In this document: one piece after another, positions 1 to 64,000 of the stretch
Layout of the letters: every line of letters starts with the position of its first letter
Numbering within the stretch: the first letter of the stretch is position 1
NCBI GenBank assembly: GCA_002897655.1
Contig: BDTJ01000044.1
Location: 1,605 to 65,604 of the forward strand
Reading direction: 5' to 3'
Length of the DNA stretch: 64,000 nucleotides
Source of the DNA: an archaeon BMS3Abin17
GTDB taxonomy: Archaea > Nanobdellota > Nanobdellia > Pacearchaeales > GW2011-AR1
Notes under the pieces: generated by a model
The model's database searches: none
Told to the model about the DNA's origin: nothing
Seen by the model: the letters and a program-made list of their open reading frames with translations, nothing else
Position numbers and translations under genes: made by a program

Positions 1-87
1 ATAACCCATATATTTTCCTTTTTCTGCAGTATCTGTATCTACAAAAACATCCATTACAGCAGAGCCAAAAGTTATCACATCATACAT
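1..87 (-). CDS. pfkB/ribokinase-family sugar kinase, N-terminal fragment (MYDVITFGSAVMDVFVDT...); gene runs off the window start
   Basis: Reverse-complement of nt 1-87 opens with ATG and reads a ribokinase-like N-terminus. It lies immediately downstream of the PGI stop, in the same operon orientation. Confidence 0.35.
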   Translation of the reverse strand, partial: MYDVITFGSAVMDVFVDTDTAEKGKYMGY

Positions 88-89
88 TT

Positions 90-524
90 TTATTTAAACA
101 CCCTTTTTTTAAACTTGAAATTATAATCATGTCCTGTATCTTTTGAGTATATAGTCAATATCTCAAATCTTTTATTCCCTGTATTAATCAATCTATGCCC
201 TTGATTTTTGGGAATAATATACACTTCTCCTTTTTTCATGCTGATTAGTTTTGCTTTTGCTCCTTGCAACAAAAGTTTTCCTTTTCCGCTTAAAGGAATA
301 TAAATCTCTCTTGACGGTTTTTTATGCCTATGACCTTTTGTCATATAAAACTCCTTATTTATTGTTCCTGGTTCAATTACAGTTAGCCCTGTTTCATATG
401 TTCTGAAATCATTAATATAAACAGTATAGAGTAAAGGATTTCCCCTGACTCCTTTTGTGTTTTTGAATCTGTCTTTCATGTCGTTGAGTTTTCTTACTGT
501 CTTTTTTTCGTATTCTTTTTTCAT
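90..524 (-). CDS. cupin-domain protein, likely cupin-type glucose-6-phosphate isomerase
   Basis: TKGHRHxxPxxEIY and PKNQGHRLIN motifs resemble the archaeal cPGI signatures (TxGHxH...E, PPx3Hx3N). Its start overlaps the pgk stop (ATGA). Confidence 0.5.
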   Translation of the reverse strand: MKKEYEKKTVRKLNDMKDRFKNTKGVRGNPLLYTVYINDFRTYETGLTVIEPGTINKEFYMTKGHRHKKPSREIYIPLSGKGKLLLQGAKAKLISMKKGEVYIIPKNQGHRLINTGNKRFEILTIYSKDTGHDYNFKFKKRVFK

Positions 525-1645
525 CGCAATGCCTCCAGACCAGGAAGTTTTTCACCTGCAATATATCTCAGTAAAGCTCCACCACTCAGGCTGACATTAT
601 CAAATTTCCCCAATTTTATGCGTGATTTTTTAACAGCATCACTTAAGTGTCCACCACCAATTATAGAGTGTCCTTTGTTCTTTGCAATTGCTTTTAATAT
701 GGTAAATGTTCCATTACAGAATTTTCCATCTGCACAAAACCCAACAGGACCTTTCATGTAGATTGAATTTGCTTTTTGTATCTCTTCTATGAAGTTTTTC
801 ATTGTTTTTTCTCCAATATCATAAATTTCATATTTACTTGGAAACTCTTCTAAACTCAGTTCTTTTCTTCTGCTCCTGATTTTAACTGCGAAATCAACAG
901 GTGTCTGAACACCTTTTAGCCTCTTTTTCAACTTACTTATTAAATACAACTTGTCTTTTAAATATTTATTCTGGGCTCCAAGGTTCTTTCCTTTGGAAAT
1001 AAGACATAACTGGCCAAATAACCCACATGCAAGGGATTTTTTTCCTTTCAGGAGTTTCATATTCTCTTCTGGTTTTGCCCCTCCAAGAACATAAAGGCAG
1101 TTTTTGAGATTAATTTTTTTCAGTGATTTAACTTCTTTTTCTAAGAGTCTGCCTGCACAATTCATTAGATATTTTGGAAAACCAACAATAGATGTGTGCT
1201 TCCTATGACATACTGAAAATGCATCATTAACATAAATATCAAATAAAGGAACCAGATTTTTGATTAATCTATTTTGTTTTCCATTAAAATTAAACTCGTC
1301 CTTAAGAAATCTTATATTTTCTAAGAGCAGTGCTTGTCCTGGCTTAAGGTTTTTAATTTCTTTTAATGCTTTTTTGCCAATTATATCATTGACAAATTTT
1401 ACTTTAGTGAACTTGCTTAGGAGCCTGGAATGTTGTTTCAGGCTTGTGAAATATCTGTCTTTGGGTCTTCCTTGGTGTGCAATAATAACAACTTTTGCTT
1501 TTTTCTTTTTCAATTCAGAGATTGTTTCAGAAGCTCTTTTTATTCTTTCTGACATTAAAACTTTTTTATTTACAACATCTGAATTTAAATCAGTCCGCAA
1601 TAGAACTCTCTTATCCCTGAAATTATATGAAGATAGAGTTTTCAT
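521..1645 (-). CDS. pgk: phosphoglycerate kinase
   Basis: N-terminus (RVLLRTDLN) and the central VCHRKHTS motif (PGK AHRAHAS-type) match PGK. Length 374 aa. Confidence 0.85.
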   Translation of the reverse strand: MKTLSSYNFRDKRVLLRTDLNSDVVNKKVLMSERIKRASETISELKKKKAKVVIIAHQGRPKDRYFTSLKQHSRLLSKFTKVKFVNDIIGKKALKEIKNLKPGQALLLENIRFLKDEFNFNGKQNRLIKNLVPLFDIYVNDAFSVCHRKHTSIVGFPKYLMNCAGRLLEKEVKSLKKINLKNCLYVLGGAKPEENMKLLKGKKSLACGLFGQLCLISKGKNLGAQNKYLKDKLYLISKLKKRLKGVQTPVDFAVKIRSRRKELSLEEFPSKYEIYDIGEKTMKNFIEEIQKANSIYMKGPVGFCADGKFCNGTFTILKAIAKNKGHSIIGGGHLSDAVKKSRIKLGKFDNVSLSGGALLRYIAGEKLPGLEALR

Positions 1646-1654
1646 CTTCAGTTC

Positions 1655-2650
1655 TCATTTAAACTTCCCTAATAATTTTATCAACTCAACCATTCTTGCA
1701 CTATAACCATACTCATTATCGTACCACGCAAGTATTTTTACAGTATTCCCAATCACAATTGTTGAAAGACCATCAATAATAGAAGAATGTGGATTTCTTA
1801 TAACATCAGAAGAGACAATCTCATCTTCTGTGTATTCTAAGATTCCTTTTAATTTTCCAGAAGCATTTTTTCTTAGTGTATTGTTTAATTGCTCTTTTGT
1901 AACACTTTTATTTAACTCAGCTACAAAATCAACAATACTTCCACAGGCAACAGGAACTCTAAGAGCCAATCCATCTAATTTTCCTTTCAGGTTTGGAATC
2001 ACCTGTATTGTTGCAGTTGTTGCTCCAGATGTTGTTGGAACAATGTTTGTTGCAGCTGCTCTCCCTCTTCTTATTTTTCTATGTGAAGAGTCAAGAATTC
2101 TCTGGCTGGTTGTATATGCATGAACCGTTGTCATAAACCCTTTTTTTATTCCATAAGTATCTTCCAATACTTTTGCAAGAGGAGCCAGGCAATTAGTAGT
2201 GCAGCTTGCCATTGAGATTATTTTATGCTGTTTTTTAAGTTTGTCCTGATTGACTCCAAGGACAATAGTAATATCTGCACTTTTAGAAGCTGCAGAAATA
2301 ATAACTTTTTTGGCACCTGCCTTTAGGTGTTTTTCAGCATCTTTTCTTTTTCTAAATAATCCTGTTGATTCAATAACCAAATCTATTCCAAGCTTTTTCC
2401 ATGGAAGTTTTGCAGGATCTGCTTCACTTAAGACTTTTATCTTTTTCCCATTAATCTTTACAAAATCCTTCCCAAATTCAACTTTCTTATCATATTTTCC
2501 ATATACAGAATCATATTTTAATAAATAAGCAAGTGTTTTAGCTCCAGACATATTATTCACTGCAACAACATTAACTCCTTTTTCCAGAGCTATTTTAAAG
2601 ACATTCCTTCCAATTCGTCCAAGACCATTAATTGCTACTTTGATTTTTAC
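1655..2650 (-). CDS. gap: glyceraldehyde-3-phosphate dehydrogenase, type I (bacterial/eukaryotic-like, ASCTTNCLAP active site)
   Basis: SMASCTTNCLAP catalytic motif is present. The reading frame continues upstream of the tracked GTG start through VKIKVAINGLGRIGRNVF (the NAD-binding GxGxxG). No canonical start codon lies between that and the upstream stop. Confidence 0.8.
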   Translation of the reverse strand, partial: VKIKVAINGLGRIGRNVFKIALEKGVNVVAVNNMSGAKTLAYLLKYDSVYGKYDKKVEFGKDFVKINGKKIKVLSEADPAKLPWKKLGIDLVIESTGLFRKRKDAEKHLKAGAKKVIISAASKSADITIVLGVNQDKLKKQHKIISMASCTTNCLAPLAKVLEDTYGIKKGFMTTVHAYTTSQRILDSSHRKIRRGRAAATNIVPTTSGATTATIQVIPNLKGKLDGLALRVPVACGSIVDFVAELNKSVTKEQLNNTLRKNASGKLKGILEYTEDEIVSSDVIRNPHSSIIDGLSTIVIGNTVKILAWYDNEYGYSARMVELIKLLGKFK

Positions 2651-2742
2651 ACTTACCTCTTTTATAATTCACTAAAGAAATCACATTTAATAAAGGTTTT
2701 GATAAAAGATAATCTTATAAAGAAATATTTATATTAATAAAT

Positions 2743-3234
2743 ATGAAATATAAAAAAGAAGAATATGTCTGGCTATTATTAAGAATTAGCATGGCATTTA
2801 TCTTTTTATGGCCCTTTTTTGATAAATTATTTGGTTTGGGTTTTGCTACTACTCCTGATAAGGCGTGGATTGCAGGAAACTCTCCAACATATGGCTTTCT
2901 TGCATTTGGCACTCACGGACCATTTGCTGGTTTCTTCCAGAGTCTTGCAGGCTCTGCTTTTGTAGACTGGTTATTTATGATGGGTTTATTGTTGATTGGG
3001 CTGGCTTTATTACTTGGAATATTTACAAGATTAGCTTGCTATTATGGTTCTTTAATGTTGTTTTTAATGTGGCTTGCTCTTATTCCTCCAGAACACAATC
3101 CTTTTTTAGATGACCACATTATTTATGCACTAATATTAATTGGCATTGCAATAACAAAAACAAGAAAGATATACAGTCTTGAATCTTTGTGGTCTAAACT
3201 TAAATTAGTTAAGAAATATTCTATTTTGAGATAA
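2743..3234 (+). CDS. DoxX-family membrane protein
   Basis: Four predicted TM helices and a DoxX-like N-terminal motif (FIFLWPFFDKLFG). Confidence 0.55.
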   Translation: MKYKKEEYVWLLLRISMAFIFLWPFFDKLFGLGFATTPDKAWIAGNSPTYGFLAFGTHGPFAGFFQSLAGSAFVDWLFMMGLLLIGLALLLGIFTRLACYYGSLMLFLMWLALIPPEHNPFLDDHIIYALILIGIAITKTRKIYSLESLWSKLKLVKKYSILR

Positions 3235-5490
3235 TTATCCTGCAATACCTACTGCCTCTTCTGCATAACCATAATAACCATTATTTGTACTTGGCAGTTC
3301 AACACTATTAATCTCATCTAAATCATCATCTAAATCATTTGCTTTTATGATTTTTTGAGAGATTGTATAGAGTATATTATCCATGTACAGGCTTCTTCTG
3401 ATTCTTGTGCCATAATCATAAGCATATCCTCTCTTAAGCTCGTCTTCTTCTGTTACATGAGTTATTCTTTCTATTAGGTCAAAGCCATCTTCAAGATTGA
3501 TATTATATACATAAGCTCCCTGGAAAGTATATTCTCCATATTGAGAACCATATGTTTTGTTTTCAATCTCATAAAGCTCTATGGGAATTACTAAGAGTTC
3601 TTTTTCTCTGTCAAACAAGAATGCTTTAGGGTCATTAAGTGCTTCTGAGTTTGTTCCCCTATCTCCAATAATAATTTTATGCATTTCTATTGGGTTTTCT
3701 ACATCAGAAACATCAAATATCGCCATCTTTACTCCCTGATACCATGCAAAGTCCCCTTTTTCTGCTTCTTCTGTGTCTTTACCAATTCCAATTATGTGGT
3801 TCTCATCATAAGGGTGCAGATAATTTGAATATCCGGGAATCTTTAATTTGCCTAAAACTTCTGGGTTTTCCGAGTCACTTAAGTCAATTACAAATAAAGG
3901 GTCTACTTTTTTGAAAGTCACCATATACACTCTTTCTCCCATAAATCTCACAGAATATATGCTTTCTCCAGGAGCAAGACCTTCAAGTTCTCCGATTAAA
4001 TTCAAGTTTTCATCAAGAACATAAACATTATTTTGAGTTGAAGACCTTCTTGGGGCTATATCATTTGTGCTTGCAATAATATTAGAATCTCTTGAAGTTG
4101 TAGCAATTCTGAAATTATCATCATACTCATCCATTGAAAACTGATTCAGAATACGTCCTGGAACTTCTCCAGAAGCAACATAATTTATCTCAAGCTTATC
4201 AATAGAAGTTTTGTGTATTATTGTTTTTTCCTGATTATCATCCATTCCCCTATACCAGCCACCATATTTGTATTGGGTTGTATAGATATTATCCTGAGAA
4301 ACATAAATGTTAGAAGAATAGCCGTTTAACATTGTTTCCTGAGTTGTTTCTCCATTATCAATATCTATTCCCAATATAATTGTGTATTGAAATGAATTAT
4401 CTTTAATATCCGAGTAAGCTATTTCCGGAGGTTCTATAACTTCTGTCACTTCATCTTCAATAACTACAGGCAATACAATATCATTTCCATAAACATGCTG
4501 ATTTGTGATAACATATACGTAATCTTTTATCATTCTTGAGCTAATATAATTTCCAGTAACTGATATTTCATGTTCTAATTCAGGTTCTTCTCTATCTGAA
4601 ACATCATAGATGTATATTTTTGTTAGGGTTTCTCTACCTGATGGACAACCCCCATAACATCTTTCAGATGCATAATTAACTTGAGAAGATTCTGTTGAAA
4701 ATATAATCAACTTGTCATCATTAATGAAAATATTACTTACATAATTACTAAGTTCAATCTCACTTAGTATTTCCATATCTTCTGCAGGATATGCTTTTAC
4801 AATAATTACTTTATTTCCTGAAGCAGTGTATATATATTTGCCATCATTTTTTACTATGTCTGCTTCATCAACTCCTTCAACCTGGATGTTTGTCTCTGAA
4901 TATTCGTCTGCTCCGCCTGCACTTTGACCACTAACCCTGGCAGTAGATGCCTCCATTGCCACATCTGTGCTTCCTTTGAACATACTAAAAACACCCCCAT
5001 AATCTTTTGGACTAATAGTATTTTTTTCTATGAAATTTTCCATATCTTTAATAGAGTCAAATGTATTTGTCTGGTTTTGATAACCAGGTCCTTCTAATAT
5101 ATAGGAAAATAAGATTATATTAACCACAAGCACTGCTGCAATTAAAGGTATTATTGTTTTAAGAGCGGTAAGGGTTGGCTTTGATCTGGGAGAGATTACA
5201 ATGTGTTTTTTAGCTACTTTGTACATAGGGATTTTCCTCCCCTTTTTGCTCCAAAAGAAGTTCTTTGTTTTTTCAACCAAGCCAACCCCCATGAGTTTTT
5301 TAAGATTATATTCTGTTGTGTTTAGTGGGATTCCTAAAGTATCTGCAATATCTTTTTCACTTGCCTCTTTTGTTTCTGATAGATGATTAAGAATCTTTTT
5401 GCATGTCTTGTTTCCAATAACTTCTGCGACTTTCTTTGATTTTTCGTCATTCAGGTTCATCATTATGAATTTATCATCCATGACATTCAT
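3235..5490 (-). CDS. membrane-anchored protein with N-terminal winged-helix HTH, one TM segment and an extracellular beta-propeller-like domain
   Basis: ArsR/TrmB-like HTH (EKDIADTLGIPLNTTEYNLKKL), then a hydrophobic helix, then a 600-aa repeat-rich region typical of archaeal beta-propeller surface proteins. Confidence 0.45.
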   Translation of the reverse strand: MNVMDDKFIMMNLNDEKSKKVAEVIGNKTCKKILNHLSETKEASEKDIADTLGIPLNTTEYNLKKLMGVGLVEKTKNFFWSKKGRKIPMYKVAKKHIVISPRSKPTLTALKTIIPLIAAVLVVNIILFSYILEGPGYQNQTNTFDSIKDMENFIEKNTISPKDYGGVFSMFKGSTDVAMEASTARVSGQSAGGADEYSETNIQVEGVDEADIVKNDGKYIYTASGNKVIIVKAYPAEDMEILSEIELSNYVSNIFINDDKLIIFSTESSQVNYASERCYGGCPSGRETLTKIYIYDVSDREEPELEHEISVTGNYISSRMIKDYVYVITNQHVYGNDIVLPVVIEDEVTEVIEPPEIAYSDIKDNSFQYTIILGIDIDNGETTQETMLNGYSSNIYVSQDNIYTTQYKYGGWYRGMDDNQEKTIIHKTSIDKLEINYVASGEVPGRILNQFSMDEYDDNFRIATTSRDSNIIASTNDIAPRRSSTQNNVYVLDENLNLIGELEGLAPGESIYSVRFMGERVYMVTFKKVDPLFVIDLSDSENPEVLGKLKIPGYSNYLHPYDENHIIGIGKDTEEAEKGDFAWYQGVKMAIFDVSDVENPIEMHKIIIGDRGTNSEALNDPKAFLFDREKELLVIPIELYEIENKTYGSQYGEYTFQGAYVYNINLEDGFDLIERITHVTEEDELKRGYAYDYGTRIRRSLYMDNILYTISQKIIKANDLDDDLDEINSVELPSTNNGYYGYAEEAVGIAG

Positions 5491-5596
5491 AGAAAAAAGG
5501 TGTTTATAAACGCAGCGAAGAGTTCAAAGGGAATTGAAGTTATGGGTGTTTTGATAGCCAAAGCAGTGTGCTAGAATTTTTTTACCATAAATTCTT

Positions 5597-6085
5597 TTAT
5601 TTCGCATTGAAAATATCATGATGAGGTTTGCTGTTTCTAAAACTTTCAATTTCATACTGAGAGGGACTTCTTCCATCTATAGCCCTTGCTAATATCTTTG
5701 CAAAATTACTCCCAGAGATATCGTAGAAGGCTTTAAATCTCATTCTTTGTTCAAGATTATCTTTCATAATTCTATTAATGTATTTGAAATTAGGAAGTTC
5801 AACAATAAAAAGATTATCTATTTTTGAAATCCAATTAGAAGGATAAACACAAGCTTCATATAAGTCTGATTTATTACTCCAATCACCAAAAATAATTAAA
5901 TCTGTTTCTTTGTAAAAATCTTCCCAGCATAATGAATACTCTTTGATAGGGCTTTCATATGTGGAAATTTCTGGGTTCCTTGGATTTTCAATATCATCTT
6001 CATAAGGAAGGTATAATAATCTTTGTTTTGATTGTATTTTAACTTTTGAACCTGTTTTTAAGGATTCTAATAATGCAGTTTTCAT
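5597..6085 (-). CDS. hypothetical protein
   Basis: 162-aa ORF with protein-like composition and no recognised motif. Confidence 0.35.
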   Translation of the reverse strand: MKTALLESLKTGSKVKIQSKQRLLYLPYEDDIENPRNPEISTYESPIKEYSLCWEDFYKETDLIIFGDWSNKSDLYEACVYPSNWISKIDNLFIVELPNFKYINRIMKDNLEQRMRFKAFYDISGSNFAKILARAIDGRSPSQYEIESFRNSKPHHDIFNAK

Positions 6086-6199
6086 AAAAAATGAGAACCT
6101 GAGTTTATTTAAAAACTTTTGTTATCTGTGTTTGAAGTTATATCCTAAATTAACAGAAAATATTATAAACAAGAGAATTGTTTTATCATTATAAAAAAG

Positions 6200-6436
6200 A
6201 TGGTTGTTACAATTTATTCAACACCTACATGTCCGCACTGTATTGTTGCAAAAGAGTTCTTCAAGGAAAAGGGAATAAAATACAAAGATATTGATGTTTC
6301 TAAAGATGAAAAAGCAGCAGAAGAAATGGTGAGAAAATCAGGACAGAGAGGAGTTCCTGTTATAGATATAGATGGCAAGATTATTGTTGGGTTTGAAAGA
6401 GATAAGGTTGCTAAGCTGTTGGGTATTAAGGATTAG
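6200..6436 (+). CDS. glutaredoxin (NrdH/Grx-like)
   Basis: CPHC active site and a Grx fold-like sequence. Length 78 aa. Confidence 0.75.
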   Translation: MVVTIYSTPTCPHCIVAKEFFKEKGIKYKDIDVSKDEKAAEEMVRKSGQRGVPVIDIDGKIIVGFERDKVAKLLGIKD

Positions 6437-6470
6437 ATAATTTTAAAACTCTCAATTTTATTTCTATATT

Positions 6471-6740
6471 ATGAAACATCCAGACAAAGTTGTGGGATTT
6501 AATGGAAGCTTAGATGAATTAATAGATTCAATTGGAAATTTAAGATATGATGTATTGGCTAAACTATTAGAAAAACTAGCAGACAACATAGTAATGCAAG
6601 CAAAGGGTGATGAAAAAAGAGATAACGCACAATTAGCAAAAAGGTTATATGCCCATTCTGAAACATTATACAAAGCTGCAGAAGAGATGGAAAAAATTTG
6701 GAAACTTTGTGAACCTTATATGAATGTGGATAAAAAATGA
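6471..6740 (+). CDS. hypothetical protein, 4-nt overlap with downstream PP-loop gene
   Basis: Charged helical 89-aa ORF. Stop and start overlap (ATGA) with the next gene. Confidence 0.4.
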   Translation: MKHPDKVVGFNGSLDELIDSIGNLRYDVLAKLLEKLADNIVMQAKGDEKRDNAQLAKRLYAHSETLYKAAEEMEKIWKLCEPYMNVDKK

Positions 6741-7555
6741 AACTCGAATCAAAAATAAAGCAAACAATTCAAAAATATAAATTATGCAATAAGCGAGAGA
6801 AAGTTATTGTAGCTGTATCTGGAGGAAAAGACTCTACTGTTACTGCATATTTATTGAAGAAGTTTGGTTATAATGTTGAAGCATTTCACATTGATTTGAA
6901 AATAGGAAAATATAGTGAAAAATGCCTTGGTGCTGTGAAGGAGTTATGCAGTGATTTGGATATCAAACTTCACATCTATGACATGAAAAAAGAAATGGGT
7001 AGTGGTATGTGTTATCTCAGGACAGCTATTCAGGCAAAATCAGGAAAAACCAAATTAAAGAACTGCGCAATCTGCGGGGTAATTAAAAAATGGATTTTAA
7101 ATAAAACTGCAAGAAAACTAAAAGCAAGCAAGCTTGCAACAGGACATAATTTAGATGATGAAGCTCAGACTTTTTTAATGAATATATTTAAGGGAAGCCC
7201 GCAGTTAAGCGCAAATACAGGACCAATTTCAAGAAATATATCTGACAAAAAATTTATACCAAGAATAAAGCCATTATTTTATGTTGCTGAGAATGATGTA
7301 AGGGAGTATTCAAAAAAGAAAAAACTTCCGGTGGTATATGAAAAATGCCCTTGTGCCATTGATTCCTACAGGATACAGGTAAGAAAATTCCTAAACACAC
7401 TTCCAACAAAAGAAAAACAAAACATCATGAAAAATTTTGATAAAATTTCTGGAAAAATCCAAAAAGTCAAAAACACAAGGATTGAATATTGTGAAGTTTG
7501 TGGGGAGCCTGCAAGAAAAAACATCTGCAAGAAGTGTGAGTTGGTTGGGGTTTGA
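6737..7555 (+). CDS. PP-loop ATPase, TtuA/NcsA-like tRNA thiolation protein
   Basis: SGGKDS PP-loop motif plus CxxC/CPC/CxxC...C cysteine clusters typical of TtuA/TtcA-family enzymes. Confidence 0.7.
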   Translation: MKLESKIKQTIQKYKLCNKREKVIVAVSGGKDSTVTAYLLKKFGYNVEAFHIDLKIGKYSEKCLGAVKELCSDLDIKLHIYDMKKEMGSGMCYLRTAIQAKSGKTKLKNCAICGVIKKWILNKTARKLKASKLATGHNLDDEAQTFLMNIFKGSPQLSANTGPISRNISDKKFIPRIKPLFYVAENDVREYSKKKKLPVVYEKCPCAIDSYRIQVRKFLNTLPTKEKQNIMKNFDKISGKIQKVKNTRIEYCEVCGEPARKNICKKCELVGV

Positions 7556-7612
7556 GAGAAGTATACTATATTACAATAATCCTTAAGAAACTGATTTTAT
7601 TACAGTTTACGC

Positions 7613-8146
7613 ATGAAAGAAGATAATATCAGAAGAATATCAGATATGATCCCTAGAAGAGGAATTTCAAGAGATTCCAAAAAATATATTCTTCCCATAG
7701 TGAAAGAGTATTTTGGGGGCGTCTCATTAGGTAATCTAAGATCTTCTAGATATGGAAAAGTTCCTAACAAAATATATAGTAGAATTAAGCAGGTTAAAAA
7801 AGATATTAAAAATAAGAGTTTAGAAAAAATCGCACTTATTCTTGGAAAACACGTGTCAGAGTTTTCAGATGACCATGTATTCATAGATGCTGCTGTAAAA
7901 TTATTTCTTATGAATGATGAGATAGGGAAAGATTTCTTTAATACTTTAGACCTGGATGAGAAACAAAAGACATCTTTAAGAAAAGTGTATAAGCAAGATA
8001 AGTGGGATCGTATTGCTGGCGAACCTGAAAAGGAATATAAAGATGATGAAAAACCTGATATCTTTAACATATTAAAAACAATTTCGAAAGACCCTGGATT
8101 GTATGTATTTTTAAAAGATAAGATTATTGATAAGGATTTTCCTTAG
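7613..8146 (+). CDS. hypothetical protein
   Basis: Protein-like charged composition. The overlapping antisense ORF 7600..8070 is S/L/F-rich, which is an antisense artefact. Confidence 0.4.
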   Translation: MKEDNIRRISDMIPRRGISRDSKKYILPIVKEYFGGVSLGNLRSSRYGKVPNKIYSRIKQVKKDIKNKSLEKIALILGKHVSEFSDDHVFIDAAVKLFLMNDEIGKDFFNTLDLDEKQKTSLRKVYKQDKWDRIAGEPEKEYKDDEKPDIFNILKTISKDPGLYVFLKDKIIDKDFP

Positions 8147-8150
8147 ATAT

Positions 8151-8399
8151 TTATCTCTTTTTTCTTTTAGAAGACTTTTTTGATTTTATTTTCTTCATCT
8201 TTGAGAAAACAAATATGTATAATATAGGCAATATTCCTGCTGTGTTTAGAACCAATAAAGCGACAAACCATAATATTGAGTTCTTTCTGGCAGATTTCCA
8301 AAGTGCAACGCCCTTCCATGCAATTGTCCAGATTAGAAGAATAATTACTGAAGGAGTCAATCCCCCCATTGTAGCAAAACCTGTAAATGCCATTTTCAC
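8151..8399 (-). CDS. small membrane protein
   Basis: Two hydrophobic helices followed by a basic tail. Confidence 0.35.
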   Translation of the reverse strand: MKMAFTGFATMGGLTPSVIILLIWTIAWKGVALWKSARKNSILWFVALLVLNTAGILPILYIFVFSKMKKIKSKKSSKRKKR

Positions 8400-8443
8400 C
8401 TCTTAGTTTACTAAGAGGAAATGGTTTATAAAATTACTTATTT

Positions 8444-8851
8444 CTAAAAACCGAGAAAGAGCCCTCTAAAAGGATGTAATTTCTTTCTTAGAGATTTTTT
8501 GATTTTAATATATTTTTCATCAGGAACATCTAAGTTTATTCCAAAATAACCTGGACGAGGCACACATCCACTATACACCGGAGGATTTGATGTATTATAA
8601 TAGATTTCTCCAGAGATATCCCCTGAAACTTTTGCTAAAACAAATCTAGTATCAAAAAGATCTAAATCCGAATCAATAGTCTCAACTGCAGTATTCCCTT
8701 CTTCTAATACTGTTTTTATATCATTTACAGTTTTTGATATTGATTTTTTACTATATTCTCCAGGAAAAGGCATCATCATTAAGCCAGTAGCTAGTAAGAG
8801 GGGTCCTCCCTTAATTTTATGCATTTCTATTGTTTTCATGTAAAATTTCAC
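8444..8851 (-). CDS. hypothetical secreted/membrane-anchored protein
   Basis: N-terminal hydrophobic segment followed by a soluble domain. Confidence 0.35.
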   Translation of the reverse strand: MKFYMKTIEMHKIKGGPLLLATGLMMMPFPGEYSKKSISKTVNDIKTVLEEGNTAVETIDSDLDLFDTRFVLAKVSGDISGEIYYNTSNPPVYSGCVPRPGYFGINLDVPDEKYIKIKKSLRKKLHPFRGLFLGF

Positions 8852-8871
8852 ATCTAATTTCTTTATAAATA

Positions 8872-9252
8872 TTACTTATTTCTAAACCCGACTGAGAGCA
8901 GGTAAATTAAAGAAGAAGATAATGCTCCAAGTGCATCAACTCCAATATCAAAAAAAGAGGAGTCTCTTCCAGGAATAAAATACTGGTGTAGCTCATCTGT
9001 TATCCCGTAAATTATAGAGATTATCAATGCTAAGATAAATATAGCATATTTTTTCTTCCCCTTGAGAGAAGAAATTTGCAAGAAAAGTGCAAAACAAAAG
9101 AAAGCAGAAAAATGATATAATGTTGAAAGCATGTTTATCCTGGATATTCCTGGACCAAAAGTTATTGTTGATATGTAAAATATAGCAATGGCTCCAATAA
9201 GGGTGACAACCCAAGAAATCTTGTTGTGTTTTTCAAACCACCTCAGCACCAT
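8872..9252 (-). CDS. VanZ-family membrane protein
   Basis: DELHQYFIPGRDSSFFDIGVDALG matches the VanZ signature. Multi-TM. Confidence 0.6.
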   Translation of the reverse strand: MVLRWFEKHNKISWVVTLIGAIAIFYISTITFGPGISRINMLSTLYHFSAFFCFALFLQISSLKGKKKYAIFILALIISIIYGITDELHQYFIPGRDSSFFDIGVDALGALSSSLIYLLSVGFRNK

Positions 9253-9267
9253 AAAGTAGAATATAAA

Positions 9268-9305
9268 AAAGTATTTTTAAGGATTTATGTGATTTTTGAA
9301 CGGGA
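9268..9305 (-). promoter_or_regulatory. conserved ~35-nt promoter-proximal element (CGTTCAAAAA-CACATAAATCCTTAAAAA as read on the minus strand) upstream of the VanZ gene
   Basis: A near-identical block recurs at 9560-9600, upstream of the Zn-ribbon gene. It contains a TTAAAAA TATA-like box about 25 nt before the ATG. Confidence 0.45.
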
Positions 9306-9322
9306 AGTATGAAAAATTTATT

Positions 9323-9535
9323 TTATTCTACAGAACCAATTGTTATATAAGTATAATCGCATTTAGTGCATTGATAAGTAATTTCATCTCCTTTTGAGTG
9401 AGTTCTGTCTACAACTATAATTTCCATGATTCTTCTTGGACATCTAGGACATTTAAGTTGATAAGGATATATTTTATCCACCCATTTCCCTGAGCTAATT
9501 AGATTAGTTAATTCATCTATTGTTAAAGTTGCCAT
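9323..9535 (-). CDS. zinc-ribbon protein
   Basis: CPRC ... CTKC four-cysteine ribbon. Length 70 aa. Confidence 0.45.
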   Translation of the reverse strand: MATLTIDELTNLISSGKWVDKIYPYQLKCPRCPRRIMEIIVVDRTHSKGDEITYQCTKCDYTYITIGSVE

Positions 9536-9559
9536 AAGATGATGTGGATCTTTATATTT

Positions 9560-9600
9560 TTTAAGGATTTATGTGTTTTTGAACGGAAAGTGTAAAATGT
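9560..9600 (-). promoter_or_regulatory. second copy of the conserved promoter-proximal element
   Basis: See the copy at 9268-9305. Same orientation relative to the downstream minus-strand gene. Confidence 0.45.
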
Positions 9601-9672
9601 TTAGCATATGTAGGCCTTGATAATATGGGCACAAATAGAAAAGTTTATAAATACGTGCCCATATGATATACT

Positions 9673-10590
9673 ATGGTTTATCATGAAATAAGAGAAGTTA
9701 ATGGAAAAAAACAAAACTACTTAGTTAGCAACAGAAGAGACAAGGGGAAATGGAAAAAGACAAGTAAGTTTATTGGGAGTGGAAACCTCTCAAAACAACA
9801 AATATCTAAATTGAAAAAGAAATTTGAACAAGAATTAGTGACTAATAAAAAATATGAATACTTGAGTAAAAAACAAGTAAAAGAGCTAGAAAATCTAAAA
9901 CAAAATTATATAAAAAATCTAAAAAAACTGTCAAAAGAAGAATTTACAAAATTTCAAAAAACATTTTTTACTGAGCTAACTTACAATAGTAATGCCCTTG
10001 AAGGAAATTCTCTTTCTCTAGAAGAAACCTCTTTGGTTGTTAATGAAAACTTGGTTCCAGAAGGAAAGACACTTAGAGAAATTTATGAGGCCAAAAACCA
10101 CTCTCAAGCTTTAAAGTATTTAAGAGAATATAAAGGGGATTTGAATGAAGGACTAATATTAAAATTACACTCAGTTATATTGCAAAATATTTCAGAAAGA
10201 TTTGCAGGCAAATATAGAAAAAGTGGTGTGAGGATTACTGGAAGTACTTTTAAACCTCCAATTGCAGAAAAAGTTCCACAACTTATAGGGAATCTTATTT
10301 ATTGGTATAAGAAAAATAAAAATAAAATGCACCAGTTTGAATTAGCAACACTTATTTCTATTAAACTTGTAACAATACATCCTTTTGTGGATGGAAATGG
10401 TAGGGTTTCTAGATTAATCATGAATTTTTTGTTAGGAAAAAAGGATTATCCTTGGATTAACATTTACAATAAACAAAGACAAAAATATCTAAAAGCAGTG
10501 AGAAAAGGGAATGAAGAAGATTATTCGCTTATCTTTCCTTATCTAATAAAAACCATAAAAGAAAACTTAAAAGATTTTGGATTTATCTAG
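9673..10590 (+). CDS. Fic-family protein (AMPylase), class II with N-terminal inhibitory helix
   Basis: HPFVDGNGRVSR Fic motif is present. SNALEGN matches the (S/T)xxxE(G/N) autoinhibitory motif. Confidence 0.85.
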   Translation: MVYHEIREVNGKKQNYLVSNRRDKGKWKKTSKFIGSGNLSKQQISKLKKKFEQELVTNKKYEYLSKKQVKELENLKQNYIKNLKKLSKEEFTKFQKTFFTELTYNSNALEGNSLSLEETSLVVNENLVPEGKTLREIYEAKNHSQALKYLREYKGDLNEGLILKLHSVILQNISERFAGKYRKSGVRITGSTFKPPIAEKVPQLIGNLIYWYKKNKNKMHQFELATLISIKLVTIHPFVDGNGRVSRLIMNFLLGKKDYPWINIYNKQRQKYLKAVRKGNEEDYSLIFPYLIKTIKENLKDFGFI

Positions 10591-10832
10591 TGATAAGTTT
10601 TTTGTTGACCGAAAAGTAGAAGACCCCTCTTCTAAGACTGCTGTAAGAAAGTATCAAAATCTTAATAATTAAGACTTTACGTTCCGCGTTTTTTAAGGGC
10701 TAGACTTCTCGTGCAACGCCCCAACTTGTAGAGTTGAACATAAAGTAAAATGACAAGTAAAAATCCCGAGTTTTTGAACATAAAGTGCTATAATTTGATG
10801 TGATTTTTAATTTCTGAACATAAAGTCTTTAG

Positions 10833-11024
10833 TTATTCTTCTTTTTTACAAGCCCAATACAAAGTAAGAATCCCAAAGACAATTGCCATTGAATAACCTA
10901 TTTTTGAAAAAAGTTGGCTATAAAATTTGCCATGAATATAACCCCCTGCAAAAGAGATTAATGTAAGAATTCCAAAGAAAATTGAATATCTCATTGTTTC
11001 TTGGTACCACTTAATTTTTTTCAT
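10833..11024 (-). CDS. small membrane protein
   Basis: Two TM helices. Preceded by a copy of the TTTTTGAACGGGAAGT motif. Confidence 0.35.
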   Translation of the reverse strand: MKKIKWYQETMRYSIFFGILTLISFAGGYIHGKFYSQLFSKIGYSMAIVFGILTLYWACKKEE

Positions 11025-11133
11025 AGTATAATTTAGACTTTTTTCTTTTTATAGATTGTTGTTATTTTTGAACGGGAAGTCTAAAATAAACTCTTTCCTC
11101 AAGATCTTAATCCGAAGGTTCCATGCTCTGATT

Positions 11134-11706
11134 CTAGAGTATCATTCCTTTTCCTCTACTATATTCAGAAGAAATACTTTCTTGGAGTCTCTTATCTCTT
11201 AATTCTTCTTGGAGTAAATATCCATCTACAATTGCTTTTACTCTTTCAATTCTAGTTTTATGTTTGGGGGTTTCTTCAAATAATAAGTTCTTAAGTGCAT
11301 TAGCCCCAACTAAATTATCCTTTGGTTCCTTAGCACACCAGATTTTTTTATTTATTATAAGATAATTTCCTTTTATTTTTGTCCCAGGAATCTCTCCTTC
11401 TCTAAATATTTGTATTCCCCCTTCAAACAAAAGTCTTCTTTCAGGTTTTATATCTTGATTATCTGTCCAGACATCATGACTAAAAGGGATTATATCTGCT
11501 AGATATTTTGATGCAGATGCATTTATGAAATATGAACCCACAACACCCTCTCTTACAAAATCGCTTCCCATGAATTCTACTATCTCTGTAGAGCCTACCC
11601 AATATTTTGGCATCCTAAAATACCCCTTTCTTAAAGGTCTTTCCCAGTCACAAATACTTTCATCGTTTAGAAAGATTAAATTTTCTGCACTCTTCTTTTC
11701 ACTCAT
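11134..11706 (-). CDS. hypothetical protein; start moved to the internal Met (MSEKK...) because the tracked N-terminus is encoded by a repeat element
   Basis: The ORF's first 52 codons lie inside the 121-nt repeat at 11781-11899, which is non-coding elsewhere. Confidence 0.4.
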   Translation of the reverse strand: MSEKKSAENLIFLNDESICDWERPLRKGYFRMPKYWVGSTEIVEFMGSDFVREGVVGSYFINASASKYLADIIPFSHDVWTDNQDIKPERRLLFEGGIQIFREGEIPGTKIKGNYLIINKKIWCAKEPKDNLVGANALKNLLFEETPKHKTRIERVKAIVDGYLLQEELRDKRLQESISSEYSRGKGMIL

Positions 11707-11780
11707 AAAACTCTTAACTTTTTTAGGATTAATAAATATTATTGTGATTGCGAGAAGTCGTTCTTTTGAGAGTGACTTGT

Positions 11781-11899
11781 TATGCCAAGGATTCTGGAGA
11801 AAACCACACACTTTAGTGTGTGGATGAATCCTTGGACATCCTAAAGCCCAGACAAACCGCACCTTTTAAGGTGCGGTAAAACACAAGGACTTTTTGATT
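11781..11899. repeat. 121-nt hairpin-rich repeat, copy A (inverted relative to copies B and C)
   Basis: Near-identical to 57346-57466 and 58532-58652 as a reverse complement. Contains perfect hairpins CCGCACCTT-AA-AAGGTGCGG and CCACACACTTTAGTGTGTGG. Confidence 0.8.
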
Positions 11900-12013
11900 A
11901 TATTTTAGTAGATATAAATCTTTAAATACTTAATATATTTAACAATTCTGTTTATACAACTTATGGTGATATTATCCTATTTAATATACAACATATTGTA
12001 GAGAGGTGATAAA

Positions 12014-12451
12014 ATGGATTGTCCATACTGCTCAAGTAAAGAATTAAAAGTAACTGATAAAAGAGAGTCTCCTGATGGTATAAGAAGGAGACGTGAATGC
12101 CTTAAATGTAAAAATAGATTTACAACATATGAGAGGGTGGAAAGGAGTGATTTGTATCTTATTAAAAAAGATGGGAACAGAGAAAAATTTGAAAGGGAAA
12201 AACTAGAAATAGGGGTTCAAAAAGCATTTGAAAAGCGTCCTGTTTCAAAAGAAAAAATTGACAAGATGATAAACGAGATTGAAGAGCAATTGAGAAAAAA
12301 AGGTAAAAAAGAGGTTAAGAGTTCTATTGTTGGAGAATTAACAATGAAAAAGATAAAAAAATTGGACAATGTGGCATACATAAGATTTGCATCTGTTTAC
12401 AGAGATTTTCAAGATGTTAGTGATTTTAAAAAGGAGTTAAAGGAGTTGTGA
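12014..12451 (+). CDS. nrdR: transcriptional repressor NrdR (zinc ribbon + ATP-cone)
   Basis: CPYC...IRRRRECLKCKNRFTTYE matches the NrdR N-terminus. The ATP-cone region follows. Confidence 0.85.
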   Translation: MDCPYCSSKELKVTDKRESPDGIRRRRECLKCKNRFTTYERVERSDLYLIKKDGNREKFEREKLEIGVQKAFEKRPVSKEKIDKMINEIEEQLRKKGKKEVKSSIVGELTMKKIKKLDNVAYIRFASVYRDFQDVSDFKKELKEL

Positions 12452-12452
12452 G

Positions 12453-15400
12453 ATGAGTAAATCAATTAAATATGCTGATTTTATATCCTTAAGAGACAAG
12501 CTTGCAACAGATGTGCCTTCTAGGTTAAATCTTAGTTCTAATGCTCAGATGGTTTTTGGAAAAAATTATTGTAAGACTTTGGAAGACGGAAGAAAAGAAA
12601 CAATTTCAGAGAGGTTTGCTGGAATGTGTCTTGAAGTTGCAGGTGCAGAAATGAAGTATCTCCCCGAAGATATGTCTTATGAGAAAAGATTAGAAAAAGT
12701 TTCTCAAAAAGCTGGAAAATTCATCGACTTAATGGTTTCTAATACATTTAGAACAAATACTCCTACAAATATAAACTTTGGAAGATTAAAGCCACAATAT
12801 GACGATTTAGGTAATCTGACAGGGTATGGATATAAATCTCAATTAGGTTCTGCATGTTTTGTAATTCCCGTGGATGATACTTTTGGGAAATCCACAGAAG
12901 ACCTGGGGGATGGTCTTTTAGAAGCATGGGTTGCACAGCAATTGATTCATAAAGGGGGTGGTGGAACTGGGATGTCTATGTGCAGAGTTAGGCCAAAAGG
13001 ATCTGTGATTGGTTATGACCCTGTTGTTGATAAATTAAGCTCTATTGACTGGGAACTTGATAGAGGAGTTTCGTCTGGTCCTGATTCTTTCTTTGAACAT
13101 TTTTATAATTCTGGAACAGATGCTGTTAAACAAGGAAACACAAGAAGAGGAGCAAATATGGGAGTACAAAGAATTGACCATCAAGATTTCTTAGATCATC
13201 TTTATGCTAAATTTGGAAGAGATAAAGCAAGATTAGAATTAAGAATGAAAAATTTTAATCTTAGTCTTGCACTTACTGATGGATTTATGGAAGCTGCTAA
13301 AAATAATGAAATGTATACTCTTTATAATCCTCAACGTGCAAATCCAAAAATTAAGAAAATTTTAAAGGCAAAACACAAAATTGAAGATTCAGAAGTTGTT
13401 CGCAGAGAAGATATTTCTACAAAAAGCCAATTTGAAAAGATTCTTGAAAAGAATTCTAAAAGCCCATTATCCCCCGTAACAACTCCAAACATGTATCTTG
13501 ATAAAGATAATGAAACTGTAATAAATGCTTATTCCGGAACGCCAATAGGGAGGGTTCACAATGGTCTTGTTTATATTGAAGCTAAAAAAGTTTTGGGAAT
13601 CATCTCAGAACTTGCTCGTGCAAATGGTGAACCAGGAGTAGTTTTTATCGATAGAATGAATGAATATAATCCTCTCTTGTTTGAGGAAGAAATAGAATCT
13701 ACTAATCCTTGTGGAGAACAACCCCTTCTTCCAAATGAAGCATGTAATCTTGGCTCTATTAATCTAGGGAAATTTTCCAAATATTCTATTTTTGATAATA
13801 AAAGTGAAATAGATTTGGGAGAAGAAGTTATTAGAGATCGTTTTACTAAGATTGAAGAAAGAAAAGATGGAAGAGTCGGAGTAATGTATTTTGATTGGGA
13901 TAATCTTGATGGTGCAATTGAGACCACTGTTGAATTTTTAGATAATGTTATAGATGAAAATGACTATCCTTCACCAAAAATAGAGGAAAGAGTTAATCAG
14001 ACAAGGAAGATTGGATTAGGTTATATGGGAGTTCATGATTCAATGATTTCTATGAAGATGAGATATGGTTCAGAAGAATCTTTTGAGTTTGCAGAAGCTC
14101 TTGCTCAAAGACTTCACCAAAAATCTTTAGAAGCTTCATGTAAGTTGGGAGAAGAGAGAGGAATTTTTCCAGCATGGGAACAAAGTTTCTATAATCCTGA
14201 TTCAGATATGTCTAAATGGATTAGTTCTCAACCTAAAACAATCCCTGATAAGTTTAGAGGAGATAGAGAATTAAGTGATAATGTTGATAGAGAAAAACGT
14301 ATGACTTATGGAGTAAAAGTTAGGAATGCATGCAGAACAACTCAAGCACCAACAGGGACAACAAGTAGAACTTGTGGAGAAACTCTTGAAGAACTTAGCC
14401 TTGATGATTTAACAATCTCTTCAGGTATAGAACCATTATATGGAATAAGATTTGATTCAGTTATCATGAATACTAAAATAATCGATACATCTCTTGCAGC
14501 AATAAACTTGTTTAAGAGAGAAGGTATTTACTCTCCTGAACTTATAGAAGCAATAAGAAAAAATGATGGAAGTGTTTTTAATTACAGTAAAACACCAAAA
14601 GATGTTGCAAAGATTTTAGACACAATTCCTAAAGACATAAGAGAAGTGCTTGTTACTTCATCTGGAGGAGAAGGAAATATATATGAAATAACTCCCACAC
14701 AACATGCAAGGATGAGTACAACATTCCAGCATTGGAATGATAGTTCTATAAGCAAGACTGTAAATCTTCCTATTTCAGCGCAACCTCCAGAAATAGAAGA
14801 TATGATTTTTTATTTATGGGAAAATGGTTCAAAAGGAGGAACTGTTTATGTGGATAAAAGTAGAGAGTTTCAAATTCTTAATGCTTCAAATGAGGATGTA
14901 TCTAATAGTTCAAATGAAAATGGCAATAATGGAGAAAAATTCCATAGGACTCTTGTTCAAAAAGCTGTTACTGTTGAAACTCCTTACATTGGAACAAATA
15001 AAGAGATAAACGAGAGCGAAATAATGCTGAATCCAAATCCAGATAGTTGTTTTAATACAATCACTTATGACTCAAGAAGAAAAAAGATAACAGGAGTATT
15101 CCAGAGTGTTGCAGAAACAAGTGTGGAAAAAACATCTCTCTTAAAGAGAGCTAACATAAGTTTATCTGCTCGTTTTAAAAAAGGAGCTTCTCTTGACCAG
15201 ATAATTGAGGAAACAGAAAAAGGAGGAATTAGTGGAAGTAGAATCGGAACTTTAAGTGATAAGGGAGTATTACAAATGAAGGGAGGTAATGAAGTAATGA
15301 AATATCAGATAGCTGGCGGAACAACTGGAGAAGGATTATTACAAACCCTTTACTTTTTTAGATTTTTAACAGAAGGTGGAGAAAATTTTGAGGAGGCATT

Positions 15401-15581
15401 TATGAAAGAAAGGATGGATGCTTATCTTACAGGAGATATAAGTATAAAGATGATAGTAAATACTCAGGGAAAAATTAAACTTGAAGAAGGAGATAATGGG
15501 GGGCGACCTTCTATCTTAGGAACAAATAAAGTATTCAAACTTCCTCCAGGTATGAGTGAAAAAAACTGTCCTGAATGTTAA
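12453..15581 (+). CDS. nrdJ: ribonucleotide reductase, class II (adenosylcobalamin-type) catalytic subunit
   Basis: Active-site loop TNPCGEQPL, the Cys-containing loop GGGGTGMSMCRVRP and a C-terminal CPEC redox pair. Confidence 0.8.
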   Translation: MSKSIKYADFISLRDKLATDVPSRLNLSSNAQMVFGKNYCKTLEDGRKETISERFAGMCLEVAGAEMKYLPEDMSYEKRLEKVSQKAGKFIDLMVSNTFRTNTPTNINFGRLKPQYDDLGNLTGYGYKSQLGSACFVIPVDDTFGKSTEDLGDGLLEAWVAQQLIHKGGGGTGMSMCRVRPKGSVIGYDPVVDKLSSIDWELDRGVSSGPDSFFEHFYNSGTDAVKQGNTRRGANMGVQRIDHQDFLDHLYAKFGRDKARLELRMKNFNLSLALTDGFMEAAKNNEMYTLYNPQRANPKIKKILKAKHKIEDSEVVRREDISTKSQFEKILEKNSKSPLSPVTTPNMYLDKDNETVINAYSGTPIGRVHNGLVYIEAKKVLGIISELARANGEPGVVFIDRMNEYNPLLFEEEIESTNPCGEQPLLPNEACNLGSINLGKFSKYSIFDNKSEIDLGEEVIRDRFTKIEERKDGRVGVMYFDWDNLDGAIETTVEFLDNVIDENDYPSPKIEERVNQTRKIGLGYMGVHDSMISMKMRYGSEESFEFAEALAQRLHQKSLEASCKLGEERGIFPAWEQSFYNPDSDMSKWISSQPKTIPDKFRGDRELSDNVDREKRMTYGVKVRNACRTTQAPTGTTSRTCGETLEELSLDDLTISSGIEPLYGIRFDSVIMNTKIIDTSLAAINLFKREGIYSPELIEAIRKNDGSVFNYSKTPKDVAKILDTIPKDIREVLVTSSGGEGNIYEITPTQHARMSTTFQHWNDSSISKTVNLPISAQPPEIEDMIFYLWENGSKGGTVYVDKSREFQILNASNEDVSNSSNENGNNGEKFHRTLVQKAVTVETPYIGTNKEINESEIMLNPNPDSCFNTITYDSRRKKITGVFQSVAETSVEKTSLLKRANISLSARFKKGASLDQIIEETEKGGISGSRIGTLSDKGVLQMKGGNEVMKYQIAGGTTGEGLLQTLYFFRFLTEGGENFEEAFMKERMDAYLTGDISIKMIVNTQGKIKLEEGDNGGRPSILGTNKVFKLPPGMSEKNCPEC

Positions 15582-15600
15582 ATTATCATAATATTCTAAA

Positions 15601-16656
15601 ATGCCAAATAAAAAAGAAATAATTGCGGTTGTAGGAATGTGTGGAGCAGGTAAAAGTTGTGTTTCTGATTATTTAGTTGGTAAGGGATATAAGTTTCTAA
15701 GATTTGGCCAAATAACACTTGATGAAGTTAAAAGAGTAACAGGAAGTCTTGAACCAAATCATGATTTAGAAAAAGAGATCAGAGAAAGAAACAGAAGAGA
15801 ACATGGGATGGCTGCATATGCAATATTAAATAAACCAAAAATAGATGAATTGCTTATATTAGGAAATGTTGTTATTGACGGGCTATATTCATGGTCAGAA
15901 TATAAATATCTAAAAGAGATATACAAAGATTCCTTAAAAGTTATTGCAGTTCTTGCTTCTCCAGAAACAAGATATGACAGACTAGAAGATAGAAAAGATA
16001 TTGATAAAGAGATGAGAAACAGACCTATGTTAAGAGAAGAATCTATCTCAAGAGATTATGCTGAGATAGAAAATATAGAAAAGGGCGGACCAATTGCAAT
16101 GGCTGATATTGTTATTATAAATAATGGAAGTAAGAAAGAATTAATTAAACAGTTAGAAAACATTTCTTCTGATGAGAAATATATAAGACCCTCGTGGGAT
16201 GAATATTTTATGGAGGTTGCAAAAGCAATTGCTAGAAGGGCTACTTGTGATAGAGGGAGAATGGGCTGTGTTATTTCCAGAGATAAACAATTATTAGTAA
16301 CAGGCTATGTAGGTTCACCGATTGGATTACCTCATTGTGATGAGGGGGGGCATGTACTGAAGGAAGTTCTTAATGAAGATGGAAATATTTCAAAACATTG
16401 TGTAAGAACAATTCATGGAGAACAAAACGCATTATGCCAAGCAGCAAAATTAGGAGTTTCTGTTAAGGGGGGAACATTATATACTACTTTAACTCCATGT
16501 AATATCTGTGCAAAAATGCTTATTAATTCAGGGATAAAGAGAATTGTCTGTGAAAAAAGATATCATAGGGGTGCAGAAAGTGAAGAATTGTTTAAACAGG
16601 CAGGAGTTCAGTTGGATATACTAGACAATGAAATAGAAAAGTACAAAAATCAGTGA
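15601..16656 (+). CDS. fusion protein: P-loop nucleotide/nucleoside kinase domain + dCMP/cytidine deaminase (zinc) domain
   Basis: N-terminal GMCGAGKS Walker A. C-terminal HGEQNA ... PCNICA zinc-ligand deaminase motifs. Confidence 0.7.
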   Translation: MPNKKEIIAVVGMCGAGKSCVSDYLVGKGYKFLRFGQITLDEVKRVTGSLEPNHDLEKEIRERNRREHGMAAYAILNKPKIDELLILGNVVIDGLYSWSEYKYLKEIYKDSLKVIAVLASPETRYDRLEDRKDIDKEMRNRPMLREESISRDYAEIENIEKGGPIAMADIVIINNGSKKELIKQLENISSDEKYIRPSWDEYFMEVAKAIARRATCDRGRMGCVISRDKQLLVTGYVGSPIGLPHCDEGGHVLKEVLNEDGNISKHCVRTIHGEQNALCQAAKLGVSVKGGTLYTTLTPCNICAKMLINSGIKRIVCEKRYHRGAESEELFKQAGVQLDILDNEIEKYKNQ

Positions 16657-16713
16657 TAAGAAAACTTTTATAAATACTCTTACTTCTCTTAATTTAATGA
16701 TTAAGGTACTAAA

Positions 16714-17034
16714 ATGGCAGATAATGTTCCAGAACTTACAAACAGAGAATTTGAGAGTTTTACAAAAGAAGGATTAGTTCTATTAGACTTTTTTGCAGAA
16801 TGGTGTATGCCTTGTGTTATGATGGCCCCTGTTCTTGAGGATTTAAGTGAGAAGCTTAAAGGAAAAATAAAAATAGGCAAGGTGAATTTTGAGGATAACC
16901 CGCAACTTGCTCAAAAATTCAGTATCAGCGCCTTCCCAACTTTTGTTTTGTTTAAGGAAGGAAAAGAAGTTAACAGATTTATTGGGGCAATGTCCGAAGA
17001 TGAGTTCGAGGAAAAATTAAGGGAATATCTATAG
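16714..17034 (+). CDS. trx: thioredoxin
   Basis: WCMPC active site (a WCGPC variant). Length 106 aa. Confidence 0.8.
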   Translation: MADNVPELTNREFESFTKEGLVLLDFFAEWCMPCVMMAPVLEDLSEKLKGKIKIGKVNFEDNPQLAQKFSISAFPTFVLFKEGKEVNRFIGAMSEDEFEEKLREYL

Positions 17035-17128
17035 TTAAGAAGAATCATCCTTGCAAAACAAGACAAAAAATAAATAGAAGATAATCTATACAAAGACTTT
17101 TTAAACATAAATTAATTTAATGAGCTAC

Positions 17129-17201
17129 GGCCTCGTAGCTCAATTGGTAGAGCACTGCCCTTTTAAGGCAGGTGTTGTGGGTTCGAGCCCCATCGAGGCC
17201 A
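17129..17201 (+). tRNA. tRNA-Lys (anticodon TTT)
   Basis: Acceptor stem GGCCTCG/CGAGGCC. Anticodon stem-loop CTGCC-CTTTTAA-GGCAG. T-arm GGGTTCGAGCCC. Length 73 nt. Confidence 0.85.
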
Positions 17202-17237
17202 TAATTACACCATAAGACATAAATACTGCTGTGTTTT

Positions 17238-17429
17238 ATGTATATTATGCCAATTAAATTTGATATGGAAGAAGCAGATATGTATGACAGAAAAAGAGAA
17301 TCTGGAGGAGATTTTGTTGGAACCTGTAAAAGTTTGGGAATAATTCTAACCCCTGATTCAATGGTAAACGAGGCAATAACGAAAGTGTTAAATCAAGAAG
17401 ATAAATACAAAACAAGACATAAGAAATAG
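17238..17429 (+). CDS. hypothetical small protein
   Basis: 63-aa ORF directly after the tRNA. Confidence 0.25.
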   Translation: MYIMPIKFDMEEADMYDRKRESGGDFVGTCKSLGIILTPDSMVNEAITKVLNQEDKYKTRHKK

Positions 17430-17440
17430 TTAATTACAAC

Positions 17441-17653
17441 ATGGTAGAATTTAATGTAGTTATAGAAAAAGATGAAGATGGGATGTATGTAGCAAGTGTT
17501 CCAGAGATTCATGGGTGTCATACTCAGGGAAAAACAATCCAAGAAGTTTTAGAAAGAATTAAAGAGGCTATTGAAGTGTGTTTAGAAGCAGACGGTGAAG
17601 AAATTACTCCTATGAAATTTGTTGGAATACAAAGGGTAGAGATTGCAAGATAA
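17441..17653 (+). CDS. hicB: HicB-family antitoxin
   Basis: UPF0150/HicB-like sequence (FNVVIEKDEDGMYVASVPEIHGCHTQGKTIQEVLERIKEAIE). Confidence 0.7.
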   Translation: MVEFNVVIEKDEDGMYVASVPEIHGCHTQGKTIQEVLERIKEAIEVCLEADGEEITPMKFVGIQRVEIAR

Positions 17654-17879
17654 AATGAGTAAACTTCCGCTTATTTCTGGTAAAAAACTTTGCAAATTCC
17701 TGGAAAAGTTAGGTTTTGAGATGATACATGGAAAAGGAAGCCATAGGAGATTTAAACATTTGGATGGAAGAAGAACTGTTGTTCCTGTTCATGGGAATGA
17801 GAAGATAGGGAGAGGATTGCTAAGAGAGATAATTAAGCAAATGAAAATAACAAGAGAAGAATTTGAAAAGATGTTATAG
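17643..17879 (+). CDS. hicA: HicA-family mRNA interferase toxin
   Basis: YcfA/HicA motif (KLxKxLEKxGFxxxHxKGSHRRF). Overlaps hicB by 11 nt. Confidence 0.75.
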   Translation: MQDKMSKLPLISGKKLCKFLEKLGFEMIHGKGSHRRFKHLDGRRTVVPVHGNEKIGRGLLREIIKQMKITREEFEKML

Positions 17880-18123
17880 ACCAATCGAGGCCATAGTGGT
17901 TATTCTAAAAATTGGTTATACAAATATTTATAAGGTAAAGGATTTCTTGAGCTCTATGAAACAAGTTGGGAAAATATTTAGCCTATTTAGTTTGTTAAGT
18001 GAAGAAGAAAGGCAAAAATTGACATCATTACAAAAAACTGAACAAACAACTGAAGGAAGAGTAAGAAGATTTAATGAGACAATTGATGGAAAAACTCAGA
18101 AAATGACATCCTCCGCACCCTAA
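17863..18123 (+). CDS. hypothetical protein
   Basis: 86-aa ORF between hicA and the IS element. Confidence 0.3.
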   Translation: MKRCYRPIEAIVVILKIGYTNIYKVKDFLSSMKQVGKIFSLFSLLSEEERQKLTSLQKTEQTTEGRVRRFNETIDGKTQKMTSSAP

Positions 18124-18124
18124 A

Positions 18125-18790
18125 GGGCTGAAGCACTGAAGATGCGGTTTCCATCAAACCATTTATCCAAAAGTTGCATCGTGATGAGTTGATTGATTTC
18201 TTACATATTCCTTTACAACATCAAGTTGGACAAATCCAACACTTGAAGCAAATTTGCCTCTGCTCCAGAGATGCCCTTTTGGATACCTGAATCTTGCTTT
18301 TTTATGAAACTCGAAAAATAATTTTGAAGATCCCCCTTTCAAAAGTTGTAATGTCTTTGAAACAGACATTGTAAAACTAACTTCCACAACACAATGGATG
18401 TGTTCTGGCTGAACATCGAGTTCAATTATCTTTATGCCGTGTCTCGACGCTGATCTCCTCACACAAGCCCCCAATAAATTTTTATATTTAGTTTTTCTAA
18501 ACATCTTATACAGATATTTAGTGCACCATTCTAGATGCAACATCACAACTCCAACGCTGTGATCAGTTCTTTTGTATTGATTTATTTGTAATTGCTGTTC
18601 CATTTATCCTCCAGAGCATTTGCTAAGCAAATGCAAACATTTATTTATTCTAAAAAAGTTATCACTATGTGTAACTTTCAATGGCTTAGATACTAAGCCA
18701 TTTTATAATCAATATTTTCTAGAATAAATAATTAGTGGAGAATCATCACTCCATCTTCAAAGATGGAGATTTCTTTTTAATTAATAGAAG
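18125..18790 (-). mobile_element. IS200/IS605-family insertion sequence (boundaries approximate)
   Basis: tnpA plus subterminal hairpins at 18690-18706 (GGCTTAG-ATAC-CTAAGCC) and 18740-18775. Confidence 0.5.
18163..18603 (-). CDS. tnpA: IS200/IS605-family transposase TnpA (HUH Y1)
   Basis: HuH motif (EHIHCVV) and conserved Y1 transposase core. Length 146 aa. Confidence 0.8.
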   Translation of the reverse strand: MEQQLQINQYKRTDHSVGVVMLHLEWCTKYLYKMFRKTKYKNLLGACVRRSASRHGIKIIELDVQPEHIHCVVEVSFTMSVSKTLQLLKGGSSKLFFEFHKKARFRYPKGHLWSRGKFASSVGFVQLDVVKEYVRNQSTHHDATFG

Positions 18791-19169
18791 ACTTAAGAAA
18801 AAATGATTTTGGAGTTGAAGAAATTCCTGATCACAATCTTTTTAGATATATGATACGATTGGGTTGCCATGTTAGTACAGGAAGAATTAGAACTCCCCAT
18901 AGTTATATAACAAGGCAGGAGATTTATGTATTTACTAATTCAAAATTAGACGTGCCTGGTATCCCAAAATTAGACGAATTTCTTTCAAAATACAAGCAGT
19001 AATTTATTTAATATCACTGGAAAATCCAAAGGATTTCCTTCATAAATAAGCAAAGGTTTTTAAACCAATTTTGGGTATCTTTTATTATTGTAAAGTTGTT
19101 AAAGTCATCATTGGTGCAAACTATTCAATTTTACCTAATTAAACTCAAAACCCTAACAAATCCTCAAAA

Positions 19170-19376
19170 ATGCATGTTTTACAGCCTAAACATTCTAAAT
19201 TAAGTCAAAAAGACAATGAAGAACTATTGGGTAAATTAAATGTTTCTAAAGCTCAATTACCTAAAATTTTCTCAGATGACCCTGCACTGCCTGAAGGCTG
19301 TGATGTGGGAGATATAATCAAGATAGAAAAGAAAAATGATGATAAGATTGACACTTATTATAGGGTAGTGGTTTAA
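19170..19376 (+). CDS. rpoH: DNA-directed RNA polymerase subunit H (Rpb5 homologue)
   Basis: RpoH-like 68-aa sequence directly upstream of rpoB, as in the conserved archaeal operon. Confidence 0.75.
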   Translation: MHVLQPKHSKLSQKDNEELLGKLNVSKAQLPKIFSDDPALPEGCDVGDIIKIEKKNDDKIDTYYRVVV

Positions 19377-19488
19377 TGGTTGACAATAAAATTAAAAACT
19401 TCAAAATTGAAATTTTGAGAGTCCCAGAAATTTTTAATTTCTGTGATTTTAAGCCTCCAATTTGCATGGGGAAGAGAAATAAAGACAA

Positions 19489-22400
19489 ATGGTAGAAGAT
19501 AAAAAACACTCAATTGTAAAAAAATATCTGGAAGGACACTCATTAGTAGAATCAAATATAATTTCTTTTAATAATTTCATTGAAAAAAGAGTTCAGGAGA
19601 TTGTTGATGAAATATCAGAGACAATAAACAACGAGGATTTTGAAATAACTCTTGGAAAAATAGAGGTTAAGAAACCTCTTGTTATAGAGGCTGATGGAAG
19701 CTCGTCTTTTATAACTCCTTCTGAGGCAAGATTAAGAAACCTTACATATTCTGCACCAGTAACTCTTGAATTAACTGTTAAAAAAGACAACCAGGTTGAC
19801 TCAGAGATAGTTGAGATAGGAAGAATACCTATCATGGTAAAGAGCAAGGCGTGCAATACTTATGGAATGTCTAAAGAAGAACTAATTGGAAATTACATGG
19901 ATCCAATAGACCCTGGAGGATATTTTATAATTAAAGGAAATGAGAGAGTAATGGTTATGGCAGAAGACCTTGCTGAAAACCAACCTTTTGTTGAGACAAA
20001 CAACAAAGGTGAATTAGTTCTCAAAATGTTCTCTTTAAAAGGAACCTATAGAATACCTGTAACACTTACAGAAAATAAAGAGGGGATATCAAATGTTTCT
20101 TTTAGCAGATTCAAGGACATACCTTCAATAGTTATTCTAAAGGCATTAGGTCTGACAAAAGAATCAGACATTGCAAAATACATTGGAAAGGAAACTGACA
20201 GTGTTATTGTTAATCTTTATGAGTTTGTAAATATAGCTACAAAAGAAGACGCTATGATGCATATTGCAGAACAGACAAATCTGCAAGGAACAAGAAAAGA
20301 AATACTAGACAGAGTAAAGCAGAGAATTGATTCTTATTTATTCCCCCATATCGGACAGAAAAAAGAAGACAGAATAAAAAAAGCAGTAACCTTATGCAAA
20401 CTTATAAGACAATTTTTGATAGCAAAAAGAAATCCTGAGTTAAGAACAGACAAGGATCATTATGCAAACAAGAGAGTAAGACTTTCAGGGGATTTGCTTG
20501 CTACATTATTCAGAGTTAATCTTGGGATTTTAATAAGAGATATTCAATATTCACTTCAAAAATCTGCTAAGAGAAAAAAATTCTTCTCTATTAAGATAAT
20601 TGCTAAATCAACTTTATTCTCACATAGGATAGAATCTGCGATCGCCACAGGAAGCTGGACAGGAGAGAGAACAGGTGTAACACAGAACATGCAGAAAACA
20701 AATTATCTGGATACAATCTCACAATTACAGAGAGTAGCAAGTATGTTGCCTTCAGACCAGGAAAACTTCTTGGCAAGAACACTTCATCCTACTCATTATG
20801 GAAGATTCTGCCCTATAGAAACTCCTGAAGGAACAGAAATTGGTTTGAGAAAAAATCTGGCAATTTTAGCACGAGTCTCTACAAGAGTAGAACTTGAAGA
20901 GAGCAAATTCCTAAAAGAATTAGAATCAAATGGATTAAACCTTGATGAAGATAAAGGAACTGATGTATTTTTTAATGGAAGGTTTATAGGAGTTGTAGAG
21001 AATGCAAAAGATTTTGTTAAAAAATTAAGGGAAAGAAGGAGAAATAACCAGCTTCCAATTCAACTGAGTGTAAGGGATGATTCTAATTTTGAATCTGTCC
21101 TGATTTCTACAGAGCCGGGAAGAGTTCTAAGGCCTCTAATAATTGTTGAGGAAGGAGTTTCAAGATTAAAAAAAGAGCATTTAGTCAAATTAGACCAGAA
21201 TGAATTAAAATGGGCTGATTTAATAAACCAGCAAATAATAGAATATCTTGATGCTTCAGAAGAGGAAAATGCACTTGTTGCATTATATGAAGAAGAAATA
21301 ACCCCAAGCCACACCCATCTTGAAGTAGATAGCATAGATTTATTCGGGGTTGTAACAAGTATTGTTCCATACATCAATCATGACCAAAGCCCAAGATTAA
21401 TAAAAGGGACTAAGACTCAAAAGCAGGCTCTTGGATTATATTCTGCCAATTATCTCTGCAGACTTGACACAGATGTAAGTATTCTTCAATACCCTCAAAA
21501 ACCAATTGTCAGAAGTTTTGTTTATGATACTCTAAAAACCTATCCTGCAGGACAAAATCTTGTTGTTGCAATCATGACTCATGAGGGTTATAATATGGAA
21601 GACGCACTTGTCTTTAATAAAGGAAGCCTTGACAGAGGAGTTGGAAGAAGCTTTTACTTCAGGCCTTATTCTGCAGTAGAAATGAATTATGCAGGAGGAT
21701 TAAAAGATACTATCGGAATACCTGAAAAAGATACATCTGGATATAAGATGGAGGCCAGCTACAAGCATCTAGAAAATGATGGAATAATCTATCCTGAAGC
21801 AGAAGTAGACGAAGGGGAGGTTCTTATTGGAAAAATGTCTCCTCCAAAATTCTTGTCAGAAGCAAGAGAGATTTCAGTAAGAACAAAAAAAGAATCTAGT
21901 GTTACAATGAGGCAAGAGGAAAAAGGAATTATTGAATCTGTTTTTGTAACAGAAGATGCTGAAGGGAACAAGATTGTCCAAGTTAAAACAAGAGATCAAA
22001 GAATCCCAGAGTTAGGAGATAAATTTGCTACATCTCACGGACAAAAAGGAGTTATTGGGATGATTGTTCCTGAAGAAGATGTTCCATTTACATCAAGTGG
22101 GATAAGACCAGATGTAATATTCAATCCACATGGACTTCCTAGTAGAATGACTGTAGGTTATCTTTTAGAATTACTAGCAGGAAAAGTTGGTTGTTTGAAA
22201 GGAGAAGTAATTGATGGTACTGCATTTTCAGGAAGAAGCAAAAAAGAATTAGAAGAGCAGATGAAAGAATTAGGATTTCGGTCTGATGGAAAAGAAACAA
22301 TGTACAATGGGGTTACAGGGAAGAGAATTGTATCAAAAATATTTGTAGGAAACTTATATTATCTAAAACTAAAATATATGGTTGCAAATAAGTTGCATGG

Positions 22401-22746
22401 AAGAGCCTCTGGAAAAATAGCTCTTTTAACAAGACAACCTATTGAAGGAAGATCAAGAGGGGGGGCACTTAGATTAGGTGAGATGGAACAGCAGGCATTA
22501 GTTGCACATGGTGCATCTTTATTGCTGAAAGAAAGATATGATTCTGATAAAGTAACACTTCCAATATGCACAAAATGCGGCTCTATTGCAATAGAAGACA
22601 ACATAAGAGATAAGATAATCTGCCCTGTTTGCAGCAGCGAGGATGTAGAACATATTGAGGTTTCATATGCATTTAAATTATTGATAGAAGAATTACAAGG
22701 ATTGCACATTCATACAACCTTTGATTTAAAAAATAAATACGAATAA
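19489..22746 (+). CDS. rpoB: DNA-directed RNA polymerase subunit B (unsplit)
   Basis: Rpb2-like motifs throughout, and a C-terminal zinc ribbon CxxC...CxxC. Length 1085 aa. Confidence 0.95.
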   Translation: MVEDKKHSIVKKYLEGHSLVESNIISFNNFIEKRVQEIVDEISETINNEDFEITLGKIEVKKPLVIEADGSSSFITPSEARLRNLTYSAPVTLELTVKKDNQVDSEIVEIGRIPIMVKSKACNTYGMSKEELIGNYMDPIDPGGYFIIKGNERVMVMAEDLAENQPFVETNNKGELVLKMFSLKGTYRIPVTLTENKEGISNVSFSRFKDIPSIVILKALGLTKESDIAKYIGKETDSVIVNLYEFVNIATKEDAMMHIAEQTNLQGTRKEILDRVKQRIDSYLFPHIGQKKEDRIKKAVTLCKLIRQFLIAKRNPELRTDKDHYANKRVRLSGDLLATLFRVNLGILIRDIQYSLQKSAKRKKFFSIKIIAKSTLFSHRIESAIATGSWTGERTGVTQNMQKTNYLDTISQLQRVASMLPSDQENFLARTLHPTHYGRFCPIETPEGTEIGLRKNLAILARVSTRVELEESKFLKELESNGLNLDEDKGTDVFFNGRFIGVVENAKDFVKKLRERRRNNQLPIQLSVRDDSNFESVLISTEPGRVLRPLIIVEEGVSRLKKEHLVKLDQNELKWADLINQQIIEYLDASEEENALVALYEEEITPSHTHLEVDSIDLFGVVTSIVPYINHDQSPRLIKGTKTQKQALGLYSANYLCRLDTDVSILQYPQKPIVRSFVYDTLKTYPAGQNLVVAIMTHEGYNMEDALVFNKGSLDRGVGRSFYFRPYSAVEMNYAGGLKDTIGIPEKDTSGYKMEASYKHLENDGIIYPEAEVDEGEVLIGKMSPPKFLSEAREISVRTKKESSVTMRQEEKGIIESVFVTEDAEGNKIVQVKTRDQRIPELGDKFATSHGQKGVIGMIVPEEDVPFTSSGIRPDVIFNPHGLPSRMTVGYLLELLAGKVGCLKGEVIDGTAFSGRSKKELEEQMKELGFRSDGKETMYNGVTGKRIVSKIFVGNLYYLKLKYMVANKLHGRASGKIALLTRQPIEGRSRGGALRLGEMEQQALVAHGASLLLKERYDSDKVTLPICTKCGSIAIEDNIRDKIICPVCSSEDVEHIEVSYAFKLLIEELQGLHIHTTFDLKNKYE

Positions 22747-22747
22747 G

Positions 22748-22978
22748 ATGAGTAAAGAAGAAACAACATATAATTTAAGAAAGGATAGGATTGGAGAAGA
22801 TGAAGTTACATTTAGTGTTGAAGATATCAACAACATAGCAAAACGCGACCCCGACACCGCAGTAAGATTATATAGTGAATTAAAACATGGTGGGAAAGAG
22901 CCTCCAAGTGCAAGATATACTATAAAATCAAATCAAACTGGGTCAAAAGATATTTTAAAAGTATGGGGGCCCCAATAA
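22748..22978 (+). CDS. hypothetical 76-aa protein encoded between rpoB and rpoA
   Basis: Sits 1 nt after the rpoB stop and abuts the rpoA start. Charged, protein-like composition. Confidence 0.45.
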   Translation: MSKEETTYNLRKDRIGEDEVTFSVEDINNIAKRDPDTAVRLYSELKHGGKEPPSARYTIKSNQTGSKDILKVWGPQ

Positions 22979-25900
22979 ATGGCAAAAATAATAAGAAAAA
23001 AAGTTGGAGCAGTTAGATTTTCATTGCTTAATCCTGATAAGATTAAGAAATTATCAGCTGTAAAAATAGTAACTCCTGAACTTTACAATATTGATGGTTA
23101 TCCTGTTGACGGAGGACTTATGGATTTGAAACTTGGAGCAATAGACCCTGGAATGAGGTGCAGAACCTGTGGGGGAAGATTAAAGGAATGTCTTGGACAT
23201 TCTGGAAGCATTGATTTAGCAAGACCTGTTATGCACTTAAAATATATCCCTTTAATAGAATTAGGATTAAGATGCTTTTGCCATGACTGTGGAAAATTAA
23301 TGATGGCTGATAAGGACCTGGAAAAATACACTCCAAGTGAAAGAGCAAAAAAAGCAAAAGATGGAAAAAAATGCCCACATTGCAATGCAGCACATGATAA
23401 AGTCAAGATTGACAAACCAACTAGTTTTTATACAGGTAAAAAAAGAATATTCCCGACAGAAATAAGAGAGATATTAGTTAATATTCCAGATGAGGAATTA
23501 AAAAAGATAGGTGTTAATTCAGAAACATGCAGGCCTGAATGGGCTGTATTGACCACACTGTTAGTTCCTCCTGTAACTGTAAGGCCCAGTATTATTCTTG
23601 AATCAGGAGAGAGAAGTGAGGATGATTTAACACATAAACTATCAGATATTATACGAGCCAATCAAAGACTTTGGGAAAATCTTAATGCAGGTGCTCCTGA
23701 AGTAATTATTGAGGATTTATGGGACTTATTGCAATTCCATATTACAACATTTTTTGATAATACTGTTGCAAGAATTCCTCCTGCAAGACATAGAAGCGGA
23801 CAACCATTAAAGACAATAACAGAGAGAATTAAAGGTAAAGAAGGAAGAATTAGAAAAAACATTGCAGGTAAGAGGGTTAATTATTCAGGAAGGACAGTTA
23901 TATCTCCTGACACTTCAATAGAAATCAACGAAGTAGGAGTTCCTTATGAAATTGCAAAAGTTGTTACTGTTTCTGAAACTATTACTGATTTGAATATGAA
24001 TAAATTAAAACAATTAATTGAAAAATCAGAAGAATACCCCGGAGCAAATTATATTATAAGACCTGATGGAAAAAGAAAAAAGATTTCACCTGAGCTTAAA
24101 GAAGAAATAATTAGTGAGCTTACACCAGGATACAAAGTTGAAAGGCACCTGCAAGATGGAGATATTGTACTTTTCAACAGACACCCAAGCCTGCACAGGG
24201 GAAGTTTAATGGCTCATTATGTAAGGGTCTTGCCAGGGAGAACATTCAGACTACATCCTGCAACAACATTTCCCTATAATGCTGACTTTGATGGTGATGA
24301 GATGAATATACACTCTCCACAGACAGAAGAGGCAAGAGCAGAGGCAAAAGTGCTTCTTGATGTTAAGAAAAATTTAATGTCTCCTAAAAATAATACAAAC
24401 CTTTTAGGCTCTAAGGCAGATGCAATCACAGGAGCTTATTTACTTGGGATAGATGAGCTTACTGGAGATTATGCAAACCAACTTTTATTCAAATCAGGAA
24501 TTAAAAAGCAGGTTTCTAAGAAGAATATCTCTGGAACAGATGTGTTTTCTGAAATATTGCCTAAGATTAATTTTTCAAATAATTCTGTGAAAATAAAGGA
24601 TGGAAATATTATTAGTGGAAAAATAGACAAAACTCTTTTTGGTGAAGAGGACGGGGAATTAATTCAAGAACTTGATAAGGAGGTTGGAAGAGAAGAAACT
24701 ATTGACATAATAAAAAAGGTGTTTAGTTTAGGAACAAATTATATTACAGACAGAGGTATAACAATCTCTGTTAATGATTTGGATTTAGAAGAAAATGTTG
24801 TTGAAGCAGGGATAGAGATTACTAAAAAAGCTGAGAAGAAAACAGAAGATATAATCAAATCTTACAAAGAAGGCACTCTTGAAGTAATTCCTGGTAAGAC
24901 AAGAGAAGAATCAAGAGAGATAAATATATTGCAGGTTTTAAATGAGGTTAGAACAAAAATTGGTGCGATTGCCAAGAGAGAATTCCCAAAAGATAATCCT
25001 GTTAACCACATGATTCAATCAGGAGGGGGTGGAAATATATTAAATATAGCTCAGATGGCTTGTTGTGTTGGACAGCAGGCCTTATGGGGCAAGAGAATTG
25101 ATATAGGATATACAAAAAGAACATTATCCTTCTTTAAGCAAGGAGATTTATCTCCAAAATCAAGAGGGTTTATATCAAATCCTTTTATAAAAGGGTTAAG
25201 ACCTGATGAATTTTTCTTCGGGGCAATTACAGGAAGAGATTCTTTAATGGATACTGCATTAAGAACTCCTAAATCAGGCTATTTATATAGAAGATTAGCC
25301 AATGCCCTTCAAGATTTAAGAATAGAATATGACGGGACAATAAGAGATAGCAACAACAACATAATACAATATAAATATGGCGGAGACGGGTTAGATGTGT
25401 CTAAACTTCATATTAAAGGTAAGTTAGAATCAGGTGAAGCAATTGGAATTATTACTGCTCAATCATTTGGTGAGCCTTCAACACAAATGGCATTAAGTGT
25501 ATTTCATTTTGCAGGTGTCCAGGAGATGCAGGTTACAATGGGTCTTCCAAGATTAATTGAGATTCTTGATGCCAGGAAAAAGCCCTCATCTCCAAAAATG
25601 GAGATTTATCTTAATCAGGATTATAATAATGAAAAAGATGCGAGAATTTTTGCTGAGAAAATAAAAGAAGTAACAATAAAAGAGATTTCTTCAGAAATAA
25701 ATCTTGATTTCAGTGATAAAAAGATTGAAATAAAAATTGACAAAGAAGCATTAAGGCAGACACATACACCTATTAAGAAAGTTGTTGAGAAGCTTAATGA
25801 TTTAGGATTTAAAGCAAAGGAGAAAACAGATGCAATAGTGCTAAATGCTTCTGAATATAGTTTTAGAGAGATATATAAGTTAAAAGAAAAGTTTAAAGAG

Positions 25901-26467
25901 ACAATAATTTCAGGGATTAAGGGAGTAAGCCAAATTTTAATTGTAAAAAAAGAAAGAGACTATGTTGTAATGACTTTAGGAACAAGTCTAAAGAAAATAA
26001 TTGAATTAAAAGAAGTGAACAAGAATAAACTAATCTCTAATGATTTTCACGAGGTTGCAGGTGTCTTTGGAATTGAGACAGCAAAACAATTAATAATTGA
26101 AGAAATAAAAAATGTTATCAATACTCAGGGGCTTGATATTGATATGAGGCATTTAAATCTTGTTGCAGATGCAATGACAAATACCGGAAGTGTGAAAGGA
26201 GTTACAAGAATGGGAATTATAGCTCAAAAAGAATCAATACTTGCAAGAGCAACATTTGAGACACCAGACAAGCAGTTTGTGAATGCATCTATAAAAGGGA
26301 GCAAGGACAAATTGACAAGTGTTATAGAAAATATAATTCTTAATCAGCCAGTTCCAATTGGAACAGGATTACCAGGACTTCTTGTAAAAGTTGTTGGACC
26401 TTTGACAAAAAAAGAAGAAGACAAAAAGACAGCTAAAACAAAAGTAGTTGAGAAAGTAAATAAATAA
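22979..26467 (+). CDS. rpoA: DNA-directed RNA polymerase subunit A, fused A' + A'' in a single ORF
   Basis: N-terminal Rpb1 zinc motif and clamp sequence. The A''-type segment GEPSTQMALSVFHFAG...LPRLIEI continues in frame after the A'-type region, with no stop. Confidence 0.9.
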   Translation: MAKIIRKKVGAVRFSLLNPDKIKKLSAVKIVTPELYNIDGYPVDGGLMDLKLGAIDPGMRCRTCGGRLKECLGHSGSIDLARPVMHLKYIPLIELGLRCFCHDCGKLMMADKDLEKYTPSERAKKAKDGKKCPHCNAAHDKVKIDKPTSFYTGKKRIFPTEIREILVNIPDEELKKIGVNSETCRPEWAVLTTLLVPPVTVRPSIILESGERSEDDLTHKLSDIIRANQRLWENLNAGAPEVIIEDLWDLLQFHITTFFDNTVARIPPARHRSGQPLKTITERIKGKEGRIRKNIAGKRVNYSGRTVISPDTSIEINEVGVPYEIAKVVTVSETITDLNMNKLKQLIEKSEEYPGANYIIRPDGKRKKISPELKEEIISELTPGYKVERHLQDGDIVLFNRHPSLHRGSLMAHYVRVLPGRTFRLHPATTFPYNADFDGDEMNIHSPQTEEARAEAKVLLDVKKNLMSPKNNTNLLGSKADAITGAYLLGIDELTGDYANQLLFKSGIKKQVSKKNISGTDVFSEILPKINFSNNSVKIKDGNIISGKIDKTLFGEEDGELIQELDKEVGREETIDIIKKVFSLGTNYITDRGITISVNDLDLEENVVEAGIEITKKAEKKTEDIIKSYKEGTLEVIPGKTREESREINILQVLNEVRTKIGAIAKREFPKDNPVNHMIQSGGGGNILNIAQMACCVGQQALWGKRIDIGYTKRTLSFFKQGDLSPKSRGFISNPFIKGLRPDEFFFGAITGRDSLMDTALRTPKSGYLYRRLANALQDLRIEYDGTIRDSNNNIIQYKYGGDGLDVSKLHIKGKLESGEAIGIITAQSFGEPSTQMALSVFHFAGVQEMQVTMGLPRLIEILDARKKPSSPKMEIYLNQDYNNEKDARIFAEKIKEVTIKEISSEINLDFSDKKIEIKIDKEALRQTHTPIKKVVEKLNDLGFKAKEKTDAIVLNASEYSFREIYKLKEKFKETIISGIKGVSQILIVKKERDYVVMTLGTSLKKIIELKEVNKNKLISNDFHEVAGVFGIETAKQLIIEEIKNVINTQGLDIDMRHLNLVADAMTNTGSVKGVTRMGIIAQKESILARATFETPDKQFVNASIKGSKDKLTSVIENIILNQPVPIGTGLPGLLVKVVGPLTKKEEDKKTAKTKVVEKVNK

Positions 26468-26585
26468 TTTTAACAGCCATAAGTTTATAAAACATATACC
26501 TCTAAGATTTTTATAAAACAACAAAATTTATTTGTAAATTTTGAGCATTTAAATTTCAAAATACCGATAGAGATAAAATTTAAAC

Positions 26586-27002
26586 ATGGGGAAAACAATT
26601 AATATGCAGGATATGAGGTATCTTAACTTGTTCAGGAAGATGACAAGGATAAGCACGAGATTCTGTTTTAAATATAACGAAACAATAGTTTTTTGTGTCC
26701 CAAAAAATATGATTTCAAAAGCACTTGGGGAAAATGGAAGAAATATAAAAAAAATGAGTGAGATTCTCAGAAAAAAGATAAAGATTGTCCCAAAACCAAG
26801 AAACATTGAGGATTCAAAGATATTTATTCAGGCAATTGTAAATCCAGTCAGATTCAAGGATTTAAATATCAATGACAATGAAATGATTTTGACTGCAGGA
26901 AACCAGAGCAAGGCAGCATTGATAGGCAGAAACAAGAGAAGACTTTTAGAAATGCAGGAGATTGTCAGAGATTTCTTCGGAAAAGAGTTTAGGATTGTTT
27001 AA
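26586..27002 (+). CDS. nusA: transcription termination/antitermination factor NusA, archaeal KH-domain type
   Basis: About 140 aa with two KH-like modules, in the canonical position after rpoA. Confidence 0.75.
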   Translation: MGKTINMQDMRYLNLFRKMTRISTRFCFKYNETIVFCVPKNMISKALGENGRNIKKMSEILRKKIKIVPKPRNIEDSKIFIQAIVNPVRFKDLNINDNEMILTAGNQSKAALIGRNKRRLLEMQEIVRDFFGKEFRIV

Positions 27003-27041
27003 AACACAACTTTTAAAAATTGTAATATTAAGAGAATCTAT

Positions 27042-27308
27042 ATGGATTCCAAAGATTGTCTTATAGGTAAAAGGATAAGTCTCTCAAAAGAGCAGAATTA
27101 TATGTTAAGGGTTGTTGATAAGTCCCAGGGGATCAAAAAGAATGAATTAATAGCTATAACTGGTCTTGACTTGTTTGTTGATAAATCAAAAGTGGAAATG
27201 GAATTTAACAAATTAGTAAAAAGAAGTCTCATCCATAATCATCCAATCTTTGGTCCTGATGGAGAAATTATTGGGAGGTCAGAATATTATGAATCAGCAT
27301 ATCTTTAA
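27042..27308 (+). CDS. hypothetical protein (possible winged-helix)
   Basis: 88-aa ORF between nusA and rps12. Confidence 0.35.
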   Translation: MDSKDCLIGKRISLSKEQNYMLRVVDKSQGIKKNELIAITGLDLFVDKSKVEMEFNKLVKRSLIHNHPIFGPDGEIIGRSEYYESAYL

Positions 27309-27436
27309 TCCTCTCAAAAAGGTTTAAAAACTAATTTTAGTATCAATATTTATCTATGTCAGAAATTAAAAATTTCTGAGCATCTAAAAATCCAGACTGT
27401 GCCTACGCACAGAAAAGATTAAAGGATTTTAAGAAA

Positions 27437-27859
27437 ATGGGATTAAAAAGCGCTTTAAAGTTAAAACAGATAAGAAAGAAATTCAGATGGAAAGACAGGC
27501 ATTACAAAGTGAAAACTCTTAATCTTTATGCTAAATCAGACCCTCTAAAAGGAGCAAATCAGGCAAAAGGAATTGTTCTTCAAAAAATTCAAAAAGAAGC
27601 AAAACAGCCAAATTCTGCAATGAGAAAGTGCTGCAAGGTCCAATTAACTAAGAATGGAAGGCAGGTTACTGCATTTATTCCAGGAAATCTTGCACAAAGA
27701 TTTATCGACGAACACGACGAAGTAATGATTGAAAGAATTGGTGGAAAGCAAGGAAGAAGTAAGGGAGATATTCCGGGTGTTAGATTTCAAGTTATTAAAG
27801 TAAATGATCAGCCTCTGCACAGACTTGTAAAAGGCAAGATAGAAAAAGGTAGAAGATAA
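27437..27859 (+). CDS. rps12: 30S ribosomal protein uS12
   Basis: [17 protein letters not shown] core. Confidence 0.9.
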
Positions 27860-27997
27860 TGAGTGGAATAGAAAATCCTTTTATCTCAGCAACAAATATT
27901 GAAAGATATTATAAGGAGAGAGGTAAGAAAAATATACCAATATATGAAAGTAAAAAGACAATTGATAACATATTAAAAAATATAAGTAATAATTAAA

Positions 27998-28597
27998 ATG
28001 ACACAACAGTTTAAGATTTTCGACTTGTATGACATAAGCAATATAAATATAGAAGATCCTGGATTAAAGAGTGCTATAAATCTGCAGCCTAAATTAGTTC
28101 TTAAAAGTCATGGAAGAAATGTCCAAAAATTAGGGCAGATAAAAATAAATATTGTTGAGAGATTAATGAACAAACTTGCTGTTGCAGGACACAGAGGTAA
28201 AAAACACAGAATTGGTTTTGGAAGATCAACAGGAAAGTATACAAAAAATATGAAGACTGTTCTGGAAGCATTTAAGCTAATAGAAAAGAGGATTCAGAAA
28301 AATCCTGTTGAGGTATTGGTCAAGGCTATTGAAAAAGCTGCACCAAGAGATGAGATAACAGTAATTGAATATGGCGGAGCAAGATATCCTCAAGCAGTTG
28401 ATGTCTCTCCATTAAGAAGAGTTAATATTGCATTAAAACATATTATTCACGGGGCATCTGACAAGGCATTTAACAAGAAAAAAACAATTGCACAGGGATT
28501 AGCAGAAGAAATCATTCTTACATATGAAGATAATGGTGAGAGTTTTGCCTTGAGAAAAAAGAACGAGGCAGAAAAACAAGCTGATAGTGCTAGGTAA
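27998..28597 (+). CDS. rps7: 30S ribosomal protein uS7
   Basis: uS7-like sequence in its canonical position. Confidence 0.9.
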   Translation: MTQQFKIFDLYDISNINIEDPGLKSAINLQPKLVLKSHGRNVQKLGQIKINIVERLMNKLAVAGHRGKKHRIGFGRSTGKYTKNMKTVLEAFKLIEKRIQKNPVEVLVKAIEKAAPRDEITVIEYGGARYPQAVDVSPLRRVNIALKHIIHGASDKAFNKKKTIAQGLAEEIILTYEDNGESFALRKKNEAEKQADSAR

Positions 28598-28644
28598 TTC
28601 ATCGCAATAATCCTTATAAACTAATTATTGAATTTCTCATTAAG

Positions 28645-28956
28645 ATGTTTGCCCTGTTAAAAGATTCATGGTATTTTCTTGTTGGCTGGGAAAGTGAGGA
28701 TATATTAGAAAAAACAGGTATTGTGAATGAATCAAAAAAGAATGGAGTATTTGATTGTTTAAAAATAGTTGTGGATAATGATTCATTTTATAGTGCAGAA
28801 AAGTACGAAAAGGATATTCCAGAAAACGGTAAAAAAGTGAATGTGAAATATAGAGAAAGGATATCTGGCATTATTGAGCTGGGATTGGATAAGTTCTTTG
28901 GTCAGGATATTCCAAAAAAACACAATAAATTGCTGGAAATAAAAGTATTAGAATAA
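28645..28956 (+). CDS. hypothetical protein
   Basis: 103-aa ORF between rps7 and the EF-2 gene. Confidence 0.35.
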   Translation: MFALLKDSWYFLVGWESEDILEKTGIVNESKKNGVFDCLKIVVDNDSFYSAEKYEKDIPENGKKVNVKYRERISGIIELGLDKFFGQDIPKKHNKLLEIKVLE

Positions 28957-29033
28957 AAGTTTCTTAAGAAACTTTTATAAAGTAATTTTAGCAACAATAT
29001 TTATTCTAAGTGTTTTAGAGGAGTTATAATATT

Positions 29034-31190
29034 ATGGCAGAAAAAGACATACAGAATTTAATGAAAAAGCAGGACAAAATAAGAAACATAGCAATTGCTG
29101 CACATATTGACCACGGAAAAACAACTTTTTCTGATAATCTTTTAGCAGGTGCAGGGATGATGTCTGAAGAATTAGCAGGAAAACAACTTGCGCTTGATTT
29201 TCACGAAGATGAAGCTGCAAGAGGAATCACAATTGATTCTGCATCTGTAAGCATGATTCACAATATAGGAGGAGAGGATTATTTGATTAATTTAATTGAT
29301 ACTCCTGGACATGTTGATTTTGGAGGAGATGTTACAAGAGCAATGAGGGCTGTTGATGGCTGCATAACTTTGTGCTGTGCTGTCGAGGGAATAATGCCTC
29401 AGACAGAAACTGTTCTCAGGCAAGCCTTGAAAGAATTAGTAAAACCTGTTTTATTCATAAACAAAGTTGACAGATTAATCAAAGAAGTTAAATTAACCCC
29501 CCAGGCAATGGAGCAGAAGTTTGTCTCTATTATAAATCATATTAATGAATTAATTGAGAACATTGCTCCTGAAGGATATAAAGAAAAATGGAAAGTTAGT
29601 GTTGGAGAAGGAAGTGTTGCTTTTGGTTCTGCATTCCATAACTGGGCACTTAGTTTCCCTTATATGAAAGAAAAGGGAATCACATTCAAAGATGTTATTG
29701 ATGCTTATGAAAATGATAATCATAAAGAATTGGCAAAAAAAGCCCCGTTGCATGAAGTTGTGCTTGCAATGTCTGTAAAACATCACCCAAACCCTGTTGA
29801 TGCACAGAAATACAGAATCCCAAAAATCTGGCATGGAGATATTGAATCTGAATTAGGAAAATCACTAATTAATTGTGATGCAAATGGGGAGGTTGCATTT
29901 GTCCCAATCAAAATTGTTGTTGACAAGCATGCAGGAGAGGTTGCTGCAGGAAGAATATTCTCAGGAACTATTAAACAAGGAGATGAAGTCTATATGAATC
30001 TTGCAAAAAGAAATGTAAGAGTCCAGCAAGTTTCTGTATACAAGGGTGCCCAGAGAGTTATTGTAGACGAGGTTAGTGCAGGAAACATTATTGGGGTTGT
30101 TGGATTAAAGGATGTTTTTACAGGTGAGACTGTAAGTAAAAATCCAATAGAGCCATTTGAAGCAATTAAGCATTTATTTGAGCCAGTTGTTACAAAATCT
30201 ATTGAAGTAAAAAAAGCTGCAGACTTGCCAAAACTTGTTGAAACTTTGAAACAAGTTGGAAAAGAAGACCCTTCTATAAAAGTTACAATCAACGAGCAGA
30301 CAGGAGAGAGTTTAATCTCAGGCATGGGGGAGTTACACCTGGAAATTATTGAAAACAGGATTAAAACAGAAAAAGGATTAGATGTTTATACCTCTGCCCC
30401 CATAATTGTATATAGGGAAACAGTAAGTAAAGAGTCCTCTGCAACAGAAGGGAAAAGCCCAAACAAGCACAATAGCTTTTTTATTAGAGTAGAACCCTTA
30501 GAAGATAATATTTATAACGCAATCCAAAGCGGAGATATAAGTGAAGGAAGAATTAAAAAGAAAGATAAATCTCTTGCAGAAGTTTTTTCTAATCTTGGAT
30601 GGAGTGGAGATGAAATAAGAAATATTAGAGATATCTATAAGGGAAATGTTTTCATGGATGAGACAAGAGGAGAGGTTCATATTGGAGAAGTTATTGAGAT
30701 GGTGTTAGATGCTTTTGAAATGGTTATGGACCAGGGTCCTTTGGCACGTGAGCCTTGCATAAAGATGAAAGTATCCTTAGTTGATATTAAACTCCACGAA
30801 GATGCTATACACAGAGGTCCTGCACAAGTTTATCCTGCTGTGAGAGAAGCAATTACAGAGTCTATGAAAAATGGAAATGCGACAATGCTTGAGCCATTGC
30901 AGATACATTTAATTGAAATGCCAGATAAATTCTTAAGTGCTGTGACTAAATTAGTTGGTGGCAAAAGGGGACAGATGATTGAAGTCAAGCAAGAAGGAAC
31001 AAATGCGACCATGAAGGCAAAGATTCCTGTAGCAGAGATGATTGGTTGGAGCAATGATTTACGTTCTGCAACAGAAGGCAGGGGAGTCTCTTCTTTAATG
31101 GAACAAGAGTTTGAGAGAGTCCCAGCAAGTTTAAAGGCAGAGGTTGTTAGAAAAATCAGAGACAGAAAAGGTCTTGCTGAGAATCAGTAA
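29034..31190 (+). CDS. fusA: elongation factor 2 (aEF-2)
   Basis: G-domain motifs AHIDHGKTT, DTPGH and NKVD, and a C-terminal diphthamide-region fold. Confidence 0.95.
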   Translation: MAEKDIQNLMKKQDKIRNIAIAAHIDHGKTTFSDNLLAGAGMMSEELAGKQLALDFHEDEAARGITIDSASVSMIHNIGGEDYLINLIDTPGHVDFGGDVTRAMRAVDGCITLCCAVEGIMPQTETVLRQALKELVKPVLFINKVDRLIKEVKLTPQAMEQKFVSIINHINELIENIAPEGYKEKWKVSVGEGSVAFGSAFHNWALSFPYMKEKGITFKDVIDAYENDNHKELAKKAPLHEVVLAMSVKHHPNPVDAQKYRIPKIWHGDIESELGKSLINCDANGEVAFVPIKIVVDKHAGEVAAGRIFSGTIKQGDEVYMNLAKRNVRVQQVSVYKGAQRVIVDEVSAGNIIGVVGLKDVFTGETVSKNPIEPFEAIKHLFEPVVTKSIEVKKAADLPKLVETLKQVGKEDPSIKVTINEQTGESLISGMGELHLEIIENRIKTEKGLDVYTSAPIIVYRETVSKESSATEGKSPNKHNSFFIRVEPLEDNIYNAIQSGDISEGRIKKKDKSLAEVFSNLGWSGDEIRNIRDIYKGNVFMDETRGEVHIGEVIEMVLDAFEMVMDQGPLAREPCIKMKVSLVDIKLHEDAIHRGPAQVYPAVREAITESMKNGNATMLEPLQIHLIEMPDKFLSAVTKLVGGKRGQMIEVKQEGTNATMKAKIPVAEMIGWSNDLRSATEGRGVSSLMEQEFERVPASLKAEVVRKIRDRKGLAENQ

Positions 31191-31241
31191 CTGATTCTTG
31201 GATATAAGAATCATTATAAACCTTTAAATAATAATTATAAG

Positions 31242-31574
31242 ATGATTAAAGATGAGAGATTATCAGGGCATGCTAGTTATACATTTCCAAATATGCTTGG
31301 AAATGCCTATGGAGTTTATAGATTAGAATATATTATGAGTTTATCCCAAAGTAGTCTTAAAGTATCTTTTGGTGATGGAGAGAATGTATTGTTTCAAAAA
31401 GATGGGAAAAATATGGATGAGATAAAGATTTCCAATCCATCTCTGGCTAATGATAAATTTGAAGGAATGGATAATGTTTATAGACGAAATCTTGCAAGGT
31501 TCGTTGATTCAAAGGGAGATAGATTATTATTGAAAGGTATTGCTAAGAGTTTAGATTTTGAGAATCGTAGATAA
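31242..31574 (+). CDS. hypothetical protein
   Basis: 110-aa ORF. A hairpin at 31596-31630 (11-bp stem) downstream is terminator-like. Confidence 0.35.
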   Translation: MIKDERLSGHASYTFPNMLGNAYGVYRLEYIMSLSQSSLKVSFGDGENVLFQKDGKNMDEIKISNPSLANDKFEGMDNVYRRNLARFVDSKGDRLLLKGIAKSLDFENRR

Positions 31575-31775
31575 ATCTTTGATTTTCGTGGTTTTCTATC
31601 AAATCTTTTGCTACTCCTCAGGCAAAAGATTTATAAACCTATTTTTTTATTAATGATTATTATAAAATTCTTTTCAGAATTTTTATATTAAATTATATAC
31701 AGATACAAAAATGGCAAAAGAAAATCTAACGATTTTCTAAACCATTTTTTACAAAAACCAAAAACATAAAAAAAA

Positions 31776-33059
31776 ATGGCAAAAGAAAAACAAAACATGA
31801 ATGTTGTGTTCGTGGGACACGTCGACGCTGGAAAGTCAACAATAGTTGGAAGAACAATGTTTGACTCAGGTCTTGTTCCTGAACAAGAGATGAAAAAACT
31901 TAGGGAAGAGGCTGAAAAGCATGGTAAAGCTGGTTTTGAATTTGCATATATTATGGATAATATTAAAGAAGAGAGAGAAAGAGGAGTTACAATTGACTTG
32001 TCATACAAGAAGCTTATGACTCAAAAATGGCAGATAACAATAATTGATGCTCCTGGGCACAGAGACTTTGTTAAGAACATGATTACTGGTGCTTCTCAAG
32101 CAGATTCTGCTTTCTTAGTTATTGCTGCACAATCAGGAGTTCAGCCACAAACTACAGAGCACTTATGGTTGCTAAGAACAATGGGTGTAAAAAACCTTGC
32201 TGTTGCAATTAACAAGATGGATTCTGTGGATTATGACGAGGCAAAATTCAACAAAGTTAAGGAAGATGTTGGAAAATTGCTAAAGGGAGTTGGAATTGAT
32301 CCTGAAAAAACTACTTTTATTGCATGCTCAGGATTACAGGGAGATAATATTGTTAAAAAATCAGATAAAATGGCCTGGTATAAAGGACCAACAATAATAG
32401 AACAGTTTGATTTGTTCCCTGCTCCTGAATTGCCAACAAATTTGCCAATGAGAATGCCTGTTCAGGATGTTTATGAAATCACAGGTATTGGAACAGTTCC
32501 TGTTGGAAAAATAGAAACAGGAGTTATGAAATCTGGTATGAAAGTTAAAGTACTTCCTGGGAGAACAGGTGAAGGAATTGAGGGAGAGGTTAAAACAATA
32601 GAAATGCATCATGAAATACTTTCTGATGCACAAGCAGGAGACAATGTAGGAATTAATATTAGAGGAGTAGGTAAAAAAGATATTGCAAGAGGAGATGTTA
32701 TCTGTGAGGCATCAAACCCAGTTCCAATAGTAGAAGAGTTTATTGGGACAATCACAGTAATTAATCATCCAACAGTTCTTGCTAAAGGTTATACTCCAGT
32801 ATTCCATATTCACACAGCACAAGTTCCTTGCCAGTTTACAGAATTAATTGCTCAAATTGATCCAAGAACAGGTGAGGTTATTAAAGAAAATCCTGACTTC
32901 CTAAAAAACGGAGATACAGCAAAAGTTAGAATAAAACCCCAGGGAAATGTTGCTTTAGAGACACAAAAAGATAATGCTTATATGAGTAAGTTTGCAGTAA
33001 GAGATGCAGGTGCAACTGTTGCTGCTGGAATGTGCACTGAGATAGTTAAAAAGAAATAA
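31776..33059 (+). CDS. tuf: elongation factor 1-alpha
   Basis: GHVDAGKST, DAPGH and NKMD motifs. Confidence 0.95.
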   Translation: MAKEKQNMNVVFVGHVDAGKSTIVGRTMFDSGLVPEQEMKKLREEAEKHGKAGFEFAYIMDNIKEERERGVTIDLSYKKLMTQKWQITIIDAPGHRDFVKNMITGASQADSAFLVIAAQSGVQPQTTEHLWLLRTMGVKNLAVAINKMDSVDYDEAKFNKVKEDVGKLLKGVGIDPEKTTFIACSGLQGDNIVKKSDKMAWYKGPTIIEQFDLFPAPELPTNLPMRMPVQDVYEITGIGTVPVGKIETGVMKSGMKVKVLPGRTGEGIEGEVKTIEMHHEILSDAQAGDNVGINIRGVGKKDIARGDVICEASNPVPIVEEFIGTITVINHPTVLAKGYTPVFHIHTAQVPCQFTELIAQIDPRTGEVIKENPDFLKNGDTAKVRIKPQGNVALETQKDNAYMSKFAVRDAGATVAAGMCTEIVKKK

Positions 33060-33270
33060 TTAACAGATTCTTTAGACAATTAAACTCTATATAAAACTTA
33101 AGATGACAAATATGTATGATGTAAGAAATGAAGAAACTTCCACAGATAGAAGTTCAGAAGAATATAGAATATCAAACAGAGAACTATTAGAGAGATGTGG
33201 TTTGCTTAGAAAAGATCCATTCATGTTTAGCATGTTTGGGGGGGAATCCTCAAACACAGATAGAAAATAT

Positions 33271-33513
33271 TTAAGATAATCCTACTGCATTAGGAAAAAA
33301 ATCTTCTAATTTCATCTCTAATAATGCTATTTTTCTTTCAGAAAGATTAGTAATAGATGTTTGGTCTGGTAATTCTCCAACATTCTCAATTATTCCATCT
33401 TTTTCAGCTTTAACCATTGCATGAAGAAGCAATGCGTATTTCCCTTTTTTTAAAAGAAAATTTTCTTCAATTTTAGCAACTAAATAATCTTTTCGGAGAG
33501 TATCGTAATCCAT
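33271..33513 (-). CDS. hypothetical protein
   Basis: 80-aa ORF. Confidence 0.3.
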   Translation of the reverse strand: MDYDTLRKDYLVAKIEENFLLKKGKYALLLHAMVKAEKDGIIENVGELPDQTSITNLSERKIALLEMKLEDFFPNAVGLS

Positions 33514-33574
33514 ACAAAATCTTATAATTAATTGTTTTATAATCCTATTTCACAACAACTAATTTTATATATTC

Positions 33575-34159
33575 TTGATTATTTCCAAAAACATGCTACA
33601 CAAAGACATGCAAAAGCATGAGATTGAGGATGCACTTGCAGATAAAGGTGATTTTGTTAAGATAGAGAGATTAACTAGCTTTCTAAAAGAAGAATTACCT
33701 ATAGATATAAAGAAATTTGTTTATCTAAAACTTGCAGAGCTTTATGAAAAAACAGGAATGTTGGTTGATTCTGCAAAGATGTATGATAATGCTGCTCTTA
33801 TCTCTATTGCTTTTTCAGAAAAGATTAAGCATTATGTTAAAGAGACAGAATTGCATATCAAGGCAGGTCATTTTGACATGGCTGAAGAGTCAATGAAAAA
33901 AGCAATGGGAAATGCAAATGTAGTTGAAAAAAATGAGATTTATATTACTATTAAAGATTTTTATAAAAGGCAGGCAGAAGCATATGAGAGAGATATAAGA
34001 AGAGGGCATGCTGCAAGAATCTATGAAAAGGTATTGGAGATGAACATATCTGACTTAGAACGATTGGAGATAAGGAAAAAATTACTTGTTTTATACGAAA
34101 AACTTGGAAGATTTAAAGAATATAAGCTGTTAAAGGGATTAGACAATGGAAATCCCTAA
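33575..34159 (+). CDS. hypothetical helical (TPR-like) protein
   Basis: 194 aa, alpha-helical composition. Overlaps the next ORF by 14 nt. Confidence 0.4.
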   Translation: MIISKNMLHKDMQKHEIEDALADKGDFVKIERLTSFLKEELPIDIKKFVYLKLAELYEKTGMLVDSAKMYDNAALISIAFSEKIKHYVKETELHIKAGHFDMAEESMKKAMGNANVVEKNEIYITIKDFYKRQAEAYERDIRRGHAARIYEKVLEMNISDLERLEIRKKLLVLYEKLGRFKEYKLLKGLDNGNP

Positions 34160-34451
34160 ATCTATTAAGGTTAATACTGGTGAACAAAGAGAAGTTCAAC
34201 CAAAAATTGATGCATTTTTTAAATCAATATATGAGGATATAAGCACAAAAGATGAATGTTCATTCAATCATTCTGATTTTGAGATTAAATTACAAGGATT
34301 ATATGATTATCCTGAAACTATATTAAACGATAAAATCCATTATTGTTCTTACAAAGGGAGGGTTGTAGGAATTGTTATTGAGGCTAGAACAGAACATAAC
34401 TATGTTAATTTTGACTTTTTTAGGAAAAATTTAGAGAATCTTTTAGATTAA
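34146..34451 (+). CDS. hypothetical protein
   Basis: 101-aa ORF, translationally coupled to the upstream gene. Confidence 0.35.
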   Translation: MEIPKSIKVNTGEQREVQPKIDAFFKSIYEDISTKDECSFNHSDFEIKLQGLYDYPETILNDKIHYCSYKGRVVGIVIEARTEHNYVNFDFFRKNLENLLD

Positions 34452-34556
34452 AACAAACACAGTCCGAATAATCTCAAACTAACCGAATAGTTTTCTTTCT
34501 GTCCAAGAAGTGTACGAAAAGTAAAGGGTTAAAAATAAGGATTTCTTGAGAAATAA

Positions 34557-37500
34557 ATGGGAAAAAACCTATTTAATGAAAAGACTATTGAAAAGAATAT
34601 AGCTAAAATAGAGCCAACAGCCAAACAAAGTACTGCTTCTAAAAGATGGATAAAATTAATAGAAACTAATCAGCTTCAAAATGAGAAATCAGCTTATATA
34701 GAATTTGCCAATACAATTCTTAGGGATTTGTTAAATTATAATATTAATATAGAAGAACTGAAACACGAAGAAAATTATATGGAGTTCTTATTTAAAGATA
34801 GTTCTAAAAGTAATCTTGTTGTTTTTGAAGCAAAAGGAACAAAAACTAAAGATTTATGGGCTCCCCAAGGAAGAAGTGTAAAAATAAAAGAAACTCCTGT
34901 GAATCAAATTAATTATTATTTAATGCATAATAAAATACCTTATGGGGTTTTAACTAATTATAAGGAATTTGTTTTATTTAAAAGAGAAGAAGGAGATTCA
35001 AAATTTCATAAGATTGATTTTTTAGAGATTAAGAATAATCAAGACAAATTAAAAGAATTTATTTTTATCTTTTCTAAAGAAAGTTTTGAGAAAGATGATA
35101 CCACAAAATTATATAAGGATTCTATAGTAGAAGAAAGAAATTTAACAAAAGAGTTTTATAAATTATATCATGAAACAAGACTTATGATTCTTAAAGAATT
35201 TAAAGAAAGTGAATTAGAAAATGAAATCTGCTTACATTGTACTCAATTATTTCTAAATAGATTAATGTTTATCTTCTTTGCAGAAGATACCAATTTACTT
35301 GATAAGAGATATTTTGAGATTAAACTATTAGAAGTTCTTGATAAAAGCAGTGGAGTAATAGATGGACACACAAATTATATTTTTGGAAAAATAAAAAGTA
35401 TCTTTAGAGAATTAGATAAAGAAATACCAAAACAAATAAAGGGTTTTAATGGTGAATTATTTAAAAAAGAAATTGATGGTAGATTATCTTTTAAAGATTA
35501 TAGAAGTAAACCTTTTTTTAATGAAGTAAAACAGAGTTATAGACTTGACAAAAATATAGAATTATACGAGAATGATAAGAAGATTTTTAACAAACATAAA
35601 AATAGATTAAGCAAAATAATAGAGAATATATTACTTATGGCTTCTTTTGATTTTAAATCAGAAGTTAATGTTAATATTTTAGGGCATATATTTGAACAAT
35701 CAATTTCTGATATAGAAAATTTAAAAGAAGAAAGAATATCTAAAAGAAAACAAGAAGGGGTCTTTTATACTCCTGAATATGTAACTGAGTATATTTGTAA
35801 GAATACAATAATACCTTACTTATCAAAAAATGGAACTAATGATATTAATGAATTAATAGATGAATATTCTAATAATATAGAAGAATTAGAGAAAAAATTT
35901 AAATCAATAAAAATTTTAGATTCTGCTTGTGGCTCTGGGGCTTTTCTAATTAAAGCAACAGAAGTTTTATTTGAAATCTTTGAAAAGATACAATTTGTTA
36001 AAGAAAATTATGGGGATTATGAAGCAAAAAGGGGTTTAAAGAGAAAAAGTAATTTTAAAGGACAATTAACTTTTAAGAAATGGGATGAAAAAGATGAGAT
36101 TAAAAATATTATAGAAAATAATATCTATGGAGTAGATATTAATGAGGAATCAGTTGAGATAACTAAATTATCATTATTCTTAAAGATAGCAAGAAAGAAT
36201 AAAAAATTGATTGACTTATCTGGCAATATCAAACAAGGAAATAGTTTAGTTAGTGATGATAAAATAGATAAGAACTTAGCTTTTGATTGGAACAAAAATT
36301 TTCCAGAGATTATGGATAATGGTGGTTTTGATGTTGTTATAGGTAACCCTCCTTATGTGTTCACAAGAGAAGTAGAGTTTAATGATAAATTTAAGGAATA
36401 TATAGCAAATAATTATCTTAATGCAAAAGATTCTATTTCAAAGAGCCATGCAAGACAATCTGGAAAGATTAATCTTTATTCTCTTTTCTTAATAAAGGGT
36501 AAGGATTTATTAAGAGATAATGGAGTTATTAGTTTTATAATTCCTAATAATCTCTTGAGAACAACTACTTATGATATTGTTAGAAAACAACTTTTAGATA
36601 ATTTTGATATTTCTGAAATAGTGGATATGGGAACAGGAGTTTTTGAAGGAGTTACAGCTTCAACAATTATTATAAAAATGAGGAAAGATAGTAATAAAGA
36701 AAGGAGAAATAAAAATTTAATTGAAATAATACCTAACTTTGAGAACTTAAGAAAGAAAAATAAAATAGAACAAATAAATTTTCTAAAAAATACAAGTTAT
36801 GCGTTCAATATTGTTTCAAATAAATCTGATAGAAAATTATTAGATAAGATTATAGAAGGTTGTATAGACCTGGGTGATATAATCACTATTCACGCTGGAG
36901 GAATTGCAACAGGAAAAAACAAAAAAGGGATGATTGAGAATTGGAAGAAAAGTGAAAAACATAAACCTATGTTAGAAGGAAAAGATATAAAACCTTTTTA
37001 TCCTGTTTTTTCTGAAAGATATATTTTATATGAAAAAAAGCTACTTTATAGAGCAAGAGAAGAATCTATATTTTTGAACCCAGAAAAATTAATCACTCAA
37101 AGGATAAGTGGAGGATTAAAACCTCTTGTTACAAGTTATGATAATGAAAAATATTACACGTTCAATTCTACTAACACAATATTATCAAAAAATAATGAAC
37201 ACTCATTAAAATATATTCTAGCTCTATTAAATTCAAGATTAATTAATTGGTATTATGTAAGTAAGTTTACAAATAAGTCAAATTTAACTGTTAATATCTC
37301 TAAAACATTTTTAGAAAAGATACCTATAAAAAAAATATCTCCAGAACAACAAAAGCCATTTATTGAAAAATCTGATTTTATGATAGATAAAAATAAAAAA
37401 TTTTATGAAATAAAAAAGAAATTCATAAAGTTAGTTAAGTATAAATATAACTTAGATAAAATCTCACGAAAGTTAGATACATTTTACAAACTTAATTTTA

Positions 37501-37706
37501 AAGAATTTATTAGTGAAATACAAAATAAAAATAAAGTAATGAGTATAGAAAAAGAAGCTGAGTTAATGGATTTTTTTGAAAAGAACAAAAAAGAAGTTTT
37601 AGAATTAGTTAATGAAGTTTCTAAAACAGAAAGAGAAATAGATGAGATGGTTTACAAGCTCTATGGGATAACAGACAAAGAAAAAGAGATTATTGAAAAG
37701 TCTTAA
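34557..37706 (+). CDS. Type IIG restriction-modification enzyme (MmeI-like): N-terminal PD-ExK endonuclease, gamma-class N6-adenine methyltransferase and C-terminal target-recognition region
   Basis: D81-x9-E91-x-K93 has the same spacing as the MmeI catalytic D-x9-E-x-K. MTase motif X (GVFYTPEYV), motif I (ILDSACGSGAFLI) and motif IV (NPPY). Length 1049 aa. Confidence 0.8.
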   Translation: MGKNLFNEKTIEKNIAKIEPTAKQSTASKRWIKLIETNQLQNEKSAYIEFANTILRDLLNYNINIEELKHEENYMEFLFKDSSKSNLVVFEAKGTKTKDLWAPQGRSVKIKETPVNQINYYLMHNKIPYGVLTNYKEFVLFKREEGDSKFHKIDFLEIKNNQDKLKEFIFIFSKESFEKDDTTKLYKDSIVEERNLTKEFYKLYHETRLMILKEFKESELENEICLHCTQLFLNRLMFIFFAEDTNLLDKRYFEIKLLEVLDKSSGVIDGHTNYIFGKIKSIFRELDKEIPKQIKGFNGELFKKEIDGRLSFKDYRSKPFFNEVKQSYRLDKNIELYENDKKIFNKHKNRLSKIIENILLMASFDFKSEVNVNILGHIFEQSISDIENLKEERISKRKQEGVFYTPEYVTEYICKNTIIPYLSKNGTNDINELIDEYSNNIEELEKKFKSIKILDSACGSGAFLIKATEVLFEIFEKIQFVKENYGDYEAKRGLKRKSNFKGQLTFKKWDEKDEIKNIIENNIYGVDINEESVEITKLSLFLKIARKNKKLIDLSGNIKQGNSLVSDDKIDKNLAFDWNKNFPEIMDNGGFDVVIGNPPYVFTREVEFNDKFKEYIANNYLNAKDSISKSHARQSGKINLYSLFLIKGKDLLRDNGVISFIIPNNLLRTTTYDIVRKQLLDNFDISEIVDMGTGVFEGVTASTIIIKMRKDSNKERRNKNLIEIIPNFENLRKKNKIEQINFLKNTSYAFNIVSNKSDRKLLDKIIEGCIDLGDIITIHAGGIATGKNKKGMIENWKKSEKHKPMLEGKDIKPFYPVFSERYILYEKKLLYRAREESIFLNPEKLITQRISGGLKPLVTSYDNEKYYTFNSTNTILSKNNEHSLKYILALLNSRLINWYYVSKFTNKSNLTVNISKTFLEKIPIKKISPEQQKPFIEKSDFMIDKNKKFYEIKKKFIKLVKYKYNLDKISRKLDTFYKLNFKEFISEIQNKNKVMSIEKEAELMDFFEKNKKEVLELVNEVSKTEREIDEMVYKLYGITDKEKEIIEKS

Positions 37707-38893
37707 TCTTCTTCAACATCCTTCCGTTTACTTAATGATAATCTAAAATCCCGGATAATATCAACCATCTTTTTAAGTTCATTATCAATATTCCCCCCAA
37801 CAACCTTGCTATTTAATCTCGGATAACAAATCATTGAAAGTTCTTCGTATAGTCCTTTATCCTTCATTAACTGAATAAACTTTTCTTTATTCTCACCTTC
37901 TGGCATTACAATCTTATCAAACTCTTTAACAGAACATTTCTTGTTTGAACCATAAACAATATCAACCCCAAACTGTTTTGCATATTTTATCAAATTATCT
38001 TTAAATTCTTCTTCTGCTTTTTTTAATTCTGCTTGTTTAGTTTTAACTTCTGAATATTCATCTACTAATTTAACTCCTTCATCTTCCTTGAATTTTTTAA
38101 TATCTTCAATTTTTTCTAATTCAACTTCGTGTTTAAAACTTGGGCATTGTTCTTTGTAAACACAATAATCACAAAGTGCAGATTGTTTTCTTGGAAATTC
38201 TTTAGCATTTTCAATTTCTTTTATTCTTTCAATAACATCTTGTTGTAATTTCTCCAACTGCTCATCTGTTCTTTCTGAAATAGCATCTTTGTTAAAAGCC
38301 AACATATGCCAAATCAATTTAACAGATTTAGCATCTGGAAATTTGTCTTTAACCCAAACAGAATAAAGAGCAAGTTGCCTGTCTGAATCAGCTTCTCCTT
38401 GATCCTTCATTCTTGCATTTGTTTTATAATCACAAACAAAATAATTTCCTTTATTATCACAACCTAACTTATCTATCCTAACATGCCACTGGTTTCCATC
38501 AGAAAGGGTCATTCTATCGGTTGTCTCTAATCCTAAGATTGTCATCTCTTCAAACGGTTTCATTCTTTCATAATAATGAGTAATAAACTTCTCACCCATT
38601 TTCTTATAGTTATTAGCAGTAAGTTTTTCTTTCTCTGCTTTAACAATTAGAATATCTTCAGAATAATTTTTATCCCACAAATCTCTATAAAACTTAATTA
38701 AAACATTCAAGGCAACTCTTTTCTTAAACTTCTTTAATTTATACAAATGTTCTAAAGTTTGATGAACTATCTCTCCCATAAACGCTTCTATTGTTGTAGG
38801 AACATTAACTTTAACTTTATCAATATATCTTAATTTATATTGGTAAGGACAATTTTCAAAACAAGAAACTCTGGAGTGTGAATAGGCTGTCAT
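37703..38893 (-). CDS. Cas4-like PD-(D/E)xK nuclease with a 4-Cys Fe-S cluster signature and an uncharacterised ~150-aa C-terminal extension (start set at MTAYSHSR...)
   Basis: YSHSRVSCFENCPYQYKLRY N-terminal motif. VCDYK D/ExK motif. C-terminal CDYCVYKEQC (Cx2Cx5C) combined with an N-terminal Cys, the Cas4/AddB Fe-S arrangement. Start adjusted away from the overlapping MYSQT... extension. Confidence 0.65.
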   Translation of the reverse strand: MTAYSHSRVSCFENCPYQYKLRYIDKVKVNVPTTIEAFMGEIVHQTLEHLYKLKKFKKRVALNVLIKFYRDLWDKNYSEDILIVKAEKEKLTANNYKKMGEKFITHYYERMKPFEEMTILGLETTDRMTLSDGNQWHVRIDKLGCDNKGNYFVCDYKTNARMKDQGEADSDRQLALYSVWVKDKFPDAKSVKLIWHMLAFNKDAISERTDEQLEKLQQDVIERIKEIENAKEFPRKQSALCDYCVYKEQCPSFKHEVELEKIEDIKKFKEDEGVKLVDEYSEVKTKQAELKKAEEEFKDNLIKYAKQFGVDIVYGSNKKCSVKEFDKIVMPEGENKEKFIQLMKDKGLYEELSMICYPRLNSKVVGGNIDNELKKMVDIIRDFRLSLSKRKDVEED

Positions 38894-38894
38894 T

Positions 38895-39680
38895 TTAATA
38901 TTTATCCGCTTTCTTTGGATAGATAACCCCCACAACAATATATGTTTTGAATCTATAATGTGTTCCAACAACAAAATAAAAATCTCTCTTGTTTGGGAGT
39001 ACATTAAAAAATTTATCCTTTACTTTTTCAAATACTACTTTTTCATCTTTGTATTTTCCCTGTTCCCTATATTTATCACAATTCCTATATAGTGCTATAA
39101 GCTCCCAATCCTCACACATAATTTTATGTTGGATAGGGCAAGATTCTGAGCAATTAAACTTATACGAAAAAAGATTTTTGGGAATCCATATTTTTACTGC
39201 AGACTCTCCATCAATTAATGTTGTTTGTTTTCCTTTCTCTTTAATCTTTTTATAATTTTCATTAGCCTCTTCCACAAAATCAATTAGTTTGTTAGGTTTT
39301 ATTATTCCTAAGGATACTTCTCTAGGATTTTTAGCATAAAGTTCTTCTAAAGAAATTATCTTTTGTTCTATTAATTCTTTAAGTTCTTTAAATGACGCTG
39401 GACCCAAGTCTTTAATTGTTTTTGTAATAATCTTACGACTTTCTGGTCTATGGTCAGAAGGTTCATCACTTTCAGTTTCATACTCTATCCAATTTTTCTT
39501 CTTGAAACTTTTCTCATTCCAAAATACTTCAAATGGTACAGGATATATTCTTCTTAATTCTCCCTTATCTGTTATTCCAGCTACACATACAAGATGTTCA
39601 TACTTTTTACTTACTATTGGATAAGTTTTTGTTAATACTAATAATTTTTCTTTCATTTTCATAAATTGTTTACTTTCCAA
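38895..39680 (-). CDS. hypothetical Cys-rich protein (CSESCPIQHKIMC...C cluster), middle gene of the cassette
   Basis: 261-aa ORF. Its stop lies 1 nt from the start of the nuclease gene, and it overlaps the upstream DUF488 gene by 22 nt. Confidence 0.45.
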   Translation of the reverse strand: MESKQFMKMKEKLLVLTKTYPIVSKKYEHLVCVAGITDKGELRRIYPVPFEVFWNEKSFKKKNWIEYETESDEPSDHRPESRKIITKTIKDLGPASFKELKELIEQKIISLEELYAKNPREVSLGIIKPNKLIDFVEEANENYKKIKEKGKQTTLIDGESAVKIWIPKNLFSYKFNCSESCPIQHKIMCEDWELIALYRNCDKYREQGKYKDEKVVFEKVKDKFFNVLPNKRDFYFVVGTHYRFKTYIVVGVIYPKKADKY

Positions 39681-40510
39681 CCTCTCTCCGCTAGTCGTTC
39701 AGCAATTATGCTCCTGTGACATGTTTTAAAATCTTTTTCAAAACACAACAATACTGTTTTTTTCCTTCTCGCTCTTCCTTCAATGTCTGAGATATTTTCT
39801 AAGACATCTGGGTCTTTTATATGTTTTTTATATTCTCTAAAAAATCTTTCATAATCCATGTCCTTATATAATTGATGTCTCACTTCTTTAGGAGAACCTA
39901 ATTGAGGCATATGTTTGTAAGTAATCCCAACTTCTTTTAATTTAGAACTTAGAATTGTTTTAGAAAATCCATTCTTTCTACTTAATGGAAGTTCTCTAAC
40001 ATCAATTAATTGTTGTACATTACTATCTTTAAGTTTCTTAATGAATTTTTCTATAGTGTATCCCTCATACCCAATAGTATAAATTGTATCATTTTCAGAA
40101 TTCCAAAAAAGATTGCCTCCAATCTTTATTCGTTTTAGTCCAATATCTTTTTCTAATAATCTAACCCATTTATTATTAGGGTTTTTTTGATGAAGATTTA
40201 ATTTATCCCTAATTTGTGTCCAAGTTAAACCAGCAGGATGTCTTTCAAGTATATTCTTTATAGAATCTTTAAATTCATCATAAAACATTTCTTCATCATT
40301 TTTACTTAGATTTTTTTTGGAAAGTGGTTTTAAAAACAATAAATCTTTTTTAATTTCATCTTGCAATTCAACTCCCTCTTTCCATCCTAATTGTTTTATT
40401 CTATCAGTAGGAATTACCAAAACCCATTTTACATATTTTTCATAATTAGGGTCATCCTTTTTTCTAGAAGATTGTTTTTGAAGTTTCATATCTTTTATCT
40501 TGGTACCCAT
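39659..40510 (-). CDS. DUF488-domain protein with an N-terminal ~130-aa extension (possible DNA-binding)
   Basis: C-terminal half matches the DUF488 signature (IYTIGYEG...LIDVRELP...LLCFEKDFKTCHRSIIAERL). Confidence 0.55.
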   Translation of the reverse strand: MGTKIKDMKLQKQSSRKKDDPNYEKYVKWVLVIPTDRIKQLGWKEGVELQDEIKKDLLFLKPLSKKNLSKNDEEMFYDEFKDSIKNILERHPAGLTWTQIRDKLNLHQKNPNNKWVRLLEKDIGLKRIKIGGNLFWNSENDTIYTIGYEGYTIEKFIKKLKDSNVQQLIDVRELPLSRKNGFSKTILSSKLKEVGITYKHMPQLGSPKEVRHQLYKDMDYERFFREYKKHIKDPDVLENISDIEGRARRKKTVLLCFEKDFKTCHRSIIAERLAERGWKVNNL

Positions 40511-40586
40511 TATTTAAAAGCTTATTGGTACCCACACCATATATATTTCTGGGTACCCAAATGTTTATAAAGGTCTGGGTACCCAT
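40501..40586. promoter_or_regulatory. four phased GGTACCCA boxes (24-26 nt spacing), each followed by an AT-rich TATA-like segment, in the divergent promoter between the DUF488 cassette and the transposase
   Basis: GGTACCCA at 40502, 40528, 40552 and 40578. The first copy overlaps the cassette's start codon. Confidence 0.5.
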
Positions 40587-40592
40587 TATATT

Positions 40593-41570
40593 GTGGTGAT
40601 AAGATATGACACTATGGAACAACAAACAAAAATATTCCAGAACACAGAAAACTCAAAACCAATCATAGCTTTGCAAAAGAACAAATATACTTTAGAGCAA
40701 GAAAAAGAGAGATTCATCAACAATATGTGTGATTTCATAGAACCACTCAATTTTGAGCAATTACAGGTTATGGGAAGACCAAGAGCTGATTTTAAGGGTA
40801 TAATAAAGGCAATTTTGTTGATGTCTTATAATAGCATGTCCTACAGGAGAACTCAATCAGATTTAAGAAAGATGCATGAAGAAGGATTAATTCAATATAT
40901 TCCTCCAAAAAGTACATTAAATGATTATGTTAATAATGAGAATACTAAAGGATTAATTGAAAGACTAATACAAATATCAGCGTTATTCTTTAATGAAAAT
41001 GAAGATACAACTATTTTAGATTCTACTTGGTTTGGTCAAAGAATGTATTCTGGAGGTTACAGAAAAGTTTATGATAAGAAAAATGCTCCATTGCAAAAAG
41101 TTAGAAAGCTTCATATTGCTTGTTTAAAAAATAGTAAGGTTATTGCTTATGCTAAAGCCACGGTTGGAACAAAAAATGACAGTCCTTTATTTAATGAAAT
41201 TGTCAATGCTATTGTAAAAAATGGTTTCCATATTAAAACAGTTTTGGCGGATGCTGGTTACTCAAGCAAAAACAATTATGCACTTTGTAAAGAACTTGGA
41301 ATTTTGAATGTTTTTATTGACTTCAAGAAGAATGCTACACTAAGGAGAGCTAAGAGTGATTTATGGAGAGAGAAACTTAGATTGTATAAAGAACAAAAAG
41401 AAATCTGGAATCAAACTTACAGATTTAGAGTAATTGTGGAGGGAATTTTTTCAGCAATTAAGAAAAAAAATATTAATTATCTTCGTTCTCGGAAGGAGAT
41501 TGCTCAGGATGTTGAGGTTCTTCTGAAGGCTCTGGTTTACAATTTGACGATAATTGGGAAATATTCTTAA
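40593..41570 (+). CDS. IS5/IS4-superfamily DDE transposase
   Basis: DDE triad regions ILDSTW, LADAGYSS and VEGIFSAIKK. Length 325 aa. Confidence 0.7.
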   Translation: MVIRYDTMEQQTKIFQNTENSKPIIALQKNKYTLEQEKERFINNMCDFIEPLNFEQLQVMGRPRADFKGIIKAILLMSYNSMSYRRTQSDLRKMHEEGLIQYIPPKSTLNDYVNNENTKGLIERLIQISALFFNENEDTTILDSTWFGQRMYSGGYRKVYDKKNAPLQKVRKLHIACLKNSKVIAYAKATVGTKNDSPLFNEIVNAIVKNGFHIKTVLADAGYSSKNNYALCKELGILNVFIDFKKNATLRRAKSDLWREKLRLYKEQKEIWNQTYRFRVIVEGIFSAIKKKNINYLRSRKEIAQDVEVLLKALVYNLTIIGKYS

Positions 41571-42201
41571 CTTCTTCAATTCCAGCAAAAAGAATCTTGT
41601 TATTTGTCCAATCCATCTTACAAGGAGTATAAAATCTAATTTCCTTTATTTTTGGTTCAAAATTGTCCCCTGAAATTTCTATTATTGCAAAATATCTTTT
41701 ATCTTCACAAATAAAATTTCTACCTCCTGTAGAAGAAAAAATAACTTCTTTTGTTGCACTATCAATCCAAAATAAATCACAAAATTCCCATCCCCCTTTA
41801 GGTGAAATATCTTTATTCTCTTTAAAAATAGGAATTAATTGATTAATATCTGATACTAAATTTATCCTCTCAGGGTCTATTCTAAACCCCATATCTCTTG
41901 GAGCACTAGACCATTTTAATACGTCTGGTTCATTCTTATCTAGCACATTATTTCTCTCTTCAGATTTAACAGACAACAGTTTTACCTTACAATTTCTAGC
42001 AACTGTTTTACCCTCATTAACAATTTTTATACGAAAAAGCATTCCCATTGAATTTAAAAAAGGGTAAATAGAATAAGGTTCGTAATTTCCAAATCCAATT
42101 TTTATAAGAGGTCTATCTTTCCAATCCCAAAATCTTTTTCCAAATAATGCAACAACAACAGCCAAAAAAGTTATTATTATTAAAATTACTGTTAAAACCA
42201 T
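41473..42201 (-). CDS. membrane-anchored hypothetical protein; acidic low-complexity C-terminal tail encoded within the transposase 3' region
   Basis: N-terminal TM helix followed by a soluble domain. Its last ~33 codons overlap the transposase C-terminus convergently. Confidence 0.4.
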   Translation of the reverse strand: MVLTVILIIITFLAVVVALFGKRFWDWKDRPLIKIGFGNYEPYSIYPFLNSMGMLFRIKIVNEGKTVARNCKVKLLSVKSEERNNVLDKNEPDVLKWSSAPRDMGFRIDPERINLVSDINQLIPIFKENKDISPKGGWEFCDLFWIDSATKEVIFSSTGGRNFICEDKRYFAIIEISGDNFEPKIKEIRFYTPCKMDWTNNKILFAGIEEVKNISQLSSNCKPEPSEEPQHPEQSPSENEDN

Positions 42202-42563
42202 AAAAGAGTTTAGAGAAAGAAGTTTTTAATGATTATTGTATTTCTTTATTCGGACACTATTTGGATTGTTTTAACTTTTCGGACTGTGTTATTAAAACAG
42301 CAAACTTTAAAAACTCATTCTGGTATTAATATATTATTAGAAGAATATCGATTAAAATAAGTAGATTAATCAATCACATTCACGATCACATTGTTAATTT
42401 AGCATATTAATGCTCTTTACGAATGCAGAACTGACAAAAATTAGTCTGATATTTTTCTACGATAGAAAATTTGTGTAAATAGGAATTTTCTGGGACAGAA
42501 AACATTTTGTTTTCTATAGAAATCAATATGATTTCATTCAATTAAATAAGGAAAAACAAAAAC

Positions 42564-43730
42564 ATGGCAAAAATAAGTCCAGTATCAATAAAATACATGA
42601 TACACGCGAACTTCACAGCTGAAGGTGCTTTGGAAAAACCTGATGTAATCGGAGCTATTTTTGGACAGACAGAAGGATTGCTTGGAGCAGACTTAGAAAT
42701 GAGAGAATTGCAAAAAGAAGGAAAAATCGGAAGAATTGAAGTTGATTTGAAGAGAGATGGAAAGCAGACTACAGGAATTATTAAGATTCCTACTGCGTTA
42801 GACCAGTCAGAGACAACTCTTATTGCTGCTGCAGTAGAGACAATAGAGAGAATCGGACCGAGTGATGCTCAGATTGAGATAGAAAGAATAGAAGATGTCA
42901 GAGGAAGCAAAAGAGATTACATAATTGAAAGGGCAAAGAAGCTCATGACAAACATACAAGGTTCTACAGATTCAAGAGAGATTTCAAATGAGATTAAGTT
43001 CTCTGCCAGAACTGCAAGTATCAGCGAGTATGGCAATGAAAAACTTCCCTGCGGGGACTTGTCTGGAAAAGAAATAGTTGTAGTTGAAGGAAGAGCAGAT
43101 GTCCTTAACCTGATGAGGAATGGGGTTAACAATGTTATAGCAATGAATGGAACAAAACTTCCTGACTCAATAAGAGGATTAAGCAAGGAAAAAGATATAA
43201 TCCTTTTTGTTGATGGTGACAGAGGTGGAAAGCTAATCATAAAAAACGTTGTTGATAATGCAGAAGTCAAGTATATTGCAATTGCACCTGATGGGAAAGA
43301 AGTCGAAGAGCTTAATGGAAAAGAAATTTTAATGAATTTAAGAAAAAAGGTTCCAATAGAGGAGTTTGAAAAAAGCTCCTCTAAAAGAGCTCCTAAAAGA
43401 ATAGAGAAAAAACAAGAAGAAGAAACTCCTAAAAATAAACAAATAGAATTAAACTCAAAGAATAAATCAATATTAAAAGAGCTTTCTGACAGGAATAATG
43501 GAAGTGGAAAGGCTATCCTATTAGACGATAATCTTAAAGAAATTAAAAAGGTCTCAATCAAGGGATTGGAAAATACAATATATCGAATGAGAGAAAGACC
43601 CAGCATAATTATAATTGACGGAACAGTCACTGTGCCAATACTAAGAGATTCAGAAGATGCAGGTGTTCAGGCAATTGTGGCAAAAAACTTCACAACAACA
43701 GACACAAATATTGAATTACTTAGTCTGTGA
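42564..43730 (+). CDS. dnaG: DNA primase DnaG, archaeal type (TOPRIM)
   Basis: Archaeal DnaG N-terminus and a TOPRIM region (VVVEGRADVLNL...DGDRGG). Confidence 0.85.
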   Translation: MAKISPVSIKYMIHANFTAEGALEKPDVIGAIFGQTEGLLGADLEMRELQKEGKIGRIEVDLKRDGKQTTGIIKIPTALDQSETTLIAAAVETIERIGPSDAQIEIERIEDVRGSKRDYIIERAKKLMTNIQGSTDSREISNEIKFSARTASISEYGNEKLPCGDLSGKEIVVVEGRADVLNLMRNGVNNVIAMNGTKLPDSIRGLSKEKDIILFVDGDRGGKLIIKNVVDNAEVKYIAIAPDGKEVEELNGKEILMNLRKKVPIEEFEKSSSKRAPKRIEKKQEEETPKNKQIELNSKNKSILKELSDRNNGSGKAILLDDNLKEIKKVSIKGLENTIYRMRERPSIIIIDGTVTVPILRDSEDAGVQAIVAKNFTTTDTNIELLSL

Positions 43731-43776
43731 TGTTTTAGGATAATCATATTTATATAGATAAGATTTTTCTAGAAAT

Positions 43777-44016
43777 ATGACTAAGAGTATAATAGACCAA
43801 CTGCAAGTTATTGAGCATACCCATATCACAGATGAGGAAGCAAAATTTCATTCTGATAATTTAAAAAAAGCGATTACATTAAGAAAAAGTGCTGAGGAAG
43901 TTTTAGGATATTTTAAGAGAAGAAAAGATAATAGAATTTATCAAATGAGAAGTACTTGCAGGATTTGCTACTCTAAATGGCATAGAGAGTATTATGGTGA
44001 AAAAGTTGAGTTGTAA
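43777..44016 (+). CDS. hypothetical small protein
   Basis: 79-aa ORF. Confidence 0.3.
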   Translation: MTKSIIDQLQVIEHTHITDEEAKFHSDNLKKAITLRKSAEEVLGYFKRRKDNRIYQMRSTCRICYSKWHREYYGEKVEL

Positions 44017-44060
44017 TAATTATTCAAAACCTTTAAATTCCCTATTTTCTCATTGTTATC

Positions 44061-44834
44061 ATGACAATTCGGTTTGGACCTGCTGGTTTAGGAGGGGTAA
44101 AACAGGCTATTTCTAATCTTGAAAGATACCATAAATTAGGCTTTAAAGCATGTGAGGTGGCTTTTGGTCGTGGAGTTTATATAAAAAATAATAGTGATGC
44201 TAAGAGGATTGGAAAGGCTGCTAAAAAGCTGGGGATAAGATTGAGCATTCATGCGCCCTATTGGGTTAATCTTAATTCACATGATAAAGAAGTAACCAAA
44301 AAAAGCAAGGAAAGAATTCTTAGAAGCTGTGAGATTGGGACATATTTAGGTGCATACAGAGTTGTATTTCACCCTGGATACTATAATAAGATAAGCAGGG
44401 AGGAAACATATGAGAATATAAAAAGAGAAATCTTAGATATTAAAAAGACAATAAAAGAAAAAAAATACACTCCAAAACTTGCTCCAGAAACAACAGGGAA
44501 AATTAATGTTTTTGGAAGTGTTGATGAGATTAAGAAATTGGTTGATGAAACGGGATGTGAGTTTTGCATTGATTTTGCGCATATACTTGCAAGAGAAAAA
44601 GACTACAAGTTTAAAGAAGTCTTTGAAAAATTCAAAGAACATGATAAGATTCATGTGCACTTCTCTGGCATAACATACAGTGAAAAAGGGGAGATTAGCC
44701 ATAAAAAGACTTCTGAAGAAGAGCTTAAAAAATTAATATCAAATTTGCCAAAAAACAAAGAGATAAATGTGATAAATGAGAGTCCAGATTCTGTTGAAGA
44801 TTCTATTTTGAGTCTAAAGATTTACCGACGGTAA
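44061..44834 (+). CDS. AP endonuclease family 2 / endonuclease IV-like TIM-barrel protein
   Basis: MTIRFGPAG N-terminus, LSIHAPYWVNLNS and VFHPGYY motifs resembling Nfo. Confidence 0.5.
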   Translation: MTIRFGPAGLGGVKQAISNLERYHKLGFKACEVAFGRGVYIKNNSDAKRIGKAAKKLGIRLSIHAPYWVNLNSHDKEVTKKSKERILRSCEIGTYLGAYRVVFHPGYYNKISREETYENIKREILDIKKTIKEKKYTPKLAPETTGKINVFGSVDEIKKLVDETGCEFCIDFAHILAREKDYKFKEVFEKFKEHDKIHVHFSGITYSEKGEISHKKTSEEELKKLISNLPKNKEINVINESPDSVEDSILSLKIYRR

Positions 44835-44996
44835 AATCACTTCTATAAAAAAATTACTCAGTGTTAAGGCAGATAGTGACATTTTATCACTTAGTAATTA
44901 CTATATAGTGTCGTCACCATAAAGTTTATAAACAAGTTCTATGTGAATAAAATAGCAGAAAAACAAAGATTTTCTGCGTAATTAAATATATAAAAA

Positions 44997-46271
44997 ATGA
45001 AAATGAATGCCAAAAACATGTTGGTTTCTTTTCAAGCAATCGTAATTGCTTTGCTTTTAGTTGCTACTGTAAGTGCTTTTACAGTTACAGGAGACTTAGC
45101 AAACATTGATGTTGTTAAGATTGATGGCGTAAAAGCTAATGGAAATGACATCGCTGTTGAAGCTGGAGATACTGTTAGTGTTAAAGTTTACTTTAATTCA
45201 CTTGTGAATGCATCTGATGTAAGAGTAAAGGCAGAAATTGAAGGGGACAAAGTAGATGTTGAGGACAGAACTAGTTCTTTTGATGTTGAAGACGGAAAAA
45301 GATATAGCAAGACTTTAACACTTAAAATCCCTTATGAACTTAAAGATGTGCTTTCTGATGACCTGGATTTATCTATAAAGGTATGGAACGGGGATTACAA
45401 GTCAGAAATTGAAGACATCACTTTAAGAGTTCAAAGACCTACATACAACGCAGACGTTAAGTCAGTTAACACACCTCAGGCAGTTGAAGCTGGAGATAAG
45501 ATTCCAGTTGATGTTGTTTTGAAGAATATGGGTTACAATGACTTGGATGATGTGTATGTAACTGCAAGTATTTCTGCTTTAGGAATTGAGAGAACATCTT
45601 ATTTCGGTGACTTAGTTGCAATAGAATGTAACAAAGACAGTTCAGCTGAAGAAAACTATGGTGTTGACATCGACAGAAAGTGTGATGAAGATGATGAAGA
45701 CACTGTAAGCGGAAGACTTTATTTAGAAGTTCCTTTCGGTTCTGAAGAAGGTATATACACTCTTGAAGTAGAAGTTACAAACGATGACACAAGCACTACT
45801 ATAGTTAAGCAAATAGTTATATCAAACGACTTTGCTGACAATGTTATTGTAACAAGCTCAAGCGCAAGTGCCTCTGCTGGCGAAAATGCTGAATACAGTT
45901 TATTGATTGTAAACCCAACTAACAAGTTGAAAGTTTACAGAGTTGTTTCAGGATCAAGCGATGACTTATCAACAAGTGTTGATGATTCTGTTATTGCTGT
46001 TACTGCTGGTTCAAGTAAGACTGTTAAAGTTACTGCAAGTTCAAGTGTTGAAGGAGAATACGACTTCACTGTAGACGTAATCTCTGGAGATGAAATTGTG
46101 GGAACTGTTAATCTTGCTTTGACTGTAGAAGGCGGAAGCTCAGTAAATAGTCCGATTGTTATTTTGACAGTTATCTTAGCAATAATCTTTTTAGTATTGC
46201 TTGTTGTATTAATTGTCTTAATAGGAAAGAAGCCTGAGAAATCAGAAGAATTCGGAGAAAGTTATTACTAA
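44997..46271 (+). CDS. cell-surface protein (signal peptide, repeated beta-rich domains, C-terminal TM anchor)
   Basis: N-terminal signal/TM. S/T/V-rich repeats. A C-terminal hydrophobic helix followed by a KK motif. Confidence 0.5.
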   Translation: MKMNAKNMLVSFQAIVIALLLVATVSAFTVTGDLANIDVVKIDGVKANGNDIAVEAGDTVSVKVYFNSLVNASDVRVKAEIEGDKVDVEDRTSSFDVEDGKRYSKTLTLKIPYELKDVLSDDLDLSIKVWNGDYKSEIEDITLRVQRPTYNADVKSVNTPQAVEAGDKIPVDVVLKNMGYNDLDDVYVTASISALGIERTSYFGDLVAIECNKDSSAEENYGVDIDRKCDEDDEDTVSGRLYLEVPFGSEEGIYTLEVEVTNDDTSTTIVKQIVISNDFADNVIVTSSSASASAGENAEYSLLIVNPTNKLKVYRVVSGSSDDLSTSVDDSVIAVTAGSSKTVKVTASSSVEGEYDFTVDVISGDEIVGTVNLALTVEGGSSVNSPIVILTVILAIIFLVLLVVLIVLIGKKPEKSEEFGESYY

Positions 46272-46351
46272 TTTTTCTTAATTTTTTATTTTTATTTTTA
46301 TTTTACTTTCTCCTTTTTTTATTTATGACCTAGTGTTAGCTAGAAGCGAAG

Positions 46352-46849
46352 ATGACAGGAAGCTTAGAAGAAATGAAAGAATTGGCTCATGAAATGGGTA
46401 GATATTACTATAAAGGGTTTGGTAATTGTCTTGCAGGAATAGGTGGGAATATAGGTTGTTATGAAGATGGAGAAAAAGGAAAAGAGGCTATTGAAAAATC
46501 TCAAAGATTATTTTTAAAGATTGATGGGGCTTATAAGGAAATCCCATTTAAAGAACTCCATAGAAGAGAAGAATTTTATCCATTATTTATTACAAAAGAA
46601 TTAATTCACCAGATTGGAGATAATATAAAAAAAATAGAGGAGAATCCATTAGGAAGTTTGATGAGCAAGGTTGGATTAAGTAGATTAGCAATGCATGTCA
46701 CAGCAGGCATGTGTGTGGGGCATATTTATAGAGTAAAGTTAAATGAAATTATTAAAGAAATACGTAAATACTCGAAAAATAAGGATTTTCATATAGAAGT
46801 AGTAGACATACTTAAAGACAACAAAAAATTTAGATATAATGTTTTTTAG
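46352..46849 (+). CDS. hypothetical protein
   Basis: 165-aa ORF. Confidence 0.35.
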   Translation: MTGSLEEMKELAHEMGRYYYKGFGNCLAGIGGNIGCYEDGEKGKEAIEKSQRLFLKIDGAYKEIPFKELHRREEFYPLFITKELIHQIGDNIKKIEENPLGSLMSKVGLSRLAMHVTAGMCVGHIYRVKLNEIIKEIRKYSKNKDFHIEVVDILKDNKKFRYNVF

Positions 46850-46862
46850 TCCTCAACAAACC

Positions 46863-47219
46863 TCATTCTAAACCTAAACTTATCTTAATAGCTAAATCAA
46901 CTTTATTCATGATAAGATTATCAAGATGACTTAACTTCTTAATAATTCTTCTTTTATCAATTGTTCTTATTTGATTAAGTAAAACTACAGAATCTTTTTC
47001 TAAATTTGAATCACTTTTTGATAAAATTACATTAGTTGGATATTCTTTTTCATAAACTTTAGAGGTTATAGGGGCAACAATTGTTAATGGACTAAATTTA
47101 TTTGATATGTTATTCTGGATAATAAGCGCTGGCCTAATTTTTCCTTGTTCCACTCCTTTAACTGGCTCAAAATTAACCAGAAATATATCTCCTCTTAATA
47201 TTTTTGCTACCATTCCCAA
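46863..47219 (-). CDS. mazF: MazF/PemK-family endoribonuclease toxin
   Basis: RGDIFLVNFEPVKGVEQGKIRPALII ... SPLTIVAPITS motifs. Confidence 0.8.
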   Translation of the reverse strand: MGMVAKILRGDIFLVNFEPVKGVEQGKIRPALIIQNNISNKFSPLTIVAPITSKVYEKEYPTNVILSKSDSNLEKDSVVLLNQIRTIDKRRIIKKLSHLDNLIMNKVDLAIKISLGLE

Positions 47220-47440
47220 TCTAATTCAGCATCAATAGCTTCCAATTCTTTGTTAATTTTTAGGCTATCTTCTGCCATTGCCTTGCACCCTTCTATTAAT
47301 AATTTCTCTTGTTTTCTTTTTTGCTCTTCTGCAACTTTCATTAAATTCAAGATAATCTGCTCGTAAGTTTCTTTATTTGTCTTTAATCTATCTAAAGCAT
47401 TTTTCACATTTTCATTAAGCTGGATTGTTGTTACCATCAT
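47207..47440 (-). CDS. putative antitoxin partner of MazF
   Basis: 77-aa helical ORF overlapping mazF by 13 nt, in the upstream position. Confidence 0.5.
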   Translation of the reverse strand: MMVTTIQLNENVKNALDRLKTNKETYEQIILNLMKVAEEQKRKQEKLLIEGCKAMAEDSLKINKELEAIDAELDWEW

Positions 47441-47483
47441 GCTATAGACCGACTATAGTTTATAAATTTTATGTTTGATGATT

Positions 47484-48098
47484 TTAACCCTCAATAAAAG
47501 GAACAAAAACAAACCCAGGTATTTCTTCTTTTATTGTATAGTTATTCTTTATCTTCTTAATAGCTACAAGAGTTTGTTCATATCTTGAGCCAACAGGTGC
47601 AACAAGTATTCCGTTATCTTTTAATTGGTTTTGAATTGTCTTGGAAATCTTTTCACATGCTGCACTTATTAAAATTCTGTCAAAAGGGGCTTTTTCTTTT
47701 AATCCTTTAGAACCATTTTGATTGTATGATACTATATTTTTGTAATCCTTTAAATTATTCTTTGATTTTTCAGCAAGCTCTTTTATTCTCTCTATACCAT
47801 AAACCCTGCCTTTATCCCCAACAATCTCAGAAATAAGAGCAAGAACATAACCACATCCAGAGCCTAATTCAAGGACTTTCTGGCCTTTTTTCAGCTCAAG
47901 CATGCTCAACATCATAGCAATTGTATATGGCTGAGAGATTGTCTGGGCTTCACCTATTGGCAAAGCAGTATCTTCATAAGCATATTTTTTTAATTTGTCT
48001 GGTATAAAATTCTCACGTTTTACTTTTTCAAATGCATTTAGTATTCTTCTTGAGAATCCTTTTTGTTTTAATGAATTAATGAGGGCTTGTTTGTTCAT
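47484..48098 (-). CDS. pcm: protein-L-isoaspartate O-methyltransferase
   Basis: SQPYTIAMMLSMLEL and VLELGSGCGY SAM motifs. Confidence 0.85.
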   Translation of the reverse strand: MNKQALINSLKQKGFSRRILNAFEKVKRENFIPDKLKKYAYEDTALPIGEAQTISQPYTIAMMLSMLELKKGQKVLELGSGCGYVLALISEIVGDKGRVYGIERIKELAEKSKNNLKDYKNIVSYNQNGSKGLKEKAPFDRILISAACEKISKTIQNQLKDNGILVAPVGSRYEQTLVAIKKIKNNYTIKEEIPGFVFVPFIEG

Positions 48099-49060
48099 TT
48101 TCCTTGTTTTAATCCTGTTCTGCCTTGATTAAGCCAGTATTCATTTTCTTCAGAAGTGTTTTTATTAACAATCTTGTCAAAATTAGCGCATAATAAATGC
48201 ATTGCATGAGCTAATTCAATATATATTGGAAGAACATTTAGTTCTTCATTAGTTAATTTGATTGCTTTTTGATATTCTTTCAATAATATCTCTATATTAT
48301 CTTGACTATTCTTCTTATTAGCTGGATTAAAAAATAAATTGCAAGATAAAACTGCCAATTCTTGTATTCTTGGATAATAATTAGAAACTGAGAAATCTAT
48401 TAACCAAAGTTTATTTTGATTATCCTTCATAATATTTGTTACAATTAAATCCCCATGAACAAAGCAACGAGGTAGTTTTTCTATTTCAAGTTCATTGAAT
48501 TTTTTGACAAGAGGCCCAATTAACCCTAAATCTTCCTTAGATAACACACTTTTCTTTTTTTCAAACTCTTTAAGAAAATTAGTTACTGCCCATTCATCCT
48601 CCATGAATTTTGGTTTTAAGTCTATTGAATTAATAAGAGATACTTGTTTTGCAATAAACCTTATTTCATCTTTATTTAATTTCGCACCTGATTCAAAAAT
48701 TGTTTTGCCATTAATAAATCCCATCACACATAACCTTATGTTTGTTTTGTTGATTTTATTAGTATAAAGATATCCATTATCTAATTTATATAATTTAGGT
48801 GTTGCAATCTTGGCTTCAATAGCTTTTTCCATGATTTCCACATATCTATGGCAATCATCAATAGTTCTACTATTTGAGAATATTTTTACAAAGTATTTAC
48901 TTTTTGTTGTTTGAAGAATAAAATTAAAATCTTCGTAGCCCATTAGAATTATTTTATTTGATTTAAATCCTCCTAATTTGTAATCCTTGCAAATCTGTAG
49001 AGAGATATCCTTTAAATCCCCATTATAACTTATTCTTTTTTTGAATGATTTTTCTTTCAT
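48095..49060 (-). CDS. APH/choline-kinase-family phosphotransferase
   Basis: HGDLIVTNIM catalytic-loop and IDFS motifs. Translationally coupled to the upstream rad50 and downstream pcm. Confidence 0.5.
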   Translation of the reverse strand: MKEKSFKKRISYNGDLKDISLQICKDYKLGGFKSNKIILMGYEDFNFILQTTKSKYFVKIFSNSRTIDDCHRYVEIMEKAIEAKIATPKLYKLDNGYLYTNKINKTNIRLCVMGFINGKTIFESGAKLNKDEIRFIAKQVSLINSIDLKPKFMEDEWAVTNFLKEFEKKKSVLSKEDLGLIGPLVKKFNELEIEKLPRCFVHGDLIVTNIMKDNQNKLWLIDFSVSNYYPRIQELAVLSCNLFFNPANKKNSQDNIEILLKEYQKAIKLTNEELNVLPIYIELAHAMHLLCANFDKIVNKNTSEENEYWLNQGRTGLKQGK

Positions 49061-49061
49061 A

Positions 49062-52000
49062 TTAAACCTTCAAAGTAATTATCTTTGAGACTCCGTCATG
49101 CATGCTTACACCATAAAGATTTGAGGCATTTGTAATCACTTCGTCATTGTGGGTTATTACTATATACTGGCCTTTTTGCATGTATTTTCTGAGAAGGCCT
49201 GCAAGTCTCTCAGAATTTCTTTTATCCAATGCTGCATCAATCTCATCAAGTATGTAAAAACAATACGGGCTGTATTCCTGAATTGCAAAGATAAGGGATA
49301 ATGCCACAATAGTCTGTTCTCCTCCTGAAAGAGAGGTAACATCAAAGTATTTTCCATGCCCTGTCTTGACAATTATATTCACCCCCCCTTCAAAAGGGTC
49401 TTTTCTATTTTCCAATTCTAATGAAACCCGCCCCTTTGTGCTTAATTGAGAGAAATTCCTTGAGAAGGTCTCATTTAATGAATCAAGGGTTTTAAAGAAA
49501 GTCTTTTTCTTTTTAATATCAATCTCATGAATAATCTTCATGATTCCTTCTTTTTCCTTGTTGATTATCTCTACTTTTTCTTTTATCAAGTCATATTCTT
49601 TTTTTATTGAATCATAGACTTCTAATGAACGCAGATTAACGGTTCCAATTTTTGATAATATTTCTTGTGTTCTTTCCAGCTTATGAATAAGAGACTCTTT
49701 TGTTGCTTTTATTATCTCAACATTTGGATATCCCAGCATATCTGTCTCTAAATTCTCAATTGCTGCATCAATCTTTGCTTTTTCTATTTTTAATAAATTA
49801 GTATCCTGCTCAAAATTATGAATTGAATTTTGCCTGGTCAAAATAAAAGACTCAAAATCCCTTATTTTCTTCTGCAGGCCTTCTCTTTCAGAGATTAGTT
49901 TTTGGAATTTTCTGGTAAGGGCCTCTTCCTTGCCTTTTTTATCTTCTAAAAAACTCTCTTTTTCTTCAATACTCTCCTTTAGGTCAGAAACATCCTCTTT
50001 GATATCTTCTTCATCACTAGTTAATTGTTTTAAAGCTGCTTTTGAACGGTCTAATTCTCTTTTCTTAAATGAAGTCTCTGAATCCAAGGTCTCTTTGCTT
50101 CTCATAGATATCTCCTGAATCTCTATTCTTGCAGTCTCATATTTTTGCTCCAGATTAGAATTCCTGTCAGATTTGCTTTCAAGAGATTTTCTTCTTTTTT
50201 CTAATTCAATCATCTCTTTCTTAGAGTCCTCAATTTTTTCATGCAACATTTTTATCTGCTCTTTTTTATCATTGATTCCGAATATTTTAATCTGGTCAGA
50301 CTTTCTACTAGATATCTCTGAATCTATTTCATCTATCTTTTTGTTTAAGATTGCTTTGCTATTGCCTATTTGCTTAAACTCTTTTTCTGATTCTTCTATT
50401 TGCTTTTTAAGATGGTTTATCCTTGGATTAACTTCTTTATGAATTGAAGAAATATGGTCTTTAGTTATCTTGCTTTTGCACAATGGACAAATGTCCATTT
50501 TTGAGATATTTTCCCTAATTTTATTTTGCTTGTCTATTTCATAGCTATTTGTGTAAGATATTTTTTCAAGCTCTTTTTCTCTTTTTTCCAAGTTTTCAAT
50601 CTTTTGTTTATTATTAGATAAGGAAACTTTAAGAGAGTCTAATTTGCCTGAATCTGTGTTTTTGTCAAATAATTCCCTTGTAAGAACCTCTATTTGCTTG
50701 ATTAAATAATCAGACTCTGTTTTATAACTCTGCAAAAGAGAGTTTTTGTCCTCCATTCTCTCTTTAATTGATTTTAATTCTGACTTAGTCATATAAAACT
50801 CTTTTCTTTGCTTTTCCAGATTATCAAGCTCTTGTTTTTTCTCTTCTATGTCTTTTTGCTTTTTTGAAGCAGATGATTTAGAACTCTGCAGTTCTTTTAT
50901 TTCTGATTCTAAATCCCTTATTTTTTGAGCCAGATCTATTCTTTGATTTTCAACTTCAGAGAGCTTTCTTTCAGAATTATCCAACCTTACATTTAAACCA
51001 GCTAATTCTGCTCTTAAATTAGCTATTTCCTGGTTCAATTTTTCCTGCTCTATTCCAGTAGATTTTTGAATATTTTGGTTTATTGAACTTATTTTTGATT
51101 CAAAGCTTTCAATAGTAACCCTTGTATTTGTTATTATTTTTTTTATCTTATTTATCTCATTATCTTTTTCCAGAATTCGCTTGTCCATCTTTTCTCTTTC
51201 TCTTTTTCTATTTGTTAAATCAGAATGAATTATGCTTGCTCTGTATCTTTTGGCATCTTTTTCAAGTTTCTTAAATCTCAAGGCCTCCTGCCTTTCTCTT
51301 TCAAGATTATTCAAATATGCTGTTCTCTCCCTTAGTATTGATGAAACTTCTTTTAATTTATCCCCTGTTCTTTCTAATTCTTTCAGAGACTTTTGCTTTC
51401 TTACCTCATATATTGAGATTCCAGAAACCTCTTCTATTATTTTTCTTCTCTCTTCTGTATGCATTCTTACAAAATTCTGAATCTCTCCCTGCAAGATAAT
51501 ATTAAATCCATTAGGGTCTATTCCTGCCTGTGCCAATAAGGTCAACACCTCTTGTCTTGTCTTTGTCTCATTATTTATCCTGTAGATACTCTGCCCGTTT
51601 TTTCTTACAATCCTCTTTATTGAAATCTCATTATTATCTATAGAAAAAATCTTATCAGAGTTATCAAAAACAATCTCAACTGATGCTTCTTTTGCAGGAG
51701 ACAATGCCTTTGTTCCCAGAAATATCAGGTTTTTTGCTTTTGCTGCCCTCATTGACTTGATTGAGAGTCTTCCCAATACAAAACACAAAGCATCTGTTAT
51801 GTTTGAATTATGGACAAAGATATTATTAGCCAAAAAGTTGTGATGTTCATCTACACATAAATCATAAACCCACCCTTCTCCATTTATCTCGCTTATATCT
51901 GTTATTTCGTCCCAGAAAATATCAGAATACGCCAAAAAATTTAATTTTTTTATTAATTCAGAGTTTCCTTTAAACAATTGTTTTGACAATAACTGAAGAC

Positions 52001-53516
52001 CATTTCTTGAAGGAAAGCATTGATTATAACAGTATGCCTCAAGGAGGGGAAATTGCATCTTTGTATGTTTTACATTAATCTTTAATTCCTTAGTTATGTC
52101 TTTAACTAAGTTGTTGATTCCTATTAAATCTGTATTCGGATTGCTCTTCTTTTTTAAGTAATCTTTTATCCTCTGTCTTTTAACTTGGTGAATTAATTGA
52201 ATACTGTCGTCAAATATTCTGAAGTTATCAACCCCAGTAATTATGATTGTTTTGTATTTTCCTGTGAATCCTGATGATTTTATTCCCTTAATTTGGTCTC
52301 TTGTTGAAAACAGAATTCCTAATCTTAGCAGGCAAGTCTCTATGCCTTGTGCTAATGGTGCGCTTTTAGTTGTAATTTCTATGGAACTTTTAGAAACATA
52401 TCCATCCCCGCAGTAAAGTCCGTTAAGTAATTCCGATACCTCCTTACCTGATGAATGTTTTAATAAGATATTTGATATTTTTTTCCCTGAAGTATTAGAT
52501 GCCATCCCAAGTTTTGACAATATCTTTTTTAGTGGTTCAGAATAAATTATTACATCCCAGCAATTAGGCTTGTATTCCCTGACTAAAGGTTTCTTGTTAA
52601 ATAACTTTTCAACCAGAGTTATATAATCATCCACAATATTTTTATCCCCATTAGTAAACCATATCTGACTTGATTCAGCCAGCCTGCCTTCAGCTAAAAG
52701 ATAACCAAAAAACCTTGAAAATTCCGGAGAATTTGTAAAATTAAAACTTGTTTTTTTCCCATTAGAAATCAACTCATTAATCAAATTGGTTATCTCTAAA
52801 TCTGATAAATTCGCGTATCTGAGTATTCTAATCAAATAACAAAAATTAATTGATTGCTTATCCAATAATCCCTTAATCACATAATAAGAGATGCCTATTT
52901 TCTCTGCTAATTGCTTCCAGATTAGATTATCTTTTATTGACCTCAAAATTAAAGAATATTCCTCTTTATAGGGCACATAAATCCCATCATTTTCACTAAT
53001 CAAACTTAAAAGTTCTGTAAAGGTTTTATCTTTGGTCTCAAAATTTAATGCCCTCGGGACAGCAATCCTAACTCCCTGCTTTAATTCGTCAGCTCTTGCT
53101 TCTACAATCTGATTGTTTTTTAATATGAATAAAGGGTGATATTTTGTTGTTTTTACTGCTCTTCCAGACCTGGTTTTTATTGAAAGAATCTTCTCAGGGG
53201 ATGTTCTTTTAACAAATGATTTTACCTTTGTTCTTTCTGTTTTAAGGGTCTTTAAATTCAGGCTAATGACTTCTAAACCATCCCCTGGGATTAAAAAACC
53301 ATCTTCTGTTTTTACTGCTTTGTTCAATCTGGAATTAATTATATTGTCTATTCTCTCACTAGTGCCATCTCCAAGAGTTACAATAGAATCTCCGGTCAGG
53401 CATTTCCCACTTCCATTAGGGCCAAGAACTACATTTATCCCCTGATTAAAAGGTATTTCTGTCTTTCTGATAAAGCTTTTAAATCCGTGCATCACCAGTT
53501 TTTTGATATATGGCAT
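49062..53516 (-). CDS. rad50: Rad50/SbcC-family ATPase with zinc hook, interrupted by an intein in the Walker A motif
   Basis: GPNGSGK|C...HN|SNITDALCFVLG. CPLC zinc hook in mid coiled-coil. LSGGE signature, Walker B (ILDEIDAALD) and H-loop. The extein is 952 aa. Confidence 0.8.
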   Translation of the reverse strand: MPYIKKLVMHGFKSFIRKTEIPFNQGINVVLGPNGSGKCLTGDSIVTLGDGTSERIDNIINSRLNKAVKTEDGFLIPGDGLEVISLNLKTLKTERTKVKSFVKRTSPEKILSIKTRSGRAVKTTKYHPLFILKNNQIVEARADELKQGVRIAVPRALNFETKDKTFTELLSLISENDGIYVPYKEEYSLILRSIKDNLIWKQLAEKIGISYYVIKGLLDKQSINFCYLIRILRYANLSDLEITNLINELISNGKKTSFNFTNSPEFSRFFGYLLAEGRLAESSQIWFTNGDKNIVDDYITLVEKLFNKKPLVREYKPNCWDVIIYSEPLKKILSKLGMASNTSGKKISNILLKHSSGKEVSELLNGLYCGDGYVSKSSIEITTKSAPLAQGIETCLLRLGILFSTRDQIKGIKSSGFTGKYKTIIITGVDNFRIFDDSIQLIHQVKRQRIKDYLKKKSNPNTDLIGINNLVKDITKELKINVKHTKMQFPLLEAYCYNQCFPSRNGLQLLSKQLFKGNSELIKKLNFLAYSDIFWDEITDISEINGEGWVYDLCVDEHHNFLANNIFVHNSNITDALCFVLGRLSIKSMRAAKAKNLIFLGTKALSPAKEASVEIVFDNSDKIFSIDNNEISIKRIVRKNGQSIYRINNETKTRQEVLTLLAQAGIDPNGFNIILQGEIQNFVRMHTEERRKIIEEVSGISIYEVRKQKSLKELERTGDKLKEVSSILRERTAYLNNLERERQEALRFKKLEKDAKRYRASIIHSDLTNRKREREKMDKRILEKDNEINKIKKIITNTRVTIESFESKISSINQNIQKSTGIEQEKLNQEIANLRAELAGLNVRLDNSERKLSEVENQRIDLAQKIRDLESEIKELQSSKSSASKKQKDIEEKKQELDNLEKQRKEFYMTKSELKSIKERMEDKNSLLQSYKTESDYLIKQIEVLTRELFDKNTDSGKLDSLKVSLSNNKQKIENLEKREKELEKISYTNSYEIDKQNKIRENISKMDICPLCKSKITKDHISSIHKEVNPRINHLKKQIEESEKEFKQIGNSKAILNKKIDEIDSEISSRKSDQIKIFGINDKKEQIKMLHEKIEDSKKEMIELEKRRKSLESKSDRNSNLEQKYETARIEIQEISMRSKETLDSETSFKKRELDRSKAALKQLTSDEEDIKEDVSDLKESIEEKESFLEDKKGKEEALTRKFQKLISEREGLQKKIRDFESFILTRQNSIHNFEQDTNLLKIEKAKIDAAIENLETDMLGYPNVEIIKATKESLIHKLERTQEILSKIGTVNLRSLEVYDSIKKEYDLIKEKVEIINKEKEGIMKIIHEIDIKKKKTFFKTLDSLNETFSRNFSQLSTKGRVSLELENRKDPFEGGVNIIVKTGHGKYFDVTSLSGGEQTIVALSLIFAIQEYSPYCFYILDEIDAALDKRNSERLAGLLRKYMQKGQYIVITHNDEVITNASNLYGVSMHDGVSKIITLKV
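51807..53402 (-). other. intein (532 aa) with LAGLIDADG homing-endonuclease domain, inserted between K38 and S of the Rad50 P-loop
   Basis: Begins with Cys and ends with HN followed by Ser. Two LAGLIDADG motifs (FFGYLLAEGRL, LNGLYCGDGYV). The flanks reconstitute GPNGSGKSN. Confidence 0.75.
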
Positions 53517-53665
53517 TTTTCTCCTTATATTATAAAAATGACATGCTTAAAAATCTCAGAAATTGAAAATTTCTTGGACTGTCAAAAATTTGTTTTTGAA
53601 GTCTTTGATTTTTATTGTATGGCATGAGTAGAAAACGATGAATGTGTTTTTAAAAGTTGTTGGTG

Positions 53666-54366
53666 TTAAAACTTCAACTTCCTCTGCTCTAATTTCTCAA
53701 ATGCCCTCTTCCATGTGCTCCAGGTCCTCCTGAATATTCCCTCTTTTTGATGTTTATGCGCATATTTCTCAAGGAACTTAATTGTGGCTGGGTCAGAAGT
53801 ATATCCAGATCCAATCTCATCCCCATATCTTTCTTTAATCTTGTCCATTTCTCTTTCTCTAACACTTTTTGCCAAAATTGATGCAGCAGAAACAGCAAGG
53901 TGATTTTTATCTGCCTTGTGTTCACAGGAAATTTCTAAATTTGAAAGATTCTTTATTTTTGTCTTTAAGAAATCCTGCCACTTTGAAATTGTTGGGGAAG
54001 GGCAATCAACAATTACCTTTACTTTTTTATACCCTTTATTGATTTTGTTTATTATCTTGGCACACATAATTGCTTCTAACTCATTTAGTTTTGTGCCATT
54101 AACACTTGTGCTATCTATTTCATTTGGATATACTTTTATTATCTCAAAGGTTTCTGCTTTTTCTTTGATTATTTTTTCCAAGAATTCTCTTCTTTTCTGA
54201 GTTAATTGCTTACTGTCCCTTACACCAAGTCTTTTGAATTCTTTTTCAACTTTTTCATCAATCAAACACCCTGCCAAAACCATTGGGCCAATGACTGGAC
54301 CTTAAGGCGAACAATAATATAATAAAAATTATACTACAATTCTCTACCTGCGTCGTCAATGCCCAA
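53666..54366 (-). pseudogene. rnhB: RNase HII gene disrupted by a 41-nt stop-containing insertion (54302-54342) that separates the catalytic GIDDAGR segment (TTG start at 54366) from the rest (GPVIGPMVLAG...)
   Basis: Removing nt 54302-54342 joins ...GIDDAGR to GPVIGPM... in frame. The body has the RNase HII motifs DSKQL and AVSAASILAK. Confidence 0.5.
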
Positions 54367-54368
54367 GA

Positions 54369-55403
54369 TTAAATTGCAAGAATGCTCTTTTTTACTGGCA
54401 ATTTTATCCATTTTCCATCTTTTTTATTCCTCCTTATTAAATTTAGTTTCTCAAGTTCTTTGAGCCTTCTAAATGAAGCCTTCCAACAAACATTAAATTT
54501 CTTTGCAAGCTCTGCAGTCTGTTTAGGTCTATCTAAGAAAAGTAGATATCCCTTTTTAAGCTTTGATATAATAATGAGATTCTTATCATTTGTCCAATAA
54601 TCAATGCTTCCCACTCTAAAATTATGTACTCTCCTTTGTTTTTTTAATAAAACCAGTACATCCTGTGTCCTTGCAAATGATCTTTTAAATTTATTTGATA
54701 AATCTCGCGTTGTTAAGGGTTTTTCTAAAATAGTATAAATTTTCTTAATTAAATAATGTTTTTCATAATGTTCTTGTTTAAAATCATTATAAACTCTCCA
54801 AAATTTCTCTTTTTTTAAGGGATGTAAGTCTGCTAATTTTAATTTTGCAAAAACATCCCAATTAAATTTCTTAGTAATTACATAATTTCTATTTCCTGTC
54901 TCAAATGAAAAACTTATATTTAAAGAATTCAATAAATCATCTATAAACTTTTTTCTTTCTTTCTGAGATACTCTTAGAACACGGACACTTTTTCTGCCAA
55001 CATGTACATTACCTTCTCCAGCAAAAAATCCTTTTAATATATTTGGGAAGAATTCTTTCTTATCCAAAAAAAATTTTACAATCTTCTTCCACTCCTTAAC
55101 CATCTCAACTGAAGCAAATCTAAGAATAAAGAAAGGTTTTATTGCCTTTTTATGAACATAATACTTTACTACACAGTTTTTATAATGTATTTTAACCTTT
55201 TTTTTGTCTTTAGAGTAAACATATATTCTAGGATTATAATTATGTTTGTAAAATATCTTATTAATTGTTCTATAAAATAAATTTACTAAATCCCAACAAT
55301 TATTTGTGAATGTAATCTCTGATTTAGTTTTGTTATCTCCTTCTGCTAACCATAAACCAACACATTTTGCGATATTTTCATTTGGGGCTAATAACCTGTC
55401 CAT
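54369..55403 (-). CDS. free-standing double-motif LAGLIDADG endonuclease-like protein with C-terminal winged-helix domain
   Basis: VGLWLAEGD and LKGFFAGEGNV motifs. C-terminal HTH-like ELAKKFNVCWKASFRRLKELEKLNLIRR. Its stop abuts the rnhB start. Confidence 0.55.
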   Translation of the reverse strand: MDRLLAPNENIAKCVGLWLAEGDNKTKSEITFTNNCWDLVNLFYRTINKIFYKHNYNPRIYVYSKDKKKVKIHYKNCVVKYYVHKKAIKPFFILRFASVEMVKEWKKIVKFFLDKKEFFPNILKGFFAGEGNVHVGRKSVRVLRVSQKERKKFIDDLLNSLNISFSFETGNRNYVITKKFNWDVFAKLKLADLHPLKKEKFWRVYNDFKQEHYEKHYLIKKIYTILEKPLTTRDLSNKFKRSFARTQDVLVLLKKQRRVHNFRVGSIDYWTNDKNLIIISKLKKGYLLFLDRPKQTAELAKKFNVCWKASFRRLKELEKLNLIRRNKKDGKWIKLPVKKSILAI

Positions 55404-55540
55404 AGCAAGATTTACAATCTCTCTTTCTTTTTAAAGTGTTGCATTACTTTTATAGTTATAATCTGGTTCACATAATTTTTTAATCAGTTAAATTTAAAAG
55501 CCTTCCACATCTTTCAATTAAAGTACTCCGAATATAACAT

Positions 55541-55652
55541 AGCAGGGTGGAGCAGATTTGCGTAAATTCTAACCGATTTTGCAAAGCTCAATCTGGAGTG
55601 CTCGTCGGGCCCATAACCCGGAGGTCGTGTGGTTCAAATCCCACCCCTGCTA
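55541..55652 (+). tRNA. tRNA with CAT anticodon (Met/Ile2-type) carrying a ~36-nt intron at a non-canonical position (D-arm region)
   Basis: Acceptor AGCAGGG/CCCTGCT. Anticodon stem-loop TCGGG-CCCATAA-CCCGG. T-loop GGTTCAAATCC. The 112-nt span minus 76 nt mature length leaves ~36 nt extra between the D-stem halves GAGC...GCTC. Confidence 0.5.
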
Positions 55653-55726
55653 TTTTTAAGATGAAAATCAAAGATTTTCAATCATTTAAACACTCACGCG
55701 ATAATGTGTCACATTAACGTGTTTAA

Positions 55727-55909
55727 ATGAAATGCCCGCATTGTAATCAAGATTTATTCATACAAATAGCTACAAAAACTAATTGTAAAAATTGCAGAAT
55801 TCTTCCTAATATGACTTCAATAGTAACAGTCCAGTGCGATAAATGCAAGCATGTCTTTCAGATACCTATTCAGAGTAAGAGTATTCTTGGTGTAAAAGAA
55901 GATAAATAA
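55727..55909 (+). CDS. small zinc-ribbon protein
   Basis: CPHC...CKNC...CDKC in a 60-aa ORF. Confidence 0.3.
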   Translation: MKCPHCNQDLFIQIATKTNCKNCRILPNMTSIVTVQCDKCKHVFQIPIQSKSILGVKEDK

Positions 55910-56689
55910 AAAAATTAAACAAAAGTTATCTCTTCTTTTTCTTTTTTGGAAACAAATGGCTCAGTGCTCCAATAGCCATCGCTACTATTATGTAAGTCCA
56001 GTTATGCATCCACAAACCATATCCAAGAACAACAAATGCAACTAAATGAAATAATTGAGTCCATGGATTTCTATGCATATCCACTATTTTGTCAAACATT
56101 TTCCACCCCCTTTTGATAGGTATATCAACGAATTATTGTTTAAAAATCTAATTGAAAAAGCTTTAAGGTAAATTATTAGAAATTAAATTTTTTCTCCATT
56201 AACAATATATCCATACCACTTGCTGAAAGATATCCCCTCCTATGACGAAGAACCTTCTGGCATTAATTCTTTTGGGAATATCATTGTACGCCTTAAAAAA
56301 TCTTCTATAGATAACCGATTAGCTTCACAATCATTCCAAGAAACTAACCTGACCAGCCATCTCCATTTTACACGGGCTATAGCCAGCTCTCAAAGCACAC
56401 TGGTTTCCTTCAGAATCCATAAAAAAAGTCCTTCTCATATATGAAAATCCATAAAAAGGACACTTAGTTCTTGTTTTTATATCTGATAGATTAAGTATAT
56501 CATTCATAGATTATTTAAGATTGTTATGTTTAAAAAAATAATTGTGATTAGAAGATAAGCTTTAAAAACAATCAGATTATCATATTCATAAGTTGCTGAG
56601 CGCAATCATGTATTGCGGGAGGTTACTAACAAGTACTATAAAATGGCACGAATAGAAGATAGTAAAATTAAATTTGTAGGAGGATAAAA

Positions 56690-56875
56690 ATGAAAGGAAA
56701 AGTTAAATTTTTCAATAGAACAAAGGGATTCGGATTTATAGCTGGAGAAGATAGCAAAGAATATTTTGTTCATGAGTCTGGGATAAAGCAAGGACCTATA
56801 GACGAAAACGATGATGTTACTTTTGACGTTGAAGAAGGAGATAGAGGACCAAAAGCAGTTAATGTTAAAAAATAA
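56690..56875 (+). CDS. csp: cold-shock protein (CspA family, bacterial type)
   Basis: [19 protein letters not shown]1 and VHESGI RNP2 motifs. Length 61 aa. Confidence 0.8.
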
Positions 56876-57345
56876 GATTGAATCTTAATCCTGTTTTTAG
56901 ATGCTGAGATTCTTTTATAATCATTTATTTTTTATTAAATTGTTGGTTTCTGTAAAGATGATATAGTTCAGCCCAGAATCTTTTTAATTAATTTAATGTT
57001 ATAATCTAATGGAAACAAGACAAGGAATTGATGTGAATCCAATTTGGAATTTGATGACTTGCCTTTTTTATGAATGTTGCGATAAAAAAGAAGAAAGAGA
57101 AAAAACTTTAATATTAGGAAAGTGTATGTATAACCCAAGTGTATTCAAATGTGAGGAATTTCAAAAAAGAAGTAAAGGGGTAGTTTATGACTTAGATTAT
57201 CTATAATGGTAATTCTTAGATATCTTCCTTATTTATAATATGATTATACCACCTTCTAAAAGGCACTCCTTCCCAATCTTGAGTTCCTTTAGGCCTTAGT
57301 TCATTTGGGAAAATAGAAGCTATTTCTAAAGCATCCCCAAAAACT

Positions 57346-57466
57346 GCATCAAAAAGTCCTTGTGTTTTACCGCACCTTAAAAGGTGCGGTTTGTTTGGAC
57401 TTTAGGATGTCCAAGGATTCATCCACACACTAAAGTGTGTGGTTTTCTCCAGGAATCCCTGGCATA
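57346..57466. repeat. 121-nt hairpin-rich repeat, copy B
   Basis: Identical to copy C over ~115 nt and an inverted match to copy A. Confidence 0.8.
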
Positions 57467-57749
57467 ATTAAATGAATGATTAAGATTACAATCTTCCCAG
57501 TTAATCTTTTGTTTATTCATTTCCATAATACAAGGATGTAACTATGAGTGCACACTGATTTCCCTGCGAATCTCTAAGACTTCCTTGATTAAAGGAAAAT
57601 CCATAAAAAGGGCATCTTGGTCTTGTTTTAAAAGTCATGTGAAGCAAAAAATGTTTAGGTTTAAATAAATAATTGTAACAAACAATAACCTTTAAAACTT
57701 CATAATTTATTCTATATTCATGCCTTATCATAGGCATGACCTTTTCAAG

Positions 57750-57951
57750 GCCTCGATCGCATAATGGTATTGCACGAGATTGCTAATGCCCAACTTTCCT
57801 TACCGGGAGAACGAAAGTTCTCAGGGCCCAAAGAACCATGGGTTCTTAGGGGGAAAGAAAGTTCGGCGCTCAAAGAACCACATCAGGCTCTGCGAGCATA
57901 GTAAACATCTCGATCCTTCGGGATGCGCAGGTTCGATTCCTGCTCGAGGCG
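57750..57951 (+). tRNA. tRNA-Ser (anticodon GCT) with a 121-nt intron at the canonical 37/38 position
   Basis: Acceptor GCCTCGA/TCGAGGC plus discriminator G. Anticodon stem CGAGA/TCTCG split by the intron (57786-57906). Long variable arm ATCCTTCGGGATG. T-arm GCAGG-TTCGATT-CCTGC. Confidence 0.7.
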
Positions 57952-57989
57952 TATTCACCCTGGTAAAAAGAGTTCTGATATATTTGAAA

Positions 57990-58619
57990 ATGATAAACTC
58001 CTTAAAATCTCTAAGAATCAGTAAATTAGTTGGAAATCTCTCTAAAACAGTATTTAGTGAAGGTTTGCCAGATGAGACTATTCCTTTTGAAGATTTGAAA
58101 AGGCTAAATTTTGATTTAGATATAGATCCATCTCTTTGGAGGAAGTATAAGAGAAGTCATAATTTTAGATACTCTGGAGCTTCAACAGCAGAACATTTGA
58201 CAATGGGCTTAATGAGATTATTATTTGAAAATAAAAATTCTCCAGATATAAATTATTCTACATTGAGAGAAGTATTATCAGAAAAAGATTCAACAAGGAT
58301 TGCTGTTTTAAATGCTCATGAAGGGAATGTTAAAGGTAATTGGATTTATTCTTTTAAGGGGTCTCAGGCCCCAGTCCAGAAGTGGATAGATGAAATTAGT
58401 TCTAGGAATTTGAAATCCAGAAAAAAATATGGGGCGTTATTTGTATGCTGCTGTAATGGAGACTCATTAATTCCTGATTATACAGAAATACCTATATTTT
58501 ATCTTAAAGGAATATTTGAAAGTGGAGGCAAATATCAAAAAGTCCTTGTGTTTTACCGCACCTTAAAAGGTGCGGTTTGTTTGGACTTTAGGATGTCCAA
58601 GGATTCATCCACACACTAA
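57990..58619 (+). CDS. hypothetical protein; start moved downstream of the tRNA, and the 3' end runs into repeat copy C
   Basis: The tracked ORF 57780.. begins inside the tRNA intron. The first Met after the tRNA is used instead. Confidence 0.3.
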   Translation: MINSLKSLRISKLVGNLSKTVFSEGLPDETIPFEDLKRLNFDLDIDPSLWRKYKRSHNFRYSGASTAEHLTMGLMRLLFENKNSPDINYSTLREVLSEKDSTRIAVLNAHEGNVKGNWIYSFKGSQAPVQKWIDEISSRNLKSRKKYGALFVCCCNGDSLIPDYTEIPIFYLKGIFESGGKYQKVLVFYRTLKGAVCLDFRMSKDSSTH

Positions 58620-58652
58620 AGTGTGTGGTTTTCTCCAGGAATCCCTGGCATA
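58532..58652. repeat. 121-nt hairpin-rich repeat, copy C
   Basis: Direct repeat of copy B, 1.19 kb downstream. Confidence 0.8.
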
Positions 58653-58660
58653 AAAATTAA

Positions 58661-59254
58661 TTACTCAATAACAACAAAGTTGTTTCTTCCTGATTTCTTT
58701 GCTTTATAGAGTGCCTTATCCACTCTAAGCTTCATTTTTCTTTTTGTATCGTTTTTACCTCTAAACTGAGTTACCCCCCCACTTACAGTAAGACCATGTT
58801 TTTTTAGAACAGAATCTGAATTAATAACTTTTCTTAATCTTATAGTTAATTTTCTTGCCTTTACTAAATTTGTCGCCGGAAGCAGAATAATAAACTCTTC
58901 TCCCCCAAATCTTGCAAGAATATCTGGTTTTCTTATGTGTCTTTTTAAGGCACTTGAAAGATTCCCTAATAACTCATCTGCTCTAATATGCCCATAAGTG
59001 TCATTTATTTTCTTAAAAAAATCAATATCAATTATTATTAAAGATAAATCTTCTTTTGTTCTCTTGGCTCTCTCAATTCCAAGGTCAAAGACATTTTCAA
59101 AAAATTTACTGTTATACAACCCTGTTTTTTCATCATGAGTTGCCTCTTCATACAGCAAGGAAATAGATTCCATTATTACTTCAAATAATTCTTCAACCTT
59201 TTTCCTAAATTTTGGATCTAAAGAAGATATCCTCCTCTTTATTTTTCTATCCAT
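58661..59254 (-). CDS. stand-alone GGDEF-domain diguanylate cyclase (GGEEF active-site variant)
   Basis: DEKTGLYN, LIIIDIDFFKKINDTYGH, RFGGEEF, TVSGGV and ADKALYKAKKSGRN motifs span the whole GGDEF fold. Length 197 aa. Confidence 0.85.
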   Translation of the reverse strand: MDRKIKRRISSLDPKFRKKVEELFEVIMESISLLYEEATHDEKTGLYNSKFFENVFDLGIERAKRTKEDLSLIIIDIDFFKKINDTYGHIRADELLGNLSSALKRHIRKPDILARFGGEEFIILLPATNLVKARKLTIRLRKVINSDSVLKKHGLTVSGGVTQFRGKNDTKRKMKLRVDKALYKAKKSGRNNFVVIE

Positions 59255-59287
59255 TTAATATAAAGAGATAATTATTATTTAAAGGTT

Positions 59288-60118
59288 TCATTTAGCAACA
59301 TCACTTGTTTTTTTGTATCTAACATAAAGCTTGTCAAGAATATCTATAATTCTTTTCCTTTCTTCTGCAATACCAAGCCCTTTCCAGTCAAGAATTGCAA
59401 AATCAACTTCTTCTTGTGTTTTGTCTATTGCCTCTCTAATCATCTCTTCTGTTAATGGCAAGGCATATCCGGGGATTATATGGGAAATAGCAACATTTGA
59501 ATTTAATTGTATTTTGTTAAAATTCGGGCAGTAGTGCGGTCCACCAATTCCAATAGCAACCTCATTATATGGATTTTGATTGAATCCTTTGATTATATCT
59601 TTTATTGTTACTGCAATAACAAAACCAGCCCTATTATCTCTCCACTCATTTTCTGTTGAACCAATTTCTATGAAAATACATGGTTTATCAATTAAAGGGC
59701 CGTGATGAGTGCATTCAAGAGTAACTTTGTAATCTTTTAAATTATGTTCTTTGACATTTTTGTTCAGTTTTTCAAATATTTGTTTTTGAAATGATGCAGA
59801 GGTCTTAGATACTCTTCCAGATACCCCTCCAAAATCTGCATTTCTCCAGTTCCCAGGAGCATGAACAGAGAGTGTTCTCTCGTTTGTCACTGACTTGTGC
59901 CTTGAAGCAAATATGACAAAATCATATTTATTGATTTTTTCTTTGTCGATTCCCTCATCATAGATTATCTCTTTTTCAGTTAAATAAAAATCAAAATCAG
60001 GCTCATCTGTCTGCATTGCTGAAACCAATGGATTTTTTTTAAATTGAGATAACTGAGTTGTTATGTTTATTCCTGCCCTATCCAGCTTGCTTGCAATTAT
60101 TAGATATTTTTTATACAT
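59288..60118 (-). CDS. dtdA: D-aminoacyl-tRNA deacylase, archaeal type
   Basis: FASRHKS, HAPGNW, ECTHHGP, FIEIGSTENEW, GIGGPHYCP and DWKG blocks match the DtdA family. Confidence 0.8.
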   Translation of the reverse strand: MYKKYLIIASKLDRAGINITTQLSQFKKNPLVSAMQTDEPDFDFYLTEKEIIYDEGIDKEKINKYDFVIFASRHKSVTNERTLSVHAPGNWRNADFGGVSGRVSKTSASFQKQIFEKLNKNVKEHNLKDYKVTLECTHHGPLIDKPCIFIEIGSTENEWRDNRAGFVIAVTIKDIIKGFNQNPYNEVAIGIGGPHYCPNFNKIQLNSNVAISHIIPGYALPLTEEMIREAIDKTQEEVDFAILDWKGLGIAEERKRIIDILDKLYVRYKKTSDVAK

Positions 60119-60171
60119 AATTAAAGAAATAAGCCAGAGTATATATAAATTATTCTATAGAATAGTGTATT

Positions 60172-60642
60172 TTATCTTTTATTTGAGGAAATAGTATCAG
60201 TTGTTCTATCCTCAAGATTAAGCACTAATGCACTCATTGAAGAAAGATTTTTTAGAGGTTCTCCTTCTACTGACTCCAGCATATTAAGTTGCCCTAGAAT
60301 GTCCTTAATTGAAGAACTTCCTACAAAGACTAAATTATCAACTCTTTCTCTTTGACTGTTGTATAAATTATATAACCTACTAATTTTCTCAGGGGTAAAA
60401 TGGTTCTCTTCACAATATAAAGCAGAAGTTTCTTCTACAACAAGACTATTGTCAATAGAATTTCTTAATATAGAAGCAGTTTGCATTGCTTTTTGTGCTG
60501 ATGAAGATGCAATATGAAAATTTCCGCCATATTTTTCCTTAATTACTTCACCCAATCTCTTTATTTTATATGCCTCTTTAATAGTTAAAGTATCTAATGG
60601 TCTACAGATTTTCCCGTGGCTCACACAAATAATTTGCTTCAT
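60172..60642 (-). CDS. hypothetical protein (weak histidine-phosphatase-like N-terminus)
   Basis: 156-aa ORF. The CVSHG segment is only a weak match to an RHG motif. Confidence 0.3.
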   Translation of the reverse strand: MKQIICVSHGKICRPLDTLTIKEAYKIKRLGEVIKEKYGGNFHIASSSAQKAMQTASILRNSIDNSLVVEETSALYCEENHFTPEKISRLYNLYNSQRERVDNLVFVGSSSIKDILGQLNMLESVEGEPLKNLSSMSALVLNLEDRTTDTISSNKR

Positions 60643-60694
60643 TTATATTAATTTGCCAAAGAGGTCTTTTAAGGATTTTTATCATGGAGTATAA

Positions 60695-61312
60695 TCAATA
60701 AGATAGATATTCCAGATTATCCTCAATCTTTTTTATTCCTTCTTTATCCTGCTGCAGGATAGCCATAGCATCCCATGTCCCTTTTAGAAAAGCCTGTCTT
60801 CTTCCTTCAGGCATATCAAATTCTATTTTTTCTTCTCCACAGGTTATCATCTTTTTATTAAGATCTATTTCTAATTCTGCCAAAGGGTTTTTCTCAAGAT
60901 ATTCTGCTAATTTTGATATAATCTCTGAAGACACAGTTACACAAACTACACCTAAACTTGCGCAGTTTCCTGCAAAAATCTCTGCAAAACTTTCTGCGAT
61001 TATTGCGTTAATACCAAACTTATGCAGTGCCTGAGGGGCATGTTCTCTTGAAGAGCCGCATCCATAATTAGCTCCAGCAAGAAGTATTTTTGCCTCGCTT
61101 GCTCCAGATTTATTAAACGGATGCTCTTCTACTTTATTTCCATCTTTTATTCTTTCGTCAATGTACACATACTCCCCCATCTTCTCAAAAGTTATCTCCT
61201 TCAAATATCTTGCAGGAACAATATCATCTGTATTTTGATCATTTGCAGTCTTAGATATTGCTTTTCCTTTAATATTATCTATCACCTTTTCCTGGATGAT
61301 TAATTCACTCAT
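60695..61312 (-). CDS. leuD: 3-isopropylmalate/homoaconitate dehydratase small subunit (aconitase-family swivel domain)
   Basis: NTDDIVPARYLK and CGSSREHAP motifs. Confidence 0.8.
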   Translation of the reverse strand: MSELIIQEKVIDNIKGKAISKTANDQNTDDIVPARYLKEITFEKMGEYVYIDERIKDGNKVEEHPFNKSGASEAKILLAGANYGCGSSREHAPQALHKFGINAIIAESFAEIFAGNCASLGVVCVTVSSEIISKLAEYLEKNPLAELEIDLNKKMITCGEEKIEFDMPEGRRQAFLKGTWDAMAILQQDKEGIKKIEDNLEYLSY

Positions 61313-62735
61313 TTTTCTTTATGCCCTTTAGGGGGTATCCTCCTAAATATTTTCCTGGATTAGTTATTTTTCCTTCAATAGCTGAAGCAGCTGCAGTATA
61401 GGGGTTCATCAGGTGTGTTCTTCCTGTGGGGCTTCCCTGTCTTCCTTTAAAATTTCTATTTGAGGTTGATGCGCATCTCTGTGTTCCGACTAATTTATCC
61501 GGATTCATAGCAAGACACATTGAACAACCAGGCAATCTCCATTCTGCTCCTGCATCTATAAAGATTTTATCTATGCCAATTTCTTCTGCCTGTTTTTTGA
61601 CTTCCTCAGAACCTGAAACAACAAGAGTTTTAACAGCAACCTTTTTTCCTTTTAAGATTTCAGCAGCCTGTTTAAAATCAATTAATCTTCCGTTAGTGCA
61701 TGAACCTATAAATACAACATCAACAGGAGTTCCCTCTATTTTGTCTCCTGCATTTAAGCCCATATAATTTAGTGCATCTTCTGCTTCTTCTTTTAGCTTT
61801 CCTTCAAATTTATTTGAGGAAGGAATTATTTCACTTACCCCAATAGTCTGCTCAGGGTTAACCCCCCATGTAACCATTGGCTCTACCTGAGGAACATCAA
61901 TATCTACAACATCATCATATTGCGCATCAGAATCTGAAGCTATAGATTTCCAGTATTCTACTGCCTTTTCAAAATATTTTTTTGGTGCAAATTCTTTTTC
62001 TTTTAAATAATCAAAAGTTATTTTGTCAGGATTTATATAACCAAGTCTTGCACCACCTTCAACAGCAAGATTGCATATAGTCATTCTCTCTTCCATACTC
62101 ATATTCTCAATAGCTTCTCCTCCAAACTCATATGCAAAACCAACCCCTCCTTTTACACCAAGTTTCATAATCATATAAAGAGCCAAATCTTTTGCACCCA
62201 CTCCTTTGTTAAGTTTTCCATTGAAGTTTATTCTTCTGACTTTTAATTTATCCATTGCAAGAGTTTGTGTTGCAAGAACATGACTTACCTGAGTTGTTCC
62301 TATTCCAAATGCAAGTGTTCCAAAAGCCCCATAAGTGCATGTATGACTGTCCCCGCAAACAATTATTTGCCCTGGCCAGATTAACCCCTGTTCAGGAAAT
62401 GCTACATGGCATACTCCTTGTTTCCCAGAACCAGGGCCAAAATAAGTTATATTAAACTCCTTGGTATTTTCTTCAACTGTAGAAGTCATTAATTCTGCCT
62501 GATTATCCTCAAATGGCCTTGATAAATCGTGTGTTGGAATTACATGGTCTAAAATACAGAAAGTAAGTTCAGGATGTTTTACAGAAATCTTTTTTTCCCT
62601 CAACATTTCAAATGCCTGTGGGCTTGTAACCTCATGCATCATATGTCTGCTTACAAAAACCTGTGTTTGCCCTGTAGGTAATTCCCCAACAATATGCTTT
62701 TTCCAAACTTTATCATAAAGCGTTTTTTGAGACAT
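61305..62735 (-). CDS. leuC: 3-isopropylmalate/homoaconitate dehydratase large subunit
   Basis: Aconitase-family CGDSHT, GSCTNGR and PGCSMCL Fe-S ligand motifs. Confidence 0.85.
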   Translation of the reverse strand: MSQKTLYDKVWKKHIVGELPTGQTQVFVSRHMMHEVTSPQAFEMLREKKISVKHPELTFCILDHVIPTHDLSRPFEDNQAELMTSTVEENTKEFNITYFGPGSGKQGVCHVAFPEQGLIWPGQIIVCGDSHTCTYGAFGTLAFGIGTTQVSHVLATQTLAMDKLKVRRINFNGKLNKGVGAKDLALYMIMKLGVKGGVGFAYEFGGEAIENMSMEERMTICNLAVEGGARLGYINPDKITFDYLKEKEFAPKKYFEKAVEYWKSIASDSDAQYDDVVDIDVPQVEPMVTWGVNPEQTIGVSEIIPSSNKFEGKLKEEAEDALNYMGLNAGDKIEGTPVDVVFIGSCTNGRLIDFKQAAEILKGKKVAVKTLVVSGSEEVKKQAEEIGIDKIFIDAGAEWRLPGCSMCLAMNPDKLVGTQRCASTSNRNFKGRQGSPTGRTHLMNPYTAAASAIEGKITNPGKYLGGYPLKGIKKNE

Positions 62736-62736
62736 C

Positions 62737-63867
62737 TTAATTAAAATTTTTTATAAACTCTGAGGCTTTCTCAGTCAGATAAGTAACTGTTTTGTCCTTA
62801 TACTCAGGGTCTCTTAAGTTATTAAGAGTGGCTTCTTTCATTGCTTTTGCAGCTTCTGTTTCCCCTATTTGCTCAAGCATCATAGAATAAGATAAGAATG
62901 CCGCCTCTGGTTTCACTGTATTAATTTTCTCCAAATTTTTTGTTCCAGGAATATAATCCCCATTCTCACTTACTTCATACCATCTTTTAGGAACACTCCC
63001 GTGTATTGGTTCAAACATAGAAGGAAATGTCCCAAAAGGATTGATATTTCCAGAAACTGCAGAACCAATTCCTCCCTGAAGAACTGCTCCCAAGTCAGTT
63101 GCAATATCTCCAAACATATTTTCTGTTACTACAACATCAAATTGTTCAGGAGCAACCACCATCTGCATCATAAAATTATCAATATGCATATATAGGAATT
63201 CTATATCAGGATATTTTTCCCTGAACTCATTAAGGACCCTTGTCCATGGGACAGCTGCATAAGTCAGAACATTTGTCTTAAAGACAAAATGAATCTTTGG
63301 CTTCTCAAACCTTTTTCTTTCTCTTGCTCTTTCAATTGCAAACTCTGTAAGTCTTTTAACGCCTTTATAAGTGCATATCATCTCCTGTATTCCAGTCTCA
63401 TCTTCTGTTCCTTCATTCAATACTTTTCCCTTGCCAACATATAATCCTTCTGAATTCTCCCTGCATATTTCAAAATTAATATCCTTGGATGTTTTATCAG
63501 AAAGAACTGATTTAACTCCTTCTGGAAGGACAATTGGTCTTAAATTGACATATTGGTCAAAAGACTGCCTTAGCTTTAGGATAATCCCCAATTCCAGTAT
63601 TCCCGGCTTAATCTTTACAGGGTCTCCTATTGCACCTAAAAAAATCTGATCATATTTCGCAAGTTCATTTAGCTCTTTTTCCCCTAATTCTGTTATGCCC
63701 TGCTCTAAGAAATAATCAGCATTATAATTAAAAGTCGTATGCTTAATTGGTTTTTTTAATTTATCACTTATTGCCTCGCTTAGTTTTAATACAGCGTCTG
63801 TTACAGTTATCCCGTTCAAATCTCCAGGGATTACTGCTATATTGTGATAATCTTTTTCAGATTCCAT
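62737..63867 (-). CDS. leuB: 3-isopropylmalate (or homoisocitrate) dehydrogenase
   Basis: NMFGDIATDLGA motif and the isocitrate/IPM dehydrogenase fold. Confidence 0.8.
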   Translation of the reverse strand: MESEKDYHNIAVIPGDLNGITVTDAVLKLSEAISDKLKKPIKHTTFNYNADYFLEQGITELGEKELNELAKYDQIFLGAIGDPVKIKPGILELGIILKLRQSFDQYVNLRPIVLPEGVKSVLSDKTSKDINFEICRENSEGLYVGKGKVLNEGTEDETGIQEMICTYKGVKRLTEFAIERARERKRFEKPKIHFVFKTNVLTYAAVPWTRVLNEFREKYPDIEFLYMHIDNFMMQMVVAPEQFDVVVTENMFGDIATDLGAVLQGGIGSAVSGNINPFGTFPSMFEPIHGSVPKRWYEVSENGDYIPGTKNLEKINTVKPEAAFLSYSMMLEQIGETEAAKAMKEATLNNLRDPEYKDKTVTYLTEKASEFIKNFN

Positions 63868-64000
63868 ATTTAATAGGAAGAATCTCTATTTATAAATATT
63901 GTTGAAGAAGAAAATAGATTATTAAACTAATTCTTGACAATTAATTTAAGGAATAATCTTATGTATTTTGCTTTCAGAATAAAAATGAACAGCTCTTCCT

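Follow-up and report, generated by a model that had tools for sequence, protein, structure and literature searches.

Transposases with a PF01609 domain move their elements by cut-and-paste, and in the IS903 group of the IS5 family insertion is accompanied by a 9-bp target duplication. Unit transposons and transporter insertion sequences (tIS), for example Tn5-like elements and those of the IS1595 type, enclose one transposase gene together with passenger genes inside a single pair of inverted repeats. In archaea, passenger-carrying DNA transposons were not detected in a survey that listed casposons as a separate class (Krupovic et al. 2019, PMC6563490). Tn7-like transposons, which are known to carry variable cargo dominated by defence genes (Benler et al. 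2021, PMC8649781), have been reported from archaea since that survey (bioRxiv 10.1101/2025.07.27.667033).

Here, we analyze an island in a 64,000-nucleotide stretch of the genome of the archaeon BMS3Abin17 (contig BDTJ01000044.1), referred to below as the window. With a probability of about 0.9, we consider window positions 34456-42290 to be a 7,835-bp unit (non-composite) DNA transposon that is moved by its own IS5-like transposase and carries defence genes as passengers. In our literature search, we found no published description of this IS5-like, cargo-carrying family.

Ends and target duplication of the element

The breakpoints of the island were set independently of its repeats, through comparison with further assemblies of archaeon BMS3Abin17 from the same vent-chimney population; all of these data are metagenome assemblies. 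Outside the island, the assemblies are ~100% identical to the window. Three independent assemblies match at 100% up to position 34455 and then diverge or stop, and at the right junction contig L007 begins at 42291 and contig L008 matches from 42291. The ends thus delimited form a perfect 13-nt inverted repeat, AACACAGTCCGAA (34456-34468 on the plus strand, 42278-42290 on the minus strand), which continues imperfectly to ~36 nt. In a gapped local alignment of the 70-nt ends, the match covers 36/35 nt with a score of 35, which was reached by none of 5000 random forward/reverse-complement pairs of 70-nt window segments (maximum 30, mean 14.2). The 9-bp direct repeat ATTAAAACA flanks the island on both sides (Table 1).

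The original prediction of a discrete island bounded by inverted repeats is thereby borne out, given the exact breakpoints, the 9-bp duplication, the empty alleles and the recurrence of the same ends in nine other elements (see below). Two of the checks that it had proposed, a local alignment of the termini and a look for target-site duplications just outside the repeats, turned out in its favor. It was right about a block of ~7.8 kb, but the limits had been set at 34452 and 42300 instead of 34456 and 42290. Likewise, the sequences at 34457-34500 and 42245-42297 lie where it had placed them, but the exact core that they share comprises 13 nt and not 12.

The left end (IRL) contains four subterminal boxes of the G/A-TCCGAA type, the last two of which are degenerate in this element (GTCCAAG, GTACGAA), and the right end (IRR) contains two further boxes (ATCCAAA, GTCCGAA). 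We counted seven copies of the box CCGAATA in the window compared to 1.9 expected, a number reached in 0 of 100 shuffles; three of the seven fall within the two ends of the island. The terminal 12-mer has no further real copies in the window, and a window search for it with two mismatches allowed gave no significant enrichment on its own. The inverted repeat carries weight because its tips sit exactly at the independently defined breakpoints 34455/34456 and 42290/42291. For two fixed junctions, an inverted match of 13 nt has a chance probability of ~7e-8, and a flanking direct repeat of 9 nt has one of ~1e-5. The GC content of the island is 27.1% compared to 32.4% in the remaining window, which is below that of every other 7.8-kb segment there.

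Table 1 Features of the element and its flanks, in window coordinates.
Feature	Position	Strand	Evidence or remark
Target-site duplication, left copy ATTAAAACA	34447-34455		Overlaps the TAA stop of the 101-aa ORF
Left end IRL, ~66 nt	34456-34521	+	13-nt perfect tip AACACAGTCCGAA; other assemblies diverge or end at 34455/34456
Predicted Type IIG restriction-modification enzyme, MmeI/Eco57I-like, 1049 aa	34557-37706	+	Pfam Eco57I 5.5e-39; PADLOC REase_MTase_IIG 5e-69
PD-(D/E)XK nuclease, 396 aa, distantly Cas4/AddB-like	37703-38893	-	Pfam PDDEXK_1 4e-30; weak Cas4 and DruK matches
255-aa protein, candidate defence protein PDC-M19B	38895-39662	-	PADLOC PDC-M19B 5e-49
283-aa protein, C-terminal DUF488, PDC-M19A-like	39659-40510	-	Pfam DUF488 4e-32, DUF488-N3a; PADLOC PDC-M19A 1e-43
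Divergent promoter region, putative operator	40500-40585		Four palindromic boxes T(T/G)GGTACCCA at 40500, 40525, 40550 and 40576
Element transposase, 318 aa, DDE_Tnp_1 (IS4/IS5 superfamily)	40614-41570	+	Pfam PF01609 6e-19, 69 bits (cut-off 23)
242-aa protein, one N-terminal transmembrane helix	41473-42201	-	Between transposase gene and IRR
Right end IRR, ~45 nt	42246-42290	-	13-nt perfect tip; L007/L008 begin or match from 42291
Target-site duplication, right copy ATTAAAACA	42291-42299		Single copy in empty-site contigs

Allelic states and genomic context of the insertion site

Two contigs (L044 and L045) carry an empty site, in which 34455 is joined straight to 42300 and ATTAAAACA occurs only once; the BLAST matches of these contigs to 33992-34455 and 42291-42942 overlap by exactly 9 nt. 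In other strains, an unrelated insertion sequence, IS-B (ends GGGTTTGCGTATAAA), occupies the identical position, with the same ATTAAAACA on either side. One natural population therefore contains the BMS3Abin17 site in empty, filled and alternatively filled form. The presence of two different elements at one 9-mer could mean that something other than plain transposition makes this site special. No other real copies of the IS-B end were found in the window, and a search with the 59-aa C-terminus of the IS-B transposase returned fragments only, in addition to a 66%-identical relative adjoining a DDE_3 ORF. The element of the window is apparently single-copy in its genome, as its transposase cluster consists of two contigs representing one locus.

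The target is an intergenic 9-mer between the 101-aa ORF and a dnaG-like gene, 1,396 bp downstream of the tuf stop codon (33059) and past four ORFs of 58, 80, 188 and 101 aa that are present in every allele. The idea that the island sits where rps10 normally follows tuf has to be abandoned, since 1.4 kb and four ORFs separate the insertion from tuf and since the dnaG-like Toprim gene comes immediately after the 101-aa ORF in the empty allele, without an rps10 gene between the two. The accompanying observation that rps10 is absent from the whole window was correct: a Pfam scan, which covered selected larger ORFs and concatenated small ORFs, revealed no Ribosomal_S10 domain. Because the empty allele also lacks rps10, this absence reflects the gene order of this genome and is not an effect of the insertion.

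The transposase and its sister elements in DPANN archaea

We placed the transposase on the basis of its Pfam match (Table 1) and its motifs. In 24 homologues, the residues D136, D213 and E276 do not vary, and neither do Y269, R272, E276 and K283, which make up the signature Y-(2)-R-(3)-E-(6)-K. Among the NCBIfam models, the IS5-family model NF033579 matched best with 93.3 bits, which is below its cut-off of 140, and all other IS models scored lower. A sequence search of the PDB gave no match and hence no relative with a solved structure. More than 270 homologues were found, and the clade is compact, with a sharp drop to ~30% identity with all other relatives. Scanning the viral contigs of IMG/VR with the transposase alignment revealed no relatives, so that viral carriage is unsupported. 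One homologue-containing element (L009) shares its contig with a D5-type primase, and this contig may be a virus or a plasmid. Some homologues are found in bins labelled as bacterial, namely Parcubacteria (P0009) and Dojkabacteria (L027).

Homologues with 52-82% identity occur in MAGs of Pacearchaeota, Woesearchaeota and Nanoarchaeota, inside elements of 1-10 kb that have the same ends, with tips of the form AAC(A/T)(C/T)AGTCC. Nine further elements are complete, and each has its own 9-bp target duplication of different sequence: CCTTCTATT, TGTTAGAAA, TTCAATCAG, TATTGATTT, GTTATATTC, GTTACAAAA, GGTCCCAAC and TATTTGTAA in eight of them, and an 8/9 match in the ninth. The duplication is thus perfect in nine of the ten complete elements if that of the window is included. 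Alignments showed the left ends to be conserved over ~66 nt (10 elements) and the right ends over ~45 nt (15 elements). The sequence of the boxes shifts in step at both ends, with GTCCCA throughout the L012 element and GTCCAT in L022 and L023, a pattern which co-evolution with a binding protein would be expected to produce. The conservation of both ends together with the coordinated box changes therefore points to ongoing transposition. Sister elements with an intact transposase gene span 4.3-10.2 kb, and a cargo-free IS form was not found in any of 15 loci; in none of these 15 did a left end lie less than 700 bp ahead of the transposase gene.

Cargo genes

Our annotation recovered the gene content that had been read from the sequence beforehand, i.e. 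a Type IIG restriction-modification (RM) gene, a three-gene nuclease cassette (PD-(D/E)XK nuclease, 255-aa protein and DUF488 protein), a transposase and a membrane protein. The IS5-family transposase on that list does have a DDE_Tnp_1 domain, but we regard it as the transposase of the element itself and not as an independent passenger IS. The Type IIG RM gene (GC content 23.9%) has further Pfam matches to TaqI_C, N6_Mtase, MmeI_Mtase, MmeI_hel, MmeI_N and HSDR_N_2. Judged by these domains, its product would combine in one polypeptide a nuclease region at the N-terminus, an N6-adenine methyltransferase of the gamma class and a specificity domain of the TaqI_C type, as is typical of Type IIG enzymes.

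The PD-(D/E)XK nuclease recurs beside the pair of 255-aa and DUF488 genes in L012 and, as a shorter form of 218 aa, in L015. The 255-aa protein has no match in Pfam or NCBIfam, and the N-terminal region of the DUF488 protein, read by eye, is a putative DNA-binding domain. The A (DUF488) and B genes are adjacent and overlapping, which corresponds to the PADLOC candidate system PDC-M19 with a predicted role in defence; no paper naming PDC-M19 was found in a literature search. The four-box layout of the putative operator was seen only in those elements (L012, L015, L033) whose transposase gene is faced by a DUF488 gene. The last ~33 codons of the gene of the 242-aa protein overlap the transposase gene at its 3' end in antisense orientation, and homologues with 44-50% identity occupy the same position, between transposase gene and IRR, in L019 and L033. 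In the sister elements, the cargo is variable and mostly related to defence, comprising RM systems, GmrSD, AIPR, DndB, PDC-M19 and parts of toxin-antitoxin systems. The L012 element carries a protein with a TnsA_N-like domain, apparently as cargo. Overall, the cargo of the window element matches defence models and is predicted to act against viruses.

Proposed mechanism and alternative explanations

In our reading, the element inserted into the intergenic 9-mer of BMS3Abin17. In the proposed mechanism, its transposase would recognize the GTCCGAA-type boxes that are repeated in the two ends (left ~66 nt, right ~45 nt), would cut the target with a 9-nt stagger and, like other transposases with a PF01609 domain, would presumably work by cut-and-paste. 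The rest of the element is passenger DNA, namely the Type IIG RM gene, the PD-(D/E)XK/PDC-M19B/DUF488 (PDC-M19A) cassette and the gene of the membrane-anchored protein; the element would therefore work as a shuttle for anti-virus defence genes. The block is recently mobile. What we observed directly are the precise positions of its ends, the duplicated target, alleles with and without the element in one population, and a pairing of transposase and ends that is conserved across many elements with differing cargo.

The occurrence of one copy per genome, together with a protein that is well conserved (65-82% identity) in many lineages, always linked to cargo and never found as a simple IS, would also fit a former transposon that is now immobile and whose transposase has been domesticated as a regulator of the defence cassette. 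However, the presence/absence polymorphism between identical flanks in one population, the perfect duplications and the invariant catalytic residues make this very unlikely. We rejected 40614-41570 as a separate internal IS, as no second pair of inverted repeats and no duplication encloses the gene alone. This finding also bears on the possibility that the ends are driven by a transposase acting in trans or since lost, and that the DDE gene is an unrelated passenger IS. The gene adjoins no end in the window, being separated from IRR by the membrane-protein gene, and its protein falls below the NCBIfam IS5 cut-offs, both of which would fit such a scenario. Nevertheless, at least ten elements with unrelated cargo combine these ends with a transposase of the same clade, in at least four loci (L015, L016, L023, L025) the distance between the end of the gene and the tip of IRR is ~45-75 bp, and the end boxes co-vary with the element, which renders an unrelated passenger highly improbable.

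Less credible still is a site-specific integrative element with ATTAAAACA as its attachment site. Two different elements do share this 9-mer, IS-B being flanked by it in other strains, but the element encodes neither a tyrosine nor a serine recombinase, the nine 9-mers found around sister elements all differ and have no common sequence, and inverted terminal repeats with a duplication of fixed length are the signature of a DDE transposase. An integrase-type genomic island was rejected for similar reasons (no recombinase, the only tRNA gene at 17129, flanking 9-mers that differ between elements). The probability is practically negligible that we are dealing with a static, variable defence island whose terminal match and flanking repeat are due to chance or to regulatory motifs. 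Many weak inverted repeats do arise in AT-rich genomes, and the 12-mer with two mismatches is not enriched in the window; yet the breakpoints coincide exactly with the repeat tips, the empty alleles hold a single 9-mer, the 9-bp duplications of nine other elements differ in sequence and are perfect or nearly so, and the joint chance probability is far below 1e-10.

Significance and comparison with known systems

The family to which the unit transposon of the window belongs is best read as one that is widespread in tiny DPANN archaea, a distinct IS5-like clade moving defence genes. More tentatively, and with odds slightly short of even, the element may be the first example of a hitherto undescribed family of DPANN cargo DDE transposons that seems never to occur as a bare IS, is a major route of RM and immune gene exchange and may reach CPR bacteria. 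If this is true, conserved multi-box ends and 9-bp duplications frame the interchangeable defence modules of symbionts with tiny genomes. DNA transposons with cargo are central to bacterial gene flow, and the element is an archaeal example with sharply defined limits that was observed as an insertion polymorphism. With the end sequences and the duplication length now defined, the rest of the family can be found automatically. Exactly known ends would also allow the cargo of hundreds of such elements to be turned into a catalogue of defence genes in DPANN archaea, including unstudied ones such as the PDC-M19-like DUF488 cassette and the gene of the membrane-anchored protein beside IRR. Moreover, the transposase is compact (318 aa) and its ends are well defined, which makes it a candidate for a genetic tool in archaea without such tools.

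The element resembles the IS5 family, including the IS903 group, in its PF01609 DDE domain, the Y-2-R-3-E-6-K signature, short terminal inverted repeats and the 9-bp duplication. It differs in that its transposase scores below the cut-off of every NCBIfam IS5 model and in that its long ends contain several boxes, begin with AACAC and are not the same on the left and on the right. In contrast to compact IS5-type insertion sequences (about 0.8-1.6 kb, no passengers), it measures 7,835 bp and carries cargo. With casposons it shares the archaeal host, inverted terminal repeats, a target duplication and the presence of several genes, but it has neither a Cas1 integrase nor a family-B polymerase. 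As in Tn7-like transposons, defence genes ride on the transposon as variable cargo; unlike these, the element is without TnsA/TnsB/TnsC and without att-site or guide-RNA targeting, and has a single small DDE transposase and a duplication of 9 bp and not 5 bp. A composite transposon was rejected, as there is only one transposase gene and the repeat search revealed no long direct or inverted repeats. The likeness to unit transposons and tIS extends to one transposase gene, one pair of ends, passengers on both sides of the gene, a target duplication and an empty site in relatives. What sets the element apart from bacterial unit transposons is its DPANN archaeal host and a cargo devoted to defence instead of antibiotic resistance.

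Exact ends and alternative alleles of the element

The original prediction of a mobile island between inverted repeats was borne out by exact ends, a 9-bp target-site duplication, an empty site and the recurrence of the same ends in sister elements. The window is taken from a 77-kb contig of 'archaeon BMS3Abin17', a DPANN member found in a sulfide deposit of the deep sea, and the breakpoints were set by other assemblies of the same population, which are ~100% identical outside the island. The matches of five of these contigs (L002, L003, L004, L042 and L043) to the window stop exactly at 34455 and are followed by divergence or the contig end. On the right side, contig L007 starts at 42291 and the match of L008 starts at exactly this position. 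The variable segment therefore comprises positions 34456-42290 (7,835 bp), and its first and last 13 nt form a perfect inverted repeat (AACACAGTCCGAA). Both end sequences quoted in the prediction are present in the window and their shared core was recovered, although it measures 13 nt rather than the 12 nt proposed. When the two 70-nt ends were aligned locally with gaps, the match covered 36/35 nt and scored 35, compared to a mean of 14.2 and a maximum of 30 for 5000 random forward/reverse-complement 70-nt pairs drawn from the window. The predicted CCGAATA box occurs three times within the two ends; the window holds seven copies compared to 1.9 expected, a number reached in 0 of 100 shuffles. 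Directly outside the repeats we found identical 9-nt copies of ATTAAAACA. The GC content of the element is 27.1%, compared to 32.4% in the rest of the window, and is below that of every other 7.8-kb window there.

In two short contigs, L044 and L045, the dnaG-like gene comes immediately after the 101-aa ORF. Their junction (...TCTTTTAG-ATTAAAACA-GCAAACTTT...) contains a single copy of the 9-mer, and they align to the window in two BLAST pieces that overlap by exactly 9 nt. Together with the window, these contigs form the classic pair of empty and filled sites expected of a transposon with a 9-bp target duplication. In other strains, this very 9-mer is occupied by a different IS (IS-B), which is unrelated to the element and is likewise flanked by ATTAAAACA on either side (L002:12681-12967, L008:1-204 and the end of L042). 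IS-B is bounded by inverted ends of 15 nt (GGGTTTGCGTATAAA) and carries a DUF2080 ORF at its left and the C-terminus of a Y-R-E-K-type transposase at its right. The empty, transposon and IS-B alleles occur together in one population. Two elements at one 9-mer point either to a hot spot or to coincidence; no common target sequence was found among the sister elements of the transposon family.

As predicted, rps10 is missing from the window, a Ribosomal_S10 domain being present in none of the window ORFs scanned. The proposal that the island occupies the place of rps10 after tuf did not hold, as 1.4 kb with four ORFs separate tuf from the insertion downstream of it. Since these ORFs are kept in all alleles and the 101-aa ORF is followed by the dnaG-like gene in the empty allele, rps10 was neither replaced nor displaced by the transposon.

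Features of the window and sister elements with their target-site duplications
Feature	Position	Strand	Size	Duplication
EF-2	29034-31190	+
EF-1alpha (tuf)	31776-33059	+
Four small ORFs	between 33059 and 34452	mixed	58, 80, 188, 101 aa
Left duplication copy	34447-34455			ATTAAAACA
Left 13-nt repeat	34456-34468	+
Type IIG RM enzyme	34557-37706	+
PD-(D/E)XK nuclease	37703-38893	-
PDC-M19B-like protein	38895-39662	-	255 aa
DUF488 / PDC-M19A-like protein	39659-40510	-
DDE_Tnp_1 transposase	40614-41570	+
Protein with one N-terminal transmembrane helix	41473-42201	-	242 aa
Right 13-nt repeat	42278-42290	-
Right duplication copy	42291-42299			ATTAAAACA
dnaG-like Toprim gene	42564-43730	+
HicB/HicA pair	17441-17879	+
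IS200-like Y1 transposase	18163-18603	-
MazF toxin with DUF7557 partner	46863-47440	-
SMC-like gene split by intein with LAGLIDADG domain	49062-53516	-
GGDEF domain protein	58661-59254	-	197 aa
Sister element L009			5.8 kb	CCTTCTATT
Sister element L011			7.2 kb	TGTTAGAAA
Sister element L012			10.1 kb	TTCAATCAG
Sister element L015			10.2 kb	TATTGATTT
Sister element L018			4.3 kb	GTTATATTC
Sister element L019			6.1 kb	GTTACAAAA
Sister element L021			4.8 kb	GGTCCCAAC
Sister element L046			7.2 kb	TATTTGTAA
Deletion derivative L026	L026:1843-2886		1.0 kb	8/9

The transposase and its ends in sister elements

The transposase belongs to the element itself. No inverted repeats were found around its gene alone, and a left end was absent from the 700 bp upstream of the gene in 15 of 15 loci, among which no plain IS form of the family was seen. 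More than 270 homologues share 65-82% identity and derive mostly from Pacearchaeota, Woesearchaeota and Nanoarchaeota MAGs. Those with enough flanking DNA always lie inside an element with the tips AAC(A/T)(C/T)AGTCC, so that this clade and these ends are paired across different cargo; the tips also surround the distant homologues L022 and L023 (52-56% identity). All of 24 homologues compared retain D136, D213, E276 and the Y-2-R-3-E-6-K motif without change. Left ends of the family align over ~66 nt with four GTCCGAA-type boxes and right ends over ~45 nt with three. Within one element the boxes shift together (GTCCCA in L012, GTCCAT in L022 and L023), as would be expected if they were binding sites of the transposase.

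Each complete sister element is flanked by its own 9-bp duplication. In the L026 copy both ends are kept but the transposase gene is reduced to a fragment, making it a non-autonomous deletion derivative of the family.

The contig around sister element L009 (1-5504, 11303-20957) encodes a D5-type primase-helicase, a ParB-methylase fusion, a 1171-aa Gly_rich_2 protein and many small ORFs. This contig is possibly viral or a plasmid, and the transposon would then have a route between cells; no transposase relatives were found in IMG/VR. Some homologues (L014, L016, L027 and L046) derive from bins that carry the labels Bathyarchaeia, 'bacterium', Dojkabacteria or Parcubacteria, which is explained either by misbinning or by a spread of the family past DPANN, CPR bacteria included.

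Cargo of the element and further features of the window

HMM matches suggest a defence role of the cargo, which hit the models REase_MTase_IIG (5e-69), PDC-M19A (1e-43) and PDC-M19B (5e-49) and additionally includes a Cas4/DruK-like nuclease. Sister elements carry an NgoPII restriction enzyme with a cytosine methylase, SocA_Panacea and DndB; GmrSD with an EcoRI-type methylase; a Type III-like helicase and methylase together with AIPR; a PLD-SNF2 helicase with a Type IIG-like methylase; a Cas2-like protein and MazE; or a queuosine-salvage gene. Two modules recur, namely the DUF488/255-aa pair facing the transposase gene (window, L012, L015 and L033) and a membrane-anchored protein between the transposase gene and the right end (window, L019 and L033; 44-50% identity). 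In the window, the gene of the 242-aa protein overlaps the conserved 3' end of the transposase gene in antisense with its last ~33 codons.

Between the DUF488 and transposase genes, the stretch 40500-40585 contains four palindromic boxes T(T/G)GGTACCCA. The same layout is found in L012, L015 and L033, which have a DUF488 gene in that position, while other elements show different palindromes upstream of the transposase gene. The boxes are probably the operator of the N-terminal region of the DUF488 protein, which looks DNA-binding by eye.

Further mobile or selfish features of the window are the Y1 transposase, the HicB/HicA and MazF/DUF7557 pairs and the intein of the SMC-like gene. The window of this DPANN archaeon also encodes a GGDEF (diguanylate cyclase) domain protein (Pfam, 3e-36); to our knowledge, GGDEF proteins are rare among archaea. 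A perfect 22-bp palindrome (AAAAGTTTCTTAAGAAACTTTT, 28955-28976) is located just past the stop codon of a 103-aa ORF, upstream of EF-2, within a 26-nt reverse self-match (28953-28978, BLAST).

Comparison with known transposons

By analogy to PF01609 IS4/IS5-type DDE transposases, the transposase would bind the boxes, pair the ends, excise the element and reinsert it at a 9-nt staggered cut. It resembles IS5 by Pfam and motif, yet falls under every curated cut-off of the NCBIfam IS models (best 93 bits vs 140), and no relative of solved structure was found by sequence. Among 1.84 billion cluster representatives searched, it falls into a small clade; only 37 representatives reach E <= 1e-30, beyond which identity drops to ~30%. 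No published description of the family was found in the full-text literature searched. Overall, the element is a unit transposon that carries defence genes and was active recently, and it represents an IS5-like family of DPANN archaea that is apparently undescribed.

Composite transposon, Tn7-like element, casposon and integrase island were each considered by their defining features and rejected, whereas unit transposons or 'transporter IS' have the same architecture as the element. Krupovic et al. 2019 (PMC6563490) stated that no DNA transposons carrying passenger genes had been detected in archaea; archaeal Tn7 was reported more recently (bioRxiv 10.1101/2025.07.27.667033). The mechanism is already known in kind, and the element is new in its host range, its cargo, which is apparently obligatory, and the architecture of its ends. 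In the literature searched, the closest functional analogues are Tn7-like transposons, which carry defence cargo (PMC8649781).

Follow-up and report, generated by a model that had tools for sequence, protein, structure and literature searches.

Three minus-strand genes of archaeon BMS3Abin17 are packed end to end and encode a DUF488 protein (A), a protein of no recognisable family (B) and a Cas4/AddB-like nuclease (C). Their layout raises the question of whether they act together as one uncharacterised DNA-targeting system, as the original prediction proposed, or belong to separate units. We addressed this in the window, the whole 64,000-nt stretch of DNA in which they lie, and in homologous loci of other genomes. 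The host is a small-genome, low-GC archaeon of Nanoarchaeota type (DPANN).

Organization of the three genes

37703..38893, minus strand: C, Cas4/AddB-like PD-(D/E)xK nuclease, 396 aa; PDDEXK_1 match and 1+3 cysteine signature
38895..39662, minus strand: B, PDC-M19B family, 255 aa from ATG 39662; PADLOC and phrog_25907 matches
39659..40510, minus strand: A, PDC-M19A family, 283 aa; Pfam DUF488 at residues 152-273; PADLOC match

ORF calls and the sequence itself bear out the predicted packing, with A (40510-39659), B (39662-38895) and C (38893-37703) abutting or overlapping. The start of B had been placed at TTG 39680, which is the listed ORF start, but ATG 39662 is more likely. This ATG overlaps the stop codon of A as ATGA, and such a 4-nt overlap is the commonest arrangement in homologous loci; in addition, the PADLOC models align to B from residue 10 of the long (TTG) form. 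Together these observations make 39662 to 38895 the most likely extent of B. The ATG of C (38893) lies one base past the TAA of B, and the 3′ end of C (37703) overlaps a convergent restriction-modification (RM) gene (34557-37706) by 4 nt.

A transposon carries the three genes as cargo

34447..34455, no strand: left target-site duplication copy ATTAAAACA, 9 bp, containing the stop codon of the ORF at 34146-34451
34456..34510, plus strand: left transposon end, with a 13-bp perfect inverted repeat at 34456-34468 (AACACAGTCCGAA) and, next to it, subterminal (G)TCCGAA-like repeats
34557..37706, plus strand: cargo gene for a 1049-aa MmeI-like type IIG restriction-modification enzyme; Pfam and PADLOC matches
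40593..41570, plus strand: DDE transposase, IS4/IS5 superfamily; DDE_Tnp_1, E = 6e-19
41473..42201, minus strand: 242-aa ORF with a hydrophobic N-terminus, inside the transposon and overlapping the 3′ end of the transposase gene
42244..42290, minus strand: right transposon end, with TTCGGAC subterminal repeats plus a 13-bp perfect inverted repeat TTCGGACTGTGTT (plus strand, 42278-42290)
42291..42299, no strand: right target-site duplication copy ATTAAAACA, an exact 9-bp match

The suspected inserted island proved to have exact ends, and the region is mobile and of defence type. A 7,835-bp transposon, new here, occupies window positions 34456-42290 and encloses A, B, C, the MmeI-like enzyme and the DDE transposase. 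Its 13-bp terminal inverted repeats are perfect, and the left 13-mer is unique within the window. When lengths of 4-12 nt directly outside both ends were tried for a target duplication, an exact match was obtained for the 9-mer only. The element has a GC content of 27.1%, compared with 32.4% in the rest of the window, and has a small ORF on one side of its insertion site and dnaG on the other. The left end sequence recurs in three other loci (L097, L094 and L066). Two of these hold complete related elements that share these ends and are each flanked by a 9-bp target duplication of their own, one of 6,656 bp (L097; TGGGACTAA) and one of 5,587 bp (L094; TTAACCATA), so that 13-bp inverted repeats and exact 9-bp duplications are found in three independent insertions. 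A transposase, C and an RM component are common to all three complete elements; the cargo of L094 comprises C and an MvaI/BcnI endonuclease with its methylase, and lacks A and B. A, B and C are therefore passenger genes of a cut-and-paste-type transposon with one IS4/IS5-superfamily DDE transposase.

Profile searches confirmed the predicted neighbours, an MmeI-like type IIG gene and an IS5-type DDE transposase. The transposase matches DDE_Tnp_1 with 69 bits (cut-off 23), and the IS5_2/IS5 equivalog model NF033579 (NCBIfam) scored best of several IS families, at 92.7 bits, below its cut-off of 140. It shares 74-76% identity with its L097 and L094 counterparts, in alignments that begin at residue 8, and its true start is likely ATG 40614 (318 aa). 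The MmeI-like enzyme has Pfam matches to Eco57I, TaqI_C, N6_Mtase, MmeI_Mtase, MmeI_hel and HSDR_N_2, with MmeI_N below cut-off, and matches the PADLOC model REase_MTase_IIG (5e-69). Its single chain unites an N-terminal nuclease, a helicase-like spacer, a gamma-class N6A methylase and a TaqI_C specificity domain. Profile searches returned no family for the 242-aa ORF.

A and B form a conserved two-gene module

The DUF488 assignment of A held (Pfam PF04343, residues 152-273, E = 4e-32): the match scores 111.7 bits against a gathering threshold of 22.2 and covers profile positions 1-121 of 121. A is also matched by PDC-M19A over residues 137-278 (1.1e-43, 147.8 bits) and by the model of the “active DUF488-N3” subclade. 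Scored over 30 aligned B partners, the window protein among them, the invariant residues are G147-Y-E149, D170, R172, S177, Y198, R211, C256-x-E258 and C264-H-R266; A has a full-length domain with the GYE...D.R...S...C.E...CHR invariants of the DUF488 family. [quoted passage not shown] They are also said to have predicted, computationally, a role in conflict systems in which phosphate-bearing ends of sugars or nucleic acids are processed. The N-terminal ~135 aa of A are a probable AbrB/MazE-like and helix-turn-helix DNA-binding module, as suggested by a weak hhalign match to AbrB/HTH (E = 0.028 over 31 columns); Pfam and PDB searches gave no match for this part. Among A homologs, DUF488 is the conserved part and the N-terminus is variable, carrying MazE/AbrB (7/30) or SocA-Panacea (5/30) domains, a Zn-ribbon or none, and can be absent.

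As predicted, neither B nor the C-terminal ~135 aa of C falls into a recognisable family in our searches. B has no Pfam family and no close PDB match; it may correspond to DuOB (PF22557), the dual OB-containing domain of Burroughs and Aravind, to which it gave weak matches in one search and none in another. It does match PDC-M19B (5.7e-49, 165 bits) and phrog_25907, and is modelled as an N-terminal OB fold followed by a second alpha/beta domain. The cysteine cluster CSESCPIQHKIMC, initially singled out in B, is not a family feature, with C170 and C174 varying across the family; full conservation is seen at H179 and W186, and C183, E184, D185 and E187 come close to it. The family comprises 1,909 clusters at 50% identity, nearly all of them stand-alone proteins of ~250-290 aa, with one possible DUF488-B fusion, and B proteins from distant archaeal phyla share 46-66% identity.

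The pairing of DUF488 with this second protein had been thought undescribed, but it is already listed as PADLOC candidate PDC-M19: both models match, adjacent, on the same strand and in A to B order. PDC-M19 corresponds to cassette CAS_00089 (FAM_02799>>FAM_02993) and was picked up by “guilt-by-embedding” in RM/BREX/DISARM loci; the 145 PDCs are candidates only, as their authors themselves state (Payne et al. 2024, bioRxiv 10.1101/2024.01.29.577857). The window pair adjoins an RM gene, in line with the embedding logic that defines PDC-M19. It differs in the additional probable AbrB and HTH N-terminus of A, outside the part matched by the model, in riding an archaeal transposon, and in being followed by a nuclease gene.

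The predicted co-occurrence of the three genes was sought in other genomes and found for A and B, which travel together widely, but hardly for C. Of 46 archaeal and bacterial genome loci with B, 43 have a DUF488 gene directly upstream of it on the same strand, and the two genes usually overlap by 4 nt. In the three exceptions DUF488 is nearby: ~1 kb upstream in L017, convergent in L023, and in L056, where the B ORF itself is under the phmmer threshold. C is absent from all 46 loci. Since A and B are co-conserved without C, the unit is two genes and not the three-gene system first envisaged. A+B is carried by archaea, bacteria, plasmids, one integrated element and temperate phages, including Gordonia CZ1 phages that bear it beside the immunity repressor. 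Plasmid pSOG2 carries B but no DUF488 gene, and A and B are convergent in some bacteria and phages; both observations fit a simple toxin-antitoxin pair poorly. Several loci lie amid housekeeping genes and not in defence islands, such as L013 (SMC, AlaRS, IF-2) and L003 (metabolic genes). Altogether, A+B is a conserved, widespread two-gene module and a candidate defence system.

Candidate operators between A and the transposase gene

40500..40585, no strand: four palindrome copies TGGGTACCCA with at most 1 mismatch, at 40500, 40525, 40550 and 40576

A and the transposase gene diverge, and the region that separates them contains four copies of the palindrome TGGGTACCCA (0.48 expected). The copies are spaced at 25-26 nt and alternate with AT-rich TATA-like boxes; there are none elsewhere in the window. 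The layout is kept upstream of A homologs, with TTGGTACCAA as the palindrome in L097 and TTAGACGTCTAA in L015. Palindrome sequence and A N-terminus change together in L097, L066, L015 and L042, which suggests autoregulation by A and makes the palindromes candidate operators for it.

Gene C is an RM-linked Cas4/AddB-like nuclease

The predicted PD-(D/E)xK nuclease fold of C is supported by PDDEXK_1 over residues 4-251 (E = 3e-30), the only Pfam model that passes. Across 24-27 homologs, C15, C241, C244, C250, D141, D155-Y-K157 and Q173...Y177 are invariant, which upholds the 1+3 cysteine signature and the DYK motif (D155-Y-K157); C11, the first cysteine of the proposed “SCFENC” motif, varies. 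In its 1+3 cysteines, D...D-x-K and QxxxY motifs, PDDEXK_1 match and weak Cas4 and AddB matches, C resembles the Cas4/AddB Fe-S exonucleases. It differs in an extra conserved C-terminal stretch of ~135 aa, found in the C family only, and in its RM and type IV restriction neighbours. An identification as Cas4 does not stand: C scores 29.4 bits against the equivalog cut-off of 65 (TIGR00372/PF01930), the window has no repeat array and the element no cas genes, and no cas genes other than CARF/Csa3-type regulators were found among the Pfam-annotated or sampled neighbours of C homologs.

C is 84% identical in amino acids and 81.5% in nucleotides to its homolog in L006, where EF-1alpha is 63% identical, and the nucleotide homology stops at the ORF bounds. 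Judged from these comparisons, C is a horizontally mobile nuclease among Nanoarchaeota. An RM-type gene adjoins C in 21 of 32 dereplicated loci, compared with 4 of 36 for B, and the neighbours of C include N6_N4 methylases, MmeI-like enzymes and GmrSD. A and B stand beside C in two further loci (L097 and L066) of 83 C loci. In the resulting three loci the A-B-C order is kept with 1-nt spacing, while B has diverged to at most 36% identity, compared with 67-71% for A and 77-87% for C. All three belong to one transposon family, which indicates shared descent and no independent association.

Proposed roles and alternative explanations

In the explanation we propose, A would act as repressor of the operon to which it belongs and probably also of the divergent transposase, with its N-terminal DNA-binding module bound to the four palindromic operators on either side of the TATA-like boxes. 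Its DUF488 domain would be the catalytic part, with phosphate-bearing termini of sugars or nucleic acids as substrates. B would bind single-stranded nucleic acid or DNA ends via its OB fold(s), and might present substrate to A or be held in check by it. Self-repression, catalysis and end binding would together make A+B an autoregulated, toxin-antitoxin-like conflict module acting on nucleic-acid ends of invading or replicating DNA. C would not be the effector of A+B; judged from its context, its most likely role is to resect DNA cut by the neighbouring restriction enzyme, as RecBCD/AddAB do in bacteria.

Like DarTG, PanAT and MazEF-type systems, A+B is a two-gene operon with the regulator first and, we infer, autoregulated; some A homologs bear the MazE/AbrB or Panacea domains of MazEF-type AbrB antitoxins and PanAT. 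As with the DarG macrodomain of DarTG, an enzyme domain resides in the first gene, but A has no macrodomain and B neither an ADP-ribosyltransferase nor another known toxin fold. In contrast to toxin-antitoxin systems, the antitoxin-type N-terminus of A is dispensable and DUF488 invariant. “Transporter IS” and Tn7-like defence-cargo transposons are cargo-carrying elements with a DDE transposase. The window element shares with them a single DDE transposase, short terminal inverted repeats, subterminal repeats, a target duplication of fixed length and variable, defence-dominated passengers; it differs in its IS4/IS5 superfamily, 9-bp duplication, DPANN host and ever-present Cas4-like nuclease, and lacks Tn7-type targeting genes.

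Other readings have to be weighed against this one. A+B could be an addiction module that stabilises its carrier, with B as toxin, A as enzymatic or binding antitoxin and no anti-virus role. Antitoxin-like N-termini, candidate operators suggestive of autoregulation, overlapping genes with the regulator first and carriage by plasmids, transposon, integrated element and temperate phages all fit; we nevertheless hold it fairly unlikely, given that the conserved part of A is DUF488 with its catalytic-looking invariants, that the N-terminus can be missing, that convergent arrangements and a possible fusion exist, that the fold of B is OB-type and, mildly, that pSOG2 carries B alone. It is quite unlikely that the three genes make up a single three-component DNA-targeting system, a PDC-M19 variant in which C would be the effector nuclease. 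The common strand, ATGA overlap, 1-nt spacing and renewed A-B-C order around a strongly diverged B fit such a system, yet 0/46 B loci contain C, two further C loci of 83 contain A/B, every case shares the same divergent transposase and represents one lineage, L094 of the same family has C without A/B, and C is elsewhere coupled as tightly to an unrelated upstream CARF/Csa3-wHTH gene.

A housekeeping pair for nucleic-acid metabolism or repair, mobile here by chance, would account for the identity of B between distant archaeal phyla and for the surroundings in L013 and L003. We consider it distinctly improbable in view of the patchy spread in archaea and bacteria, the plasmid, phage and transposon carriage, the embedding in RM/BREX/DISARM loci and the variable regulator domains on A. 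Least of all do we expect A, B and C to be a DNA-end processing kit of the transposon, in which transposase and C would resemble TnsB and TnsA of Tn7, and repair of the donor break, or of the 9-nt gaps at the target, would fall to the OB-fold protein together with an end phosphatase. Such a kit would explain why all three complete elements keep transposase and C, why the operators lie in a promoter region common to A and the transposase, and why each of the functions predicted, whether nuclease, OB fold or phosphate-end enzyme, has to do with DNA ends; however, such a transposase is near C in just 4 of 32 dereplicated loci, A+B overwhelmingly occurs without transposase or C, and C belongs to the Cas4/AddB-type Fe-S exonucleases and is not TnsA-like.

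We regard as reasonably probable the explanation proposed above, in which transposon cargo combines an autoregulated A+B conflict module with a separate, RM-linked nuclease C. The cargo consists of three independent parts, namely the MmeI-like type IIG enzyme, C, and A+B. Within this transposon lineage, the recurrence of A-B-C despite the divergence of B makes it conceivable that C is functionally coupled to A+B.

Organization of the locus

The archaeon has a low GC content (~32%), and the window encodes aEF-2, aEF-1alpha and an archaeal DnaG. Three packed minus-strand ORFs are present as described in the original prediction, encoding a DUF488 protein (A), an OB-fold protein (B) and a Cas4-like PD-(D/E)xK nuclease (C). 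We are highly confident in the following anatomy:

40510 to 39659, minus strand: gene A
39662 to 38895, minus strand: gene B; the most likely start is the ATG at 39662, which overlaps the TGA of A as ATGA
38893 to 37703, minus strand: gene C, starting one base past the stop codon of B
Convergent with C: MmeI-like type IIG gene (1049 aa), overlapping the 3′ end of C by 4 nt

Family searches placed DUF488 at residues 152–273 of A and identified the adjacent transposase as a DDE_Tnp_1, IS5-like protein, both as anticipated. The proposal that A, B and C form one DNA-targeting system is unsupported, because A and B are a member of the two-gene defence candidate PDC-M19, C is a separate Cas4/AddB-like nuclease, and the carrier is a transposon. 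The functional unit is thus corrected: a pair of genes and one separate gene, instead of three together.

Other features of the window were also recorded. A 51-nt stretch with ATGGCAAAAGAAAA is duplicated 65 nt apart at 73% identity (31679–31794), and its second copy overlaps the aEF-1alpha start codon. At 46863–47440 on the minus strand, overlapping ORFs of 77 and 118 aa resemble, by eye, an RHH antitoxin and a PemK/MazF-type toxin. In the related locus L006 (positions 3600–6000, compared with 33000–34456 of the window) the rpS10 gene comes after aEF-1alpha; between aEF-1alpha and the transposon of the window, the two ORFs scanned (33575–34159 and 34146–34451) gave no S10 Pfam match; an 80-aa ORF also lies in this interval, at 33271–33513.

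A and B are a conserved gene pair

PADLOC models identified A as PDC-M19A (1e-43) and B as PDC-M19B (6e-49), and by these profile matches the pair belongs to an already listed candidate. PDC-M19 corresponds to cassette CAS_00089 (FAM_02799>>FAM_02993), where "PDC-M" denotes multi-gene candidates that were picked for lying inside loci of BREX, DISARM or type I RM systems (Payne et al. 2024, bioRxiv 10.1101/2024.01.29.577857).

The 154 close relatives of B (46–66% identical) come mostly from DPANN lineages, Archaeoglobi, Thermoplasmatota and Methanocaldococcus, and none contains a Pfam domain. Clustered at 50% identity, the proteins recovered by a profile search form 1,909 groups, which with few exceptions consist of stand-alone proteins of 240–300 aa. 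One metagenomic protein of 409 aa (P0314) carries DUF488 at residues 14–131 and a full B domain at 154–398, and may be a true fusion or an artefact of a frameshift across the usual ATGA overlap.

A survey of one genome per species across archaea and bacteria yielded 46 B loci, every one of which encodes a DUF488 protein. In 43 of them the DUF488 gene is the immediate same-strand neighbour upstream of B and usually shows the 4-nt overlap seen here; it sits ~1 kb upstream at L017 and is convergent at L023, while at L056 B itself is below the search threshold. A C-like nuclease was found at none of the 46 loci, so that A and B are co-conserved without C.

The pair occurs in an integrated element of Methanocaldococcus indicus, amid housekeeping genes in some archaea, and on plasmids in Rhizobium, Pseudomonas, Burkholderia, Streptomyces and cyanobacteria. 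Rhizobium pRL8 and a plasmid of Pseudomonas sp. CIP-10 are among the bacterial carriers. A B homolog adjoins an integrase on the 26-kb conjugative plasmid pSOG2 of Sulfolobus islandicus (NC_010598; L061/L144), and DUF488 was not detectable anywhere on this plasmid. One IMG/VR viral contig carries B. Temperate Gordonia CZ1 phages encode the pair as gp43 (B), located after the immunity repressor, and a convergent DUF488 gene, gp42. In phage Nymphadora (L060, NC_031061; 5974–7271), gp43 directly follows the immunity repressor gp44, and the prophage is likely to express the pair. Since gp42 matches DUF488 (hmmsearch 6e-37), its public annotation as "HipA toxin" is probably wrong. A reading of gp44 as an HTH-DUF488 fusion was rejected; the DUF488 gene is gp42. 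The CarolAnn defence paper deals with other genes.

Conserved residues and domains of A and B

Within the DUF488 core of A, GYE, D170, R172, S177, Y198, R211, C256-x-E258 and C264-H-R266 are invariant. The N-terminus of A homologs is swappable, being MazE/AbrB-like in 7 of 30, SocA-Panacea in 5 of 30, and a Zn-ribbon or absent in the others. In the window, the first part aligns weakly with the AbrB-type segment (E 0.028) and the second part resembles a helix-turn-helix by pattern, from which we infer a putative AbrB-type plus helix-turn-helix module; a Pfam search with the N-terminal 137 aa returned spurious weak matches alone.

B has an OB fold; it belongs to no Pfam family, and the PDB holds no closely matching fold. 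H179 and W186 never vary among its homologs, and C183, E184, D185 and E187 are almost invariant; C170 and C174 vary, so the cysteine cluster noted in this protein is not conserved. Searches against PDB sequences gave nothing significant for the three proteins, the B profile or a profile of the A N-terminus.

Candidate operators upstream of A

A set of palindromes lies upstream of A:

40500–40585, intergenic region between A and the divergent transposase gene: four copies of TGGGTACCCA, spaced 25–26 nt

The four copies compare with 0.48 expected, and none occurs elsewhere in the 64 kb. The same four-site layout, interleaved with TATA-like boxes, recurs upstream of A homologs with the same N-terminal module, where the palindrome is identical at L066, TTGGTACCAA at L097 and TTAGACGTCTAA at L015. 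At L042, whose N-terminus joins a Zn-ribbon to the shared helix-turn-helix segment, yet another inverted-repeat set is present, and AbrB-only homologs have a single palindrome beside a TATA-like box. A conserved layout with co-varying sequence is expected of an autoregulatory operator, which suggests that A represses its own promoter; it probably also represses the transposase promoter. The GGTACC repeats were considered as IS ends and rejected: the true ends map to 34456 and 42290, and these repeats change along with the N-terminus of A.

C is a Cas4/AddB-like nuclease linked to restriction-modification genes

C has a PDDEXK_1 family match, and the 1+3 cysteines (C15, C241, C244, C250) are invariant in its homologs together with D141, D155-x-K157 and Q173...Y177; its Cas4 and AddB matches are sub-threshold. 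C is a Cas4/AddB-like nuclease that falls outside Cas4 on both score and context. The C-terminal ~135 aa are conserved within this nuclease family; against Pfam they returned spurious weak matches alone, and a search with this domain by itself retrieved nothing beyond fragments of the same family. The alignment of C is shallow, with rows 72–87% identical, and the resulting AF2 model (pLDDT 54) is too poor to be searched for related folds.

Searches gave 1,867 relatives of C; its best 120 matches align over the full length at 72–87% identity and are mostly labelled Nanoarchaeota. C (37703–38893) and its L006 counterpart (8001–9188) share 84% amino acid and 81.5% nucleotide identity, whereas EF-1alpha and EF-2 are just 63% and 55% identical between these genomes, and the nucleotide homology begins 4 nt before the ATG and stops at the stop codon. 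This excess similarity, confined to the ORF, indicates horizontal transfer of C. The unrelated genes upstream of C in the window and L006 both end in TAA-A-ATG.

Across 83 C loci, 80 of them from metagenomes, N6_N4 methylases are found nearby at 18 and MmeI-like type IIG enzymes at 16, with GmrSD type IV enzymes, a ResIII helicase and a UvrD-PDDEXK protein as further recurring neighbours. After dereplication, an RM-type neighbour is present at 21 of 32 C loci (at least 7 kb long) versus 4 of 36 B loci. C is therefore independent of A and B and linked to RM genes. It was not found in IMG/VR viral contigs. A CARF/Csa3-wHTH regulator, in which a CARF/Csa3-like Rossmann domain is joined to a winged helix (PADLOC CARF3, 3e-52), lies 2 nt upstream of C at eight loci, including L006–L008 and L075, and is a second recurrent regulator-type partner of the nuclease.

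The carrier is a cargo transposon

DNA comparison with L097 and L066 (other A-B-C loci) and with L094 located a short conserved extragenic element, an inverted copy of which lies at the opposite side of the low-GC region. These elements delimit an IS4/IS5-superfamily cargo transposon:

34456–42290 (7,835 bp): transposon, with perfect 13-bp inverted repeats AACACAGTCCGAA and TTCGGACTGTGTT as ends
Empty target site (expected pre-insertion sequence): ...TTTTAGATTAAAACAGCAAACTTTAAAA

Each terminal repeat occurs once in the window, with (G)TCCGAA-like subterminal repeats coming after it; ends in the family read AACA(C/T)AGTCCGA. An exact 9-bp direct repeat, ATTAAAACA, flanks the transposon, and GC content is 27.1% inside versus 32.4% outside.

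Cargo transposons compared (TSD, target-site duplication)
Window: 7,835 bp; TSD ATTAAAACA; transposase and C; MmeI-like enzyme, A+B, 242-aa ORF
L097: 6,656 bp; TSD TGGGACTAA; transposase and C; 545-aa methylase, A+B, two small ORFs
L094: 5,587 bp; TSD TTAACCATA; transposase and C; MvaI/BcnI endonuclease and methylase, 107-aa ORF, no A or B

The exact 9-bp duplications at three independent insertions show that this is an active transposon family carrying defence-type genes, and the predicted mobile, defence-cargo setting was correct. The transposon accounts for the island and for the sign of horizontal transfer in C, and also for the recurrence of A-B-C, whose order was inherited within one element lineage. 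The 242-aa ORF (41473–42201, minus strand) has a hydrophobic N-terminus, overlaps the 3′ end of the transposase gene by ~100 nt and had no family match; two unrelated small ORFs occupy its position in L097.

Possible functions

To our knowledge, DUF488 is a large family without assigned function. A specific mechanism for the locus can be proposed as the most likely one, although our confidence in it is low. A would be repressor and enzyme at once, its DUF488 domain acting on phosphate-bearing termini, as follows from the rhodanese-phosphatase superfamily in which Burroughs and Aravind reportedly placed DUF488 in 2023 with that predicted activity. B would bind single-stranded nucleic acid or DNA ends, the two together forming an autoregulated, toxin-antitoxin-like conflict module, and C would resect DNA cut by the neighbouring restriction enzyme.

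Wider readings can be drawn which, taken jointly, are improbable. A and B might constitute a new class of conflict system, in which the DUF488 enzyme, of rhodanese-phosphatase type, and its dual-OB partner use a novel chemistry to attach a terminal phosphate-linked group to DNA or RNA ends or to take one off, while the enzyme doubles as operon repressor. C might be a dedicated "post-restriction" resection enzyme travelling with the RM systems of RecBCD-less DPANN archaea, or might act in transposition as a second-strand nuclease alongside the DDE transposase, in the manner of TnsA.

Significance

Current ideas are not overturned; the value lies in the corrected unit and in making PDC-M19 experimentally tractable, through a defined candidate operator for A, a defined two-gene unit and natural variants with swapped antitoxin-type N-termini. 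B represents a DUF488 partner family of ~1,900 clusters at 50% identity with no Pfam family. Recognised defence systems are few in archaeal genomes generally, with both CRISPR-Cas and RM under-represented among DPANN. The active IS-type transposon family described here carries RM genes and a Cas4-like nuclease, along with a defence candidate, from one DPANN archaeon to another. The link between nuclease and RM genes may show how archaea without RecBCD/AddAB clear restriction products.

What the first reader, a model, noticed from the sequence alone, without database searches (positions are those of the whole stretch)
49062..53516. Rad50-like ATPase carrying a LAGLIDADG intein in the P-loop, with no adjacent mre11 and an unusual operon context
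A 532-aa intein splits GPNGSGK|SN. It has Cys at position 1, a terminal HN followed by Ser, and two LAGLIDADG motifs. The 952-aa extein has a CPLC zinc hook, which indicates Rad50/SbcC rather than SMC. Archaeal rad50 is normally adjacent to mre11 (plus herA and nurA). Here it is translationally coupled downstream to an APH-family kinase and a protein-isoaspartyl methyltransferase, and no mre11 is in the window.
Basis: partly seen in the sequence, partly recalled or inferred. Interest (0 to 1): 0.6.

Follow-up and report, generated by a model that had tools for sequence, protein, structure and literature searches.

The report
SMC with Rad50-type zinc hook, plus intein
This gene encodes the chromosome-organising SMC ATPase of a tiny DPANN archaeon, not Rad50; besides an ordinary self-splicing intein in its ATP-binding loop, it and its whole lineage have swapped the "universal" SMC hinge for a Rad50-style zinc hook, a natural version of a chimera so far made only in the laboratory.

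Summary

The Rad50 interpretation is not supported.
- **Head and arms are SMC.** SMC_prok_A scores 535 bits against at most 107 for any Rad50 model. The Pyrococcus Smc head scores 355 bits against at most 57 for Rad50.
- **The hinge is missing.** The roughly 150-190-aa SMC hinge is replaced by about 12 residues carrying CPxC.
- **The hook is real.** CPxC is the only invariant motif of the central region. A profile of that region matches the P. furiosus Rad50 zinc hook at E = 1e-10.
- **It is lineage-wide.** Hook-SMCs form one clade (200/200 NJ bootstraps) among hinge-bearing archaeal SMCs and occur in at least 80 Pacearchaeota/Nanoarchaeota-type MAG loci. RNase HII lies upstream in 77 of 87 loci.

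The intein is one of a family that sits at the same P-loop site in both hook- and hinge-type SMCs, and SMC inteins are already reported. Partner proteins (ScpA/ScpB) were not found, and zinc-mediated dimerisation is inferred. I found no paper describing a natural zinc-hook SMC.

The parts
49062..53516 (-). smc precursor gene (1484 aa plus stop): hinge-less, zinc-hook SMC interrupted by an intein
   Evidence: ORF. Pfam SMC_N at 1e-55 and NCBIfam SMC_prok_A at 4e-160 on the spliced extein. Identical to NCBI 'chromosome partition protein Smc [archaeon BMS3Abin17]' apart from the start codon.
53403..53516 (-). N-extein (aa 1-38), ending in the first part of Walker A, GPNGSGK
   Evidence: The N-terminus MPYIKKLVMHGFKSF is shared with homologues.
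51807..53402 (-). 532-aa class-1 intein with a LAGLIDADG homing endonuclease, inserted between K38 and S39 of Walker A
   Evidence: Pfam Intein_splicing at 4e-31 and LAGLIDADG_3 at 7e-17. TIGR01445/TIGR01443 N- and C-terminal splicing regions. Inteins 46-61% identical sit at the same site in other SMCs.
52680..52709 (-). LAGLIDADG motif 1 (FGYLLAEGRL)
   Evidence: Conserved in the 49%-identical intein of P0121.
52395..52427 (-). LAGLIDADG motif 2 (LNGLYCGDGYV)
   Evidence: The best LAGLIDADG_3 stretch covers intein residues 322-401.
49065..51806 (-). C-extein (aa 571-1484): rest of the N-terminal head half, both coiled-coil arms, the hook, and the C-terminal head half
50502..51416 (-). N-terminal coiled-coil arm (extein about 169-473)
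   Evidence: AF2 model helices 169-340, 359-415 and 424-473. Aligns to SMC profile positions up to 481, just before the hinge.
50454..50498 (-). Zinc-hook apex, MDICPLCKSKITKDH (CPLC at 50478..50489), in the place of the SMC hinge
   Evidence: CPxC are the only invariant columns in 25 diverse hook regions. The profile hits Pfu Rad50 hook structures 6zff and 1l8d at 1e-10 and 4e-10. PF04423 is hit by 24/25 members. The AF2 hairpin model has pLDDT 93.6, and 1l8d is the top Foldseek hit, weakly.
49443..50462 (-). C-terminal coiled-coil arm (extein about 487-826), with breaks at 602-617, 730-740 and 759-764
   Evidence: AF2 model. Full-length SMCs realign from residue about 487-491 onward. 5xei, the Smc head plus coiled coil plus joint, aligns with TM 0.77.
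49143..49331 (-). C-terminal ATPase motifs: signature LSGGEQ, Walker B and D-loop FYILDEIDAALD, and H-loop ITHN
   Evidence: Invariant across 76 family members.
53666..54283 (-). RNase HII gene, the conserved upstream neighbour on the same strand
   Evidence: Pfam RNase_HII at 8e-37. Upstream on the same strand in 77/87 related loci. Also near hinge-type smc in L094 and L095.
48095..49060 (-). APH-family kinase gene, 1 nt after the smc stop; specific to this genome
   Evidence: Pfam APH at 5e-15. Junction. Its cluster has no member in the other 86 loci. The APH gene near smc in L001 is only marginally similar.
47484..48098 (-). Protein-L-isoaspartate O-methyltransferase (pcm), a recurrent downstream neighbour
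   Evidence: TIGR00080 at 2e-62. Downstream on the same strand in 32/87 loci, often directly adjacent.

Best explanation
This is the smc gene of a Pacearchaeota-type DPANN archaeon (NCBI: archaeon BMS3Abin17). Two things have happened to it.

(1) A mobile intein. A 532-aa LAGLIDADG intein sits inside the Walker A codons. After translation it should excise itself through Cys1, the block-B His, the terminal Asn and Ser+1. That restores GPNGSGKS and so restores ATP binding. Its endonuclease would copy the intein into intein-less smc alleles at the conserved P-loop sequence. The anatomy is shown here; splicing and homing are inferred.

(2) A hinge-to-hook replacement. The mature 952-aa protein has an SMC ATPase head and SMC-type antiparallel arms of about 305-340 residues. 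The roughly 150-190-aa hinge domain is absent. In its place the arms fold back at a 12-residue apex, C-P-x-C-x3-[IL]-[TD]-x-[ED]-H, which matches the Rad50 zinc hook. This is shown. Two protomers most likely share one Zn2+ through their four cysteines, giving the permanent apex dimer that the hinge normally provides. This is inferred by analogy with Rad50.

The replacement happened once, in the ancestor of a large DPANN clade. The gene kept its chromosomal position next to rnhB, so it is most likely the orthologue of canonical smc. I infer that it does the usual SMC job of ATP-driven chromosome organisation and segregation. The engineered B. subtilis Smc carrying the Pfu Rad50 hook shows that such a design works.
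For: SMC identity:
- SMC_prok_A and SMC_prok_B score 535 and 518 bits in two stretches that skip the hinge. Rad50 models score at most 107 bits and ASRP 139 bits.
- PDB phmmer gives Pyrococcus Smc heads up to 355 bits and Rad50 at most 57 bits, with no hinge structure hit.
- Foldseek on the AF2 model puts condensin Smc4, the P. yayanosii Smc head plus joint, and Smc5/6 first.
- All ATPase motifs are invariant in 76 members.

Hinge absent, hook present:
- No PF06470 in the extein or in hook relatives. The nearest relatives of about 1150 aa have it at about 1e-33.
- Among 151 sequences there are 97 with a hinge, 36 with a hook and none with both.
- CPxC is the only invariant part of a region otherwise 14-57% identical.
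- The region's profile hits the Pfu Rad50 hook at 1e-10 and the human one at 0.003. PF04423 is hit by 24/25 members, best 1e-7.
- The hook hairpin model has pLDDT 93.6.

Arms retained:
- P-loop to centre is 448 aa (range 441-461) in hook forms, against a median of 453 in hinge forms.

One origin and orthology:
- The hook clade has 200/200 NJ bootstraps among hinge-bearing archaeal SMCs.
- rnhB lies upstream in 77/87 hook loci, and is also beside hinge-type smc in L094 and L095.

Breadth:
- More than 119 proteins at 65-70% identity, 80 GTDB loci, and representatives down to 39% identity named Pacearchaeota.

Precedent:
- B. subtilis Smc with its hinge replaced by the Pfu Rad50 hook grows normally (PMC5344682). 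The reverse swap works in fission-yeast Rad50 (PMC6969161).

Intein:
-. Archaeal SMC inteins and P-loop insertion sites are reported (PMC4760082).
Against: - Zinc binding and dimerisation at the hook are not tested. Only monomers could be modelled, and the Foldseek match of the hook model to 1l8d is weak (E = 0.02).
- No kleisin or kite partner was found. There is no ScpA or ScpB within about 10 kb of smc in 87 hook loci, whereas a euryarchaeal locus has smc-scpA-scpB in a row. The whole genomes could not be searched.
- I could not show that these genomes lack a second, hinge-bearing SMC or a separate Rad50-Mre11.
- The sister group of the hook clade is unresolved (44/200 bootstraps). The tree is NJ on heads only and has no Rad50 or ASRP outgroup.
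- The extein scores below the NCBIfam SMC equivalog cut-offs (535 against 729 bits), as expected without a hinge.
- Full-length AF2 confidence is moderate (pLDDT 74.9, pTM 0.37).
Confidence: 0.85

Rival explanations
1. It is the Rad50/SbcC orthologue of this archaeon, a double-strand-break repair ATPase whose Mre11 partner is encoded elsewhere.
For: A central CPxC hook with Rad50-like flanking residues. The length of 952 aa is close to archaeal Rad50 at about 880 aa. Rad50 models do give significant though low scores.
Against: SMC models outscore Rad50 models five-fold, and Smc heads outscore Rad50 heads 355 to 57 bits in PDB. Walker B is the SMC-type DEIDAALD. The head tree nests the protein among hinge-bearing SMCs. 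The arms align with SMC arms right up to the hook. No Mre11-type gene was seen in the window or in the annotated related loci.
Confidence: 0.03
2. It is a lineage-specific SMC paralogue, functionally like ClsN/Sph (ASRP) or another SMC-like protein. It would coexist with a canonical hinge SMC and have a specialised role such as domain compaction, repair tethering or defence.
For: Zinc-hook SMC-related proteins (ASRPs) exist in archaea (PMC9389158). The ASRP model gives a partial hit of 139 bits. Co-occurrence with a hinge SMC could not be excluded with the tools available. No scpAB lies next to the gene.
Against: The ASRP score is far below its 300-bit cut-off, and the protein is 952 aa rather than about 600. 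The protein is 33-40% identical to canonical SMCs over the head and both arms. It sits in a core-gene syntenic block (primase, AP endonuclease, rnhB, EF-2, EF-1a) conserved across 87 loci. rnhB also neighbours hinge-type smc. No representative carries both a hook and a hinge, and the nearest hinge forms come from other DPANN lineages.
Confidence: 0.1
3. The CPxC apex is only a structural cap of the coiled-coil hairpin, or a redox or monomeric metal site. It would not be an intermolecular zinc hook, and the protein would dimerise only through its heads or arms.
For: No dimer model or biochemistry is available. Related Pacearchaeota short forms (779-804 aa) lack both hook and hinge, yet persist at the same locus. 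An apex dimeriser may therefore not be indispensable.
Against: Only two cysteines lie near the apex, too few for an intramolecular Zn site. The motif and its flanks match the Rad50 hook family specifically, and there four cysteines from two chains bind one zinc (established for PDB 1L8D). CPxC is strictly invariant while its surroundings diverge to 14% identity.
Confidence: 0.05

Closest known systems
Prokaryotic Smc of the Smc-ScpAB condensin (for example Pyrococcus yayanosii/furiosus Smc; TIGR02169/TIGR02168)
   Same: The ABC head with all motifs, up to 355 bits to the Pyrococcus Smc head. Long antiparallel arms of near-canonical length, with a joint-like break. 33-40% identity to DPANN hinge SMCs. 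Chromosomal neighbourhood with rnhB.
   Different: No hinge domain (PF06470). The arms meet at a CPxC zinc hook instead. The score is below the equivalog cut-off. scpA and scpB are not adjacent and were not found.
Rad50 zinc hook (P. furiosus Rad50; PDB 1L8D and 6ZFF; Pfam PF04423)
   Same: The apex motif CPxC-x3-[IL][TD]x[ED]H on an antiparallel coiled coil. Profile E = 1e-10.
   Different: The rest of the protein is not Rad50. Head scores against Rad50 are five- to six-fold lower than against SMC, and no Mre11 partner gene lies nearby.
Engineered Smc(Zh): B. subtilis Smc with its hinge replaced by the Pfu Rad50 zinc hook (Burmann et al. 2017, PMC5344682)
   Same: The same architecture of SMC head and arms plus a Rad50-type hook. 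The chimera supports normal growth, so the design is functional.
   Different: That protein is artificial. This one is natural, ancient and fixed in a whole archaeal clade. Its function and partners are untested.
Archaea-specific SMC-related proteins (ASRP: ClsN/coalescin, Sph1/2; NF045487)
   Same: Archaeal coiled-coil ABC ATPases with a zinc hook (PMC9389158).
   Different: ASRPs are about 600 aa and form their own family. The extein scores 139 bits against a 300-bit cut-off, but 535 bits on SMC.
P-loop inteins of archaeal ATPases, including SMC (Novikova et al. 2016, PMC4760082)
   Same: A class-1 intein with a LAGLIDADG endonuclease inserted in Walker A. The same site is occupied in 14 of 150 SMC representatives, of both hook and hinge type.
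   Different: Nothing essential. This is one more allele, 46-61% identical to the other Cys1 SMC inteins.

Membership tests
SMC (prokaryotic Smc, condensin-type) | SMC-type ABC ATPase head (Walker A GxNGxGKS, Q-loop, signature LSGGE, Walker B DE plus D-loop, H-loop) | tested here: met
   Pfam SMC_N 189 bits. SMC_prok_A 535 bits. Pyrococcus Smc head 355 bits. Motifs invariant in 76 members. Walker A is complete only after intein excision.
SMC (prokaryotic Smc, condensin-type) | Two long antiparallel coiled-coil arms (about 300-350 aa each) with a joint near the head | tested here: met
   AF2 model helices 169-473 and 487-826, with C-arm breaks at 730-764. 5xei (head plus coiled coil plus joint) aligns with TM 0.77. 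Arm spans equal those of hinge SMCs. This rests on prediction, not experiment.
SMC (prokaryotic Smc, condensin-type) | Hinge dimerisation domain (PF06470) between the arms | tested here: not met
   No PF06470 hit in the extein or in hook relatives, while P0176, P0180 and P0183 have it at about 1e-33. Of 36 hook sequences, none has a hinge.
SMC (prokaryotic Smc, condensin-type) | Score above the NCBIfam equivalog cut-off (TIGR02169 729 bits; TIGR02168 567 bits) | tested here: not met
   535 and 518 bits in two stretches. The hinge part of the profile is unmatched.
SMC (prokaryotic Smc, condensin-type) | Phylogenetic placement of the head within SMC | tested here: met
   NJ tree of heads plus proximal arms. 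The hook clade (200/200 bootstraps) lies among hinge-bearing archaeal SMCs. No Rad50 or ASRP outgroup was included.
SMC (prokaryotic Smc, condensin-type) | Kleisin (ScpA) and kite (ScpB) partners | tested here: inconclusive
   None in the window ORFs scanned. None in 1.36 Mb around 87 hook-smc loci, using genuine archaeal ScpA and ScpB as queries. The two weak hits were false. Whole genomes were not searchable.
Rad50/SbcC | CxxC zinc hook at the apex of the coiled coil | tested here: met
   CPxC is invariant. PF04423 is hit by 24/25 members. The profile hits 6zff and 1l8d at 1e-10.
Rad50/SbcC | Rad50-type head (equivalog score at or above cut-off; DEPT-type Walker B) | tested here: not met
   Best Rad50 model scores 107 bits against a 1000-bit cut-off. 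PDB Rad50 heads score at most 57 bits. Walker B is DEIDAALD.
Rad50/SbcC | Partner Mre11/SbcD nuclease gene, usually adjacent (with herA and nurA in archaea) | tested here: not met
   Absent from the window ORFs scanned, from the flanks beyond the window, and from the annotated related loci L001-L004, L007 and L008. No such conserved neighbour appears in the 87-locus clustering. Presence elsewhere in the genome was not tested.
ASRP (ClsN/Sph) | NF045487 equivalog at or above 300 bits; about 600-aa protein | tested here: not met
   139 bits, matching mainly the C-terminal head. The protein is 952 aa.
Class-1 intein with LAGLIDADG homing endonuclease | Block A Cys/Ser1, block B TxxH, block G His-Asn, a nucleophile at +1, and in-frame insertion in a conserved host motif with intein-less orthologues | tested here: met
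   C1, TKYH, HN|S. Intein_splicing at 4e-31, TIGR01445 and TIGR01443. More than 100 intein-less orthologues have an uninterrupted GPNGSGKSN.
Class-1 intein with LAGLIDADG homing endonuclease | Two LAGLIDADG motifs with acidic catalytic residues | tested here: met
   LLAEG and YCGDG. LAGLIDADG_3 at 7e-17 in two stretches.
Class-1 intein with LAGLIDADG homing endonuclease | Protein splicing and homing activity | not testable with these tools
   Needs expression and cleavage assays.

The most novel reading that the evidence does not exclude
In this reading, Pacearchaeota-type DPANN archaea run their chromosomes with an SMC that has no hinge and perhaps no ScpAB partners. It would be the only long-armed SMC-superfamily ATPase in a reduced genome. 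Such a protein might combine SMC-type DNA organisation with Rad50-type hook-mediated tethering, or be a living intermediate between the two architectures. Some members have gone further and lost even the hook (the 779-804-aa forms at the same locus). That would make this clade a natural deletion series for asking what the apex of an SMC is for.
Probability: 0.15. Interest if true: 0.85.

Novelty: new variant of a known kind. Interest (0 to 1): 0.6.

Why it matters
Current reviews separate the two great coiled-coil ABC ATPase families by their dimerisation module and their partners. SMC has a hinge plus kleisin and kite. Rad50 has a zinc hook plus Mre11 (for example PMC10586767). What the hinge does beyond dimerisation, such as acting as a DNA gate, binding DNA or talking to the heads, is a long-running question.

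Laboratory chimeras showed that the two modules can be exchanged (PMC5344682, PMC6969161). Here evolution appears to have made the same exchange once and kept it in a large, widespread archaeal lineage, with arm length tightly conserved. That supports the view that the fold of the apex is irrelevant while arm geometry matters.

It also supplies natural sequences, including still shorter hook-less derivatives, for biochemical and structural tests. It shows too that a CxxC hook cannot be used on its own to call Rad50 in genome annotation.

The intein part is ordinary. It adds one more allele to a populated SMC P-loop insertion site.

Tried and rejected
**Readings rejected**
- Rad50 identity, on HMM, PDB, fold and tree evidence.
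- ASRP/ClsN identity: 139 bits against a 300-bit cut-off.
- CPLC as a chance motif, rejected by conservation.

**Kleisin hunt (nothing found)**
- An archaeal ScpA motif regex found nothing.
- phmmer with genuine archaeal ScpA and ScpB from L095, against all six-frame segments of 96 loci, gave two weak hits. Pfam showed these to be a wHTH-nucleotidyltransferase and a TrmB regulator.
- Unannotated ORFs beside hinge-type smc in L005, L093 and L094 gave no ScpA-like hit and are unrelated to each other.
- Conserved unannotated neighbour clusters, read by eye, looked like a TrmB regulator, a methylase, a tRNA synthetase and membrane proteins.

**Look-ups and searches that led nowhere**
- Looking up the NCBI protein P0001 on contigs failed. 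The contig was reached through neighbouring genes instead.
- Literature searches for a natural zinc-hook SMC in DPANN, Pacearchaeota or Nanoarchaeota returned nothing relevant.
- Supplementary tables of the intein survey were not held.

**Weak or unresolved results**
- Foldseek of the hook hairpin ranks the Rad50 hook first, but only at E = 0.02, because helical hairpins are generic.
- The sister group of the hook clade could not be resolved (44/200).
- The APH kinase near smc in L001 is not an orthologue of the window's APH.

**Not used**
- I did not use the third large homology search. No available query would have targeted Pacearchaeota ScpA, Rad50 or hinge proteins among only 120 listed hits.

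Full report
**1. The observation**

The minus-strand ORF at 49062..53516 encodes 1484 aa. Cutting it at GPNGSGK|CLTGD...NIFVHN|SNITDAL gives a 532-aa insert (window 51807..53402) and a 952-aa host protein.

The insert has the marks of a class-1 intein:
- Cys1, a block-B TKYH, and His-Asn followed by Ser+1.
- Two LAGLIDADG motifs, LLAEG and YCGDG.
- Pfam Intein_splicing at 4e-31 and LAGLIDADG_3 at 7e-17. The NCBIfam N- and C-terminal splicing-region models also match.

CPLC sits at extein residues 478-481, the exact middle. The smc stop is followed after 1 nt by the start of an APH-family kinase gene. The stop of that gene overlaps the start of a protein-isoaspartyl methyltransferase gene.

The 1484-aa start is the right one: homologues begin MxYIKKLVM, and the NCBI record starts 8 codons later. 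An independent assembly contains the same gene.

**2. Whether it is Rad50 or SMC**

The spliced extein scores as follows.

| Model | Bits | Curated cut-off |
|---|---|---|
| SMC_prok_A | 535 (E = 4e-160) | 729 |
| SMC_prok_B | 518 | 567 |
| Five Rad50 equivalogs | 74-107 | 700-1087 |
| ASRP | 139 | 300 |

Other lines of evidence agree:
- Against PDB sequences the best matches are Pyrococcus Smc head constructs, up to 355 bits. Eukaryotic SMC1-4 follow. Rad50 heads reach only 57 bits.
- An AlphaFold2 model built on 76 family members (pLDDT 74.9) is matched best by condensin Smc4 and by the P. yayanosii Smc head plus coiled coil plus joint (TM 0.77). Rad50 ranks 11th.
- Walker A (once spliced), the Q-loop, LSGGEQ, the SMC-type Walker B and D-loop DEIDAALD, and the H-loop are invariant in the family.

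The head and arms are therefore SMC. NCBI in fact names this very protein "chromosome partition protein Smc [archaeon BMS3Abin17]".

**3. What is unusual: no hinge, and a hook in its place**

The SMC profiles match in two stretches. Residues 3-474 align to profile positions 1-481. Full-length SMCs realign only from about residue 487 onward. In those SMCs the corresponding points lie 130-220 residues further along.

No SMC_hinge (PF06470) is detectable. The nearest relatives of about 1150 aa (33-40% identical) have it at about 1e-33. Among the 150 best 50%-identity cluster representatives plus the extein, 97 have a hinge, 36 have a central CPxC, and none has both.

In an alignment of 25 hook regions that are only 14-57% identical, the only invariant columns are C, P and C of CPxC. 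A profile of that alignment finds the two P. furiosus Rad50 zinc-hook structures at E = 1e-10 and 4e-10, and the human Rad50 hook at 0.003. The match extends beyond the cysteines: CPLCKSKITKDH against CPVCGRELTDEH. Pfam Rad50_zn_hook is hit by 24 of the 25, best 1e-7.

The region folds in silico into a confident antiparallel hairpin (pLDDT 93.6) with the CPxC loop at the tip. Its top Foldseek hits are the Rad50 hook, although weakly at E = 0.02.

Arm length is preserved and tightly constrained. P-loop to centre is 441-461 residues in hook forms, against a median of 453 in hinge forms. The hinge has been cleanly replaced by about 12 residues that look like a Rad50 hook. I cannot decide whether the hook came from rad50 by recombination or arose by convergence.

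**4. How widespread it is, and whether it is the orthologue**

- The word-indexed search lists 119 intein-less proteins of 943-982 aa at 65-70% identity. They come from MAGs named Pacearchaeota, Nanoarchaeota or "archaeon".
- The exhaustive representative search extends the full-length hook forms to 39% identity, still in Pacearchaeota.
- On an NJ tree of heads plus proximal arms the hook forms are monophyletic (200/200 bootstraps). They lie among hinge-bearing SMCs from Woesearchaeota, "Nanoarchaeia" and "DPANN group" MAGs. The exact sister group is unresolved.

The gene lies in a core-gene block that recurs across 87 loci.

| Neighbour | Position relative to smc | Loci (of 87) |
|---|---|---|
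| RNase HII | immediately upstream, same strand | 77 |
| A surface protein | downstream | 53 |
| DnaG-type primase | downstream | 50 |
| D-aminoacyl-tRNA deacylase | upstream | 34 |
| pcm | downstream, same strand | 32 |
| EF-1a | downstream | 32 |
| AP endonuclease | downstream | 27 |
| EF-2 | downstream | 21 |

RNase HII also lies next to hinge-type smc in a DPANN locus (L094) and in a euryarchaeal smc-scpA-scpB locus (L095). This positional conservation, together with the tree, makes orthology with canonical smc the most economical reading. I could not search whole genomes for a second SMC.

**5. The context claimed to be unusual**

There is no mre11, herA or nurA in the window ORFs scanned, or in the genes called just beyond either end of the window. 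For an SMC gene this is expected.

The rnhB-smc-pcm arrangement is a lineage synteny. The APH kinase wedged between smc and pcm occurs only in this genome. An APH gene near smc in L001 is not its orthologue. I see no evidence for a functional link between these neighbours and SMC.

**6. The intein**

Three metagenomic SMC fragments carry inteins 47-49% identical at exactly the same GPNGSGK|C site. Fourteen of the 150 representatives have an intein at this site, and they fall into two classes:
- A Cys1 class, 33-61% identical to this intein. It is found in both hook-type and hinge-type hosts.
- A Ser1 class, about 30% identical.

Intein and extein have the same G+C content, 0.32. Inteins in archaeal SMC, and insertion in P-loops generally, are already described (PMC4760082). 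This part is a new member of a known kind.

**7. Mechanism proposed**

- Shown: the domain anatomy, motif conservation, lineage distribution and synteny.
- Inferred:
  - The precursor splices and so regenerates Walker A.
  - The endonuclease homes to the conserved P-loop-coding sequence.
  - Two mature chains share one Zn2+ through four cysteines at the apex, as in Rad50. This replaces hinge dimerisation.
  - The ATPase heads engage and disengage at the other end of arms about 45 nm long.
  - The complex organises and segregates the chromosome like Smc-ScpAB.

Feasibility is supported by experiment. B. subtilis Smc with the Pfu Rad50 hook in place of the hinge "supported normal growth", and its activity still depended on arm length (PMC5344682). 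The converse swap works in fission-yeast Rad50 (PMC6969161).

The weakest link is the partners. No ScpA or ScpB was found within about 10 kb in any of 87 loci, even with genuine archaeal queries. This says nothing about the rest of these genomes.

**8. Comparison with what is known, and novelty**

A 2023 review states the accepted dichotomy: SMC has a hinge plus kleisin and kite, and Rad50 has a zinc hook plus Mre11 (PMC10586767). Zinc hooks outside Rad50 are known in the distinct, shorter ASRP/ClsN/Sph family (PMC9389158) and in Lamassu LmuB.

Eight full-text searches found no description of a natural hinge-less, hook-bearing SMC. That library excludes most subscription papers, so prior mention cannot be ruled out.

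I file the protein as a new variant of a known kind. By head, arms, phylogeny and locus it is an SMC. It fails one textbook defining feature, the hinge, and carries the defining apex of the sister family.

**9. Caveats**

- MAG names in public records are inconsistent; some hook-bearing MAGs are labelled Woesearchaeota.
- The tree is distance-based and has no outgroups.
- The structure predictions are of monomers only.
- Function, zinc binding, splicing and partners are all untested.

Noticed in passing
P0167, P0169, P0170, P0179 (representatives); locus L096 6001-8415: Pacearchaeota SMC relatives of only 779-804 aa (41-45% identical) have neither a hook nor a hinge. They lack about 150-170 central residues, that is the distal arms plus the apex. 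They nest inside the hook clade and sit at the same locus, with RNase HII upstream and pcm nearby. How they dimerise at the apex is unknown.
   Followed up: partly
window 54369..55403 (-); L096 3384-3950: A free-standing 344-aa ORF lies just upstream of rnhB. It has a weak LAGLIDADG_3 match, an Lrs14-like HTH at its C-terminus, and similarity to the intein part of an RpoA'' model. It is unique among the 87 loci by clustering. However, L096 has a 188-aa LAGLIDADG_3 ORF in a similar position upstream of RNase HII.
   Followed up: partly
window 57750..57951 (+): Rfam calls a tRNA spanning 202 nt (40.3 bits), which implies an intron of about 130 nt. ARAGORN finds nothing there. The mechanical ORF at 57780..58619 overlaps it and is probably spurious.
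   Followed up: partly
window 34000..41600: A low-GC stretch (25% at 34-38 kb, against 32% overall) carries an MmeI-like type IIL restriction-modification fusion (34557..37706). Next to it are a PD-(D/E)XK nuclease (37703..39004), a DUF488 protein (39659..40510) and an IS-type DDE transposase (40593..41570). It is probably an acquired defence island.
   Followed up: no
window 58661..59254 (-): A 197-aa GGDEF (diguanylate-cyclase) domain protein, which as far as I know is unusual for archaea. Homologues lie upstream of smc in 12 related loci.
   Followed up: no
window 46863..47219 (-): A MazF/PemK-type toxin gene lies between the conserved surface-protein gene and pcm. Its cluster has members in only 2 loci.
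   Followed up: no
L095 5001-10451; L094 1922-8365: RNase HII lies beside hinge-type smc as well. It is convergent after smc-scpA-scpB in a euryarchaeal MAG, and 2.4 kb upstream in a DPANN MAG. The rnhB-smc neighbourhood may therefore be older than the hook clade.
   Followed up: partly
P0150, P0195, P0196, P0201, P0206, P0223, P0239 (representatives): A second class of SMC P-loop inteins, starting with Ser instead of Cys, occupies exactly the same insertion point. It is about 27-33% identical to the window intein.
   Followed up: partly
window 9673..10590 (+): A Fic/DOC-domain protein (Pfam 1.4e-20) sits among housekeeping genes.
   Followed up: no

Follow-up and report, generated by a model that had tools for sequence, protein, structure and literature searches.

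Can a gene for RNase HII whose catalytic motif is followed at once by a short, frame-breaking insert still give rise to a complete enzyme and, if so, by what route? The question is raised by the minus-strand rnhB gene of the window examined here, that is, the whole 64,000-nucleotide stretch of DNA that was analysed, in which 41 nt interrupt the coding sequence straight 3′ of the DDAGR codons. From comparative sequence analysis, we propose, with a probability of about 0.88, that this insert is an archaeal bulge-helix-bulge (BHB) intron of the rnhB pre-mRNA, excised by the tRNA-splicing enzyme, and we consider how it might be connected with the gene directly upstream.

The interrupted rnhB gene and its integrity

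Read from the TTG at 54366, the frame runs TTG GGC ATT GAC GAC GCA GGT AGA and then, through GAA TTG, into a TAG stop codon; it picks up 41 nt further on with GGT CCA GTC ATT GGC CCA ATG and continues to the stop at 53666. This agrees with what the first-pass annotation had described, namely, an rnhB gene broken after DDAGR by an A+T-rich insert of 41 nt, which is not divisible by three and carries an in-frame stop. The G+C content is 19.5% in the insert, 34% in the rnhB gene and 32% in the window. Deletion of positions 54342–54302 in silico yields ...GIDDAGRGPVIGPMVLAGCL..., a full-length RNase HII, so that the frame is restored as had been claimed: the insert-free product aligns with positions 1–198 of the 199-position Pfam profile RNase_HII (PF01351; E=9.8e-48), the N-terminal D-[DE]-A-G-R-G motif included, and is 71–84% identical to full-length relatives. 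The ends of the insert are ambiguous by one base in each direction (AGAG / AAGG), with no change to the product, and the BHB rule places the intron at 54343–54303, again with the same product as deletion of 54342–54302.

With this placement, the 41-nt intron (AGAAUUGUAGUAUAAUUUUUAUUAUAUUAUUGUUCGCCUUA; 54303–54343, minus strand) contains an in-frame UAG. Exon 1 (54344–54411, minus strand) would extend from an ATG at 54411, or alternatively from the TTG at 54366, to ...GCA GGT AG, encoding MDKIASKKEHSCNLILGIDDAG and the first two bases of the Arg codon. The in-frame ATG, a possible alternative to the TTG start, adds 16 N-terminal residues (MDKIASKKEHSCNLIL-GIDD) and, together with this extension, is conserved in three other loci (L008, L109 and L111). 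Depending on the start used, 22 to 67 nt separate the start codon from the intron. Exon 2 (53666–54302, minus strand) begins with the third base of the Arg codon, followed by GGT CCA GTC, and runs through the stop codon. The predicted spliced junction would thus read ...GCAGGUAG|AGGUCC....

That the insert is an artefact of sequencing or assembly, as the first-pass annotation had allowed, has next to no chance of being correct. Short, A+T-rich, hairpin-forming sequences are sometimes mishandled by assemblers, but six contigs, which derive from five samples and were assembled by different pipelines (ENA, Logan and NCBI assemblies labelled ‘Candidatus Pacearchaeota’), agree at every base of a 151-nt region that includes the insert, and unrelated projects have contributed 76 distinct sequences with homologous inserts. 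The truncated 205-residue ORF by which public annotation represents this RNase HII is on record from ten contigs, of which these six were read; across carrier genomes, the annotated ORF measures 201–205 residues.

Comparison with orthologous rnhB genes, a check that the first-pass annotation had pointed to together with folding of the junctions, uncovered both insert-bearing and insert-free relatives. A relative from Hainich groundwater (L008–L010; 82% protein identity) carries a homologous 41-nt insert in the same place. By contrast, the related loci L011 and L012 are shorter by exactly 41 nt and read without a break through ...GCA GGA AGA GGT CCT.... When the window is compared with the Hainich lineage, synonymous sites have reached saturation (pS 0.71), yet dN/dS is 0.05 (0.05 for exon 2 against locus L022), and dN/dS among intron-bearing lineages spans 0.05–0.11. 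Therefore, rnhB has been under strong purifying selection while the insert was present.

These observations bear directly on the possibility that the insert disables the gene and that rnhB is a pseudogene, inactivated recently or long ago. The in-frame stop, the length that is not a multiple of three and the gene callers, which report only the truncated ORF, would all agree with inactivation, yet the insert has been retained at the same site while synonymous sites became saturated and dN/dS stayed at 0.05. Moreover, exon 2 is open in all 76 insert-bearing genes, 65 of which reach the normal stop, with the other 11 cut only by contig ends, and the insert covaries with wobble bases of the exon (see below), which a dead gene would not maintain. 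We consequently reject recent inactivation, one of the initial candidate explanations, and regard a pseudogene of any age as very improbable.

A predicted bulge-helix-bulge intron at one site across archaea

The minimum-free-energy fold of 54375–54270 contains a 3-4-3 BHB motif in precisely the register that restores the reading frame (z = -3.4). In this minus-strand structure, the central 4-bp helix is formed by AGGU (54346–54349), comprising the Ala wobble base and the Gly codon of exon 1, and GCCU (54305–54308) within the intron. The 5′ bulge AG|A occupies 54343–54345, with the predicted cut between 54344 and 54343, and the 3′ bulge UA|A occupies 54302–54304, with the predicted cut between 54303 and 54302; in the computed fold, the 3′ strand shows an unpaired UAAG, which becomes the 3-nt bulge UAA if the C54350–G54301 pair forms. 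Inside the motif, in the inner helix and its loop (54309–54342), GAAU/GUUC leads into a 10-bp A-U hairpin capped by a UUUU loop. Cuts at AG|A and UA|A excise exactly 41 nt and rebuild both the Arg codon and DDAGRGP. At this fixed 41-nt spacing, a BHB in the needed register occurs at 33 of 127,836 window positions (2.6e-4).

The outer, exon-exon pairing (span 54292–54358, minus strand) is weakly supported: the closing C54350–G54301 pair and UGACGAC / GUC(ca)GUCA amount to one C-G pair, then a G-G mismatch and irregular, lineage-specific pairing. The BHB motif is therefore ‘relaxed’ on its 3′ side, and an endonuclease of broad specificity may be needed to cleave it. A 2018 survey tied loop insertions in EndA, the tRNA-splicing endonuclease, to a wider substrate range in DPANN, Asgard and Thermoproteota (PMC5829648).

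As a separate observation, a scan of the whole window for other coding introns with a loose BHB motif and an ORF-joining test returned 836 matches and is clearly non-specific.

To see the insert in a broader setting, metagenome and species-representative genome collections were scanned by flanking codons alone, with the insert sequence left unspecified: the pattern called for D-[DE]-A-G-R and G-P-x-[IV]-G-P-M-V separated by a gap of 25–55 nt. The two collections yielded 66 and 30 loci, or 96 in all, which reduce to 76 distinct rnhB sequences with inserts of 24–45 nt at one and the same site. Under this restrictive pattern, which misses Lys codons, GPL and GC variants and which three further intron-bearing loci (L109, L117 and L119) escaped, every carrier with a label falls within DPANN, Asgard or Thermoproteota, with the genome labels Woesearchaeota, Pacearchaeota, Nanoarchaeia, Nanoarchaeota, Micrarchaeota, Promethearchaeota (Asgard), Nitrososphaeria and Geothermarchaeales. 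An in-frame stop is present in 75 of the 76 inserts and the remaining one shifts the frame, so that none of them can be a translated insertion.

Pairing was tested with nothing but the reading frame setting the register. Full pairing (4/4) of the central helix is seen in 72 of the 76 sequences, and the other four are paired at three of four positions, with 29 different helix combinations in all. The wobble positions of the Ala and Gly codons covary with the intron bases opposite them, in six pair types for Ala and five for Gly. In a gapless alignment of 75 sequences, 93.2% of cells are paired, compared with 64.9% in shuffles, none of 500 of which reached the observed value, and the covariation score is 0.769 against 0.207 in shuffles. 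Sliding the partner columns by 1–3 positions lowers pairing to 29–52%, and cells changed on both sides number 242, with 72 expected. The inner helix has at least three consecutive pairs in 66 of the 76 sequences, and all six pairs tested in it covary, while the closing C-G pair of the outer helix is invariant (76/76), with a register beyond it that differs by lineage. Closer to the window, the two exon changes in L008 (A to G and U to C) both keep the helix paired. Furthermore, in 13 sequences the 5′ bulge is AGU or AGC, and there the canonical cut alone leaves Arg, and not Ser, at the junction. Energy minimisation alone recovered the central helix in only 26 of the 76 sequences; energy folding is thus weak as a detector, and the case rests on register and covariation instead. 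Structure, comparison and covariation together lend strong support to one of the candidates originally listed, an archaeal mRNA intron of the BHB type like that of cbf5.

The pairing pattern also weighs against two readings in which the insert would stay in the message. In the first, ribosomes would skip it by programmed bypassing, of the kind known from phage T4 gene 60, or by some other recoding. A stop codon soon after the break and a hairpin in the skipped segment are reminiscent of gene 60, but no pair of take-off and landing codons gives ...AGRGP..., a GGU-to-GGU hop would delete Arg-Gly, insert lengths vary between 24 and 45 nt, and the covarying pairs are exactly those of a BHB helix in which the last bases of the exon take part, for which bypassing offers no reason. 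We therefore consider such a programmed event, likewise among the initial candidates, to be extremely improbable. In the second, rnhB would be a split gene, with its two parts translated separately and assembled as two polypeptides. DPANN archaea are known for split genes, and the downstream ORF has its own ATG; nevertheless, the N-terminal piece, of 8–25 residues and bearing DDAGR, is implausible as a subunit, and the covariation between exon 1 and the insert would be left unexplained, so that we give this arrangement hardly any credence. A self-splicing group I or group II intron was dismissed as well: 41 nt is far too short for a ribozyme core, and Rfam has no family that matches at the locus.

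For the BHB intron, the route to an active enzyme would be as follows. After transcription, AGGU of exon 1 would pair with GCCU of the intron to form the 4-bp helix, flanked by the two 3-nt bulges, the inner A-U-rich hairpin and the exon-exon pairing. EndA would then cleave both bulges between their second and third bases, at AG|A and UA|A, an RtcB-type ligase would seal the exons, the intron would probably be circularised, and the mature mRNA would encode a complete RNase HII with the D-D-A-G-R-G-P motif restored. We infer this cleavage and ligation in vivo from the structure, its conservation and covariation, the presence/absence polymorphism and the integrity of the gene. Unspliced rnhB RNA codes only for a 25-residue peptide that ends at the intron UAG or for an N-terminally truncated protein without DDAGR, and splicing would therefore be required for active RNase HII. 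The window also contains, at 57750–57951, a tRNA gene interrupted by a 123-nt intron, so that tRNA-type (EndA) splicing is very probable in this organism. Given the position of the rnhB intron close to the start codon, a translating ribosome could compete with its folding.

The upstream LAGLIDADG gene

Directly upstream of rnhB, a gene on the same strand (54369–55403, minus strand) encodes a 344-aa LAGLIDADG-type protein, the proposed partner of the intron, and ends with a stop codon 2 nt before the TTG of rnhB. The predicted model of the protein (pLDDT 92) has a single-chain LAGLIDADG fold, with bI3 maturase, E-DreI, I-DmoI and I-Tsp061I as the best PDB matches, and a C-terminal part made up of two winged-helix domains. 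The protein falls below the cut-off of Pfam LAGLIDADG_3 (21.6 vs 22.5 bits; E=2.7e-4), and several of its homologues have a precomputed assignment to this family (PF14528). There are 411 detectable members of the LAGLIDADG-winged-helix family, about 340 aa in length. A search of viral contigs for the family found none.

In all six loci sampled through the protein, the gene is directly upstream of rnhB, and the intron is present in three of them (L109, L117 and L119) and lacking in the other three (L111, L114 and L118), where the putative nuclease gene is intact. The first-pass annotation had called this locus a hot spot of selfish elements, citing the LAGLIDADG gene and an intein-bearing rad50. 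For the former, the claim understates the case, the family being directly upstream of rnhB in every locus examined. The intein host was misnamed: the 1484-aa neighbour is an SMC protein with an intein, as indicated by a Pfam SMC_N match and by the SMC_hinge match of a homologue.

Sampled from the other side, 62 distinct intron-bearing loci (window included) have enough upstream DNA to be assessed; the LAGLIDADG gene is complete in 11, truncated by a contig end in 2, reduced to remnants in 5 and without trace in 43. Most often it is the 3′ end that survives in the remnants, one of which shows an internal deletion. Wherever it occurs, the LAGLIDADG ORF ends 14–23 nt before the rnhB Asp codons or overlaps them. 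In the DPANN subset, the intron frequently goes together with a LAGLIDADG gene immediately upstream; the Asgard and Thermoproteota carriers lack the gene. We also looked for a larger intron that would enclose the LAGLIDADG ORF, reading 55404–55531, and discarded it: upstream of the ORF, there is neither a second exon-1-like coding copy nor a matching inner helix.

What, then, connects the nuclease gene with the intron? By ORF length, 2–3 of the 120 closest rnhB relatives are interrupted. The intron is found beside the nuclease gene in 3 of 6 loci, compared with 2 of 119 close relatives (Fisher p = 6e-4, uncorrected for phylogeny), and is thus enriched next to the LAGLIDADG gene. A second indication comes from two closely related loci, L008, which has the intron and a nuclease remnant, and L011, which has neither. 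Downstream of the intron site, the two are about 98.5% identical for over 900 nt, whereas exon 1 is only 71% identical and the upstream sequences are unrelated, so that homology breaks exactly at the intron site. Finally, a tRNA-like element abuts rnhB in L012 and lies upstream of the LAGLIDADG gene in the window, a position that bounds any cassette at no more than about 1.2 kb.

A reading with nearly even odds of being right is that the BHB intron is real and its link with the LAGLIDADG gene one of shared ancestry only, the protein being a domesticated operon partner or regulator of rnhB with no homing activity and no role in the spread of the intron. Indeed, sequence conservation in the LAGLIDADG family matches that of rnhB (mean identity 46% and 42%, respectively; Spearman 0.46), half of the six sampled loci pair the gene with an intronless rnhB, and neither the majority of the intron-bearing loci tallied above nor the Asgard and Thermoproteota carriers have it. 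Domestication is harder to square with the two catalytic LAGLIDADG motifs, GLWLAEG and GFFAGEG, both of which are invariant in 31 sequences, with the truncated and internally deleted copies, with the close relatives that lack the gene, and with the enrichment of the intron and the break in homology described above.

More tentatively, and at odds that we would put clearly below even, the intron and the upstream gene could form one mobile cassette, comprising the nuclease gene, a replacement exon 1 and the BHB intron within about 1.2 kb at most, that would spread by ‘collaborative homing’. The enrichment and the comparisons of L008, L011 and L012 agree with such a cassette. The nuclease would cleave intronless rnhB within the DNA encoding D-[DE]-A-G-R-G-P, and the tiny intron, removed from the transcript by the host tRNA-splicing enzyme, would split the target and thereby protect the carrier. 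To our knowledge, no collaborative-homing partnership of archaeal BHB introns has been described before. If true, the cassette would provide a mechanism for the entry and persistence of ORF-less introns in archaeal protein genes and could explain why a single rnhB codon serves as an intron site in DPANN, Asgard and Thermoproteota. More generally, the link with LAGLIDADG proteins makes it testable how ORF-less archaeal introns arise and spread.

Descent of the intron and related systems

The Arg-codon site in the rnhB motif is common to many archaeal lineages. Intron similarity amounts to 76–78% where the rnhB proteins are at least 70% identical and drops to background (about 0.52) below about 60% identity, a pattern that fits vertical descent with rapid divergence, plus loss. 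We considered whether the intron had recently passed horizontally from one distant host to another and, with similarity at background in that lower range, saw no convincing case of it. The intron may be ancient, or it may have been gained repeatedly at a site predisposed to it.

Within the literature searched, rnhB becomes the second coding-sequence host gene after cbf5, with dozens of natural variants in three archaeal superphyla that include the Asgard relatives of eukaryotes; the splicing of mRNA by the tRNA machinery would hence be no crenarchaeal oddity. The rnhB introns offer a ready covariation data set for the rules of substrate recognition, and they expose a systematic annotation error, in which rnhB is called as a truncated protein of 201–205 residues.

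Our literature search found the cbf5 intron as the sole BHB intron in a coding sequence and Haloferax volcanii HVO_1309 as the one other mRNA case, in a 5′ UTR (PMC7714728, 2020); in papers dating from 2018 and 2025, the work on cbf5 is still all that is cited. In this search, which covered only a minor part of the subscription-journal literature, no paper connected BHB introns with rnhB or RNase HII, and an earlier report is possible.

A close counterpart is the cbf5 pre-mRNA intron of Crenarchaeota (Watanabe 2002; Yokobori 2009), which is cut between the second and third bulge bases (PMC2738675). Like the rnhB insert, it is an ORF-less BHB intron in a coding sequence, of 16–44 bp compared with 24–45 nt in rnhB, located within a codon of a catalytic motif, with the same cut rule and an often relaxed motif, and it is patchily distributed among relatives through gain and loss (PMC2738675). 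The two differ in the host gene, which encodes a pseudouridine synthase in one case and RNase HII in the other, and in range, two crenarchaeal orders as opposed to DPANN, Asgard and Thermoproteota. Unlike the cbf5 intron, the rnhB intron sits 22–67 nt from the start codon and frequently adjoins a LAGLIDADG gene, and its splicing is predicted. The H. volcanii HVO_1309 transcript is likewise an mRNA substrate of the tRNA-splicing endonuclease, but with its BHB intron in the 5′ UTR the reading frame is uninterrupted (PMC7714728).

With respect to the nuclease, the archaeal rRNA introns that encode I-DmoI and I-Tsp061I are also of the BHB type and associated with LAGLIDADG proteins, and the model of the 344-aa protein folds like I-DmoI (TM about 0.6, target-normalised) and I-Tsp061I. 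In the rRNA introns, however, the nuclease gene lies inside the intron, whereas at the rnhB locus it is free-standing upstream of exon 1, its product has two extra winged-helix domains and the intron measures only 41 nt.

The proposed cassette finds its parallel in the collaborative homing of phages, exemplified by F-CphI with the psbA group I intron and by mobE with I-TevIII, where the intron blocks self-cleavage and the nuclease mobilises the intron (PMC6083498, PMC2790892). As in rnhB, a free-standing nuclease gene adjoins a gene with an ORF-less intron (PMC6083498, PMC2790892), and the break in homology between L008 and L011 at the intron site fits a phage-like cassette. By contrast with the phage systems, the hosts here are archaea, the intron is not self-splicing, its removal being predicted to depend on a host protein enzyme, and intact nuclease genes stand also beside intronless rnhB.

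The intron set and the genes upstream of rnhB

Read in the frame set by exon 1, 75 of the 76 distinct introns recovered by the codon-pattern scan (L013-L108) contain a stop codon, and 20 of these inserts are exactly 30 nt long. The stop may be under selection as a means of terminating translation on unspliced transcripts, or it may simply reflect the A+U richness of the inserts. The 76 distinct sequences are a lower bound, because three further intron-bearing rnhB loci (L109, L117 and L119), reached through the LAGLIDADG protein family, escaped the codon pattern owing to a Lys codon (AA|A), GPVLGP, or GPL in place of GPM.

The gene upstream of intron-bearing rnhB is not always of the family found in the window. 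In a woesearchaeotal locus (L086), a different, 281-aa LAGLIDADG-like ORF abuts rnhB on the opposite strand, approximately 20 nt upstream of the intron site. It carries the motifs HLCGDGC and YSHDEGY, with a Pfam match (E=1e-3) below the threshold, and may represent a second nuclease family at this position. Both Asgard (Promethearchaeota) carriers have an upstream neighbour in common (L092, 670-1713; L103, 725-1726), namely, an HTH_3-domain protein of approximately 340 aa, and no LAGLIDADG gene.

The retained tail of the LAGLIDADG gene

Decayed copies of the LAGLIDADG gene retain its last 100-330 nt (L008, L020, L090, L098 and L104). In L098 (6398-6724), what is left of the gene is a single open piece in which profile positions 7-36 are fused to 272-343, an internal deletion that preserves the frame. 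In the window, the tail of the gene contains (region 54405-54450, minus strand) a TATA-like TTTAATAA that begins 30 nt 5' of the rnhB ATG at 54411. Given this TATA-like element, the tail may supply rnhB with both a promoter and a leaderless start.

Flanking genes and rearrangement

The intein-bearing neighbour downstream of rnhB, which the first-pass annotation took for rad50, is actually an SMC gene (49062-53516, minus strand; 1484 aa), as indicated by an SMC_N match and by an SMC_hinge match in a homologue. The intein occupies the P-loop region and has a LAGLIDADG domain of its own; the Hainich groundwater relative (L008/L009) appears to lack it.

Two tRNA loci lie on the plus strand of the window. 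At 57750-57951, the whole Rfam tRNA model is matched, yet the gene, which was not detected by ARAGORN, spans 202 nt; its anticodon-loop region is thus interrupted by a 123-nt intron. The second locus (55532-55652), detected by neither ARAGORN nor Rfam, is probably an initiator-type tRNA(CAU) gene: parsing by eye yields an A1-U72 acceptor pair, a GGG/CCC anticodon stem and a D-arm region enlarged by approximately 35 nt. In the intronless relative L012, rnhB is immediately preceded by an element with 93% identity to the 3' part of this candidate, and the element is also found in L008, in the opposite orientation.

Comparison of strain L008 (2431-2776) with the intronless strain L011 (1-166) reveals approximately 98.5% identity downstream of the rnhB intron insertion site and a complete loss of homology exactly at that site; further upstream, 41 nt are identical but inverted. 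The rnhB 5' end thus has the appearance of a hot spot for rearrangement.
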